Shown here: positions 1 to 32,000 of the stretch, one piece after another
Position numbering within the stretch: position 1 is the stretch's first letter
How the letters are laid out: the number at the start of each line of letters is the position of its first letter
Assembly (NCBI RefSeq): GCF_000018105.1
Contig: NC_009925.1
Coordinates: 4,980,001-5,012,000 of the forward strand
DNA: 32,000 bases
Source of the DNA: Acaryochloris marina MBIC11017
GTDB lineage: Bacteria; Cyanobacteriota; Cyanobacteriia; Thermosynechococcales; Thermosynechococcaceae
Direction of reading: 5' to 3'
Position numbers and translations under genes: made by a program
Notes under the pieces: model-generated
Database searches by the model: none
What the model was told of the DNA's origin: nothing
What the model saw: only the letters and a program-made list of their open reading frames with translations

Positions 1-1120
1 AATCCGTCGTAATTTCTAGGTCTCGTCCTTGATAGCGCTGGGATTCAGCTAACCCTGGCCACTCCCCATAAACCTTGCCCCCTTGAATCTGTCCACCCAA
101 CACCCAAAGGACATTGCCATGGCCATGATCCGTACCGCCATTGCCATTTTCAGCTACCGTGCGGCCAAACTCAGACATCACCACAATTGTCGTGTCATCA
201 AAGGTTTTGCCCAGGTCTGCTTTGATTTGATTCAATCCCTGCCCCAAGGGTTTAAGCAACCGCGCTAGACGACCTTGGGAGGACCCTTGATTGATATGGG
301 TATCCCAGCCTCCTAGAGAGACAAAGGCAATTTGGGTTTCGGCATCTCCACTCAACAGTTGAGCAATCCGACGACCATTCGTCTTCAGACTAGATGGCCC
401 CGGTGCTCCCCTGGACGCTTTCATCATTTCTGTATTGAGTTCAGCTTTGAGGATCTCCCTCGCTTCTAAGCCTTCCTGATAGGCACGACTCAGATTGGTA
501 GCGCCTTCATACAGGCGATCAAATGCAGATTGAATTGGCGGTCGATCCAAAGGCAAAGGCCGGATGGCCTGCCGTCCAAAGGCTAGGTTCGCCACCGACT
601 TAGACCCCGACAAAATTAAGGGCGTCTGATTGCCCAGATTAAGGGCTTGGGTGGGGCGGCCTGCGGGTAAGTGAGCTAATACTCGATTTAACCAGCCATC
701 TCCCTGTTTTTTATTCCCCGGTGTTCCCAGCTCCATATAATCCTGAGCATCAAAGTGGGAACGGGTTGGATCCGGCGATCCACAAGCATGGACAAAGGCT
801 AACTGCCTCGATTTCCACAAAGGCATCAGATCTGCTAAAGCTGGATGCAAGCCAAACTGTCCATCTAAATCAATGGCCCCTCTCGCTTCGCCAGGTTTGG
901 CGATGGCTAAGGTCGGTCGCGCATCGTAATAACCTGACTCTCGGTAGGGAACGACCACATTCAGGCCATCTACTGCTCCCCGCAAGAGAATCACAATTAG
1001 TTTGGGTTGACGCCCAGAGAAGCTTTGGGAATAAACGGGTTGCTTCCCTAACCAACCCAACCCCATCGCGGTCACACCTGAGGCAGCTGCATACTGTAAA
1101 AATTGTCGCCGTCTCATCAT
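1..1120 (-). CDS. DUF1501-family protein (sulfatase-like fold) with a Tat signal. Partial: the C-terminus runs off the window start.
   Basis: The reverse strand from ATGATG at 1120 reads MMRRRQFLQYAAASGVTAMGLGW, a twin-arginine signal. The frame stays open to position 1. It ends with SEFGRTVAENGNGGTDHGHGNVLWVLGG, typical of DUF1501, and sits next to a DUF1800 gene as usual. It is absent from the ORF track only because it is open-ended. Confidence 0.8.
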   Translation of the reverse strand, partial: MMRRRQFLQYAAASGVTAMGLGWLGKQPVYSQSFSGRQPKLIVILLRGAVDGLNVVVPYRESGYYDARPTLAIAKPGEARGAIDLDGQFGLHPALADLMPLWKSRQLAFVHACGSPDPTRSHFDAQDYMELGTPGNKKQGDGWLNRVLAHLPAGRPTQALNLGNQTPLILSGSKSVANLAFGRQAIRPLPLDRPPIQSAFDRLYEGATNLSRAYQEGLEAREILKAELNTEMMKASRGAPGPSSLKTNGRRIAQLLSGDAETQIAFVSLGGWDTHINQGSSQGRLARLLKPLGQGLNQIKADLGKTFDDTTIVVMSEFGRTVAENGNGGTDHGHGNVLWVLGGQIQGGKVYGEWPGLAESQRYQGRDLEITTD

Positions 1121-1161
1121 TATTTCTATTCTCAGGGTTGTCAATTCGTTCAGGAATCGGT

Positions 1162-2649
1162 TTAGCGATACATCATTTCAGGGCTGCCCAGCATCAATGC
1201 CGCCCGTAAATTTCGCGGACTGTTATCAATCACAGCTTTCGTTTGAGCAGAAAACCGATCTCCTAAGGTTTGCTCTAATTGGTCTGGTGGCACAGGTGTC
1301 TTTTGTCGGCCATAGCCCCGGGCAAACGCGGTCGCTAAACTGATTCGGCGAATGGTGGTATCCGGATTGAGCCAAGCCGCTTCAGTGTTGGCATACCCAT
1401 TAGGGGGTTGGCATTCATACAGGGGCATACTGAACTGCCGTAGCGCTCTAGCCACCAAGAGAGGTTTCACCGTGGGACGCCCCGTGGCTCTCGCCACTGA
1501 AATCAGATATTCATAAGGGGTTTTAAATTTCTGTCCATAGTACCGAGGCTCTCTAAACTCAGGACTCTCAAATAAGGTTTCTAACACTGATCGAATATTG
1601 CCATCGGTTGCTAGGAATCGTTGAGCCAGACGATCTACTAAAGCTGGGGGAGGTGTATCCGCCACAAAATACTGGGCTAACTTATAGCTTATATGTTGGG
1701 CAGTGGCTGGATGGGTCGCCAATATATCTAGCAGTTCTTCCCCTTCTGCCATTCCTTGCCCCTGAATGGGTTGTCCCAGAAACGTTTTACGGCTATTGTC
1801 ATGGCGTCTAGCATCAAAGACAAAGGCCTGTTTAGCTTGTAATCTCTGGCGGCCTCGGGGTAACCCCCACCCGGTTAATACTTTCGCGGCTGACACCACA
1901 TCAGCCTGGGAATAGCCACCCTTAACCCCCATTGTGTGGAGTTCCAGCAACTCCCGGGCATAATTCTCGTTTAATCCCTTAAACCGACCTCGGGCTCCAG
2001 GGCTATTGGGGGCTGTATTTTGCCAATTATCAAGATAAAACAACATGGCCGGATGTTTGGCTGTTGCCCCCAATAAATCGCGAAAAGAACCGAAGACATA
2101 GGGGCGAATCGCCTCTTCTTCATAAGCACCGACCCATAATCGGGTTCTCCCTTTTTTGGCGGATACGTTGAAGTGATTGAACCAGAAGTTCACCATCACT
2201 TCTTCCAGTTGGTTCGGACTAGAAATCGCCCGAATCAACCGAGCTTCAGAGGCCTCGCGAAAAGGGATACGAGATCGACGTCGGCGCTGTTTGCGTTCTT
2301 GGGGGCTGAGCTTGGGCTTCCCCCTACCTGGTCGTCTAAAGCCATATTGCCGCTCTAGTTGTATCGGTGTGAGAGACAAGGTTTTATACTGCCGCAGTTG
2401 ACGCTTCAGTCTAGGTGAATCTTGACTAGGTGAAAGCTGTTCTTGAATATAATCATCAATCCCTACCGTCTTCACATGCTGCAGATCCCCTGGACTGGGA
2501 CCAAAGCTAAGGCGATTGATGACATGAACCGCATCAGCCTCCATCGAGGTAGCCAGCGCTGGTTCTCCGTTGGTACTCCCTATCCAAATTCCCACGGCCA
2601 GCATGAGACTAAGGGAGATTTTGAGTATTTTGTCTGAAAATTTTGCCAT
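1162..2649 (-). CDS. DUF1800-family protein with an N-terminal signal or anchor
   Basis: 495-aa ORF. It has a hydrophobic N-terminus and the NFWFNHFNV motif typical of DUF1800. It is immediately upstream of, and co-oriented with, the DUF1501 gene, which is the conserved pairing. Confidence 0.8.
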   Translation of the reverse strand: MAKFSDKILKISLSLMLAVGIWIGSTNGEPALATSMEADAVHVINRLSFGPSPGDLQHVKTVGIDDYIQEQLSPSQDSPRLKRQLRQYKTLSLTPIQLERQYGFRRPGRGKPKLSPQERKQRRRRSRIPFREASEARLIRAISSPNQLEEVMVNFWFNHFNVSAKKGRTRLWVGAYEEEAIRPYVFGSFRDLLGATAKHPAMLFYLDNWQNTAPNSPGARGRFKGLNENYARELLELHTMGVKGGYSQADVVSAAKVLTGWGLPRGRQRLQAKQAFVFDARRHDNSRKTFLGQPIQGQGMAEGEELLDILATHPATAQHISYKLAQYFVADTPPPALVDRLAQRFLATDGNIRSVLETLFESPEFREPRYYGQKFKTPYEYLISVARATGRPTVKPLLVARALRQFSMPLYECQPPNGYANTEAAWLNPDTTIRRISLATAFARGYGRQKTPVPPDQLEQTLGDRFSAQTKAVIDNSPRNLRAALMLGSPEMMYR

Positions 2650-2827
2650 ATTCTGTGGTGTAGCCTAATTCTTAGACAGCCGTTGTCCGAATTAGGTTCA
2701 ATGACAAAACCATCAATATTTTGTTTCTGGTGAAACTAGTCGATAAATATCAGCTAGAACAGCAATCGATCAAAACTAGCAGATCTTTCGGTTGGACTTT
2801 GAGCTAAAAACTTTTAAGAGTCCCCAA

Positions 2828-4585
2828 TTAAACTTGAACAGCGTCGAATAGAGAAGCAAAATTTTTGTGGAGAACTTTTTCTATTTGTCCTGGTTCCATA
2901 GGTTTAGCAAACAAGTAGCCTTGCGCATATTCACATCCCAAGTTTTTCAGCCGGTTGGCCTGCTCTACAGTCTCTACCCCTTCAGCTACCACATCAATAT
3001 TCAAACTATGGGCAAGCTGAATAACGGCTTGAATAATCTCTGATTCTGTTCCAGAAGTATCAATGGTTTCCACAAAGGATCGATCGATCTTAAGATTATC
3101 GACGGGGAGTTGATGGAGATAACTTAAAGAGGCATACCCCGTTCCAAAGTCATCCATACTGAGTTGAATCCCCAAGCCTTTTATTTGCCGCAGCATTGCC
3201 GCCGCATATTCCAAATTGTTGAACACCATCGTCTCGGTAATTTCTAGCTTTAATCCCCTAGGGTCAAGCTGTGTTTCGGCTAAGATGCCTCGGATTGAAT
3301 CCAGCAAATCTAGCTGATCGAGCTGTCGAGCCGATAAATTGACATGCATACTCAACGGCAAATGGGTTTGATTACGCCATTTATGGATCTGTTCACAGGC
3401 TTCTCTTAAGATCCAGGCGCCAATGGGAATAATCAGGCCGCTATCTTCTGCGATCGCAATAAACTGATCCGGTGACAACAACCCTAATGTGGGATGTTGC
3501 CATCGCACTAACGCTTCAAAGGCCTGCAGAGAACCATCTGCTAAGGAGATGATGGGTTGATAGCAAACCCGTAACTCATTTTGCCAAACCGCCCGGGACA
3601 AATCATGTTCCAACTGCATGCGGGTCAGGGATTGCAAATGCATCGTCTGGTGAAAAATCGCATAGTTCTCTGCCCCATGACTTTTGGCATATTCCAGTGC
3701 CGTACAAGCATCACGGATTAAATCTTCTGGTTGTTGATACAGAGACGAGCCCATGGCAATCCCCATATCAAACTGTATATGAATGTCTTGGGAGTGGATC
3801 GCGTAAGGGACCAAGAGATGGCGCTGAATTTTTTCGGTAATTTTTCGAGTCTCTTGTTCACCATCAACGGGCCGAAGGAGAACAACAAAATCATCTCCAC
3901 CGAAACGAGCTGCGATATCATCGGGCCTTAAAAGCTCAGACAATCGCTGGGCAACCATCATCAATAGTTGGTCACCGGCCCATAATCCTAAGCGGGTGTT
4001 AATGGCCTTAAAGTGCTTAATATCAATGTAGAGAAGGGCAAAAGAGCCATCTGGCCCAGTTTTGGTCTGGGACAGAGCATCCACCAACCGCAATCGAATA
4101 AAGGACTGGTTGGGTAATTCCGTTAGCCAATCATAAAAAATACTATGGCGCAGCTGCTCGGCTGCTCGTTTACGCTCAGCACTTTGGGCCAGGGCATTTT
4201 CTCGACCTTGCTGAATTAAAACTGACTTTTCTGTATAGGTCGTCTGGGATAAAGCAATCAGTATGATTCTTTGGTCGTCTAAGCCCAGGGCTGATGCTTC
4301 CAGGGGAATTTCAGTTCCCGACTGATCCACCTCAACCCACAAGCCAGATTTTAGGACTTGTTCTTGCTCAGTTTGCCAAAACTGCAACGCATCGTCCAGA
4401 AAATAAGTCAGAAAAGGAAATGCATCCGCTAGATAAATCACTGCAGATGGCTCTTGATTCGCTCCCATTAAAGACCGATACCAGGATGGCAGATGACCAA
4501 TCACCTGAAAAGATTGGTCATCTTGGTATTCCAGCACTAAAATCTCTAGAGCCGATAATACCTTTGCTAAAGCAGCCTTTGACAT
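2828..4585 (-). CDS. Diguanylate cyclase/phosphodiesterase (GGDEF-EAL) with an uncharacterised N-terminal sensor region
   Basis: 585-aa ORF. The GGDEF domain has the signature GGDDF, preceded by RPDD at the I-site position. The EAL domain carries EALVRW, DDFGTGYASLSYL, KIDRSF, EGVET and QGYLFAKP. Confidence 0.9.
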   Translation of the reverse strand: MSKAALAKVLSALEILVLEYQDDQSFQVIGHLPSWYRSLMGANQEPSAVIYLADAFPFLTYFLDDALQFWQTEQEQVLKSGLWVEVDQSGTEIPLEASALGLDDQRIILIALSQTTYTEKSVLIQQGRENALAQSAERKRAAEQLRHSIFYDWLTELPNQSFIRLRLVDALSQTKTGPDGSFALLYIDIKHFKAINTRLGLWAGDQLLMMVAQRLSELLRPDDIAARFGGDDFVVLLRPVDGEQETRKITEKIQRHLLVPYAIHSQDIHIQFDMGIAMGSSLYQQPEDLIRDACTALEYAKSHGAENYAIFHQTMHLQSLTRMQLEHDLSRAVWQNELRVCYQPIISLADGSLQAFEALVRWQHPTLGLLSPDQFIAIAEDSGLIIPIGAWILREACEQIHKWRNQTHLPLSMHVNLSARQLDQLDLLDSIRGILAETQLDPRGLKLEITETMVFNNLEYAAAMLRQIKGLGIQLSMDDFGTGYASLSYLHQLPVDNLKIDRSFVETIDTSGTESEIIQAVIQLAHSLNIDVVAEGVETVEQANRLKNLGCEYAQGYLFAKPMEPGQIEKVLHKNFASLFDAVQV

Positions 4586-4592
4586 CGTTCAA

Positions 4593-4916
4593 CTATTCCA
4601 CATGTCTTCTGGCACCATTTTTTCTGGAAGCACTATTACGATTACAGGCATCCCAAACTTCTGCCATGACCTGGACGGCAACCTCGATAGGAAGCCTTTC
4701 TAAGGTACTGCTATGGTGAAATTTAAGGCTGATTGCCAGTTGTTTACGCAAGACTGACACTTCATCAGGAACATCAGGTTGGAAATCAGACTGGAAAACA
4801 GTTTCATTTTCCATAGGTTTTAAAGATACTCTATTCAGGTTTTCCCTAGTGTTCCCCAGTTGTCCCCTCTTTTTTGCGAGGGAGGCCAAATTCAACGTTC
4901 TATTAAATTTAGTCAA
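4593..4916 (-). CDS. Hypothetical protein (107 aa), possibly co-transcribed with the GGDEF-EAL gene
   Basis: The ORF ends 7 nt upstream of the GGDEF-EAL start on the same strand. No recognisable motif was found. The start codon is uncertain; there is an internal Met at MENETV. Confidence 0.35.
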   Translation of the reverse strand: MTKFNRTLNLASLAKKRGQLGNTRENLNRVSLKPMENETVFQSDFQPDVPDEVSVLRKQLAISLKFHHSSTLERLPIEVAVQVMAEVWDACNRNSASRKNGARRHVE

Positions 4917-5092
4917 AGCAAAATTTGAGGTTTTTTGTTATCAATAGCTAATCTATATTTTGGCTCAAGGTATAGAGCCAAACCCTACAAATTGTCTCCA
5001 ATTAGAGATTAAGCCCTCGACAGAGTTCTATAATTGACGGCGGTCAATCTGCTGAGGTTTGGCATACTCCCCCGGATTATAGAGGTCTATAA

Positions 5093-5680
5093 ATGTTAAA
5101 AGCTGTTGTAAAACTTGCAGTCTTAGTGGCTGTGTTGTGGTTTGGGGCCATTCCCCCTGATCTTGCCCATGCCCAAATGAGAATGGGGCCCCTATCCAAG
5201 GAAGCCATTAAAAATGTGCCGGCTCTCCGTCAAACTAAAATCTGTGAAGGTTGTGATTTAGCCGGGGCAAACTTACGGAGTTTCGAGTTACAAAATGGCA
5301 ATTTGAAGAATGCGGACTTAACAAATTCCACGATCCAATTTAGCGATCTAACGAATGCCACTTTAGAGGGAGCAAACCTCTCCAGTTCTCGTATCGAAGA
5401 CACGATTGTAACGGGAGCAAATTTCTCTAAAGCCGATTTATCTGTGTCTAACTTAAACGGTTGTGACTTTAGTGGTGTCAACCTACAAGGCGCAATTCTC
5501 CGTGCTGCAACCTTGAACAAGACCAATTTTGCCAATGCAGATCTACGAGGTGCAATGCTACGAGCTGCAAATTTGAATGGCGCCAACCTTGAGGGAGCGA
5601 ATCTTGAGGGAGCAAACCTCTGTAATACGGTCATGCCTGATGGGACCTTAAGCTTTCGCAATTGTCGACCCCCAGAATAA
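5093..5680 (+). CDS. Pentapeptide-repeat protein with an N-terminal signal peptide
   Basis: 195-aa ORF. The signal-like N-terminus is MLKAVVKLAVLVAVLWFGA...AHA. It is followed by long runs of A(D/N)LxG-type pentapeptides such as ANLEGANLEGANL. Confidence 0.9.
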   Translation: MLKAVVKLAVLVAVLWFGAIPPDLAHAQMRMGPLSKEAIKNVPALRQTKICEGCDLAGANLRSFELQNGNLKNADLTNSTIQFSDLTNATLEGANLSSSRIEDTIVTGANFSKADLSVSNLNGCDFSGVNLQGAILRAATLNKTNFANADLRGAMLRAANLNGANLEGANLEGANLCNTVMPDGTLSFRNCRPPE

Positions 5681-5763
5681 TGTCATTGGAGATGTGCCTT
5701 CTCTTATCCTTTGCTGTTGAACGGGTATCCCCTTAACGATTTAAAAATTGCACTGAATCCATG

Positions 5764-5796
5764 ACACTCCAGGAGTTACATTCTGGAGTGTTTTTT
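5764..5796 (+). terminator. Rho-independent terminator downstream of the pentapeptide-repeat gene
   Basis: ACACTCCAG (5764-5772) pairs perfectly with CTGGAGTGT (5783-5791) across a 10-nt loop. A TTTTTT run follows directly. Confidence 0.7.
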
Positions 5797-6027
5797 GCAG
5801 TTTCTAGCAAATTAAGAGTGGAGGATATAAAAAACTTGGCGAGTTTATTGGAACAAATAAGACTTTATAGATAGTATTTTCTAGAGGGGGATTTAAATCA
5901 TCAACATCTTCATCAACGCATTCGGCCTAATTTTGATTAAGATGATGATCATTTAATCTGGTGGTCCATAATATGTGGACCAGGCCAGTGAAAGTAGCCC
6001 GATCTTTTTATTAGATAATCCCCAACA

Positions 6028-7047
6028 ATGATCCGCATTCTTCTAGTTGATGATCAGAAAGTGATTCGCCAAGGACTCAAAGCCTTGTTGGAATCAGAAT
6101 CTGACTTGCAGATTGTAGGACTGGCCGAAAACGGCAAAATGGGTGTGTCAATGGCAGAGCAACTTCAGCCTGATGTTGTTTTGGTTGATATGTATATGCC
6201 CATCATGGATGGCGCTGCAGCCACAGAGATTATTTGCCAGCGCTGTCCCGATACCAAAGTCTTACTATTGAGCAGCGCAGATGATGACAAATGCATTGCG
6301 GATGCTTTACGAGCAGGGGCAATGGGATATCTTCTTAAGAATGCATCTTCCGAAGAAGTTGCCAATGCAATTCGCTCTGTTTATAAGGGGTATACCCAAC
6401 TGAGTCCGGGCCTCTTAAAGAAAGTAATGAATCGCAACCCTCCCACCACAGAGGCGGAGACTTCTTCTGCGGACCTTACCGCCCTGGAAAAGCGGTTGCT
6501 GCTCATCCTTAAGGACTCGGACACTTTAGACAGTTCCAGCATTGACGCTTTTACAGGCTTGATTTCTTCTCCATCTGAAGCGAAGAAGCTGTTGCCCCAC
6601 TTGAAGCAAAAACTGGAGCGACAACCAGATCATGTTCTGGCTTATTATATTCTGGGCATTTTATTATTCGAGTATCAACATCAGGCCAAAGTCGCTTTGA
6701 ACTGTTGGCGCAAAGGATTTAAACAAGCTCTGTCACAAGGGATATCTCTAGAAGGCTTATTTCTCTTTTGTCAGTCCATTTCTTTAATCAGTCCCGATGA
6801 AGCTTATATCGGCATCAAGCAAGTTCTAGACACCCATGGAAAGCTTGTTCCTGCATCCACTCTAGGAGCAATGGCAGAACGAGTGTTTGGCCCTGAATCT
6901 GAGTGTACTCAAGTTCTAACCATTGCATGGCAAATTAGACAGATGAACACTTTACTTGATGAACATTACCCCTTAAAGTCAAAGCTTGACGACTTAAATA
7001 TTAGGTTTGCAATGCCTGGAAGAAAAAAACAAGTTTATAGCCTTTGA
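6028..7047 (+). CDS. Response regulator: NarL-like receiver domain fused to a non-HTH C-terminal domain of about 190 aa with unknown function
   Basis: The N-terminus MIRILLVDDQKVIRQGLKALL...DVVLVDMYMPIMDG...KVLLLSS...GAMGYLLK is a canonical REC domain. No LuxR or OmpR type HTH is recognisable after about aa 125. Confidence 0.85.
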   Translation: MIRILLVDDQKVIRQGLKALLESESDLQIVGLAENGKMGVSMAEQLQPDVVLVDMYMPIMDGAAATEIICQRCPDTKVLLLSSADDDKCIADALRAGAMGYLLKNASSEEVANAIRSVYKGYTQLSPGLLKKVMNRNPPTTEAETSSADLTALEKRLLLILKDSDTLDSSSIDAFTGLISSPSEAKKLLPHLKQKLERQPDHVLAYYILGILLFEYQHQAKVALNCWRKGFKQALSQGISLEGLFLFCQSISLISPDEAYIGIKQVLDTHGKLVPASTLGAMAERVFGPESECTQVLTIAWQIRQMNTLLDEHYPLKSKLDDLNIRFAMPGRKKQVYSL

Positions 7048-7622
7048 GGAGACGGGTTTTGAGTGCAATTGATCAACTGGAGAAAGAATTAGAGGATCTG
7101 CGAAGTCGGTTTAGTCAAGCTTTTCAGGTGTTGGATGGCTTTTCTCAACTGCAAACTCATTTTGAGCAACTCACTCAAACCCAGCAAGAGTTAGAACAAT
7201 CTTTAAGCCAAGCTAAAAACTCTTTAGAGGACGCTTCTGCCCCCTCAGAACTACAAGAGCAATATACTGAGCTAGAGTCGCAATTCGAAGCTAAATATGC
7301 CCAATTACAATCAGATATTTTAGATTTAAGGCATAGTTTTGAAGCTACAACCTATGATCTCCAAGAGCAGCTTCACCACGATCGCAGTCAACTTAAGCAA
7401 TTAGAACAAACAGCAGCTCCTGCTCCTGGTGCAGATACCAACAAGCTGGACTGGCTAGAGAATTCTATGCAAGACTTGAGCAATTTAATTTATGCCGACC
7501 GCTCTGCTTTGCAACATTTGGATCGACGCCTCAACCACGTCAAACGAGTCACCGACATCATCACGATTGTGGGTGCGAGTGGCTTTTTTGTGATGACGAT
7601 TATTATGGTGGTGACTCGTTAG
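7044..7622 (+). CDS. Coiled-coil protein with a single C-terminal transmembrane helix (tail-anchored type)
   Basis: 192-aa ORF. Its TTG start overlaps the TGA stop of the response regulator (TTGA). The sequence is rich in Q/E/L heptad-like stretches. The C-terminus IITIVGASGFFVMTIIMVVTR is hydrophobic. The start codon is uncertain. Confidence 0.6.
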   Translation: MRRRVLSAIDQLEKELEDLRSRFSQAFQVLDGFSQLQTHFEQLTQTQQELEQSLSQAKNSLEDASAPSELQEQYTELESQFEAKYAQLQSDILDLRHSFEATTYDLQEQLHHDRSQLKQLEQTAAPAPGADTNKLDWLENSMQDLSNLIYADRSALQHLDRRLNHVKRVTDIITIVGASGFFVMTIIMVVTR

Positions 7623-7641
7623 TCTGGGCGTTATCGAAGGA

Positions 7642-8889
7642 TTATCTAACCCCCACCACTTCGGCAGAAGCACTCTTAATCGAGAAGATTTTTTCCACGA
7701 TATCAGACACCACTTTGTCTGGTGTTGATGCCCCTGACGTCACCCCAATGGCAAGGGGACCATTCGGCAACCAATTGTCTGTAACTGTTAGATCGGCGTT
7801 AAGAGGTTTATGTTCAACTCGATTGCCTGGACCAATGCGATCGACACTATCAATGTGATAGGAAGGAATATTTTTATCAATTGAGATCTCTTGGAGATGG
7901 GTCGTATTGGATGAATTAAAGCCGCCAATCACGACCATTAAATCCAAGGGTTCATCGACCAATTGAAAAATCGCATCCTGACGCTCTTGGGTGGCATCGC
8001 AAATGGTGTTGAAACTGAGGAAATGCTCGTTGACCTGGGCAGGGCCATACTTACGCATAACGGTGCGTTCAAACAGCTTACCTATTTGCTCGGTTTCACC
8101 TTTCAACATCGTCGTCTGATTAGCAATCCCGACCCGTTCTAAATCTGTTTCTGGGTCAAAACCAGGGGAGTGAGCATTGGCAAACTTGGCCATAAAATCG
8201 GCCCGACGCTGCTCCCGTTCTGAGGGGGTGTCTCCTGGATTCAAAATATAGTCTGCGACATATTCTGCTTCTTCCAGGTTGAGTAAGACGAGATAGGTCC
8301 CTGCAAAGGAGCTTGTGGCAATGGTCTCCTCATGCTTGTACTTGCCATGAATAATCGAGGTATAGGACCCTTTCTTATGTTTTTCGACGGAGGTCCAAAC
8401 CTTGGACACCCAGGGACAGGTGGTATCCATTATGGTGCAGCCTTTATCGTGAAGTAACTGCATTTCCTGAACACTGGCACCAAAGGCTGGCAGGATGACG
8501 ACATCATTTTGGCCCACCACGGTGAAGTCTTTCTGGCCATCAGGTTGCACCGGAATAAACTCTACTTTCATATCCCGCAGGTTCTTGTTGACTGAGGGAT
8601 TATGAATAATTTCGTTGGTTATCCAAATGCGCTCTTGGGGAAACTGACGGCGCGTTTCATAGGCCAAGGCAATGGCCCGCTCAACCCCCCAGCAAAAGCC
8701 AAAGGCTTCTGCTAAGTGAATGGTGACATCTCCCTGTTGAAGGCGATACCCATTATTGCGAATTTGTTGGATGAGCTTGCTATTGTACTCAGACTGCAGC
8801 AAGTTGGTCACTTCTTCTTCGTGACCAAATCCCTTCCGATGATACTGCTCTGATTTATGCAGCGATCGCTTAAAGGCTTTTGTATCCAT
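7642..8889 (-). CDS. ispH: 4-hydroxy-3-methylbut-2-enyl diphosphate reductase (MEP pathway)
   Basis: 415-aa ORF with the cyanobacterial/plastid-type long N-terminus. Conserved blocks are [62 protein letters not shown] and GVTSGASTP. Confidence 0.95.
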
Positions 8890-9058
8890 GAATATATTCC
8901 TGCATCTAGGGGGAAACGCCCTTCAGATGAGTCCCTAAAAGAACTTTTAAGACACTGAAAGAGGCCAATTCAATCTTGCTGCAACAAGGGCAACTCTTTC
9001 ATCATACTGGGAACAGATCACCTATACACGGTTGGCCTAGGGGAACGGACTGAATATC

Positions 9059-9907
9059 TCATTCCGTTTTTGCTAGGGATTGGGTGAGTAATCCTTGAGT
9101 GGGGCTAAATAGAAACGCCAATAAAAAGAAGCTGAATGCCACTAAAACGATGGCAGGTCCTGAGGGTAAATTGAAGTGAAAGCTCAGATACATGCCAGTG
9201 ATACTGGAAATCACTCCGAAGGCAGCCCCAACAATCATCATCATATGCAGCCGATAGACCAGGAGGTAAGCTGTTGCCCCTGGGGTAATCAACATCGCTA
9301 ACACCAAAATTACTCCCACGGACTTGAGGCTTGCCACAATGGTGAGGGCAATCAACACCATCAACCCGAAATTGAGTAGATTGGTGGGTAATCCTGCGGC
9401 TTGAGCACCAACGGGGTCGAAGGTGTAAAGCATCAGTTCTTTGAAGAGCAACACAATCACCACTAGGACAATCAGCGTAATCACCAAGGTATTGATCACT
9501 TCTGATTGGGTAACGCTGAGGATATTGCCAAATAAGAAGTGATTGAGGTCAATTTTGTTTTCTTTCTGAACAACGGTCATCAGAGTGATGCCTAGGGCAA
9601 AGAAGGCTGAGAACACAATTCCCATGGCGGCATCTTCTTTAATTTGTGATTGGGTATGAATCCAGGCAATCACAATGGTACTAAATACCCCCGCAATAAA
9701 TGCCCCTAGGAAAATATCTATGCCAATGATGTAGGCAATAACAAGGCCAGGCAATACAGAGTGACTAATGGCATCCCCTAATAGGGCTAAACGCTGAACC
9801 ATCAGGTAACAGCCGACGGTGGCACAAACGATTCCCACTAGAACCGCTGTGAGTAAAGAACGCTGCATAAATTCTGCTTGCAGCGGCTCAATTAAGAGGT
9901 CATACAT
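9059..9907 (-). CDS. Metal (Zn/Mn-type) ABC transporter permease, ABC-3 family
   Basis: 282-aa polytopic membrane ORF. The motif LALLGDAISHSVLPG is typical of ZnuB/MntB-type permeases. It lies downstream of a cognate ATPase gene. Confidence 0.9.
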   Translation of the reverse strand: MYDLLIEPLQAEFMQRSLLTAVLVGIVCATVGCYLMVQRLALLGDAISHSVLPGLVIAYIIGIDIFLGAFIAGVFSTIVIAWIHTQSQIKEDAAMGIVFSAFFALGITLMTVVQKENKIDLNHFLFGNILSVTQSEVINTLVITLIVLVVIVLLFKELMLYTFDPVGAQAAGLPTNLLNFGLMVLIALTIVASLKSVGVILVLAMLITPGATAYLLVYRLHMMMIVGAAFGVISSITGMYLSFHFNLPSGPAIVLVAFSFFLLAFLFSPTQGLLTQSLAKTE

Positions 9908-9928
9908 TCTGATTTGTCGTGAATGGGG

Positions 9929-10672
9929 TTAGGCGGCGTTGGATTCAAAGAAAGGCACATGCCCGCCAAACGCGCGTTGAATATTGTTCTTGGTCAATAC
10001 ATCTTCGCGAGAACCGCTAGCAATCAGTTCACGGTTAAGCAAAATTAAATCATCAAAGTTGGTAATGGCTTGCCCTAAATCATGGTGAACCACCAGCACG
10101 GTATGTCCCGTATGGGCTAATTCATGCAAAATATTGAACACAATGGCTTCGGTTTTTTTATCAATGCCAGCTAGGGGTTCGTCTAGACAAAAAATTTCGG
10201 CTTCTTCCGTTAACGCTTTCGCTAGAAAGACGCGCTGTTGCTGTCCTCCAGAGAGTTGACCAATGGGGCGATGCTTTAAGTTTGCAATCCCCACTCGCTC
10301 TAATGCATCTGCAGCCAAACGTCGAGACACGGTGGAGTATCGCTTTAACCAGCCAGTTTTGCGAATCCGTCCCATAAGGACGACATCCCAAACCGTGGCG
10401 GGGTAGGTCCAATCAATTTGCGATCGCTGCGGGATATAGGCGACTCGATCGAGCTGCTGCTTGAGGGGCTTATCCCCCCACATCACCTGTCCACTCGTGG
10501 GCAAAACCAAACCCAGCATTGCTTTCAGCAGCGTACTTTTCCCAGCTCCATTCGGGCCAATAATACCGGTTAACCGTCCTGAGTTGACGGAACAAGTCAC
10601 GTTGGTGAGGGCTTTTACCATACGGTATTGCACACCTAAATGGTCCACAGCCAGACTGCTAGCACTGTTCAT
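9929..10672 (-). CDS. Metal ABC transporter ATP-binding protein (ZnuC/MntA type)
   Basis: Walker A is GPNGAGKST, the ABC signature is LSGGQQQR, and Walker B is IFCLDEP. The ORF is open to 10810, but the ATG at 10672 (MNSASSLAVDHLGVQY) gives the normal family length. Confidence 0.9.
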   Translation of the reverse strand: MNSASSLAVDHLGVQYRMVKALTNVTCSVNSGRLTGIIGPNGAGKSTLLKAMLGLVLPTSGQVMWGDKPLKQQLDRVAYIPQRSQIDWTYPATVWDVVLMGRIRKTGWLKRYSTVSRRLAADALERVGIANLKHRPIGQLSGGQQQRVFLAKALTEEAEIFCLDEPLAGIDKKTEAIVFNILHELAHTGHTVLVVHHDLGQAITNFDDLILLNRELIASGSREDVLTKNNIQRAFGGHVPFFESNAA

Positions 10673-10786
10673 GCACAAATTCTCATCGTTTCTAAGGAAG
10701 GACAAAGCGTTTGCACCTATAAATTGCGTTGAATTTTTAGGTGTAAACACCTGAGAAATGAAAGGAATGCAATTAAAGATGAAACG

Positions 10787-10831
10787 ATTATGAAAATACT
10801 GTAGCATCAAAAAGTGAAAGCATTATGAAAA
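10787..10831. promoter_or_regulatory. Direct repeat of ATTATGAAAA in the divergent promoter region of the metal-uptake genes; candidate metalloregulator operator
   Basis: ATTATGAAAA occurs at 10787-10796 and again at 10822-10831. Both copies lie between the divergently transcribed ATPase/permease genes and the binding-protein gene. AT-rich ATNAT cores resemble Fur-family boxes, but there is no clear palindrome. Confidence 0.25.
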
Positions 10832-10846
10832 ATTGATGGAAACGCC

Positions 10847-11824
10847 ATGACAACTTCCTTCCTAAAGCGCCAATTTGATTCCTGGGCATGGGCGATCGGC
10901 GGATTATTTCTGGGGTTGAGTTTGGTCGGATGTACCGGAGGTCAAGACACTGAACCATCAGGGAAGCCCAAGGTTGTCGCGACCAACACGATTTTGCAAG
11001 ATTGGACGGCAGAAGTCGCCGGGGATGAAGTTGAACTGGTGGGTATCCTGCAGCCCGGGGCAGACCCCCACGTTTATGAACCCGTCCCGGCAGATAATTT
11101 AAGAATTGAACAAGCGGATCTGATTTTCTACAACGGCTACAACTTAGAACCAGGCTTGATTAAGCTAATTGAATCGACCCAGAAATCTAAAGTGTTTGCT
11201 GTGGGGGAAGTGGTGACGCCCCTGGATTTCGATTATGAGGGTAAGCGAGAGCCCGATCCTCATGTTTGGGGCGATGCCAAAAATGCCATCAAAATGGTGA
11301 ACGCTATTCGCGACCAGCTAATTGAGCTATCCCCGGAGGATAAAGAAGAATTTACTCAAAATGCAGCTGAATTTACGAAAGAACTGGCAGCGGTGGATCA
11401 ATGGATTGGCCAACAGATGCAAACTATTCCCAGCCAACAACGACAGTTAGTCACGACCCATGATGCCTTTCAATACTATGCCAAAGCCTATGGCCTCACG
11501 GTTGCAGGCACCCTGATTGGCATGAGTACGGAAGAGCAACCCAGCGCTCAAACCGTCAAACGGCTTTCGGATGATATTGAAAAAGCCAAGGTACCGGCTA
11601 TTTTTGCGGAAACTACCATTAACCCAGCTTTGATCAAAACCGTAGCGGCGGAAGCCAAGGTAAAGCTAGCGGAGCAAGAGCTGTACTCAGATTCCATTGG
11701 TGCCTCGGGAACTGAAGCCGATACTTATATCAAGATGCTTCAGGTGAATACTCGCACGATTGTGGAAGCGTTAGGGGGCAACTACACCGAATTTCAGGCA
11801 GCATTATCTGAGGAAAAGAAATAA
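10847..11824 (+). CDS. Metal ABC transporter substrate-binding lipoprotein (cluster A-I; ZnuA/MntC/TroA family)
   Basis: 325-aa ORF with the lipobox LSLVGC. Metal-ligand blocks are GADPHVYEP, DPHVWGD and TTHDAFQYY. The third ligand position is His as in ZnuA/TroA-type proteins, but the His-rich loop is absent, so metal specificity is not resolved. Confidence 0.9.
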   Translation: MTTSFLKRQFDSWAWAIGGLFLGLSLVGCTGGQDTEPSGKPKVVATNTILQDWTAEVAGDEVELVGILQPGADPHVYEPVPADNLRIEQADLIFYNGYNLEPGLIKLIESTQKSKVFAVGEVVTPLDFDYEGKREPDPHVWGDAKNAIKMVNAIRDQLIELSPEDKEEFTQNAAEFTKELAAVDQWIGQQMQTIPSQQRQLVTTHDAFQYYAKAYGLTVAGTLIGMSTEEQPSAQTVKRLSDDIEKAKVPAIFAETTINPALIKTVAAEAKVKLAEQELYSDSIGASGTEADTYIKMLQVNTRTIVEALGGNYTEFQAALSEEKK

Positions 11825-11856
11825 TGCCTCACCCAATTGATGCAGGCCAGCATACC

Positions 11857-12609
11857 CTACCAAGGCAACAGACTACCATCCCAGGAAAAGAACTGGCCAC
11901 TGTCTTCTTTTCCCAGCCCGTCCAGAACCGTCAACAGTTGAGTGACGGTTCGATCAACCGAGAATAGTTTTTCCGGTGGGACATTCCGCTGAAAGGGTTT
12001 AGAGAGTTTGGTATCCGTCGTGCCTGGGTGTAGCGTCACCACAATGGTTTGAGGACTGCGACGGCGATACTCAATCGAAGTAGTTCGCATCAGCATATTC
12101 AAAGCTGCTTTGGAGGCTCGATACCCATACCATCCCCCTAAATGGTTATCGCCAATGCTGCCGATCTTGGCCGAGATAGTCGCAAAGATACTGGGATGAT
12201 CATGCTTCAACAACGGCAATAGATGTTTAGCCCATAGAGCTGCCCCAATACTATTGACTTGGAAATATCGCGTTAACTGTTCAGCATTGAGCTGCCGCAA
12301 TCCTTTCTCCGGCTGTAGATCGCCTTCGTGGAGAATGCCCACGCAGTTAATCACCCAGTAGAGCAGAACACCCTCAGATTGAATCTGATTACAGCAATCT
12401 GCAATTTGCGTCTCTTGAGTAATATCTACGGCAATGCAGGACACCCGTTCTGGATATTGGGCCGCTAGAGTAAGTAATCCTACAGCTGAGTCTTGGGAAC
12501 GATAGGTGGCGTAAATAGTTTGAATATGGGGCCTCTGAAGCAGATGCTGCACAAACCCCAAGCCAATGCCTTGACTGGCCCCGATCACCAGGGCATTGGA
12601 CTCACTCAT
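11857..12609 (-). CDS. Short-chain dehydrogenase/reductase (SDR), CsgA/C-factor-like subgroup
   Basis: 250-aa ORF with the NAD(P)-binding motif VIGASQGIG and the catalytic YxxxK motif (YRASKAAL). Its ATG overlaps the stop of the upstream membrane-protein gene (ATGA). Confidence 0.85.
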   Translation of the reverse strand: MSESNALVIGASQGIGLGFVQHLLQRPHIQTIYATYRSQDSAVGLLTLAAQYPERVSCIAVDITQETQIADCCNQIQSEGVLLYWVINCVGILHEGDLQPEKGLRQLNAEQLTRYFQVNSIGAALWAKHLLPLLKHDHPSIFATISAKIGSIGDNHLGGWYGYRASKAALNMLMRTTSIEYRRRSPQTIVVTLHPGTTDTKLSKPFQRNVPPEKLFSVDRTVTQLLTVLDGLGKEDSGQFFSWDGSLLPW

Positions 12610-13340
12610 ACCAACGGTGGACTAACGATAGGAAGCTGGCTACTAACATCGGGGCAGGTTTGATTGGCAAAATCACAGCGATAGAGATGGGGCTTTTGCC
12701 AGCTTAACGGAATTTCCAAGAGATCGCGGGTGCCGGTGATTCCTTGCCCCAGAAAGAGAAGGGTGGCCACACAGTTGAGGAGAATATGGATCCGTCGCCA
12801 TACTTGGGTGCGATCGCGATAAATGTCTTGCACCATGGCCAAAGACAGAATCATCAGTACCGTGGCAATCATGCCATAGTAAAAATGAGATACAAACCAC
12901 TCATCATCCCGCCGGAATACCCCGTCTTGCAACCCCAGGACAATCACCCCCAGACTGGTTAATCCAGCGAAGGTTGCTCGCCAATACCAGGGCTTAGCCC
13001 GATAGAGCAGGACGAGAGAACCAATCGTCGCCAGGAACATGCAGACGATAAATACCACCTGAAAAGGGTTCGTGATCCACAGCTGTGTTTCCAAAATCTT
13101 GCGGCTAATGGGAGCGGCCAAGCCCAGCAGTGCCAAGCCCACCACAGATCCGGTTAGCCAACGCCCCATCTGCACATGTTCGGGGCCTACCTGAGGAGGA
13201 ATTTTACTTTTTCCCGGAGACGTCTGGAGCCGTCGGCGACGGGTCAAAATCGAACGGTTTAATACCATTCCAATCAGTGGGAAGACCACAACCACGGCAA
13301 AAACAGGGTGCAGTAATAGAATGACATCATTGAGGGTCAT
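12606..13340 (-). CDS. Polytopic integral membrane protein, possibly DUF4079-like
   Basis: Multiple hydrophobic helices with conserved-looking His residues (LLLHPVFAVV, SHFYYGM, RIHILLN). The ORF is open to 13448, but that extension would overlap the bcsA-like 3' end, so the ATG at 13340 (MTLNDVILL) is preferred. The family assignment is tentative. Confidence 0.6.
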   Translation of the reverse strand: MTLNDVILLLHPVFAVVVVFPLIGMVLNRSILTRRRRLQTSPGKSKIPPQVGPEHVQMGRWLTGSVVGLALLGLAAPISRKILETQLWITNPFQVVFIVCMFLATIGSLVLLYRAKPWYWRATFAGLTSLGVIVLGLQDGVFRRDDEWFVSHFYYGMIATVLMILSLAMVQDIYRDRTQVWRRIHILLNCVATLLFLGQGITGTRDLLEIPLSWQKPHLYRCDFANQTCPDVSSQLPIVSPPLV

Positions 13341-13401
13341 GATTTGCTCCAATGCGCTCGGTCTGGGATCAGACCGATGGTCAACATAAGGTTTGAGGGC
13401 G

Positions 13402-15720
13402 TTAGGTTTTGGCAACTTCCACCGGGTTGATCTTCCTTTGTCGATCAAACAGAATCCGGGGAGTGAAGAAGCTTTTGACGAGTAAGTAGAGGGATTGCAA
13501 CTCTCCAGGGGCCTGAGGGCTTTTCCACTGACCGGGACGACAGAACAGCATTTCGACTAACCTGCGGTATTGGGGCGTTGTTACCTCGGCAAATTTAAGC
13601 TGGACAATCGGGTAATCATCTTCCCGCTGCTGAATCTGAGTAATAACCGCCTGGAGACATAAGTTCTCTTCTTGAATCTCAACCTGGACGGATTCTCCAA
13701 AATAATGTCTGGGTAATCCAGCTTGGGTCAGGGCAATTTCTGCACCGCCTTCCGAAATCATGGTGGTGATTCCCCATAACTTCAGGTTTCCTAAGGTGAG
13801 TCGAACCGTGCGTCGTAAATCGAACCACTCGTAGAGATCGGGCTTAGGAGCATCCAGCAAAATTAGTAGGGCCACTCCTAACACAATCAGGTTGTAAGAA
13901 CTCCAGAGCCAGCCCAGTTCGATCCCTTTAATTTGTAGGGCCACTTCTGGTTCAACAGTGGTTGACCAGGCTCCCTTCACCATGCACATGCCGAGATTAC
14001 GCCAGAGGCTAACCGCTGTGAAGATAAACAGCACTACTAATGGAGAGGCCAATTTCCAGTTGAAGGTGTAGCGATCGCTAGAGACCCCTTTGGGAGTTAC
14101 CTTAAAGCCTTTGGAAAAGGGATTAAATAGGGTCTGTAAAACCGTGAGCGCTACCGGAAAGCATTGGGATACCGCATAGATATCGGAGATGAGGGCAGAG
14201 CGACTGCGCTGATTCAGCCAAGAGAAGGTGAAGAGCTGCACCAAATAGTAGGGCATAAAGAAATACAGCATTTCTTGAGTGGTTGCCCGCCAAGGAATTA
14301 CGCCAAAGAAGGCATAGGCCAGGGGCATGAGCAAAAACCCCACCCGAGACACACTGGTAAACCACTGCAGTAAGCCATCTAAATGGGCAAGCCGCTGAAT
14401 TAACTTAAGCCCTCTAATTCTGAGGGGATTGGCTTCAATAAAGAAGGCCTGCAAGGTGCCCCTAGCCCAGCGAAGTCGTTGAGTGATATGGGCCGACATA
14501 TTCTCTGCGGATAATCCCGCGCTCAGACTTTCCCCCAAGAAGATCACCCGCTTGCCTTTCGCGGAGAGACGAACCCCCGTAAAGTAATCTTCACTCAGGG
14601 TTCCTGTGGCAAAGCCGCCTGCCTCGGCCAAAGCGCTACGGCGAGCCACAAAAGAGCTGCCATAACACAGGGCCGTTTCCACCCCATCCCGTAGGGGCTG
14701 GTAATAGCGAGAGAAGATCTCAACTTCTTGGGGCAGAATATTTTCCAGGCCAATATTGCGGGCCACGGGATCGGGATTAAAAAAGCTTTGGTGGGTTTGC
14801 AGTAGAGCAATGCTGTCGTTCTGAAAGAAACCTACAGTGCGTCGGAGAAAGTTTTTGGTCGGTACAAAGTCTGCATCAAAGACCGTGAGCAATTCCCCGG
14901 ACGTGAAATTCAGGGCATGATTCAAATTGCCAGCTTTGGCATGGAGATTATCGGGACGGATAATATACTCACACCCTAGCTCGGTCGCTAAAGCTTTGAT
15001 TTCAGGCCGCCGTGTATCATCCAGCAGGTAAACGGTCTTGCGGGGATAATCCATCGCCTGACAGCCAATAATGGTGCGCTTCAAAATAAAGCTGGGCTCG
15101 TCATAGGTCGGAATCATCACATCGACCGTGGGCAGATAGTCTCCATCGAGGACGGCCATTTCATTGATGTCCGCTTCCCCCAGCCGATTGGTTGAACGAG
15201 ACACCAGAATCAGTTGAATAACATTGGTGACGATGGTAATGATCTCTAAGGTCAGCAGACCAATACTAAAAATACTGTTGAAGGTATCTGAGAGATTGAG
15301 GGTCCAGAACAACCGCCACACCACATACTGCACAATCAGCAGTAGCAGAGATGTTCCCACGATCAAACGAGACCAAGGTCGCGGCGAAGACGATACCTGC
15401 ATAACAATCAGGACAGCCACCAGCAAGAGAACCGATGGCACAGCCAAATAATTTCCTGCGGCGACGGGGACCGCTAGCCAGAGGGGGGGATTGGCAAACA
15501 GCAGTTCCACCTGCTTAAAAATGGCCGTGACTCGATCTTCTCGGATAAACCATAGGCCCACCCCCAGTCCAGTGGCTAGAAAAATTCCCACCATGGAGAA
15601 TAGGGTGAGCCGAATTCGTCGAATAAATAAATTGGGTGATAGTGCAGATTTCTGCAGACTTTTGGGCAGATCGGGGAGGTGTGGCTTCGTAGCGGTCATA
15701 TCAGCTTCCTTAACGGCCAT
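13402..15720 (-). CDS. bcsA: Cellulose synthase catalytic subunit-like glycosyltransferase (GT2) with a C-terminal PilZ domain
   Basis: 772-aa ORF. It carries HAKAGNLNHAL, VFDADFVP, TLSEDYFTG and QRLRWARG (QxxRW) within a multi-TM scaffold. The C-terminal LRRTVRL ... MISEGGAEI resembles the RxxxR ... (D/N)xSxxG PilZ c-di-GMP motifs. The symbol is given in the family sense only. Confidence 0.85.
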   Translation of the reverse strand: MAVKEADMTATKPHLPDLPKSLQKSALSPNLFIRRIRLTLFSMVGIFLATGLGVGLWFIREDRVTAIFKQVELLFANPPLWLAVPVAAGNYLAVPSVLLLVAVLIVMQVSSSPRPWSRLIVGTSLLLLIVQYVVWRLFWTLNLSDTFNSIFSIGLLTLEIITIVTNVIQLILVSRSTNRLGEADINEMAVLDGDYLPTVDVMIPTYDEPSFILKRTIIGCQAMDYPRKTVYLLDDTRRPEIKALATELGCEYIIRPDNLHAKAGNLNHALNFTSGELLTVFDADFVPTKNFLRRTVGFFQNDSIALLQTHQSFFNPDPVARNIGLENILPQEVEIFSRYYQPLRDGVETALCYGSSFVARRSALAEAGGFATGTLSEDYFTGVRLSAKGKRVIFLGESLSAGLSAENMSAHITQRLRWARGTLQAFFIEANPLRIRGLKLIQRLAHLDGLLQWFTSVSRVGFLLMPLAYAFFGVIPWRATTQEMLYFFMPYYLVQLFTFSWLNQRSRSALISDIYAVSQCFPVALTVLQTLFNPFSKGFKVTPKGVSSDRYTFNWKLASPLVVLFIFTAVSLWRNLGMCMVKGAWSTTVEPEVALQIKGIELGWLWSSYNLIVLGVALLILLDAPKPDLYEWFDLRRTVRLTLGNLKLWGITTMISEGGAEIALTQAGLPRHYFGESVQVEIQEENLCLQAVITQIQQREDDYPIVQLKFAEVTTPQYRRLVEMLFCRPGQWKSPQAPGELQSLYLLVKSFFTPRILFDRQRKINPVEVAKT

Positions 15721-16003
15721 AGCTTCAGCAGATAGCCTTGCGATGGACGTGTCCTATCCAGTGGGGGGGACTATTTAGGACCCTTCGCAAGGCTGTCAGT
15801 ACTGTATCAAGGGGAAATCACCAACACGATGACCCAGAAACCAAGGATTGGTGAGCGTTACACCCCCTTGAAGTGATTTCCATCACACCTATTTTGCCGT
15901 GAAACGGGATAGGCTCTTCAAATCATCTAAAGCAGACCAGGGAATGGCTGTAGCCAGGACAGACGGTTCTTAATGGTTTCTGCCCCTAAAGCAAGACAAA
16001 ATC

Positions 16004-16396
16004 GTGTTGATTTCAGACATGAATTCTTCTGATCAAGGGGTTAGGTTTTTGGGGCCGCACCGGGGGCAGCGTCAGGTTTTTGCCTTATCCATCTCCCATG
16101 CAGATTCGATCATGGGTGCTTTGCATGACCGGTATCGGCATTTACCAGACGCCAAGAAGATTGCTGTGATTCAATATTGGGCGGATATGGCTGGATGGTG
16201 GGAGTCAGAGGGGGATTGTGCGATCGCACCCCACGATACCGAAAGACTCATTGAAGGACTGGCCAGTCTGCAAGCAGAAGAGTTTGATAGCGACTATCAT
16301 CTAGCATCAGACTTGATGGACTCTGTTCATGGTCTACATTCCTTCCTCCATCAACATTGGATTAAAGGAGAGATAGTTTACATCGAGAATCTATAG
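16004..16396 (+). CDS. Hypothetical protein (130 aa)
   Basis: An ORF of reasonable length with host-like composition and an internal HIP1 site. No recognisable motif was found. The start is ambiguous between GTG at 16004 and ATG at 16019. Confidence 0.45.
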   Translation: MLISDMNSSDQGVRFLGPHRGQRQVFALSISHADSIMGALHDRYRHLPDAKKIAVIQYWADMAGWWESEGDCAIAPHDTERLIEGLASLQAEEFDSDYHLASDLMDSVHGLHSFLHQHWIKGEIVYIENL

Positions 16397-16499
16397 AGTT
16401 GCCTAAATGGAACATATTAATCCCCTGTTGACCACCTAGGCAATACCGTTCGCAATGGGAAGAAGATAAGGTGTATAATCGCTCAACGCGAAAAGGTGA

Positions 16500-16709
16500 T
16501 TAGCTGACTAGAGCCATATCACGAATCAAAGTTAGACGGCTCTGAATATAAGCTTTAACCGTTTCTAATTCATCATCCGTTAGCTCTTGTCGTTCTGCCA
16601 ATCGCTGGCTGAGCAAATCAACCAGAGCATGATCACTGGCTCGTAGAAGCTGATGGTGGGGAATCGTATCAACCAACTTCCAGACTTGATTTAGAAGAAC
16701 TGGGGGCAT
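16500..16709 (-). CDS. Small hypothetical protein (69 aa), paralog of 17196..17429
   Basis: It aligns end to end with the 77-aa protein at 17196..17429. Shared positions include M.P.LL..W.L....P...LL...D..V..L, then Y..S.L.LIR.MA. Conservation between two copies supports coding on this strand. Confidence 0.55.
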   Translation of the reverse strand: MPPVLLNQVWKLVDTIPHHQLLRASDHALVDLLSQRLAERQELTDDELETVKAYIQSRLTLIRDMALVS

Positions 16710-17195
16710 TGCTCTTAATCTTGGGGTGTTAAAGAATGAATTGAAAACTGTTAAGTACCTTGATCAAGGGCTGGTGTTCTCTTCTGCAATGAAGCTATCA
16801 CCCCATCACGGGATACTAGCCAACTCTCTTTATCCAGCCTAATGGGTTTGCGATCGCACTCAAGCAGTTGTCATATTTATTCCCAAACACAACAGCCACA
16901 TTTAATATTTCTAGATACAGGGACCCTCGTCAGCAAAGTCAAACGATACCCAAAACCCTTGGTGTACATGCAGTTGAACGAACTCAATTCAATCGCTTCA
17001 GGAAGGAAGGATTAACGTCCTCTTCTCATAAATGCAACACAAGTTGTCAAGATAGATAACGCCCAAACAAGCTTCCCCCATACCTCTATGCCAACGAAAT
17101 TTCATCCCATGGGGAAGCCATCCCCTTTTCAACTCATTACACGGTCGACTCTACAGAGTTTGAACGGGGCAACATGTCGCCAAGGGCCACCTTTG

Positions 17196-17429
17196 TCATA
17201 CAACAAGAGCGCAATATTGGTTGGATTCAGCCATCTCTCGAATCAGCAATAGATGGGAGTCGAGATATTGTTCAAGGCTGGCGCGGTCTTCTTCTTTTAA
17301 ACAGGACCGATGCTCGAACTGCTCTAGCAACCATGACACTATCCGAGTATCATCCCATCCAAGCAGGGAATAGGTCGGCAGTTCTTCAATCAATTGCCAA
17401 AGGTCATGGAGCAGGGAAGGAGACAACAC
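17196..17429 (-). CDS. Small hypothetical protein (77 aa), paralog of 16500..16709
   Basis: Same evidence as for 16500..16709. The overlapping plus-strand ORF 17174..17434 has no such paralog support. Confidence 0.55.
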   Translation of the reverse strand: MLSPSLLHDLWQLIEELPTYSLLGWDDTRIVSWLLEQFEHRSCLKEEDRASLEQYLDSHLLLIREMAESNQYCALVV

Positions 17430-17595
17430 AATAAAACACCGGATGATCTACGTCTGCATAAATTCGTTCATTGGATAATAGCTTAATTTTTTCTTTAGAT
17501 TTATGCTGACCTGATCCTAACTCTGGCATTTAATGTCGACAGTATAAAGACATACATCTTTACAAGGTCATCAAAAGGCTAATGGAGGAGCAGTG

Positions 17596-17763
17596 ATGTC
17601 TTCGGCAGGGCAATTTTATGTCTCTTTGATGGCTAGTAACTTTGTATGCAGGACTGCACTCATTGCATATCCAGAGAAATGGGCATCCTCTTGTTATAAG
17701 CCTCAAGGTTTAACGCTCCAAATTTCACATAACGATTTATGCCATTTGTTGCCATTGCTTTAA
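17596..17763 (+). CDS. Candidate small ORF (55 aa, 4 Cys), below the ORF-track size cut-off
   Basis: GGAGGAG lies 5 nt upstream of the ATG at 17596. The translation is MSSAGQFYVSLMASNFVCRTALIAYPEKWASSCYKPQGLTLQISHNDLCHLLPLL. It overlaps the start of the next ORF by 25 nt, which itself has no Shine-Dalgarno sequence. Confidence 0.25.
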   Translation: MSSAGQFYVSLMASNFVCRTALIAYPEKWASSCYKPQGLTLQISHNDLCHLLPLL

Positions 17764-18140
17764 ATGTTGGTTTGCTACTGGCCTTTTTTGCCATTCACCA
17801 AGGGGTTGTTCGCCTAATAGCTAGGAGAGATGGTTTTAGGCCAATCAAGCATGATCTAAAACGGCTGGGACCAGTACTTGCGGCTTACCGTTGGGGAAGT
17901 GTGCGGATTGGACCATCATCTCGCTGGGGCCGCACTGTGAATGTGACGCTGTTTAAAAACCATATCCACTTGAAGTTGATCAAGTTTTTTGGCGGTGGGG
18001 AAATCTTGATCCCGCTAGACTATGCCAGTTATTCCTTCTCGTATTGGATGCATGGTGAGGTTGTTGATATCACTGTCAATGGCAAAACCTATGCCTTTGG
18101 TCGAGATATAGCCAAAATTGCTAAACAATACTATTGCTGA
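17739..18140 (+). CDS. Hypothetical protein (133 aa) with an N-terminal transmembrane helix
   Basis: The ORF has the hydrophobic N-terminus PFVAIALNVGLLLAFFAI. No family motif was recognised. Confidence 0.4.
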   Translation: MPFVAIALNVGLLLAFFAIHQGVVRLIARRDGFRPIKHDLKRLGPVLAAYRWGSVRIGPSSRWGRTVNVTLFKNHIHLKLIKFFGGGEILIPLDYASYSFSYWMHGEVVDITVNGKTYAFGRDIAKIAKQYYC

Positions 18141-18453
18141 GTTAGCTATTGGGAATTCCCATCCAGCTATCCTTAGTAGCTCGAAAACATCATCAATTTT
18201 TAGGTGAATAGGTCTCAAATGGTTGATTCGGAGGCATCCCCATCTCCAGCAATGTGGAAATAGGTCCAATAGTCTCGCCAATATTGAAGGACGACCAACA
18301 GTTGATCAGGACGGTATAATGTTTGGGGCCTCTCTGCCTTTGAGTGACCCAGGTGATGGGTGTCCCATGTGTAAGTTTTAAGGTTTGCTTTTTGACTCCA
18401 GTTCGTCTCTTAAAGTTTTTTGTGCTGAGCCTTTGAGCTGTTTCGCCATTCAT
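18141..18453 (-). pseudogene. Frameshifted, truncated N-terminal remnant of an IS5/Harbinger-type (HTH_Tnp_4 / DDE_Tnp_4) transposase
   Basis: One frame reads FKRRTGVKKQT. A +1 shift then gives RPDQLLVVLQYWRDYWTYFHIAGDGDASESTI, which matches the conserved ..EDQLL..LQYWREYRTYFHIg..wGvSEST.. block of these transposases. A further shift gives HLRPIHLKIDDVFELL. No DDE catalytic region follows. Confidence 0.6.
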
Positions 18454-18854
18454 CGGATATGGCGCTGAATAAGAAAAACATCAGGTTCAACACCATATCG
18501 CAAATCCAATATGTAAGAGGTCTATTGAGTCGTGGAAAATGAGCTTGTCCTGTCTATCGTCCGATGGTGATGGCCTAAGCTCGTACAATCCCAGGCAAGA
18601 CCTGGTATGTGCTTCCCTCAACATTAACGATCCAGTCTTTAGGGCTGAGTGCTGAGATGAATTTTCAATTTACCCGGATGCTTAGTCATGCTGTGATTGG
18701 GGGCATACTCTAAAGGTCCGCTTTTTTGTCCCTATTGATGGTACTAATAGAGCCAAATCCTCTTTAAAAAGTGGGTGAGATAGTGGCTGCTTTTTTGCCT
18801 ATCCCAGTTTTCAGTTTGTTGGATTGTTTCTGCTGACGAAATCCTTATCAACTC

Positions 18855-19445
18855 ATGCAATACCCATTAACCCTTAAATTCAAGCTTTGGGCCCTCGCCC
18901 CTCAGATTTTTGTGACAGATAGTACCGGCAGTCTAGTACTTTATGTCAAACAGAAACTGTTTAAGTTAAAAGAACAGATTACTGTCTGTGCTGATGAGGC
19001 TCAAACCCAACAGCTCTATAGTATTAGTGCTGATCGCATTATCGACTTTTCGGCTCGGTATCACTTTCGCGATCGCTCGGGCCAAGAACTGGGCTCCGTC
19101 AAACGCAAAGGCATGAAATCTCTCTGGAAAGCCCACTATGACATTGCTGCAGGGCAATCAGAAGCCCCTGTTATGTCGATTCATGAGGAGAACCCTTGGG
19201 TCAAAGTCATGGATGCCCTATTTGCGGAAATTCCGATTTTGGGTATGTTTACGGGCTATCTTTTTAATCCCACTTATTTGGTGACCCGCTCTGATGGCAC
19301 CGTGGTCATGCGCTTTAGTAAAGTCCCCGCTTTTTTGTCTCGAATTTTTACGATCAAACAGGTGGATCAGATGACGGAAGATGAGCAGCAAATGGCCGTC
19401 TTAAGCCTGCTAATGATGATTTTACTAGAGCGACATCGAGGCTAA
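18855..19445 (+). CDS. Hypothetical protein (196 aa), possibly LURP-one-related/scramblase-like (tubby C-terminal-like fold)
   Basis: The pattern KQKLFKLKEQITVCADEAQTQQLYSISADRIIDFSARYHFRDRSGQELGSVKRK, together with the hydrophobic C-terminal helix VLSLLMMILLE, recalls the bacterial YxjI/LOR family. The family call is from memory only. Confidence 0.5.
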   Translation: MQYPLTLKFKLWALAPQIFVTDSTGSLVLYVKQKLFKLKEQITVCADEAQTQQLYSISADRIIDFSARYHFRDRSGQELGSVKRKGMKSLWKAHYDIAAGQSEAPVMSIHEENPWVKVMDALFAEIPILGMFTGYLFNPTYLVTRSDGTVVMRFSKVPAFLSRIFTIKQVDQMTEDEQQMAVLSLLMMILLERHRG

Positions 19446-19449
19446 AACC

Positions 19450-21402
19450 CTAATGAAAATCGGCGTCCCACACCCCGATATAGATCCGATCTTTCTCATT
19501 GCGCTGAATAATCCCTTTTAGCTCACCGACCTGAAACTCGTATTCACGGGCCTGTCTTTGGTAAATCAAAGTTAGTTGCTCCATCACTTCTACTGGAGGA
19601 CGGTCTTTGAGCATGCCTTGCAAGGCCAAGCGGAGAGTGTCGAGTCCTGCTGATTGGGCAAAAGCGGCTTCCGTTTGTCGCAATCGCTGGGTATCTGCAT
19701 CCAACAAGAAACCAAAGTCTGCTTGATGAGGGTGGAGGTTTTTGTACAACAGTCCATAACTATTCGGCCAATAACCTGGACTTTTCAAAGTGGGAGGACC
19801 TAAGGCAGCCTGGATATCTGTATCGGTTACCCCGACACTAAAAACCGGTACCCTGCTATTTTCGGCCAACAACACAACACCACCAGACGCATTAGGTGGT
19901 GTTGATTCTATTGGAGTCGGGGTTGATTTAGGTGAGGCGGATGGACGCTCCTCGATCTGAGTTGAGGGTACAGGAGATTCAGGGGAGATGGAGGGTTGAT
20001 TGGCCGGAATCTGAACGTCTTGTTCAGGCGATGAAGCTAATTCTGTTTGGAGTTGGCGATGCCTAGAGACTGCCCAGATAGCACTACCGATGCCCAATCC
20101 GCTGAGGAGAAGGATGCCGATGAGTTTCCAAGATCGACGGATTGGTCCCACCGAGTGTTTAACCCCTGAAAGATGCTCAGAATGCAGAGGAACCTCTTCC
20201 GGGACTGTTGCTGCTGGAGTAGAATCCTCTTTGTCTAGGGGAAGGGGATTCAAAATGTGGGAGATATGTTGCTCCAGCCAAGTCTGGTCAAATACCAGTC
20301 GATAGATTTGGTTAGCCACTTTAACCTGCTGACCGTCTTGAATGAGAAGCCCCAAACGCAGCAATTCAGCTTCTTCTTCTCCCTGGATGGATGGGGCTTG
20401 CAACTGATGCCAAACAACTTGATAGTAGGTCAACAAATCAATGGGATCGCAGTTGGGATTTTGGAGAACTTGTTCTTCGATGCTGCTGAGATGTTTCGTG
20501 GCAAATCCAGATCGCCAATTATGAATAATTTGGCTCTGGACAAGCTGTTCTACAACAACGGATTCTTCTCCAGCTTCAACGAAGGAACTTGTGCGGACGA
20601 GGTGGGCGACTTTTTGGTTGAGTACAGAGTGATTGTTGGTCCAGGTAAGAATGGCTTCTAACAGTCGATAGGGATAAGCTCCAGCTTTACTTAGATTGAG
20701 AAATTGAAGTCTAATTTTGTCGTAGGGATGGAGCCTATTGCGTTCTCTCTGAATCCATTCAGCATTAAAAACGGACCGAAACAGGGGATGGGCAATGATA
20801 AGGCGGTTATGGCGAAGGGTGACCAGACCCAGGTTAAGTAGTGCCGTTTGTTCTAAGTCTCCAGTGAAGGGAATATCGTAATGGGTAAGAATTTGCTCGT
20901 AAATCTGGAGGAGGGAGTAGGGGTTGGCGAGTTCATTTTCTAGTAGGTATTCCCGCTGATGCTGCCAATATTCTGGGGTATCGAAGTTGATGGCCTGATC
21001 GGTTTCAGATGGCTGGGATTGAGGGGTGCCCTGGAGATGGGTCAGGAAAAAGTTAATTGTTTGGAGCTTAATCCAACCATTGGCTACGGCTAGGACACCA
21101 AACTTGAGTTGGGTTAGGTTTTGTTGCTCTAGGAGGTAGTCAATTTGGGTATCGGTGAGGAGGTGGGCTTGGCGTAAATATTGCTCGAGGGGTAGCGGAT
21201 CAGGATCGTGAAAGAGGGTGGGCCATTGCTCAGCGAAAAAATCAGCAGTGGGTTCTTTTAACCAGCCATGTTCGCAAAGAAGATCACCAAGGCGATGCTG
21301 ATTGATGGTTTGTTCTTGAAGGGCAAGACTGACTTGAGCAACAGAGATTAATCCGGCTTGTTGGAGGACTGCGCCAAGGGGCTTGGTGGATGCTGAAGGC
21401 AT
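19450..21402 (-). CDS. Single-pass membrane protein (650 aa): two N-terminal MshEN-like motif modules, a cytoplasmic repeat region, a TM helix, a Pro/Ser-rich linker and an unknown extracytoplasmic C-terminal domain
   Basis: Residues 8-60 and 71-123 each fit a 24-aa/5-aa/24-aa arrangement, for example PLGAVLQQAGLISVAQVSLALQEQ-TINQH-RLGDLLCEHGWLKEPTADFFAEQW. There are two copies of an LL.LGL......N.IYR.VF...W motif. The TM helix is WKLIGILLLSGLGIGSAIWAV, followed by a PS-rich stretch. Confidence 0.8.
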   Translation of the reverse strand: MPSASTKPLGAVLQQAGLISVAQVSLALQEQTINQHRLGDLLCEHGWLKEPTADFFAEQWPTLFHDPDPLPLEQYLRQAHLLTDTQIDYLLEQQNLTQLKFGVLAVANGWIKLQTINFFLTHLQGTPQSQPSETDQAINFDTPEYWQHQREYLLENELANPYSLLQIYEQILTHYDIPFTGDLEQTALLNLGLVTLRHNRLIIAHPLFRSVFNAEWIQRERNRLHPYDKIRLQFLNLSKAGAYPYRLLEAILTWTNNHSVLNQKVAHLVRTSSFVEAGEESVVVEQLVQSQIIHNWRSGFATKHLSSIEEQVLQNPNCDPIDLLTYYQVVWHQLQAPSIQGEEEAELLRLGLLIQDGQQVKVANQIYRLVFDQTWLEQHISHILNPLPLDKEDSTPAATVPEEVPLHSEHLSGVKHSVGPIRRSWKLIGILLLSGLGIGSAIWAVSRHRQLQTELASSPEQDVQIPANQPSISPESPVPSTQIEERPSASPKSTPTPIESTPPNASGGVVLLAENSRVPVFSVGVTDTDIQAALGPPTLKSPGYWPNSYGLLYKNLHPHQADFGFLLDADTQRLRQTEAAFAQSAGLDTLRLALQGMLKDRPPVEVMEQLTLIYQRQAREYEFQVGELKGIIQRNEKDRIYIGVWDADFH

Positions 21403-21542
21403 GATGATGATCAGCTTAGGGGCTGTCTCAGGGGGCTGGATACTATGACTCTAGTCCATGGAATAAGTTCTAGCTATAAAAATGATTTCAAAAGACTAAA
21501 TTAGGTTATCAATTGAGGAATTATTGGCAGAAGAGAATTTAG

Positions 21543-21672
21543 TAGACCTTATCGGAAATAGCTGAAAGCCTTACTGGGAAAGCGTTTTATTTTTGGAGAA
21601 AAATCGACCTCAAAGACTTACGACATAGACGTTTGAAGTTATTCTCACCCATTTTATTTCCGATAAGGTCTA
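21543..21672. mobile_element. MITE-like element: perfect 18-bp terminal inverted repeats flanking a 94-bp core
   Basis: TAGACCTTATCGGAAATA (21543-21560) is the exact reverse complement of TATTTCCGATAAGGTCTA (21655-21672). The outermost TA on each side could be a TA target duplication, as in IS630/Tc1-type elements. No ORF lies inside. Confidence 0.45.
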
Positions 21673-21786
21673 GTGGCTTTGCTGGATGTGGAAGGCTAAT
21701 AGCTTTGTAAGGCAACGATTGAATATGAGAGTGAGCTGTACGGTCGTTCCTCCCATTGATAGCTTATTGGCAATTAACAAATGAAG

Positions 21787-21800
21787 TGCAAACGTTTGCA
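21787..21800. promoter_or_regulatory. Perfect 14-bp palindrome TGCAAACGTTTGCA; candidate dimeric-regulator operator
   Basis: The self-complementary 14-mer lies in the roughly 700-bp divergent intergenic region between the 650-aa gene and the Cys-rich peptide gene. Confidence 0.25.
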
Positions 21801-22100
21801 TCTAATCTGATTTTCTGTAAGACGGCAACTAGGGAGCTGATCGTTATCCCTAGAGAAAAAGCTAATCTAAGTTAGATCATTATTCTTTTGCCAATACTGC
21901 GTAATTCTTTCTATTGACTCTGAAGAAAGAGTAGCACTTCAAATAGGGAATTAAAGCTGAGACAAGATGGTGTTGGCTGTTTCAATGGTCTCTAGAATCA
22001 AGAAATAACTTGAAACAATCAACATCTGCCCTCAAGTTACTTATCAACCCCCTGAAAGAAATGCTGATTGATTGTATAAATACTGAATTAAGGATGAATT

Positions 22101-22364
22101 ATGGATGACCGACCAGTAACTGAATTAACTGATGGCGAGAAGAAAGAGCTTACTGCCCTTCTTTCTAAGTTCTTCCAGGAAAAGTCGATTGACACGAAAT
22201 CGTTGATTGTTGATGTATCAACAAAAGTAGATCGTGATGAAGAACTATCCTCATCAACTAAAACAAAGCTCTTTTGCCGATGGGGGTGTTGGTCTTGCCA
22301 GGGGCCAGGCCCGTTCCCAGGAGACCCTTGTTTTCCATGGGGTAAATGTTGGGATTGTCGTTAA
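22101..22364 (+). CDS. Leader-plus-core small protein (87 aa) with an acidic, Cys-free N-terminal 55 aa and a Cys/Trp/Pro/Gly-rich C-terminal 32 aa; candidate secreted or modified peptide precursor
   Basis: AGGA lies 6 nt upstream of the ATG. The core is KLFCRWGCWSCQGPGPFPGDPCFPWGKCWDCR, with 6 Cys and 4 Trp. There is no hydrophobic signal peptide. A terminator hairpin follows the gene. Confidence 0.6.
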   Translation: MDDRPVTELTDGEKKELTALLSKFFQEKSIDTKSLIVDVSTKVDRDEELSSSTKTKLFCRWGCWSCQGPGPFPGDPCFPWGKCWDCR

Positions 22365-22440
22365 AAACGACTCTAAATCCAAAGAACAACTGAATTGTTG
22401 ACGATATATACTTAGGATTCCGGTAGAGTCAAATATCTTC

Positions 22441-22482
22441 AAGGCGTAGTGTACAGTGATGTTGACTACGCCTTGCTTTTGG
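22441..22482 (+). terminator. Rho-independent-type hairpin between the peptide gene and the first TPS-domain gene
   Basis: AAGGCGTAGT (22441-22450) pairs perfectly with ACTACGCCTT (22465-22474) across a 14-nt loop. GCTTTTGG follows. The hairpin ends about 17 nt before the ATG at 22499. Confidence 0.55.
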
Positions 22483-22498
22483 GGACTACAATTTTAAA

Positions 22499-25390
22499 AT
22501 GACTCAACATATTCTGAGGTCATATGTACAACTGGGTAGTGCAAGTCTATTCATTGGCTGGACTATCTTCAGCATTGATGTTAGGCACGCTATAGCTCAG
22601 GCTTTACCAGATGCTTCCCTGGGAGCAGAGCGTTCTATAGTTACCCCCAATGTCAATGTTAATAATCGCCCTGCTAGTCTTATTCAAGGGGGAGCTGTAC
22701 GCAATTCGACAACAGTTTTCCACAGCTTTGAGCGTTTTGATATCCCCAAAAATCAAGCCATCTTTTTTGATAATCCCTCAGCTATACGCACAATTATTAG
22801 CCGAGTAACAGGTAACAACCCTTCTCAGATTCTTGGGACATTAGGACTTTGGAACAACATTGCAGGGACAGTTGGTAATGCTGATTTATTCTTCATTAAC
22901 CCTCGTGGCATTGCATTTGGTCCTCAATCCAGCTTAGACCTGAATGGTTCGTTTTTAGCTTCAACAGCAACCTCCATCAATTTCGGGAAAGAGTATCAGT
23001 TTAGTACTATCAATCCAGCTCCTCCTCCGATTTTGACAGTAAATATCCCCACTGGCTTGCAGTTTTCGGGTTCTGAGGCAGCTATTCTAAGTCAGGCTAA
23101 CGTTAACCCTGTTAATCAAACGTTTGGATTGAATGTTCCGCCTGATCGAACCTTAGCGCTGGTTGGAGGGAACATCATAGTACAAGAGGGAAGGCTTTTA
23201 GCTCCTCAGGGGCGTATTGAATTGGGTAGTGTGAAAAATGGCGAAGTTGGCCTTCTGCCCCAATTCAATAGTTGGAAACTAGACTATTCCAACATCGAAA
23301 ACTTTCAAGATATATTGCTTGAACAGCGGTCTGTTGTTAGTGCGACCGGCGTAGGGGGAGGTGAGATTCGTTTGCAGGGCAGGAATGTTCTTATTAATAA
23401 CAATTCAAGGATTTTTGCGACAGTGAATTTTGGCTTTACCTTAGGAGGTACATTAGAAATAGATGCTTCTGAAATTTTTCAGATTAGTAATGGGAGCGGT
23501 GTTTTCACCTCTACTTTGGCAGATGGTGATGCGGGCAGTATTTTAGTCAAAGCCAATAAAGTGTTATTAAAAAATGATGCTGCTATTGTTACAAATTCTG
23601 CTTTTATAGATTTTGATTTTTTTCAAATACGGGCTAATGGAAATAGCGGCAATATTTATATTGATGCACCAGAATCAGTTGAAATTATCAATAATAGTCA
23701 AATCTCAACAACAACGAATACTCCTGGAGACGCTGGTCTAATCAGTATTAAGACAGGCAGGCTGATTGCCAGTGAGTCTTCATTATTCCCAGCAATAAAC
23801 TCTGTGGCAGATATTGGTAGCGAGGGCGAAGCAGGTGATATTAACCTGTTGGCAACTCGATTTATTCAAATTGATAATAGCTCTGTTTCTACTTTTACGG
23901 CTGGTCTAGGAGATGCTGGAGATTTAACAATCAATACACCAAAGCTTCTTTTGGCAAATGGAGGCAGACTTGAGGCTTCAACATTCGGCTCAGGGAAGGG
24001 GGGGGACATTGCTGCTTTCGTATCTGATCAGATTAATATTTCAGGAAATACTCCAAATGCAGACCAACCTAGTGGCATCTTTTCCATAGTTGAGGTGGGA
24101 GCAACTGGTTCAGGTGGTCAACTTCTCTTAAATACAGGCCAATTAAGCATTGAAAAAGGTGGCCAAGTTTCAACCTCTACTGCTGGTCCAGGAGTTGCTG
24201 GCAAGATCGATATTAGGGCATTACAAGGTGTTAGCTTAGCTGATCCTGGAAGTGGGGTGTTTGCCAACACGACTGCGACCGGACAAGGGGGAACAATTTC
24301 ATTTGATACCCCAAATTTCCTGATTGAGAAGGGGGCTGTCGTCAATGCCAGTACTTCTGGAAATGGTCGAGGAGGTAGCATTTTTGTCCAGGCTAATCGT
24401 TTCACGGCTCGTCAAGGCGGCCAGCTTCTATCTACAGCATCTGGTCAGGGGCCAGCAGGGGACATCACTTTACAAGTAAGGGACAACATCACCTTAACTG
24501 GGGCCAATAGTGGATTGTTTGCTAGCACTACACCAGATTCGACTGGGGCTGCGGGCAATATCTTTATCGATCCAATACAGGTGTTGATCGCCAATGGTGC
24601 AGCGGTGTCAGCGACTAGCTTAGGTATGGGTGAAGGGGGAGATATTCAGTTGCGCGCCCGTAATTTAACTCTAGACCAGGGACAGATTACGGCTGAAGCG
24701 GCAGTGGCCCCAGCAGGGGATATTCAGTTGAATATTGACAATTTCTTATTGTTACGAAATGGCAGTTTGATTTCGACGACTGCTGGAGGGGATGCTACGG
24801 GGGGCGATATCAATATTGATGCTCAACTCGTTGCTGCTTTTCCATTTGAGAATAGTGATATTACGGCGAATGCTCTTAGTGGTCCAGGGGGAAATATCAC
24901 TATTACGACTCAAGGTGTTTTCGGCCTAGAGGTCCGAAACACCCTTACGAATGCCAGTGATATTACGGCGTTTTCTCAAACTAACCCCCAACTCAACGGT
25001 ATTGTCGAAATCATCACCCCTGAAGTGGACCCTAGCGAGAATCTGTCTGAACAACCCGAAACGGTTGAAAAGCCGACGGAGATTGCTAGGGGGTGTAAAG
25101 CCCAAACGGCTAGTAGTAGTTTTGTGAGCAAGGGACGTGGTGGTTTGCCCCAAAATCCAGATGCTGCTTTGAGTGGTGAGGCTATCTGGCAGGATCTACG
25201 TGCCCAGGAAATCCAGCCTGCTCAGCAACCCATTAACCAAACATTGCCTCAATCTACTTCACAGACATTTCTTTCCTCGACATCCCAATGGGTAGAGGCT
25301 AAAGCTTGGCAAAGATTATCTAATGGAAAAGTAAAGCTTGTGGGCAATTCAATCAATCAAAATACTTTGCATCCTGTGCCCACTTGCTAG
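22499..25390 (+). CDS. Filamentous-haemagglutinin N-terminal (TPS) domain exoprotein with a right-handed beta-helix repeat body (TpsA-like), copy 1
   Basis: 963-aa ORF. The TPS domain carries SLIQGGAVRNSTTVFHSFERFDIP...IISRVTGNNPSQILG...ADLFFINPRGIAFG...LDLNGSFLAST. It is followed by about 20 Gly/Asn/Ser/Thr-rich coils of about 22 aa (GDI.L...N..L..G..I). The C-terminal module is shared with copy 2. Confidence 0.9.
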   Translation: MTQHILRSYVQLGSASLFIGWTIFSIDVRHAIAQALPDASLGAERSIVTPNVNVNNRPASLIQGGAVRNSTTVFHSFERFDIPKNQAIFFDNPSAIRTIISRVTGNNPSQILGTLGLWNNIAGTVGNADLFFINPRGIAFGPQSSLDLNGSFLASTATSINFGKEYQFSTINPAPPPILTVNIPTGLQFSGSEAAILSQANVNPVNQTFGLNVPPDRTLALVGGNIIVQEGRLLAPQGRIELGSVKNGEVGLLPQFNSWKLDYSNIENFQDILLEQRSVVSATGVGGGEIRLQGRNVLINNNSRIFATVNFGFTLGGTLEIDASEIFQISNGSGVFTSTLADGDAGSILVKANKVLLKNDAAIVTNSAFIDFDFFQIRANGNSGNIYIDAPESVEIINNSQISTTTNTPGDAGLISIKTGRLIASESSLFPAINSVADIGSEGEAGDINLLATRFIQIDNSSVSTFTAGLGDAGDLTINTPKLLLANGGRLEASTFGSGKGGDIAAFVSDQINISGNTPNADQPSGIFSIVEVGATGSGGQLLLNTGQLSIEKGGQVSTSTAGPGVAGKIDIRALQGVSLADPGSGVFANTTATGQGGTISFDTPNFLIEKGAVVNASTSGNGRGGSIFVQANRFTARQGGQLLSTASGQGPAGDITLQVRDNITLTGANSGLFASTTPDSTGAAGNIFIDPIQVLIANGAAVSATSLGMGEGGDIQLRARNLTLDQGQITAEAAVAPAGDIQLNIDNFLLLRNGSLISTTAGGDATGGDINIDAQLVAAFPFENSDITANALSGPGGNITITTQGVFGLEVRNTLTNASDITAFSQTNPQLNGIVEIITPEVDPSENLSEQPETVEKPTEIARGCKAQTASSSFVSKGRGGLPQNPDAALSGEAIWQDLRAQEIQPAQQPINQTLPQSTSQTFLSSTSQWVEAKAWQRLSNGKVKLVGNSINQNTLHPVPTC

Positions 25391-25605
25391 ATCATGTTCT
25401 CTTTTTAGTGCTCTGTAAGGGAAAATCTAAAGCCGCTGTGATCTGAATTACAAACTTATGTTAATATCCGCATAATTTTTTGATGCTCCTCTGAGAGCTA
25501 AATAGCTTTGGTACTACTGAAAATAATCATCTATAAAAACTTAATTAGAAACCTAAGTTCTAGAAAATGTAACTTAACCATTGAATTTATCTCTCAAATA
25601 AATTC

Positions 25606-25772
25606 AACCTGGATTATTCATGACATTTTCAAAAACTTCCAAAATTCTTTCCCCATAATGTTTTTAGCGATCTAAAGAGTGTGACACCTTGATCTTTTTT
25701 AAGAATTCCTGAACTTCTTACCCATTAAGGACTTGAGAAGTGTTCTGTTGTTCCTCGTGAATAATCCAGGTT
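25606..25772. repeat. 15-bp perfect inverted repeat pair flanking about 137 bp of AT-rich non-coding DNA
   Basis: AACCTGGATTATTCA (25606-25620) is the reverse complement of TGAATAATCCAGGTT (25758-25772). A separate small hairpin, TTGAATTTAT/ATAAATTCAA, lies just upstream. Confidence 0.35.
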
Positions 25773-26155
25773 AAGCTCTCTTTTTAGACTCTTAAAAAAG
25801 TACACTATACAATTCCAATAACAAAAAATATAGATATCACCAATGCTTTTCTTAACAACTTCATGAGCACTTCAGACTCTTTATACAGATCATAAAATTA
25901 AATTGTAACTTCTCTAAATATAGCGGTTTTCAGAATTATAGAAACACCAAGAACCTTCCTAACAAGACTTTAAGCTGATCATGTAGTTTCAATAGTTATG
26001 AAATTCGCTATAAGCAAGAATAAATATAGAATCTCACTTACATTTCAATTTACCGGGAAATTATAGCTTATATAATGGAGGTTAGCTAAATATTAAAACC
26101 TATACAACAAGAGATAATCCTTTGATTTTACAAAAAATTATGGTTATTTTATAGT

Positions 26156-27391
26156 ATGAATAGCTCAAAAAGTTGTTCAAGTTTTAGTTCCTCTTCTAGA
26201 CTAATAAAAGTTTTGAGAGTGCTTTCTGGAGTTAGTGTTTCTATTGAAGAAATAGATTCAATAAATAGGGGTATTATTGATATAGTTAGTGGCTTCGTTT
26301 GTTCTCAAAGCTTTGACAGACTTACTGGATTAAAAACATTATTAATTCGGTCTGATAAGGATGAGATATTTCTGCTCTCGAATAATGGTGAATCTATCCT
26401 CAATGACAACATTATTTTTACTCTTGGTAATTTAGGATTCTTCAACAAGCCAAAAAAGATTTATGTCAAGAATATTAATGATTTTTATGATATTTTTAGA
26501 GATGCTGCAAAGCATAATCGTTTTTTAGACTGCATCTACAATCGTCTAACAAGAGAGTTGAATTATGTAAGATTATCATCAACAGATATCGCGATAAGCT
26601 CAGAATCAAAAATATCAAACTCGGATTCTTTACATCAAAATACTTTATCTCACATACCACTACCTTTAAAAATCTATTTTATTGGTGACTTTACTAAGAA
26701 CCAAAAGGTTTGTTTTCAGCTTGCCGCTGAGCGTTGGGGGGAAATTATTCATAATAATTTACCAATAGTCAGATTGCATGGAGAGATTATCGAAGGTGTT
26801 TTGATTTACGCAGTAGCAGTTGCCCTTGATGGTGAGAGTAAAATACTTGCTCAGTCAAGTCCGCTTCATCTCCGGAAGGAAACTTTACTACCTGCAACTG
26901 GAATAATCGAGTTTGATAAAGATGATCTTTCTAGAATAGAGGATAGTGGAAATTTAGTTAGTCTTATATTTCATGAAATAGGGCATATTCTCGGCTTTGG
27001 AAGCCTCTGGGAGAAAAAGGGATTGGTGCAAGGCTTAGGGACAAGTAACCCCATCTATATTGGTAAAAATGCGATGCGGGAATATGCGAAATTAGTAGGG
27101 TATGATTTCCCTATTCCTATTCCTATTGAAAATTCAGGAGAAAAAGGATCACTTTATGGACACTGGCGAGAATCCATTCTTGGAAGTGAAATAATGACCA
27201 GCTATTTAGGTAAAGAGTACAACCCAATTAGTAATATTACCCTAGCAGCTATGGAAGATATTGGTTACTCAGTCAACTATAGTGCCGGAGATTCAGTTCT
27301 ATTAGCTAGTACTGACAATTACAATAAAGATGGCAATAGGAAGGATAAAAGATGTTGTAGGTTCTTCAAAAGAGATTTTATTTTTGTATAA
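26156..27391 (+). CDS. Leishmanolysin-like (peptidase M8 family) zinc metalloprotease with an uncharacterised N-terminal domain of about 140 aa
   Basis: 411-aa ORF. HEIGHILGFG (nt 26972-26986 encode HEIGH) is followed by GSLYGHWRESILGSEIMTSYL...SNITLAAMEDIGYSVNY. This parallels the GP63 pattern HExxHxxGF ... GSH ... DELM ... LT.A...D.G.Y. No signal peptide is evident. Confidence 0.8.
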   Translation: MNSSKSCSSFSSSSRLIKVLRVLSGVSVSIEEIDSINRGIIDIVSGFVCSQSFDRLTGLKTLLIRSDKDEIFLLSNNGESILNDNIIFTLGNLGFFNKPKKIYVKNINDFYDIFRDAAKHNRFLDCIYNRLTRELNYVRLSSTDIAISSESKISNSDSLHQNTLSHIPLPLKIYFIGDFTKNQKVCFQLAAERWGEIIHNNLPIVRLHGEIIEGVLIYAVAVALDGESKILAQSSPLHLRKETLLPATGIIEFDKDDLSRIEDSGNLVSLIFHEIGHILGFGSLWEKKGLVQGLGTSNPIYIGKNAMREYAKLVGYDFPIPIPIENSGEKGSLYGHWRESILGSEIMTSYLGKEYNPISNITLAAMEDIGYSVNYSAGDSVLLASTDNYNKDGNRKDKRCCRFFKRDFIFV

Positions 27392-27423
27392 CAGAAAAAA
27401 AGAAATTCTAGTAAGGAGACATT

Positions 27424-28065
27424 ATGAGTGGTCCTCAAGATACTTCACTTACATCACATGGTTCCGGTGATGGTGGTACTTCAAAAGATTTACTTGATCG
27501 AGTAGTTTCTACTTCTATCTTACTGAAGTTTCTCGAGATTTTTGAAGGTGCAGAACTTAAGTTGTCGCAAATTATAGATATTTCCAATGGGGTCATTGAT
27601 TTTGTTACTGGGCATGTTGTGACTCAAAACTATGCTACCAAGACAGATAAGGCAAGCGGCTCTAAAACTGTTGTTTCCCGACAAGTTCAGATCCAGACAG
27701 CACATGAAGGAAACTTTACTTTAACAACCAATGAATCTGTAAAGTTAAGTGATTCTGCCATCAAGAGCTTAAGAGATACAAATAACACCTACTTATTCAA
27801 TAAAACAGATGATATTTATGTTAACGATAAAAGTCTTGAGTTTGCTCAAGATTTGCTACAAGAGGCATCAAGATATGGCCAACAAGTCACTTGCGTTTAT
27901 GATCAATCCAATGGAGATATTCTTTTAGTTCGAATAATTTCAAATCCAACATCTATTTCAAATGACAATAGATCATTCCCTTATATTCTCTCAGCCAGTG
28001 GCCCCGGAGTTCCTTCCCCAACACCCCAACCAACCCCTCATCCAACACCTCATCCGCGCCGATAA
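27424..28065 (+). CDS. Hypothetical protein (213 aa): homolog of the N-terminal domain of the adjacent M8 protease, plus a Pro-rich tail
   Basis: A strong AAGGAG lies 5 nt upstream of the ATG. LLKFLEIFEGAELKLSQIIDISNGVIDFVTGHVVTQNY aligns with LIKVLRVLSGVSVSIEEIDSINRGIIDIVSGFVCSQSF, and DDIYVNDK...CVYDQSNGDILLVRIIS aligns with KKIYVKNI...CIYNRLTRELNYVRLSS. The tail is GPGVPSPTPQPTPHPTPHPRR. Confidence 0.7.
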   Translation: MSGPQDTSLTSHGSGDGGTSKDLLDRVVSTSILLKFLEIFEGAELKLSQIIDISNGVIDFVTGHVVTQNYATKTDKASGSKTVVSRQVQIQTAHEGNFTLTTNESVKLSDSAIKSLRDTNNTYLFNKTDDIYVNDKSLEFAQDLLQEASRYGQQVTCVYDQSNGDILLVRIISNPTSISNDNRSFPYILSASGPGVPSPTPQPTPHPTPHPRR

Positions 28066-28318
28066 GAAGACATAATTTAACTAGAGCTTGCTGAAAGATT
28101 AAAAAGTGCTAACTAGCTTGTAAGGAAAATATTTTTACAAAGCCAATTAACGATTTTTTCGGCGTTGTAATTGATTTTAACTTACATAAAGTTACTTAGC
28201 ATAACTTAAAAAATGCGCGATCATACAAGTTTTTTAGCTCTTGATTTACTTCTTCAACAAGCTCTAATTAGCTCTGGGTAATGAGTAACATTTTTTTGTA
28301 TTTAAGCGATTTATTATC

Positions 28319-31300
28319 TTGACAGATATGAGACTTATATTGAGAAAGGTTAGTGAGAATTTGGAAGCTCTGTTTTCTCTTCGAAATGTAGTTATTGCTT
28401 CAATAGCTACCAGCACTTTTTCATTTGGCCTTTTACATGACATTGGTCTAGGGGAAGCTCAATCTATTTCTATAGATGGTTCTACTCCTACAAATTTAAC
28501 TAATTGTATTGATAATTGTACAATTAGTGGTGGTTCTTTGAGAGGTAACAACCTTTTTCACAGTTTTTCTGACTTCGGCGTTAACTCAGGCTCAGTAGCA
28601 ACCTTTATTGATCCTGGTGTAGTTAATATATTTAGTAGAATTACTGGAGCAAATAAATCTAACATTGATGGCTTAATTAGAGTTTCCGGTGGGAATGGAA
28701 ACCTATATATATTAAACCCAAATGGATTTGTTTTTGGGAAAAATGCGAGCCTAGATCTTAGTGGTTCGTTTATTGCTTCTTCTGCCAATTCTGTCCAGTT
28801 TGGCAATCAAGGCTTTCTAAATATTGCTACAAATCAGATATCAAATTTAACTATAAATCCATCAGCTTTAATTTATGACCAAGCTGGGAAGGCCATAAAT
28901 GTAAATGGAGCACAGCTGACTGTAAATGACAATCAGAATTTACTATTGTTGGGTGGAGAGGTCAATATTAGTAATGGGGCAAGTTTGGGAGCTTTTGGTG
29001 GCCGGATAGAGATAGGAGGGTTAGATAAGCCAGGAGCTATTCGATTGAATCCCAATAGAGGATTTAGTTTGCAATATGTCAATGGTACAAGTCTTTCAAA
29101 TATTTCAATTTCTGATGCACTTCTTGATGTTGCCGCTGGCAACTCAATAGGTGGAGGATCTTTGAGGATTAGTGCAAACAACATCAATATAGAAAATAGC
29201 AATTTTTTTGCTGGCCTGCTTTTTTTGGGAGAATCTGAAACACGATCTGGAGATATTGAGTTTTCTGCAACAAATGACATAAAAATTATTAATAGTTCCA
29301 TTGAGAATCGTTTATTTGAAAACAATCAAGGATTCTCCGGAGATATTATTATAAATGCTAATAATCTGCTTCTAGACTCTAGCAGCGTAAAAGCTGATCT
29401 TGATTCTGGTGCCCAGGGCAGTAGTGGTGAAATACGAATAAAAACCAATTCTCTTAATTTATCTAATCAATCATTAGTCTCGACCAATATCTTTGGAATA
29501 GGAAATTCAGAAGGTATTAGTATATTTTCTAATGGTGGCATTTTCATAGAATCAAGTTCTATCCTCAGCAACCTTGAAAACAATTCGCAGGGAGTTGGTG
29601 GCAAAATATCTATTCAATCTAAGGAGATATCTTTATCAAATCAGTCATTAATATCTACAAATCTTTTTGGAGAGGGTGCTGTTGGAAATATTGGTATTGT
29701 TGTTGATAGAGCCTCTCTAAACTCAAGTAGCATAGTAAGTGATGTTGCTCAGAATGGGAAAGGTAACGGTGGCGAAATTTTTATTACAGTTCATGATTTA
29801 TCTCTAGTTAACAATTCCTTTATTGGTTCCAGTACTTTTGGCGAGGGAAATACAGGAAAGATTTCTATCCTAGCTGAAGATAAAGTTAATCTTGAAACCA
29901 GTTTCATTCTTTCAAATATTTCTGCAGGTGGGAAAGGTAATAGTCGTACGATATCAGTCGATACTTCGAAGTTAATACTTTCTAACGGAGCACAAATAGG
30001 CTCTAATGTCAGCGCTTCATCTAACTTATTTCCAGGTGGGAATGGAAAAGGTGGGAATATAGAAATATTCGCATCAGAAATTGTTCATATATTTGGCGTT
30101 TCTAAGCTAGTAGGCCCATTTGAAGGATTCTCTAGTGGACTTTTCACAACTACGGATGAAGGAGCGATTGGTCCCGCTGGTAAAATCACTGTTACGACCG
30201 ACATCTTTCGCATAACTGATGGTGCAAGTGTTAGTGCCCAAACATTCAACGCAAGCACTGGTGGTGATATAACCATAAACGCCAGGATTTTTGAAGCACT
30301 CAGGGGCGGTCAACTTGTTACCACCACAAGCAGTATTGGTGATGCAGGGAATATTAGGCTGAATGTTTCTGAGTCAATTTTACTTTCTGGCGATGATCCC
30401 ACATTTTTTGTTCGTAAAGCAAAATTCCCTGATATAGTCCAAAATGAAGGATCGGCTAGCGGACTATTTGCTACCAGCCGTCCCAATTCAACGGGAAAAG
30501 CTGGGAGTATCATAATTGATCCTCAATCATTCTTTATTAGCAATGGGGCACAAATTGCTGTAAATAGCCAAGGCAATAGCCCTGCAGGTAATGTAAACCT
30601 GCAAGCAGGAAACTTAACACTTGACAAGGGAAAAATACTGGCTACCTCAACTAGTGGACAAGGTGGAGATATAAACCTTGATATTGATAATTTCCTCTTT
30701 TTAACCAATGGCAGTCAAATTTCTGCAACTGCTGGCAATCAAAATACTAGTGGTGATGGTGGCAACGTCACCATCAATACGGAACTTCTAGTGGCTCTCA
30801 ATAATAGTGATATCACTGCAAACGCCTTCACAGGAAAGGGAGGTAATATTCAAATTACTACCCGTGGTTTGTTTCAATCCCCTGATAGTAATATTACTGC
30901 TAGCTCGGAAAGTGGTGTAAACGGTCAAGTTATTATCAATAACCCTGAAGTTGACCCTAGTGAAAGTTTGTCAGAACTACCCGAATCTGTAGAACCTCCT
31001 CAAGATATTGCCAAGGGGTGTCGCCCAGGTCAGACTCTTGGGGACAGTAACTTCGTTCATGTTGGGCGTGGTGGTCTTCCCCCAGGTCCCCACGAAGCCC
31101 AAACTCCATCCACCGTATGGAAAGACCTTCGCGCTAACAATCTCCAACCCTCTTACACAACCACTGTAGATACTTCGCCTACGCCTTCAGCCCCTGAAAT
31201 CTCTAAAGTGGGTCCTGATATCGTAGAAGCAAAAGGCTGGAGCAAAGATTCCCAGGGTCGCATTTACCTAACCGCCAACGTTCCCCAACCTGTTAACAGC

Positions 31301-31324
31301 CCCCAACCCATTGCAACTTGCTAG
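28319..31324 (+). CDS. Filamentous-haemagglutinin N-terminal (TPS) domain exoprotein with a beta-helix repeat body (TpsA-like), copy 2
   Basis: 1001-aa ORF; the start is TTG at 28319 or ATG at 28328. The TPS domain carries GGSLRGNNLFHSFSDFGV...IFSRITGANKSNIDG...NLYILNPNGFVFG...LDLSGSFIASSA. It has about 20 beta-helix coils. The C-terminal module PEVDPSESLSELPE...AKGC...GRGGLPPGP...WKDLRA...VEAKGW...ATC is homologous to copy 1. Confidence 0.9.
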   Translation: MTDMRLILRKVSENLEALFSLRNVVIASIATSTFSFGLLHDIGLGEAQSISIDGSTPTNLTNCIDNCTISGGSLRGNNLFHSFSDFGVNSGSVATFIDPGVVNIFSRITGANKSNIDGLIRVSGGNGNLYILNPNGFVFGKNASLDLSGSFIASSANSVQFGNQGFLNIATNQISNLTINPSALIYDQAGKAINVNGAQLTVNDNQNLLLLGGEVNISNGASLGAFGGRIEIGGLDKPGAIRLNPNRGFSLQYVNGTSLSNISISDALLDVAAGNSIGGGSLRISANNINIENSNFFAGLLFLGESETRSGDIEFSATNDIKIINSSIENRLFENNQGFSGDIIINANNLLLDSSSVKADLDSGAQGSSGEIRIKTNSLNLSNQSLVSTNIFGIGNSEGISIFSNGGIFIESSSILSNLENNSQGVGGKISIQSKEISLSNQSLISTNLFGEGAVGNIGIVVDRASLNSSSIVSDVAQNGKGNGGEIFITVHDLSLVNNSFIGSSTFGEGNTGKISILAEDKVNLETSFILSNISAGGKGNSRTISVDTSKLILSNGAQIGSNVSASSNLFPGGNGKGGNIEIFASEIVHIFGVSKLVGPFEGFSSGLFTTTDEGAIGPAGKITVTTDIFRITDGASVSAQTFNASTGGDITINARIFEALRGGQLVTTTSSIGDAGNIRLNVSESILLSGDDPTFFVRKAKFPDIVQNEGSASGLFATSRPNSTGKAGSIIIDPQSFFISNGAQIAVNSQGNSPAGNVNLQAGNLTLDKGKILATSTSGQGGDINLDIDNFLFLTNGSQISATAGNQNTSGDGGNVTINTELLVALNNSDITANAFTGKGGNIQITTRGLFQSPDSNITASSESGVNGQVIINNPEVDPSESLSELPESVEPPQDIAKGCRPGQTLGDSNFVHVGRGGLPPGPHEAQTPSTVWKDLRANNLQPSYTTTVDTSPTPSAPEISKVGPDIVEAKGWSKDSQGRIYLTANVPQPVNSPQPIATC

Positions 31325-31452
31325 ACACCCCAGATTGACCGAAAATAAATGTCTAAATCGAGAAACTGGGCATTTGTCATTCGTTTGTGAACATGGGCAA
31401 AAGAATCTGGAAAAGCATCACACCATCAACAACCGTGAGGAAGGGAACATTA

Positions 31453-32000
31453 ATGCTTCAAAGAAAGGCTCGAAGACTACTGCCTCTTACTCGTAAAAGA
31501 TTACGCTGGGTGGGAGTGGCCCTTTGCAGTACCTGCCTAGTCCTTGGTCTCAGCCTTGGGCAACGTCCCGCCCACTCAACCTCAACTCTCCCCACCGCGA
31601 ACCAACTAACCATCAGCACTCCCACAACCCCTCACCCACGTCTGGCTAACAACCCAACCCAACTAGTGGAACAAGGGAAAGCCTTTTACCAAGGGGGACA
31701 GTACGCCGCAGCCGCAGAAGCCTGGTCACAAGCTGCCCAAGCTTATAAAGGTCAGCCCCTAAATCAAGCCATCGTCCTCAATCAACTTAGCCTTGCTCAA
31801 CAAGAACTGGGGCAATGGTTAAAGGCCCAAGATAGCCTAAGTAAAAGCTTAGATATTGTTGGCGACCCTCCAGCCCCAGAATATTTATCTATTTATGCCC
31901 AAGCCTTAAATGCTCAAGGCAGTTTGAACCTATCCCAGGGTGATCCCAAAAAGGCTATGAATACTTGGGGGAAAACAGCCAAAATCTATGCTCAACTGGG
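31453..32000 (+). CDS. TPR-repeat protein with an N-terminal signal or anchor. Partial: it runs off the window end. The N-terminus is of the type seen on cyanobacterial CHAT-domain proteins.
   Basis: The ATG at 31453 is preceded by GAGGAAGGG. The translation is MLQRKARRLLPLTRKRLRWVGVALCSTCLVLGLSLG..., then TPR-like VEQGKAFYQGGQYAAAAEAWSQAAQAYKGQPLNQAIVLNQLSLAQQELGQWLKAQDSL. The frame is open to 32000. The CHAT domain itself is not in the window, so that part is inferred from typical gene neighbourhoods. Confidence 0.7.
   Translation, partial: MLQRKARRLLPLTRKRLRWVGVALCSTCLVLGLSLGQRPAHSTSTLPTANQLTISTPTTPHPRLANNPTQLVEQGKAFYQGGQYAAAAEAWSQAAQAYKGQPLNQAIVLNQLSLAQQELGQWLKAQDSLSKSLDIVGDPPAPEYLSIYAQALNAQGSLNLSQGDPKKAMNTWGKTAKIYAQL

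Follow-up and report, generated by a model that had tools for sequence, protein, structure and literature searches.

Gene content of the block

Between positions 22101 and 32000 of the window (the whole 32,000-nucleotide stretch of Acaryochloris marina MBIC11017 DNA analysed), six co-oriented genes on the forward strand form a block that encodes a Cys-rich 87-aa peptide, a two-partner secretion (TPS) exoprotein (TpsA1), an M8 metalloprotease with an N-terminal domain hereafter called the N-domain, a stand-alone N-domain protein, a second exoprotein (TpsA2) and a TPR-CHAT protein (Table 1). All six genes and their common orientation had been proposed in the preliminary description and were recovered from the open reading frames and by Pfam and NCBIfam searches; the start that it assigned to TpsA2 (TTG at 28319) had to be corrected, as public assemblies call the ATG at 28328.

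Table 1. Features of the block and its surroundings, in window coordinates
Feature	Coordinates	Strand	Evidence or content
650-aa possible regulator (tentative)	19450..21402	-	NF053729, E 1.3e-17, two stretches
87-aa peptide	22101..22364	+	ORF; conserved 58-aa N-terminal part and core CRWGCWSCQGPGPFPGDPCFPWGKCWDCR
TpsA1, 963-aa TPS exoprotein	22499..25390	+	PF05860, E 7.5e-51; TIGR01901, E 7.7e-20
TpsA1 conserved C-terminal tail, about 114 aa	25046..25387	+	alignments
Strain-variable cassette	25481..30541	+	intergenic region, M8 gene, N-domain gene and first ~738 codons of TpsA2
N-domain::M8 zinc metalloprotease, 411 aa	26156..27391	+	Peptidase_M8, E 9.3e-10
Stand-alone N-domain protein, 213 aa	27424..28065	+	paralogue of the M8 N-domain
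TpsA2, 998-aa TPS exoprotein	28328..31324	+	PF05860, E 9.6e-38
TPR-CHAT, 5' part, 182 codons	31453..32000	+	signal-like N-terminus, then TPR repeats

The core of the 87-aa peptide carries six cysteines at the C-terminus with the spacing C-x3-C-x2-C...C-x5-C-x2-C. The peptide had been called Cys-knot-like, a label that describes this pattern alone. It lacks a signal peptide and has no match in Pfam, NCBIfam or PADLOC, and a search for homologues outside Acaryochloris found none. Copies 70-76% identical occupy the same slot in three other alleles (L005, L008 and L098), and in L012 a divergent ORF of 79 aa, whose C-terminus has four Cys, takes the slot. A relationship of the peptide to the N-domain was considered and rejected (hhalign probability 0.05).

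The match of the 411-aa protein to Peptidase_M8 scores 38.2 bits (cut-off 21) and is accompanied by the catalytic motifs HEIGH (residues 273-277), GHW (335) and the Met-turn EIMT (345); the C-terminal tail is basic and contains CC. The NCBI call of this gene is 21 codons shorter. Full-length homologues are restricted to Acaryochloris-type genomes, and a sequence search of the PDB at E 0.01 gave no match. The N-domain of the protease (about residues 12-152) is indeed paralogous to the neighbouring 213-aa protein, as had been proposed (28% identity, E 4e-16). The latter, identical to AM1_4967 of strain MBIC11017, has a Pro/Thr/His-rich tail without Cys and is predicted by AlphaFold with a pLDDT of 81.7 and a pTM of 0.76; a fold search of the PDB returned nothing significant, and its Pfam matches were not consistent. 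Signal peptides are absent from both the M8 and the N-domain proteins of this strain. The N-domain family is rare and unannotated, with 44 clusters in a set of 1.84 billion representative proteins. Its tails are hypervariable and often rich in Cys, and small N-domain proteins have structured-looking tails carrying 6-10 Cys.

Upstream of the block lies a divergently transcribed gene for a 650-aa protein. Between strains, this protein is conserved at 85% identity, compared with 94-99% for the neighbouring housekeeping genes. In five or six further cyanobacterial loci, the corresponding divergent position is taken by genes of the AAA_35 family.

A strain-variable cassette in a conserved backbone

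The same chromosomal site holds the block in six Acaryochloris strains or assemblies with the gene order kept, and the block is thus not a chance juxtaposition. Nucleotide homology to the other strains ends at about 25480 and returns at about 30540, delimiting a cassette with a GC content of 0.351 versus 0.465 in the remaining window. Median identity among the six alleles is 97% for S41 and 80% for CHAT, and 53%, 43% and 30% for the M8 catalytic part, the N-terminal part of TpsA2 and the N-domain protein, respectively. TpsA2 itself consists of variable N-terminal three quarters and a conserved tail: when compared with the other strains per 100 aa, it shows an identity of 27-49% in its first 600 aa and of 51-80% in its last 400.

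Co-variation across strains links the M8 protein with the N-domain protein and the N-terminal part of TpsA2 (r 0.88-0.91, from 15 pairs and dominated by one pair sharing a cassette) and does not extend to TpsA1 or CHAT. L008 and L012 carry a common cassette (86/77/78%) despite having the most divergent backbones, whereas L008 and L098 show the opposite pattern. Furthermore, a Thermosynechococcaceae MAG also has the M8/N-domain/TpsA triad, there without CHAT. The cassette is a recurrent, co-varying functional unit exchanged between strains, and most likely provides strain-specific surface, effector or recognition specificity. The backbone, TpsA followed by TPR-CHAT, is cyanobacteria-wide, and the cassette of M8, N-domain protein and TpsA is inherited separately from it. 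The view of the six genes as one block therefore holds with regard to synteny, but not as a single homogeneous unit.

The TpsA tails and the TPR-CHAT protein

The TPS domain of TpsA1 spans residues 33-292 (about 22595-23374) and includes an NPRG motif at residue 134. The protein has only two cysteines, C866 and the final residue C963, between which lies the GRGG motif (residues 879-882, about 25133-25144). Its tail is recognizable by the elements DPS..L.E.P, GC, GRGGLP.NP, a VEAKAW..G.V.LV hairpin and the terminal Cys. TpsA1 shares 35% identity with TpsA2 (E 3e-122), with the best conservation in the last ~280 residues, and the TpsA2 tail likewise has two cysteines, C898 and the final C998. 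The tail family spans cyanobacteria, with 356 protein matches and, among the species genomes of GTDB, at least 592 stretches that were confirmed. Its motif GRGG(L/I)P is invariant; a Cys lies within 25 aa before GRGG in 114 of 115 tails and after it in all 115 (one Cys in 114 tails, two in one). In the AlphaFold model of the TpsA1 tail (pLDDT 63, mostly low confidence), a beta-hairpin is the single confident element, and the tail is predicted to be largely disordered, which would suit binding by TPR repeats.

The expectation that the TPR gene carries a CHAT domain was borne out in an extended contig (L001), where the full protein has 875 aa and a CHAT domain (E 1.4e-57); in window numbering, the gene would end at about 34080. 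The caspase-like catalytic dyad is kept, with His in HLATHG and Cys in LSACETA. The hydrophobic N-terminus of the protein scores 2.10, and such a segment is present in all 23 TpsA-adjacent CHAT homologues. A TPR-CHAT gene with a signal peptide was found in 46 of 84 related TpsA loci, usually directly downstream; in 26 of the 84, it follows TpsA directly on the same strand, separated by -122 to 289 bp (19-31 bp in Nostoc and Limnospira). In a scan of species genomes, CHAT was missing within 10 kb in 24 of 79 loci. A single 1756-aa protein encoded on plasmid pREC3 of this strain joins TPS, the GRGGLP tail, TPR and CHAT, a fusion seen in none of the 84 other loci. Gene adjacency and this single fusion point to a partnership between CHAT and the tail. 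The exact TpsA2 product is recorded in 11 contigs, 10 of which carry a premature stop at codon 451 of CHAT; CHAT is thus dispensable at least in culture.

No ShlB/POTRA-type TpsB gene was found in positions 1-22100 of the window or in the 10 kb downstream, nor was there a match on the MBIC10699 plasmids in PLSDB, and TpsA-TpsB-CHAT operons are present on plasmids of other Acaryochloris strains. The absence of TpsB near the block had been pointed out as notable. The absence itself is confirmed, but it is typical of this TpsA family, because TpsB directly adjoins its members in just 15 of 84 related loci.

Possible functions and known systems

We consider the block to be, with a probability of about one half, a type Vb (two-partner secretion) surface-exoprotein locus built of two layers, the backbone and the cassette. 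TpsA1 and TpsA2 would be exported by Sec and cross the outer membrane through a TpsB encoded elsewhere and acting in trans. The tail of ~110 aa may be retained in the periplasm, closed by a disulfide to act as a stopper, and may also be where the product of the downstream TPR-CHAT gene docks, which its signal peptide would likewise place in the periplasm. There, the TPR array would bind the extended tail and the CHAT dyad would cut it, plausibly after the invariant Arg (between GR and GG), leading to release or maturation of the exoprotein. The presumed cut point falls inside the putative disulfide loop, so that a cut by itself would leave both fragments joined. The cassette would be swapped whole between strains by recombination at the conserved flanks, and the common N-domain may pair the M8 protease with the small N-domain protein for substrate recruitment, propeptide-like inhibition or common targeting.

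It is possible, though rather unlikely, that the cassette mediates contact-dependent competition, with M8 as a toxin presented by the TpsA2 fibre and the N-domain protein as its cognate inhibitor or immunity protein, which would work in trans like a propeptide. Extreme strain divergence at a fixed locus and inheritance as a unit are typical of toxin/immunity loci, the N-domain is common to the protease and the small protein encoded 32 bp downstream, and polymorphic toxins employ peptidase toxin domains and TPS delivery (PMC3482391). However, the M8 protein lacks a TPS domain and, in this strain, a signal peptide, the TpsA C-terminus is constant rather than polymorphic, and neither PADLOC nor known toxin/immunity families gave a match; nor would an immunity role account for the 6-10-Cys tails of small N-domain proteins.

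More doubtful is the possibility that the 87-aa peptide and the N-domain proteins are RiPP precursors, with M8 as a leader peptidase acting via its own leader-like N-domain and the TpsA proteins as neighbours or carriers. Both the peptide and the N-domain family show the layout of a conserved leader and a variable core, the putative cores are hypervariable and rich in Cys, Trp, Pro and Gly, and each TpsA has a small protein just upstream. In addition, the peptide slot of L097 holds a 125-aa protein weakly resembling NHLP leaders, and a radical SAM gene lies on the other strand, two genes farther upstream. Yet this NHLP match is far under the cut-off (19.6 versus 50.9 bits), the block contains neither a modification enzyme nor a peptide exporter, and the 87-aa peptide fits no RiPP leader family in NCBIfam. 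A folded 145-aa 'leader' (pLDDT 81.7) would also be unusually large, and the Pro/Thr/His tail of the N-domain protein in the window has no Cys to offer.

Equally doubtful, but compatible with the surface-exoprotein reading rather than exclusive of it, is a c-di-GMP-controlled switch for adhesin retention and release, modelled on LapD/LapG with CdrA, in which the 650-aa protein would gate a CHAT protease that cuts the TpsA tail. Cleavage of CdrA by LapG provides a published precedent (PMC4694147). Two MshEN-type c-di-GMP-binding motifs are found in the 650-aa protein, together with one transmembrane helix (residues 427-445) and a C-terminal domain of ~200 aa; it might sense c-di-GMP in the cytoplasm and gate CHAT through a periplasmic domain. 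Elsewhere in cyanobacteria, related modules have CHASE2-GGDEF-EAL and two-component genes at their flanks, and the window also encodes a PilZ-domain cellulose-synthase-like protein and a GGDEF-EAL protein. The 650-aa gene adjoins the block in four of the six alleles but is absent beside it in L097 and L012, it is only weakly associated with TpsA loci in other places (4 ORFs matched), and neither this protein nor CHAT has homology to LapD or LapG, respectively.

Finally, a functionally unconnected insertion between unrelated genes is highly improbable: the sharp GC dip over 25.5-30.5 kb, the 765-bp gap ahead of the M8 gene and a promoter/terminator scan with no signal above chance marking an operon would be in line with it, but the identical gene order in six alleles, the recurrence of the TpsA-then-CHAT pair across cyanobacterial orders and of the triad in another family, and the co-variation of the cassette genes argue strongly against it. 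Of the insertion alternative raised in the preliminary description, the low-GC inserted cassette is thus retained, and chance is discarded, as the cassette recurs and co-varies.

The combination of exoproteins, M8, CHAT and a Cys-rich peptide was found in no paper in our literature search, in agreement with the earlier remark that no experimentally characterised system of this kind is known. It differs from the toxin/immunity layout of CdiA, as had also been recognized, in that the TpsA C-termini are conserved between the paralogs and the VENN motif is absent. The putative periplasmic stopper is reminiscent of those of HMW1, HxuA and CdrA, of which HMW1 and HxuA are anchored by a C-terminal disulfide loop (PMC5422565).

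Gene content and a proposed partnership of TpsA with TPR-CHAT

The preliminary description had proposed six co-oriented genes with a putative CHAT protease and no TpsB in view. All six genes are present (see table), and the TPS, M8 and TPR domains were recognized in Pfam/NCBIfam searches. The window holds only a signal segment and the first TPR repeats of the last gene, the one immediately 3' of TpsA2, but on the extended contig L001 this gene encodes an 875-aa protein that, as had been suspected, ends in a CHAT domain (PF12770, residues 605-873, E 1.4e-57), with the catalytic His and Cys both retained (HLATHG and LSACETA). Farther 3' lie genes for an S41 peptidase, a 578-aa protein, HSP33 and a VCPO-like protein. 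The proposed paralogy of the N-domain was likewise borne out, the first ~150 residues of the M8 protein being 28% identical to the 213-aa protein (E 4e-16). TpsA1 and TpsA2 are 35% identical, most strongly over their C-terminal ~280 residues, and begin with moderately hydrophobic segments (1.58 and 1.75 on a hydrophobicity score, which is not a dedicated signal-peptide predictor). An Rfam search of the window returned zero matches, promoter and terminator scans gave signals at or below chance level, and a PADLOC scan matched no defence system, only generic TPR models and, weakly, BovA.

Positions of features in the window and, where a contig is named, in related loci
Feature	Position	Strand	Description
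GGDEF-EAL protein	2828-4585	-	
Cellulose-synthase-like GT2	13402-15720	-	PilZ domain
650-aa protein	19450-21402	-	two MshEN-type c-di-GMP-binding motifs, one transmembrane helix, C-terminal domain
130-bp element	21543-21672		intergenic; perfect 18-nt inverted repeats TAGACCTTATCGGAAATA / TATTTCCGATAAGGTCTA
87-aa peptide	22101-22364	+	ORF; no Pfam or NCBIfam match
TpsA1, 963 aa	22499-25390	+	PF05860 E 7.5e-51; TIGR01901 E 7.7e-20; NPRG at residue 134
M8 protein, 411 aa	26156-27391	+	leishmanolysin catalytic core, 38.2 bits against a cut-off of 21
N-domain protein, 213 aa	27424-28065	+	ORF; no Pfam or NCBIfam match
TpsA2, 998 aa	28328-31324	+	PF05860 E 9.6e-38; TIGR01901 E 3.9e-18; NPNG at residue 130; start ATG 28328 as chosen by gene callers
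TPR-CHAT	from 31453	+	TPR repeats (Pfam/NCBIfam); open-ended in the window
N-C-(I/T)-P-G-x-(N/D)-C-P sites	L008 11419-12259; L012 12767-13243; L013 7601-8347		
125-aa protein in the slot of the 87-aa peptide, with its 341-aa and radical SAM neighbours	L097 3309-6966		
Small ORFs, C39-peptidase ABC exporter and HlyD-like protein of Nostoc sp. GT001	L009 631-7130		
1756-aa fusion protein of plasmid pREC3	L099 6052-11322		

With the last 280 aa of TpsA1 as query, 356 proteins from many cyanobacterial orders were retrieved, and at least 592 confirmed stretches were found in GTDB species genomes. Alignments of this tail show, in order, ENSDITANAF and SDITASS, DPS.GL.ELP, a Cys followed by the invariant GRGG(L/I)P, (V/I)VEA.GW..G.I.LV and a final Cys. 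A Cys lies no more than 25 residues before GRGG in 114 of 115 tails, and GRGG is followed by Cys in all 115, by exactly one in 114, mostly 0-8 residues from the end; TpsA1 has no cysteines other than C866 and the terminal C963. In the AlphaFold prediction, the C-terminal 180 residues of TpsA1 are largely disordered (pLDDT 63), apart from a single confident beta-hairpin at VEA.GW. The TpsA C-terminus, which the preliminary description had called conserved and distinct from a CdiA layout, is conserved within the genome, between strains and across cyanobacteria, and the TpsA proteins lack a VENN motif.

We surveyed the neighbours of TpsA by calling ORFs in 84 loci, clustering them and naming the cluster representatives with Pfam. 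TPR-CHAT genes were found near TpsA in 46 loci, usually downstream, and in 26 loci directly 3' on the same strand. Response regulators or histidine kinases occurred in 30 loci, usually after DUF928, and DUF928 itself in 24, usually after CHAT, giving the recurring order [TpsB]-TpsA-TPR-CHAT-DUF928-sensor. The CHAT protease is the gene most faithfully linked to the TpsA tail. In Nostoc sp. GT001 and Limnospira fusiformis, only 19-31 bp separate the tail-bearing gene from the CHAT gene. All 23 full-length CHAT proteins adjoining TpsA, as well as the copy in the window, carry an N-terminal hydrophobic segment, which would place the protease outside the cytoplasm. Finally, plasmid pREC3 of A. marina MBIC10699 has, beside a DUF928 gene, one gene for a 1756-aa protein in which a TPS domain, shaft and C..GRGGLP tail are joined to TPR repeats and CHAT, which supports a direct functional link between TpsA and CHAT; no further TpsA::CHAT fusion was found in the 84 loci, nor was a second plasmid copy.

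A ShlB/POTRA TpsB gene adjoined TpsA, usually directly upstream, in just 15 of the 84 loci, so that a TpsA gene without a neighbouring TpsB is the usual case in the tail-bearing family. Pfam/NCBIfam scans found no ShlB/POTRA/Omp85 TpsB in the window, as first reported for the six-gene block, or in the 10 kb downstream, and the MBIC10699 plasmids in PLSDB gave no match. The downstream 578-aa gene was considered as a hidden TpsB and rejected, since even a threshold of E 1 revealed no ShlB, POTRA or Omp85 signal. TpsA-TpsB-CHAT operons occur on plasmids of A. marina S15 and of strain 'Moss Beach', where each strain has three TpsB genes and the TpsA tails show the same C...G.GG.P...GW...C layout.

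An essential role for CHAT is argued against by a C-to-T stop at codon 451 (~32803, past the window end), between the TPR and CHAT parts: of the 11 public contigs with the exact TpsA2, 10 carry it (e.g. L002-L004) and L001 is intact. The intact and nonsense alleles amount to a natural knock-out in public assemblies, by which the protease idea is directly testable. In keeping with the initial statement that no characterised system of such make-up was known, our literature search, conducted mostly outside subscription journals, found no paper on CHAT with TPS or hemagglutinin proteins, none on DUF928 modules apart from a single unrelated match, and nothing on locus tags AM1_4964-69.

In other cyanobacteria, TPR-CHAT is regularly followed by genes for DUF928 proteins and for two-component or CHASE2-GGDEF-EAL sensors (L010, L015, L040, L049, L075 and other loci), and the Acaryochloris chromosomal locus is without them. 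The pREC3 fusion gene is followed by two genes for toxin-activating lysine-acyltransferases and one for a large calcium-binding (RTX-like) protein.

From the observed domains, motifs, synteny, adjacency, fusion and co-variation, we infer a model of location, binding, cleavage and biological role, to which we assign a probability of about 0.5. TpsA1 and TpsA2 would reach the cell surface as exoproteins of two-partner secretion, with the TpsB encoded at another locus, and their common tail would be retained in the periplasm as a disulfide-closed stopper. The tail would serve as the docking site for the TPR array of a periplasmic TPR-CHAT, which would cut it and thereby release or mature the fibre; the invariant Arg between glycines, in a disordered segment of the tail, is a candidate clan CD cleavage site. 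A polymorphic cassette within the block would complete the model.

The M8 protease, the small proteins and neighbouring c-di-GMP genes

The M8 protein, identical (100%) to a protein of A. marina MBIC10699, has HEIGH at 273, a third-His GHW at 335 and a Met-turn EIMT at 345, all kept in homologues. It resembles leishmanolysin (GP63) in its HExxH, distant third His and Met-turn and exceeds the Pfam M8 gathering score. However, only its catalytic core aligns (profile positions 170-335 of 529), and this core is joined to a novel 145-aa N-domain, with no signal peptide in this strain; nor does the N-domain protein or the 87-aa peptide have one here. In other bacterial M8 homologues, PPC, Big or FN3 domains take the place of the N-domain. 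Some homologues of the M8 protein have an additional N-terminal hydrophobic segment, and several finish in CC or CxC-rich basic tails. No PDB sequence matched the M8 protein at E 0.01 or better.

A profile of the N-domain recovered just 44 clusters among 1.84 billion representative proteins. Most members are stand-alone proteins of 160-215 aa, in which the conserved domain of ~145 aa is followed by a short hypervariable tail, often rich in Cys, Trp, Pro and Gly (e.g. C-x-P-x-G-x-C loops, 6-10 Cys); the window protein, identical to AM1_4967 of MBIC11017, has a Pro/Thr/His-rich tail instead. AlphaFold gives a confident alpha/beta model (pLDDT 81.7, pTM 0.76). Foldseek found no PDB match at E 0.001 or better (best E 6.7e-3), with weak OB-fold and AB5 B-subunit-like resemblance at query-normalised TM-scores of at most 0.36, and a Pfam scan of ten members returned nothing consistent. 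The N-domain thus adds a protein family that is confidently folded by prediction and without known relatives. The M8 protease and N-domain protein might alternatively be read as a toxin with a propeptide-like immunity protein, which we consider unlikely; here, in contrast to CDI systems, no toxin is fused to TpsA and no recognisable immunity family is present.

Three other strains have copies of the 87-aa peptide in the same slot, 70-76% identical to that of the window, and the six-Cys pattern is invariant among them; elsewhere, a homologue search returned only the peptide itself. Its slot holds a divergent 79-aa ORF with a four-Cys C-terminus in the metagenome bin L012, and in L097, a further Acaryochloris assembly, a 125-aa protein with a weak, below-cut-off NHLP-leader-like match (E 6e-4). 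Upstream of each TpsA gene of the block there is thus a small protein whose end is variable and often rich in Cys. Such proteins could be ribosomal peptide precursors, with M8 as their leader peptidase. This explanation seems improbable: the 87-aa peptide and N-domain proteins match no RiPP leader family (NHLP, Nif11) in Pfam/NCBIfam, and the block contains no RiPP modification enzyme or C39 exporter.

Several features of these small genes may be recorded separately. Profile comparison was negative for a relationship between the 87-aa peptide and the N-domain. The motif N-C-(I/T)-P-G-x-(N/D)-C-P recurs at the C-termini of small N-domain-like proteins and of neighbouring small ORFs, and is reminiscent of the C-(F/S)-P-W-G-x-C loop in the 87-aa peptide. 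Beside the 125-aa protein of L097 lie genes for a 341-aa unknown protein and, in divergent orientation, a 633-aa radical SAM protein. Nostoc sp. GT001 has, directly upstream of its TpsA-TPR-CHAT module, genes for two small paralogues bearing ISGG double-glycine leaders, along with a third small ORF; a C39-peptidase ABC exporter and an HlyD-like protein come next. These leader peptides and the exporter were rejected as relatives of the 87-aa peptide, being unrelated in sequence. The 130-bp element upstream of the 87-aa gene has no counterpart at the matching position of Acaryochloris sp. CCMEE 5410, which suggests a small insertion of MITE type.

The 650-aa MshEN protein is encoded divergently from the block, and a c-di-GMP-gated release switch acting through it would be compatible with tail cleavage by TPR-CHAT; we regard such a switch as rather improbable. 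Neither LapG nor a LapD GGDEF-EAL receptor was found in the block or its neighbours by Pfam/NCBIfam scans. As a separate observation, the 650-aa protein includes a partial AAA_35-like stretch, and full AAA_35 genes occupy the same divergent position beside TpsA modules in several cyanobacterial loci (L020, L045, L058, L066, L071). The GGDEF-EAL and PilZ-bearing GT2 genes add to a theme of c-di-GMP and surface polymers that runs through the whole window.

A strain-variable cassette in a syntenic block

The same gene order is found at the same chromosomal site, with the S41, 578-aa and HSP33 genes downstream, in CCMEE 5410 (L005), an A. marina NIES-2412-type assembly (L008) and two further assemblies (L097, L098), and L012 matches as far as its contig goes, to just past the CHAT gene. 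A chance juxtaposition of unrelated genes, which the preliminary description had allowed for if they were never syntenic in related genomes, is therefore very improbable.

Within this block, nucleotide homology between strains ends at ~25480, just past the TpsA1 stop codon, and returns at ~30540 inside TpsA2, near residue 738. The intervening cassette, comprising M8, the N-domain protein and the TpsA2 N-part, has a GC content of 0.351, against 0.465 in the rest of the window, and its counterparts in other strains are GC-poor too. Median pairwise identity among six alleles falls from 97% for the flanking S41 peptidase, through 80% for TPR-CHAT, 70-73% for the TpsA tails and 70% for the 87-aa peptide, to 53% for the M8 catalytic part, 45% and 43% for the N-parts of TpsA1 and TpsA2, 33% for the M8 N-domain and 30% for the stand-alone N-domain protein.

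Over the 15 allele pairs, the identities of M8, the N-domain protein and the TpsA2 N-part rise and fall together (r 0.88-0.91, one pair carrying much of the correlation), while those of the TpsA1 N-part and CHAT are correlated with one another (r 0.91), decoupled from the cassette genes. L008 and L012 have the cassette in common (86/77/78% identity), although their backbones diverge most (TpsA1 N-part 45%, CHAT 78%); conversely, L008 and L098 combine near-identical backbones (96%, 93%) with different cassettes (52/26/43%). Co-variation of the cassette genes apart from the backbone indicates that the cassette is exchanged as a unit, and the conserved TpsA1 3' end and TpsA2 tail region appear to be the exchange flanks. 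The insertion named initially as the alternative is matched in part by a GC-poor, strain-swapped interval, but the co-variation of its genes argues against chance. A repeat search of the block revealed nothing that explains cassette mobility. The same three-gene order occurs in a different genomic context in a Thermosynechococcaceae MAG (M8, 385 aa; N-domain protein, 215 aa; TpsA, 599 aa, with the same tail ending in Cys), whose 7.8-kb contig carries no CHAT.

In the model of a tail cut by TPR-CHAT, the cassette, with its strain-specific fibre shaft, N-domain-tagged metalloprotease and small N-domain protein, would function as a polymorphic module for effector action, recognition or competition. 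A more far-reaching joint reading, which we put forward tentatively, has two parts. In the first, cyanobacterial type Vb secretion would have a third component, so far unrecognised: signal-peptide TPR-CHAT proteins acting as dedicated peptidases of the caspase fold, which would process or sort hundreds of TpsA proteins by recognising their conserved, disordered two-Cys GRGGLP tail. The Acaryochloris-type cassette would be a new polymorphic effector system, in which the novel N-domain tags a metalloprotease and small Cys-rich peptides and the co-inherited TpsA fibre presents or delivers both in strain-specific competition or recognition.

To our knowledge, type Vb secretion has been worked out nearly entirely in proteobacterial pathogens. 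The most constant genomic partner of the cyanobacterial TpsA family is a caspase-like protease, presumably periplasmic, and not the transporter, which suggests an unstudied step of maturation, anchoring or release. The swappable cassette provides a handle on cell-surface differences between close strains of a widespread marine cyanobacterium, and its variation bears on host adhesion (ascidians, algae), phage or grazer pressure and inter-strain competition.

Comparison with known systems

The TpsA proteins have in common with FhaB/FhaC, ShlA/ShlB and HMW1A/HMW1B the N-terminal TPS domain with an NPxG-type motif and the long Gly/Asn-rich repetitive body. Unlike classical systems, and unlike related cyanobacterial loci with a neighbouring ShlB/POTRA TpsB, the block has no TpsB within 20-30 kb, and the conserved partner gene encodes the TPR-CHAT protease, presumably periplasmic.

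In HMW1 and HxuA, a C-terminal disulfide loop anchors TpsA in or under its TpsB (PMC5422565), and in P. aeruginosa the periplasmic cysteine protease LapG releases the TpsA adhesin CdrA from the cell by cleaving its periplasmic C-terminus (PMC4694147). These precedents lend plausibility to a tail and a protease located in the periplasm. Compared with the 20-aa HMW1 anchor, the tail described here would be a family-specific loop of ~95 aa with GRGGLP. As in CdrA/LapG/LapD, a putative c-di-GMP receptor gene adjoins the block, but the resemblance would be functional only: CHAT is unrelated to LapG (DUF920, transglutaminase-like), and the 650-aa MshEN protein to LapD.

CDI and other polymorphic toxins include TpsA-family proteins with extreme strain polymorphism and cassette exchange via conserved flanks (PMC3482391), as is seen here. 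The polymorphic-toxin pattern of a constant N-terminal domain with variable C-terminal ends recurs in the N-domain family. In TpsA, however, the polarity is reversed relative to CDI, the C-terminus being constant and the TPS domain and shaft variable.

Secreted families with a conserved C-terminal region and a dedicated extracytoplasmic caspase-fold peptidase are also served by PorU (type IX secretion) and GPI transamidase. The tail-bearing TpsA proteins, judged from their sequences, likewise appear to form a large secreted family with a conserved C-terminal region and a caspase-fold peptidase, although the secretion route differs, the tail is predicted by AlphaFold to be disordered rather than an Ig-like C-terminal domain, and the analysis gave no sign of transpeptidation. 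The TPR and CHAT architecture is found in Csx29 of the type III-E CRISPR Craspase, which is cytoplasmic and associated with gRAMP/Cas7-11 and a CRISPR array. The window protein, in contrast, bears an N-terminal signal-like segment; no cas gene or CRISPR array was found in the window or its extension, and no CRISPR-associated PADLOC model was matched.

The locus accordingly contains TpsA, M8 and CHAT proteins, and does not match a CDI system, a Craspase, a LapD/LapG system, a carrier of known RiPP leaders or a TPS locus with adjacent TpsB. By analogy, it would work most like HMW1-type anchoring or CdrA/LapG release, through an unrelated protease family.

Follow-up and report, generated by a model that had tools for sequence, protein, structure and literature searches.

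The described systems closest to the locus considered here join an N-terminal region that targets or leads the protein to a short C-terminal module rich in Cys. In the STa-type pre-pro-peptides of E. coli and in other Sec-dependent Cys-rich peptides, a targeting region or pro-region precedes a six-Cys module. In the cystine-stabilised beta-hairpins (tachyplesin, protegrin, theta-defensin and the plant hairpinins), nested Cys pairs hold an antiparallel hairpin together. The Nif11/NHLP prochlorosin-type and double-glycine bacteriocin precursors of cyanobacteria have a helical leader that is kept while the C-terminal core varies. A different kind of Cys tail, one that binds metal, is found at the extreme C-terminus of secretion factors, as in the SEC-C motif of SecA. 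Finally, small accessory genes such as CdiI, BcpO and HMW1C occur in fixed synteny with the TpsA gene in two-partner secretion. Small proteins in general are systematically under-annotated.

The window analyzed here, by which is meant the whole 32,000-nucleotide stretch of Acaryochloris marina MBIC11017 DNA, contains a small gene upstream of a gene encoding a large TPS-domain exoprotein, TpsA1. The product of the small gene consists of a leader and a C-terminal core that is rich in Cys, Trp and Pro. The features of the locus and its neighbours are collected in Table 1. In a literature search, neither the gene nor TPS-linked peptides of Acaryochloris turned up.

Table 1. Features of the peptide locus and of neighbouring genes in the window
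Feature	Position	Strand	Remarks
GGDEF-EAL protein	2828-4585	-	
ZnuABC-type metal uptake cluster	9059-11824		ABC-3 permease, ABC ATPase, divergent ZnuA
Cellulose-synthase-like GT2	13402-15720	-	faint PilZ match
Small gene	16500-16709	-	69 aa
Small gene	17196-17429	-	77 aa
MshEN-type protein, divergent	19450-21402	-	650 aa; tandem N-terminal MshEN-type c-di-GMP-binding motifs (NF053729, E 1.3e-17); 1 predicted TM
Conserved upstream block CCCTGAAAGAAATGCTGATT	22050-22069	+	5'UTR or promoter-proximal; largely conserved, five syntenic loci
Shine-Dalgarno AAGGA	22090-22094	+	6 nt 5' of ATG; alignment columns invariant in five loci
CDS, 87-aa small protein	22101-22364	+	ATG start; BDM78809.1, AM10699_16780, 'hypothetical protein'
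Leader / pro-region, residues 1-55	22101-22265	+	predicted amphipathic helix 11-27, then disordered Ser/Thr-rich linker
Cys/Trp/Pro-rich C-terminal core, residues 56-87	22266-22361	+	C59, C63, C66, C77, C83, C86; ends CWDCR-stop
TATYAT hexamer (TATCTT here)	22434-22439	+	abuts stem 5' side; conserved in six loci, alignment columns 13-18
Conserved intercistronic RNA stem-loop	22440-22475	+	-20.7 kcal/mol; IGR fold z = -3.84
UUUU run then GGGG (C-UUUU-GGGG)	22477-22484	+	weak terminator tail and/or TpsA ribosome-binding region, as read from sequence
TpsA1	22499-25390	+	963-aa TPS-domain exoprotein with N-terminal signal; PF05860 E 7.5e-51; TIGR01901
M8/leishmanolysin-like peptidase	26156-27391	+	
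213-aa protein	27424-28065	+	unannotated
TpsA2	28319-31324		second TpsA of the window

The 87-aa protein and its homologues

The open reading frame is exactly as the initial annotation described it. Its frame is open for just one codon before the ATG, so an N-terminal extension is impossible and the missing signal peptide is not an annotation artefact. The leader had been called acidic, free of Cys and not hydrophobic; it has a net charge of -4, no Cys and a maximum 15-residue Kyte-Doolittle mean (KD15) of 0.45, and thus includes no hydrophobic segment. Its supposed unlikeness to Nif11 and NHLP leaders is borne out by hmmscan, which found no NCBIfam family at E<=0.1, and the 87-aa sequence lacks a GG motif, as had been noted. 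In the leader-bearing proteins of all six clusters described below, inspection of hydropathy and motifs revealed no Sec, Tat, lipobox or GG signals.

The last 32 residues, KLFCRWGCWSCQGPGPFPGDPCFPWGKCWDCR, contain all six Cys and all four Trp of the protein, spaced as C-x3-C-W-x-C, a 10-residue Gly/Pro linker and C-x5-C-W-x-C. The two similar half-sites that had been recognized in this core are sharper than first described, reading WG-CWxC and WGxCWxC, and form an internal WG(x)CWxC repeat. The core has a net charge of 0 to +2 and is not cationic. Its Cys composition is not beyond chance, with six other non-coding-frame stretches in the window reaching at least five Cys per 32 aa. Composition alone is thus unconvincing, and it is the conservation of homologues that carries the case for a gene.

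On this evidence, the small reading frame is a genuine gene under purifying selection. Nei-Gojobori dN/dS lies between 0.05 and 0.33 over 15 ortholog pairs, with dS ranging from 0.75 to saturated, and between 0.07 and 0.39 for the leader alone, so that purifying selection is present in leader and core alike. Across six syntenic loci the gene is 255-285 nt long and always a multiple of three, with indels in frame. The AAGGA preceding the start codon, originally rated a good Shine-Dalgarno sequence, is conserved without change. A spurious open reading frame is ruled out by purifying selection along the whole length, together with the occurrence of the core apart from TPS genes, and the region proves to be coding rather than non-coding in its evolution. 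The block conserved further upstream has no match to the sigma-70 consensus.

Homologues are few. A single-sequence word-indexed search returned only the 87-aa protein itself, while three homologues were found by exhaustive phmmer search of 1.84 billion representatives, and eight 90%-identity clusters in total by profile search of 5.8 billion proteins, with P0009-P0011 as additional members. The named genomes that encode the family are those of Acaryochloris only (MBIC10699, CCMEE 5410 and A. marina WP_212665329), where every member is annotated as a 'hypothetical protein'. In the sequence collections searched, the family is thus nearly confined to Acaryochloris cyanobacteria, occurring in genomes like those of Acaryochloris and in a few contigs from the environment. 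Scanning the GTDB species genomes and JGI metagenomes with a degenerate core pattern at the DNA level, validated on 13 loci, gave 14 matches, all of them TGG/TGC low-complexity artefacts, and tblastn against 72,556 plasmids gave nothing. The family has no match in Pfam (noise only at E<=10) or NCBIfam. PADLOC matched none of the cluster proteins and so gives no support for a known defence system.

The initial annotation had tied the gene to homologues with conserved Cys positions, and these exist: C2-C5 are invariant across the eight clusters, as are, by position, R60, G62, C63, C66, P71, P76, C77, C83, W84 and R87. Two subfamilies are present. Subfamily A comprises six clusters of 84-94 aa from Acaryochloris and relatives that have the whole protein in common. 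Its core follows the pattern C1-x3-C2-[WYR]-x-C3, a 7-10-residue Pro-rich loop and C4-x5-C5-W-x-C6-R-stop, and S50, T53 and T55, N-terminal to the Cys residues, are invariant. Subfamily B consists of P0004 (166 aa) and P0008 (169 aa), which have only the core in common (56-61% identical over a 36-residue core alignment). Their N-termini are unrelated to the subfamily A leader, and the Ser/Thr motif is not kept. Both proteins begin with a positively charged n-region, an h-region with a KD15 of 1.8-2.2 and an AFA/ALA site, which by hydropathy and the AxA motif constitute a Sec-type signal, and the core of these proteins would thus be extracytoplasmic.

The neighbourhoods of P0004 and P0008 differ from each other and neither has a TPS gene. 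Just upstream of P0004 and an IS630-like transposase remnant (L007, 6202-9799), there is a VIT-vWA protein whose C-terminus is a PEP-CTERM-like tail (TPEPSEILGYLIALFGIFLVMAKKH...RR), and after it come an exosortase of the EpsH family and a 222-aa protein. P0004 was considered as an exosortase substrate and rejected, as the PEP-CTERM tail is that of the neighbouring VIT-vWA protein, P0004 has no C-terminal TM and the P0008 neighbourhood is different.

The Cys-rich core and its predicted fold

The reading toward which we lean, tentatively and at somewhat less than even chances, is that of a pro-peptide with a disulfide-pinned hairpin, acting outside the cytoplasm with TpsA1. The initial annotation offered a disulfide-knotted or a metal-binding core. 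Between these, a nested-disulfide hairpin is favoured over a zinc site in the modelled core, given that C1 and C6 are lost together, that AF2 pairs the two strands and that subfamily B has a Sec signal; the disulfide option gains from the paired loss and from the two homologues with such signals, and the metal option comes out as the less supported of the two.

The loss of C1 and C6 occurs in one clade (P0002, P0006 and P0011), where they are replaced together by Tyr/Phe and Tyr, respectively. In the core, six Cys are conserved, or four where the pair has been lost. Joint loss is what nested disulfides, C1-C6, C2-C5 and C3-C4, would lead one to expect, with C1-C6 as the outermost. It is awkward for a zinc site built on the two CWxC knuckles, of which C6 would be a ligand. 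The paired loss represents a single evolutionary event.

In AF2 models built from an 8-sequence alignment, residues 11-27 form a helix, residues 30-56 have pLDDT values below 50, suggestive of disorder, and the core reaches a pLDDT of ~80-88, with strands 61-64 and 83-86 antiparallel. When the core was modelled alone, the best model (pLDDT 79.6) had the same topology, and the other four of the five models had mean pLDDT values of 53-61. AlphaFold modelling, which had been suggested as a way to judge the geometry of the core, thus does return an antiparallel hairpin, but with confidence in only one of the five core-only models. A PDB sequence search and Foldseek searches with the full-length and core-only models found nothing similar.

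It may be instead, although we consider this unlikely, that the protein stays in the cytoplasm and binds metal. The CWxC knuckles (C63/C66 and C83/C86) could chelate Zn, or Cu(I) with the participation of Trp, in a zinc-ribbon-like tail, while the N-terminal helix would bind TpsA1 as it is being made, or else a regulator. Such a protein would act as a chaperone for secretion, specific to this lineage, or would regulate the TPS operon. The missing export signal in six clusters agrees with this reading, as does a leader that co-varies with the TpsA1 lineage and not with any exporter or protease, and the AF2 model brings the two CxxC motifs, separated by 16 residues, close to each other. However, the four ligand Cys of the two knuckles are not conserved throughout the family: the clade in which C86 is Tyr lost this presumed ligand together with C59 and retained C77. 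Moreover, P0004 and P0008 appear to send the same core through Sec into a compartment where zinc sites of the Cys4 type are uncommon. Nor did the core match any zinc-finger or SEC-C model of Pfam or NCBIfam, even at E<=10, or any sequence or fold in the PDB.

Linkage to TpsA1 and the intercistronic stem-loop

Orthologues of TpsA1 form eight clusters at >=60% identity, and all other TpsA proteins are at <=42%. In all six leader-bearing clusters the peptide gene is located 124-159 nt upstream of an orthologous TPS gene, and it is upstream of the TpsA1 orthologue in every such locus retrieved. The suggestion that the core always precedes a TPS gene therefore stands for every leader-bearing homologue, but not for the subfamily B core, which has no TPS gene nearby. 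When the window and all loci were scanned with the HMM in six frames, no paralogous copy was detected, and no such open reading frame upstream of TpsA2. The same is true of a Tolypothrix TpsA of the CHAT-linked type, which is followed by CHAT genes and TpsB; any TpsA partnership would thus be lineage-specific. The order in which TpsA2 is followed by CHAT/TPR genes (window 28319-32000) recurs in Tolypothrix sp. FACHB-123 (L036, 6001-15003). There, these genes are succeeded, on the opposite strand, by a second CHAT gene and a TpsB of the ShlB/POTRA type; the window stops short of the point at which a TpsB could be seen.

A distant relative is encoded in three JGI metagenomes (L033, 5515-5838; also L034 and L035), directly upstream of an 889-aa TpsA that is 40% identical to TpsA1. 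The open reading frame was called over-extended, at 164 aa, and its true start is likely an internal Met. From this Met it aligns to the subfamily A leader from residue 1 (hhalign E 2.2e-5, probability 76%). The L033 leader has an HMM score of 15.6 bits, as against a maximum of 5.4 in 2000 shuffles (0/2000), and an E-value of 0.04 in a six-frame set of 6770 segments. It is detected by the profile of subfamily A alone and missed by a profile that includes subfamily B. Judged from these alignments, a relationship to the leader in the window is probable. The L033 tail, ACVWRSSPPPPCVVCT, is a different Cys/Pro/Trp sequence, with three Cys and a PPPP run. With a homologous leader on a different tail in L033, and the core on an unrelated N-terminus in subfamily B, leader and core appear to behave as separable modules, the leader keeping to the TpsA lineage and the core occurring as a portable unit. 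The leader was also considered as a relative of the N-terminal domain that the 213-aa protein and the M8-like peptidase have in common, an idea that was dropped at an hhalign probability of 0.3%.

The neighbours within +/-10 kb are TPS, M8 peptidase, CHAT, MshEN protein, LOR and GT2 genes. Over ~140 residues, the 213-aa protein shares homology with the N-terminal region that precedes the catalytic part of its M8/leishmanolysin-like peptidase neighbour, and this is likewise the case in L010, L013 and L006. It ends in a Pro-rich tail (PSPTPQPTPHPTPHPRR) and may be a stand-alone pro-domain or an inhibitor-like paralog. The 650-aa MshEN protein is syntenic in L006, L010 and L013 and absent in L014, and its C-terminal domain has no assigned function. 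With the GGDEF-EAL protein and the GT2 encoded in the same window as the TPS genes and the MshEN protein, the predicted gene content of the neighbourhood has a theme of c-di-GMP, surface and matrix. The two small genes of 69 and 77 aa look like mutual paralogs with the pattern L..LW.L...LP...LL ... L.LIR.MA; neither is assigned to a family, and CCMEE 5410 has them too. The ZnuABC-type cluster is located ~10 kb from the peptide gene.

The gene content of these loci bears directly on the bacteriocin or RiPP identity put forward in the initial annotation, which is a conjecture, as no maturase, peptidase-ABC exporter or immunity gene is encoded within +/-10 kb. Under such a scheme, which we regard as improbable, the leader would be a recognition sequence, S50, T53 and T55 and the Cys-rich core would be cross-linked (through thioether or Cys-Trp bonds) by enzymes encoded elsewhere, and the M8-like peptidase would remove the leader. 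The architecture of a leader plus a C-terminal core would suit it, as would the conserved leader with a divergent core in L033, the conserved core with a different N-terminus in subfamily B, the invariant Ser and Thr residues upstream of Cys in subfamily A and an M8-like metallopeptidase gene that is syntenic in four loci. However, none of the loci has a LanB/C/M/KC, radical-SAM, YcaO, P450 or PCAT gene within +/-10 kb, and at L033 the leader is present while M8 peptidase and CHAT genes are both missing. Subfamily B dispenses with the Ser/Thr motif and has a Sec signal, which is atypical for RiPPs, and there is no Nif11/NHLP match.

The hairpin reported directly after the gene in the initial annotation is present as a conserved stem-loop at the same place in all six loci, with predicted energies of -18 to -30 kcal/mol. 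In L006, the true TpsA ATG lies 3' of it. Of the 16 pairs predicted from the six-locus alignment, seven show compensatory changes. Hairpin cells are paired in 89.6% of cases, as against 28-44% when the partner is slid, and the covariation score was reached by none of 500 shuffles. A simple terminator scan did not call the stem-loop because the T run is only four long, and Rfam holds no family for it (the sole match, mir-728, is on the opposite strand with 22.7 bits vs a gathering score of 70, E 0.35). The tail after the stem is U-rich in four of the six loci and poor in L006 and L004. GGGG is present in four of the six, is reduced to GGG in L013 and is absent in L006. From its sequence, the stem-loop is plausibly a terminator in the four loci with a U run and would be a weak one in L006 and L004. 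The TATYAT hexamer is a possible -10 box for tpsA1 or a possible single-stranded AU-rich RNase site, and as it abuts the stem, it offers a credible alternative reading, a promoter of tpsA1 whose transcript would begin with the stem-loop. The corresponding intergenic position in L033 has a stable but unrelated GC-rich hairpin (z = -2.15).

That the reading frame is a cis-regulatory uORF, in which translation of the Trp/Cys-rich end would control terminator formation (ribosome-mediated attenuation of tpsA1) without any role for the peptide as such, is extremely improbable: a small ORF rich in rare residues, with a conserved hairpin and U run just before the main gene, would fit, but attenuation leaders are far shorter than 87 codons, the stop codon is 75 nt 5' of the stem with intervening sequence that is not conserved, purifying selection acts on the amino-acid sequence along the whole length, and the core is present in proteins without a TPS gene downstream.

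A proposed model and its relation to known systems

The pro-peptide reading can be set out as follows. The precursor would comprise the N-terminal amphipathic helix, the disordered Ser/Thr-rich linker and a C-terminal mini-domain of 29-32 residues. The mini-domain would be a beta-hairpin closed by the Pro-rich loop, with nested disulfides that are most likely C59-C86, C63-C83 and C66-C77 and of which the outermost would be dispensable. The leader would be the part tied to the TpsA1 lineage, and the core a portable module working outside the cytoplasm. Translation would start from a strong ribosome-binding site belonging to the small gene itself, the transcript would be either shared with tpsA1 or end just before it, and the stem-loop would set the relative expression of both genes by partial termination or RNA stabilisation. 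The mature module would probably exert its function at the cell surface or in the matrix, jointly with the TPS exoprotein. What we infer in this model is how the disulfides are connected, that the signal-less form is exported and processed, how strongly the two genes are expressed relative to each other, and any partnership with TpsA1.

Several observations sit uneasily with the pro-peptide model. The leader-bearing proteins have no export signal and no exporter gene within +/-10 kb, which gives them no evident path to an oxidising compartment. The three Cys of the L033 tail cannot all pair in intramolecular disulfides. The two CxxC motifs could equally bind metal in the cytoplasm, the paired loss of Cys is one event, and the confident core-only model is one of five.

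A bolder version of the model, which seems to us quite unlikely, would make the leader a docking element for one TpsA lineage that delivers interchangeable Cys-rich mini-domains to the cell surface by a non-Sec route. The peptide would then be a third component that has so far gone unrecognised, cargo or cofactor, of cyanobacterial type Vb (two-partner) secretion, with the stem-loop setting the stoichiometry.

The gene defines an unnamed family under clear selection, with a compact predicted Cys/Trp fold that is without structural precedent in the PDB, and it is in strict synteny with the gene for a secreted adhesin-like protein. If exported, the protein would add a new type to the secreted peptides of cyanobacteria and might be a two-partner secretion accessory factor; if it stays in the cytoplasm, it would represent a new factor specific to TpsA. 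In both cases it provides an entry point for tests on the cyanobacterial TPS/CHAT gene clusters, which are very abundant and poorly understood. The reach of such findings is limited by the narrow distribution of the family.

Among known systems, the STa-type pre-pro-peptides provide the nearest match in layout. The full sequence of signal, pro-region and six-Cys tail is found in subfamily B (P0004 and P0008), whereas the subfamily of the window itself has no signal peptide. There is also no similarity to STa in sequence or fold, the spacing of the Cys residues is different, the core is rich in Trp and Pro, and there is no sign of toxicity. The likeness to tachyplesin, protegrin, theta-defensin and hairpinin hairpins is an analogy from general background only; it consists of the predicted antiparallel hairpin and nested Cys pairs, with one clade lacking both Cys of the outer pair. 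Unlike those hairpins, the core yields no Foldseek match, has a 7-10-residue Pro-rich loop and imperfectly opposed Cys registers, and lacks cationic character.

With the Nif11/NHLP prochlorosin-type and double-glycine bacteriocin precursors, the family shares a cyanobacterial host, a helical leader with a C-terminal core and the retention of the leader while the core varies. It differs in having no HMM match, no GG/GA site and no LanM or peptidase-ABC transporter nearby. The Ser/Thr stretch before the Cys residues is reminiscent of lanthipeptide precursors, but no Lan enzyme is encoded in any locus retrieved.

The stem-loop can be compared with the leaky intrinsic terminators that follow structural peptide genes in nisA-type operons. 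Unlike these, it has only four U in the window and a poor U-tract in L006 and L004, was not called by the scan, and with TATYAT abutting the stem allows a 5'-UTR reading. The likeness is in the placement of a stable stem-loop, here with compensatory changes, between a small, well-translated gene and large downstream genes. The two-partner secretion accessory genes CdiI, BcpO and HMW1C provide the last comparison, which is drawn from general background. Although the gene is upstream of tpsA and not downstream, TpsA1 has no recognisable toxin tail and there is no Pfam, NCBIfam or PADLOC match, it resembles these accessory genes in being a small gene held in fixed synteny with a TpsA gene.

Follow-up and report, generated by a model that had tools for sequence, protein, structure and literature searches.

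A leishmanolysin-type protease of Acaryochloris marina and the product of its neighbouring gene share a previously undescribed domain

In the window analysed here, a 32,000-nucleotide stretch of Acaryochloris marina MBIC11017 DNA, a gene predicted to encode an M8 (leishmanolysin-type) protease is followed by a gene for a 213-aa protein, and the N-terminal domain of the protease recurs in this neighbour (Table 1). Judged from homology searches, this domain of ~140 residues is a previously undescribed family, which the protease probably captured from the small protein. The reading that we favour, and to which we would give a probability of about one in three, is that the domain serves to bring the protease and the small protein together, that the latter may be the carrier and precursor of a C-terminal peptide, and that the protease may act as its dedicated maturase. 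Acaryochloris has been studied mainly for its chlorophyll d, and a literature search on leishmanolysin and Acaryochloris did not return a paper.

Table 1. Position of the genes, domains and sequence elements in the window.
Feature	Position	Strand	Description
TPS1, upstream TPS-domain exoprotein	22499..25390	+	Pfam TPS E=7.5e-51; locus frame
Low-GC stretch	25400..30000	.	32-37% GC versus 41-52% elsewhere in the window; same region as the hypervariable cassette
Two-domain protease gene	26156..27391	+	411 aa; N-domain, then linker, M8 catalytic domain and a tail containing Cys
Fused copy of the shared domain	26189..26578	+	protease residues ~12-141; pLDDT 85-93; domain HMM E=3e-48
Predicted disordered linker of the protease	26591..26644	+	residues 146-163, between N-domain and catalytic domain; pLDDT <50
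Compact M8 (leishmanolysin-type) metzincin catalytic domain	26648..27310	+	residues ~165-385
Variable C-terminal tail of the protease	27311..27388	+	Cys cluster KRCCRFF; pLDDT <50
Ribosome-binding site	27413..27418	+	AAGGAG; spacing of 5 nt to the small gene's ATG
Stand-alone (small) protein gene	27424..28065	+	213 aa: shared domain and variable tail; model pLDDT 83
Free copy of the shared domain	27481..27939	+	small-protein residues ~20-172; pLDDT 82-97
C-terminal tail of the small protein	27940..28062	+	residues 173-213, low confidence/disordered, pLDDT 48-73, terminal PTPQPTPHPTPHPRR
TPS2, downstream TPS-domain exoprotein	28319..31324	+	Pfam TPS E=9.6e-38; third member of the triad

RESULTS

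A compact M8 protease is predicted next to the small gene

A first-pass annotation of the window, made from the sequence alone, had proposed that the 411-aa protein contains an M8-type catalytic region. Both this reading frame and that of the 213-aa protein were found where they had been placed, and the catalytic region was confirmed by three lines of evidence. The Pfam profile Peptidase_M8 (PF01457) matched residues 218-381 with 38.2 bits, well above its cutoff of 21 (E=9.3e-10). The closest PDB structure to the model of the protein (pLDDT 84) in a Foldseek search was leishmanolysin 1lml (E=4.4e-11), with the catalytic domains of MMPs next. Finally, the catalytic domain has the HEIGH motif at residues 273-277, a third zinc ligand, H336, and the Met-turn residue M347; H273, E274, H277, H336 and M347 are invariant in 12/12 full-length relatives and at least 90% conserved among 74 sequences. 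By these criteria, the 411-aa ORF encodes an M8 metalloprotease with an intact catalytic site. The same protein, with 100% identity, is found in A. marina MBIC10699. The public annotation (P0001) is 390 aa long and starts at an internal GTG codon, but the 411-aa ORF is the better call, since both the homology, which runs from residue 12 on, and the modelled first helix (residues 14-22) begin upstream of this GTG.

The protease shares the HExxH motif, the distant third His, the Met-turn and the metzincin fold with the M8 enzyme GP63 (leishmanolysin, PDB 1lml), but consists of the compact ~220-aa catalytic core only, and the profile match is accordingly restricted to positions 170-335 of 529. 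Compared to the eukaryotic enzyme of ~600 aa, the protease lacks the additional domains, the signal peptide, the GPI anchor and the N-terminal cysteine-switch propeptide, and has a new N-terminal domain instead. Neither the profile span nor the hydrophobicity of the N-terminus gave any sign of the three-domain architecture of the eukaryotic M8 proteases, with its secretory signal and cysteine-switch propeptide. Linker residues 146-163 are variable across the alignment, and a Cys cluster in the C-terminal tail also occurs in M8 relatives from other cyanobacteria that carry a P-domain (sequences from loci L030 and L025).

A domain family common to the protease and its neighbour

The similarity between the N-terminal domain and the neighbouring protein, which had been proposed on the basis of two short motifs, is significant: BLASTP aligned protease residues 12-152 with residues 29-183 of the small protein (E=4e-16, 28% identity over 155 columns), and both motifs are located inside the aligned span. 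The models of both copies are confident and have their secondary-structure elements in the same order, which in the fused copy is predicted to be two helices, strand-strand-strand, a variable loop and strand-helix-strand-strand. The conserved positions of the domain are Gly and hydrophobic residues, and conserved residues of a catalytic type were not found in the family alignment. There is no invariant Cys either; the only frequent one (C126) forms part of a core strand of the model, and several members have another residue there.

An exhaustive search of 1.84 billion proteins yielded 41 relatives of the domain. This search was used because a word-indexed search recovered only the query's own cluster and missed even the proteases from which the profile was built, so that its outcome was uninformative. 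Every relative with a named source comes from the Acaryochloridaceae or the Thermosynechococcaceae, and most are stand-alone proteins of 127-217 aa. The 213-aa protein itself is present as an identical copy on 17 contigs. The PLSDB plasmids contain no copy of the domain.

The first reading had recognized no motif in the ~140 N-terminal residues, and searches against Pfam, NCBIfam, PADLOC and the PDB likewise produced no family match. More specifically, Pfam returned no match with E up to 0.1 for the N-domain of the protease or for the 213-aa protein, and for the 32 stand-alone members the Pfam and NCBIfam matches were isolated, unrelated and below threshold, none of them recurrent. PADLOC gave no match for the M8 protease, the small protein, the TPS proteins or p87, another small protein of the locus described below. 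A PDB sequence match to TraF (8cba, E=0.007) was attributed to chance, as a broader profile did not reproduce it. When the domain model was compared with the PDB and BFVD using Foldseek, no significant fold match was obtained. The order of the secondary-structure elements does fit an OB-fold, a five-stranded barrel in which a helix lies between strands 3 and 4, and the weak matches were mostly OB proteins, although the best E was 0.01 and TM-scores normalised to query length were at most 0.3; the AlphaFold model of the shared domain can be called weakly OB-like.

The two genes belong to a hypervariable cassette

The protease and small genes had been described as flanked by TPS proteins, and TPS domains are indeed present on both sides (Table 1). 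Among 12 distinct loci, the protease and the small gene occur together in 11, with the order domain-M8, domain-tail, TPS gene, and each of these 11 loci has exactly one fused and one free copy of the domain. The remaining locus, L022, contains the small gene and the TPS gene without M8. The idea that the pair is always embedded between TPS genes holds for the downstream side, where the small gene directly precedes a TPS gene in 12/12 loci, but not for the upstream side, since TPS1 is absent in L014, L020, L022 and L023 and therefore falls outside the obligatory triad. The triad also occurs in a MAG of the Thermosynechococcaceae, where the surrounding genes are unrelated. TPS2 is followed by a TPR-CHAT gene in 10 loci; in L020 the triad is present and its 7.8-kb contig carries no CHAT gene. 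A literature search on filamentous hemagglutinin combined with a CHAT domain returned no paper. A TpsB gene was not found in the locus; a conserved 578-aa gene was considered as a candidate and is not recognizable as such.

Between strains, the identities of the triad proteins are low, 39-54% for M8, 29-38% for the small protein and 39-55% for TPS2, whereas in the same strains the flanking genes are 91-99% (LOR), 93-99% (S41) and 79-92% (CHAT) identical. This difference (29-55% versus 79-99%) defines the triad as a hypervariable, low-GC cassette. In TPS2, the first ~700 residues are as variable as the M8 protease and the small protein, and the C-terminal ~250 residues are conserved. The C-termini of the TPS proteins show 62-98% identity and all 13 end in Cys. 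These proteins have neither a copy of the shared domain nor a recognizable docking motif.

The gap between the protease and small genes measures 32 nt, which suggests that they are co-transcribed, and the strong ribosome-binding site claimed for the small gene is present as an AAGGAG sequence. Scans for promoters and terminators gave counts no higher than in shuffled sequence, and Rfam found nothing at positions 21300-32000.

The fused domain was probably acquired from the small protein

The M8 loci outside the module that served for comparison are the matches listed from a profile scan of contigs, and are to be read as a negative control and not as a census. The shared domain was present in 0/80 of these other-species M8 loci among the matches listed, and the same applied to a TPS neighbour (0/80), whereas the domain-bearing M8 gene adjoins a TPS gene in 11/11 module loci. 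In the 8 closest cyanobacterial M8 proteases among the matches listed (L024-L031, from Leptolyngbya, Nodosilinea and related organisms), the N-terminus is occupied by a P-domain. These are the nearest catalytic relatives outside the module among those matches (42-48% identity), and they resemble the protease described here in length, in lacking a signal peptide and in having a C-terminal CxxC tail. They differ in having no small partner gene and no TPS neighbour, and in the P-domain itself, which is of the proprotein-convertase type and unrelated to the new domain; a diverged P-domain as the origin of the N-domain was ruled out (hhalign probability 0.2%).

The stand-alone form of the domain is more diverse than the fused form. 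Fused and free copies fall into largely separate clades, whose sub-clades track each other. The identity of a domain to its partner in the same locus is 25-39%, compared to up to 45% to the protease domains of other loci; since the two copies in a locus are not closest relatives, specificity for the cognate partner is not evident from the sequences. The absence of the domain and of TPS genes from the 80 other M8 loci listed, together with the P-domain in the closest ones, indicates that the protease probably captured the domain of the small protein. In terms of sequence relationships, the P-domain was probably swapped for the neighbour's domain in the M8 protease of the Acaryochloris lineage. 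The heading of the first-pass annotation, according to which the protease domain had been duplicated into a stand-alone gene, is therefore probably the wrong way around.

Variable tails on the small proteins

As reported in the first reading, the 213-aa protein ends in the tail PTPQPTPHPTPHPRR. The tail region of this particular protein has no Cys and no Trp. In the family as a whole, the tails are 23-73 aa long, variable in sequence and, relative to the domain, enriched in Cys (5.8x), Trp (4.5x), Pro (3.7x) and His (3.1x). Seventeen of the 34 tails have at least two Cys residues, and Cys frameworks are common within subfamilies, with 6 Cys in P0083 and P0097 and 8 Cys in P0103, P0106 and P0110. 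A conserved double-glycine (GG) site was not found at the junction of domain and tail, and no exporter, C39 transporter or modifying enzyme was found within 10 kb of the loci examined.

Before the other TPS gene, TPS1, a second small gene (p87) encodes a protein with a Cys/Trp-rich tail, and there is no protease beside it. Comparison ruled out p87 as a relative of the shared domain. The resemblance of its tail to those of the family suggests that such tails are a feature of the locus.

Predicted cellular location

An obvious signal peptide had been reported as missing from both the protease and the small protein, in agreement with our finding that neither has a hydrophobic N-terminal segment. 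Some protease variants, P0010 among them, are anchored by a TM segment and are predicted, from the positive-inside count, to face the cytoplasm. Based on these two features only, the absent signal peptides and the positive-inside count, we would place the protease and the small protein in the cytoplasm. The suggestion that the shared domain serves export alongside the TpsA proteins finds no support here. In the CHAT protein, a signal or anchor sequence at the N-terminus points to a probable location in the envelope.

DISCUSSION

Our working model is that the shared domain is a non-enzymatic coupling domain and not a propeptide, and that its ancestral home may be the small stand-alone protein encoded directly upstream of the TPS exoprotein gene. 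The fused and free copies would pair with each other, and by this pairing the active protease would be placed on the small protein on the cytoplasmic side of the membrane. The most likely place for the protease to cut would be the flexible linker, which would release or activate the C-terminal peptide. The small protein would then be a carrier-domain precursor and the protease its maturase, broadly as in cathelicidins or with protein-like RiPP leaders. The genes of the protease and the small protein, along with the variable region of the TPS gene, would form a strain-specific cassette, and their joint inheritance may mean that strains use it to compete with or recognize one another. Against this model, there is no exporter within 10 kb, and hence no evident exit route for a released peptide. 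Furthermore, L022, which keeps the small gene and the TPS gene without M8, indicates that the small protein does not depend on the protease. The missing Cys and Trp in the tail of the 213-aa protein and the lack of evident specificity between cognate copies also count against the model.

In vertebrate cathelicidins, a structured carrier domain is combined with a variable C-terminal peptide. A related arrangement is known from the NHLP/Nif11 RiPP precursors, in which a structured leader or carrier is followed by a variable, often Cys-rich C-terminal peptide (PMC2887384, PMC12537861). The small proteins resemble both types of precursor in having a conserved folded N-domain followed by a short, highly variable peptide that is often Cys-rich, and in having several peptide classes on one carrier family. 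They differ from the NHLP/Nif11 precursors in that neither the 213-aa protein nor any of the 32 members matches an NCBIfam leader, and in that no double-glycine site, modifying enzyme or C39 transporter is found nearby. We know of no precedent in RiPP or cathelicidin systems for a maturase that carries a copy of the carrier domain. A more far-reaching form of the model, in which the small proteins would be a bacterial analogue of the cathelicidin type with interchangeable peptides of knottin-like 6-Cys, 8-Cys, Trp-Pro loop and Pro-rich types, the protease would recognize its substrate through its copy of the carrier domain, and the whole would be a TPS-tied, strain-specific competition or recognition cassette, is an analogy that we consider rather unlikely to hold in full.

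The other explanations start from the same gene arrangement. The first-pass annotation had offered, among others, an effector/immunity-like pair and a pro-domain with a trans-acting inhibitor copy. In a present-day form of the former, the small protein would keep the protease latent, with its domain bound to the N-domain and its tail in the active site, where a Cys or His of the tail would bind the catalytic zinc, and the two genes would constitute a toxin-antitoxin or effector-immunity module. The order of the protease and then its small partner, with the short gap and strong ribosome-binding site, the hypervariable, low-GC setting and the co-divergence of the two genes would all suit such a pair, as would the enrichment of the tails in zinc ligands (Cys and His) and in Pro, which resists cleavage, and the protease-less small gene of L022 would resemble an orphan immunity gene. 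An inhibitory role of the Cys/His-rich tail is thus possible. However, diversity is greater in the stand-alone family than among the fused proteins, the unrelated p87 has a similar tail without a protease beside it, and the protease has a Cys tail of its own, inherited from the P-domain relatives. Moreover, it is not evident how a protease toxin would be delivered, and PADLOC gave no match, so that we regard an inhibitor pair as doubtful. The pro-domain with a trans-acting copy is, as originally worded, poorly supported in view of the P-domain of the relatives, the diversity of the stand-alone form and the M8-less locus L022. The classical version of this idea, a cis-acting folding chaperone or latency propeptide with the stand-alone gene as a decaying or neutral duplicate, would account for the N-terminal position and for the disordered, potentially cleavable linker that follows, as in many metzincin zymogens. 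It is nevertheless the least probable of the alternatives, because every locus retains an intact, conserved stand-alone copy, which is also the more diverse form and is maintained without M8 in L022, because the closest M8 relatives fold without this domain, and because there is no conserved cysteine-switch motif.

The remaining option of the first reading, a targeting or adaptor domain, came closest of the three, since domain-bearing M8 genes are found only beside TPS genes (11/11 versus 0/80 of those listed) and the small gene adjoins a TPS gene in all loci, M8-less L022 included. This pattern would equally suit a situation in which both proteins bind the co-varying TPS2 precursor through the shared domain before or during export, with the protease processing TPS2 or controlling its quality and the small protein acting as chaperone, competitor or co-factor. 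The variability of the first ~700 residues of TPS2 would be consistent with such docking, and the membrane-tethered protease variants would be suited to act near the Sec translocon. On the other hand, the TPS proteins have signal peptides and are exported unfolded, while the M8 protease and the small protein appear to be cytoplasmic, the TPS proteins offer no domain copy or docking motif, the variable tails are left unexplained, and the co-variation may reflect only linkage in one recombining cassette; docking on TPS2 therefore seems to us a rather unlikely function. In the effector-associated domains (EADs) of bacterial conflict systems, an effector enzyme and the product of an adjacent gene carry the same non-enzymatic domain, and homotypic coupling has been proposed (Kaur et al. 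2020, PMC7159879). This pattern is present in 11 of our loci, and with the TPR-CHAT gene that follows TPS2 in 10 loci one could imagine a caspase-type conflict system in which the shared domain joins the M8 effector to the TPR-CHAT protease in one complex. In EADs, however, the partner copy is fused to a core component (VMAP, iSTAND, GAP1) and adjacent copies are closest relatives (PMC7159879). Here, the second copy is not on a core component (NTPase, vWA, VMAP, iSTAND or GAP1) and the loci contain no such genes, adjacent copies are not closest relatives, and the domain is larger (~140 aa), alpha+beta and weakly OB-like and has no Pfam family match with E up to 0.1. In addition, CHAT is probably in the envelope whereas the M8 protease and the small protein are not, and L020 has the triad without CHAT on its contig. 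An EAD-like adaptor is for these reasons distinctly improbable.

The locus is of interest in several respects. The domain family is missing from Pfam, NCBIfam and the PDB, and its fold matches no known one significantly; the scope is limited, as the family is restricted to one cyanobacterial lineage. The locus provides a clear case of a protease that, on joining a new gene module, probably replaced its accessory P-domain by the domain of its neighbour, and is as such a concrete, testable example of domain capture that may link two proteins functionally. The variable Cys-, Trp- and Pro-rich tails may represent an unexplored set of cyanobacterial peptides, and Acaryochloris strains may use the M8-small-TPS cassette for discrimination between strains or for competition.

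In this last respect the locus is reminiscent of contact-dependent inhibition (CDI) systems (CdiB/CdiA/CdiI), in which a variable toxin domain at the C-terminus of TpsA is followed by an immunity gene. As in CDI and other polymorphic TPS loci, a gene for a TPS exoprotein and a small gene next to it lie in a cassette that varies between strains. Unlike in CDI, no TpsB was found, the protease is encoded by a separate gene, the small gene lies upstream and not downstream of the TPS gene, and it is the N-terminal ~700 residues of the TPS protein that vary, whereas its C-terminus is conserved.

A domain shared by an M8 protease and its neighbour

The first-pass annotation described a leishmanolysin-like protease whose N-terminal domain recurs in a stand-alone neighbouring gene, both lying between genes for two TPS-domain exoproteins (TPS1 and TPS2). 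Its positions for the two ORFs, both on the forward strand, were exact, the strong ribosome-binding site of the small-protein gene was found as AAGGAG, 5 nt ahead of the ATG, in an intergenic gap of 32 nt, and both large neighbouring ORFs carry TPS secretion domains. The N-domain similarity was correctly observed and is statistically solid (BLASTP E=4e-16; protease residues 12-152 and small-protein residues 29-183 align over 155 columns at 28% identity). The catalytic region, called M8-type, scored 38.2 bits with Pfam Peptidase_M8 (cutoff 21), and the AlphaFold model of the protease (pLDDT 84) had leishmanolysin (1lml, E=4e-11) as its top PDB match; the catalytic domain belongs to family M8. 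The residues HEIGH (273-277), H336 and M347 are invariant among full-length relatives, and the catalytic integrity of the protease is well supported.

Features of the window considered in this section
Feature	Position	Strand	Description
GGDEF-EAL protein gene	2828-4585	-	
GT2 protein gene	13402-15720	-	cellulose-synthase-like, with PilZ domain
650-aa protein gene	19450-21402	-	divergent from the TPS genes
87-aa protein gene	22101-22364	+	immediately upstream of TPS1
TPS1	22499-25390	+	
Spacer TPS1-protease	25391-26155		765 bp, AT-rich
Protease gene	26156-27391	+	411-aa ORF
Region 5' of annotated GTG	26156-26218	+	21 codons
Small-protein gene	27424-28065	+	213-aa ORF
TPS2	28319-31324	+	

A hypothetical protein of Acaryochloris marina MBIC10699 matches the protease at 100% identity, and the locus was placed on the chromosome of that strain. 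The public annotation (P0001, 390 aa) uses an internal GTG start 21 codons 3' of the ATG, which truncates the conserved first helix of the shared domain (modelled helix residues 14-22). The 411-aa reading is better, because both the homology to the small protein and the first helix of the model start 5' of this GTG. In one other locus (L021, 8418-9714, low-coverage contig labelled 4x) the protease is broken into ORFs of 310 and 124 aa, and P0077, from a 1-kb contig, is a frameshifted version of the window protease (214 aa); both cases could reflect either pseudogenes or errors of assembly. The spacer between TPS1 and the protease gene, to which a gap of ~335-515 bp corresponds in other strains, contains no ORF of at least 60 aa and no Rfam match, and its promoter-like sites did not exceed those of shuffled sequence.

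A profile of the shared domain, searched against 1.84 billion representative proteins, retrieved 41 sequences at E<1e-3, of which 28 at E<1e-10, and every member whose source is named comes from Acaryochloris, Acaryochloridaceae or Thermosynechococcaceae MAGs. The region had been reported to lack a recognizable motif, and indeed no known family was matched: the two proteins and 32 family members gave neither a recurrent Pfam or NCBIfam match nor a PADLOC match. A single weak match in a profile search of PDB sequences failed to reproduce and was rejected. Both copies were modelled confidently (pLDDT about 85-97), with a common order of 2-3 N-terminal helices, 3 strands and a variable loop, then a further strand, a long helix and 2 strands. 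Foldseek found nothing significant in PDB and BFVD; the weak matches were mostly OB-fold proteins, and the modelled domain might be OB-like, which we treat as a lead and not as a result. Since Gly and hydrophobic residues make up the conserved positions, without a catalytic-looking set, a binding or scaffold domain fits, and its assignment as a non-enzymatic module is well supported. The domain constitutes a new, narrowly distributed family.

Gene context and origin of the fused domain

Whether the two genes co-occur and are always embedded between TPS-domain genes had been raised as a question, and 12 distinct loci were surveyed. The order domain-M8, domain-tail, TPS gene was present in 11 (the window locus L001, L011, L013, L014, L016-L021 and L023), and the small-protein gene adjoined a TPS gene in all. 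The remaining locus, L022, is the syntenic counterpart from another strain, with only the small-protein and TPS genes and no space for an M8 gene. In a six-frame HMM scan, each locus had exactly one fused domain copy and one free copy, except for L022, which has the free copy only. In most Acaryochloris loci the frame comprises LOR, the ~650-aa protein, the 87-aa protein, TPS1, M8, small protein and TPS2, followed by TPR-CHAT, an S41 peptidase, a 578-aa protein and Hsp33. In L020, from a Thermosynechococcaceae MAG, the triad lies in an unrelated neighbourhood. All 13 TPS proteins examined (TPS1, TPS2 and those of L011, L013 and L016-L019) end in a C-terminal Cys (...PVPTC, ...PIATC, ...ASC), and TPS1 and TPS2 share the C-terminal motif PEVDPSE.LSE.PE.VE.P..IA.GC...GRGGLP.

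As a negative control, species-representative genomes were scanned with the protease alignment, which yielded at least 80 loci from many phyla with relatives of the catalytic domain. Neither the new domain nor a TPS domain within 6 kb occurred in any of the 80 matches listed. The eight closest cyanobacterial M8 relatives among these matches (L024-L031; Leptolyngbya, Nodosilinea and Phormidesmidales) carry an N-terminal proprotein-convertase P-domain and measure about 410-460 aa. This subfamily appears to be uncharacterised; the two members read over their full length (L025 and L030) lack a signal peptide and end in a region with a conserved CxxC, and the protease owes its Cys tail to its M8 subfamily. 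Relatedness of the new domain to the P-domain was ruled out (hhalign probability 0.2%). Thus, the protease has the domain exactly where it is inside the small-protein-TPS module, and it is well supported that the domain ties the protease to this module.

In a neighbour-joining tree, the fused copies mostly formed one clade inside or beside the free-copy diversity, and fused sub-clades mirrored the sub-clades of partner genes: one small-protein clade goes with proteases lacking a transmembrane helix, another with anchored proteases. Taken together, the control loci, the P-domain relatives and the tree make it likeliest that the protease acquired its domain in the distant past as a copy of that in the small protein, and that both genes have been passed on together from then on. 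The direction implied earlier, from protease to neighbour, is therefore probably reversed.

A hypervariable cassette

Compared with the window genome, orthologous loci of other strains retain 91-99% identity in LOR, 93-99% in S41, 79-92% in CHAT and 88-96% in the 578-aa protein, against 39-54% in M8, 29-38% in the small protein and 39-55% in TPS2. The variable stretch runs from the last ~100 residues of TPS1 to near residue 700 of TPS2, and coincides with low GC at about 25400-30000 (32-37% versus 41-52% elsewhere). Old, strongly diverged alleles inside a conserved frame are typical of diversifying or balancing selection, as in competition and recognition systems, and we infer that the cassette is under such selection, for example as a competition or recognition locus.

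Stand-alone members and their tails

Most of the 41 representatives consist of the domain and a tail (127-217 aa), and only a handful are M8 fusions. The tails, 23-73 aa long, are enriched relative to the domain in Cys (5.8x), Trp (4.5x), Pro (3.7x) and His (3.1x). At least two Cys occur in 17 of 34 tails and Trp in 16 of 34, usually as a Trp-Pro motif in the last ~10 residues and often in a Cys loop (CPTWPC, CWPC, CTPGWDC). Cys frameworks are shared within some subfamilies, with 6 Cys in P0083 and P0097 and 8 in P0103, P0106 and P0110. The window tail (PTPQPTPHPTPHPRR), modelled at low confidence, is a Pro/His variant. A short subtype of 127-165 aa (L018 11419-11907; L014 11354-11848; P0107-P0109, P0112) keeps the C-terminal helix-strand-strand of the domain with a reduced middle and a Cys cluster immediately after the last strand (FPCQCQC, FPHQCL, FPCTCLC); its partner proteases bear a full-length N-domain.

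The 87-aa protein has a polar N-terminal part of ~58 aa and a 29-residue Cys/Trp/Pro-rich C-terminal segment (CRWGCWSCQGPGPFPGDPCFPWGKCWDCR), matches no family, and is conserved in four other loci (61-76% identity). Its gene precedes TPS1 much as the small-protein gene precedes TPS2. A relationship to the shared domain was rejected by hhalign; the protein looks like a peptide precursor.

Possible function of the module

The protease and the small protein, for which the first-pass annotation saw no obvious signal peptide, lack an N-terminal hydrophobic segment; neither they nor the 87-aa protein have a signal or anchor sequence, which the TPR-CHAT protein, the S41 peptidase and both TPS proteins do have. 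One protease subfamily has an N-terminal hydrophobic helix, with K/R residues located mostly after it (3 versus 0-1), and variants with longer N-termini have two helices. By rule of thumb, both arrangements are predicted to place domain and protease on the cytoplasmic side.

The simplest link between adjacent gene products sharing a domain would be pairing of the two copies, a homotypic logic proposed for effector-associated domains (EADs) (PMC7159879). The small protein could then be a carrier whose variable tail peptide is freed by the protease, the reading that we rank first, with a probability of roughly one in three. It agrees with the architecture, in which a conserved domain bears a Cys-rich tail of variable sequence, and with the parallel case upstream of TPS1, where the 87-aa gene product has a Cys/Trp-rich tail. 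However, it lacks an export route, and L022 keeps the small-protein gene without the protease, which is thus dispensable for its retention. The universal adjacency of small-protein and TPS genes in the loci examined would instead suit docking of both proteins on the co-varying TPS protein, but this has to bridge two compartments and we consider it doubtful.

Inhibition or immunity, with the Cys/His tail of the small protein blocking the zinc site, would agree with gene order and cassette behaviour; yet it leaves both the 87-aa protein and the greater diversity of the stand-alone form unexplained, and we consider it equally doubtful. A classical propeptide acting in cis is very unlikely. Of the roles offered before, adaptor comes closest, in that the domain ties the protease to the small-protein-TPS module, and the pro-domain idea is unlikely.

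Relation to known systems

Taken as a whole, the module is similar to three known designs and belongs to none. It shares the homotypic coupling logic of EADs (PMC7159879), but here no core NTPase or vWA protein carries the second copy, and neighbouring copies are not mutual closest relatives. NHLP/Nif11 precursors likewise have a structured leader (PMC2887384, PMC12537861), but homology to the small protein was not found, nor a double-glycine site or transporter nearby. Unlike polymorphic TPS/CDI cassettes, the TPS C-terminus is conserved and the small gene lies upstream. In the literature available to the search, no paper connected Acaryochloris to leishmanolysin, or CHAT domains to filamentous haemagglutinin. 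The locus combines a known protease type with a domain family that is new, in a polymorphic module of three genes not described before and confined to one lineage; it provides a clean example of domain capture and possibly a new class of peptide carriers.

Other genes in the window

The 650-aa protein has an N-terminal MshE-type cyclic-di-GMP-binding motif (NF053729, E=1.3e-17) and one predicted transmembrane helix (residues 427-445). Taken with the signal-bearing TPR-CHAT protease and S41 peptidase encoded nearby, this suggests that proteolysis of a TPS surface protein may be controlled by c-di-GMP, by analogy with LapD/LapG and CdrA. The GGDEF-EAL and GT2-PilZ genes therefore point to a c-di-GMP and surface-polysaccharide theme in the wider neighbourhood.
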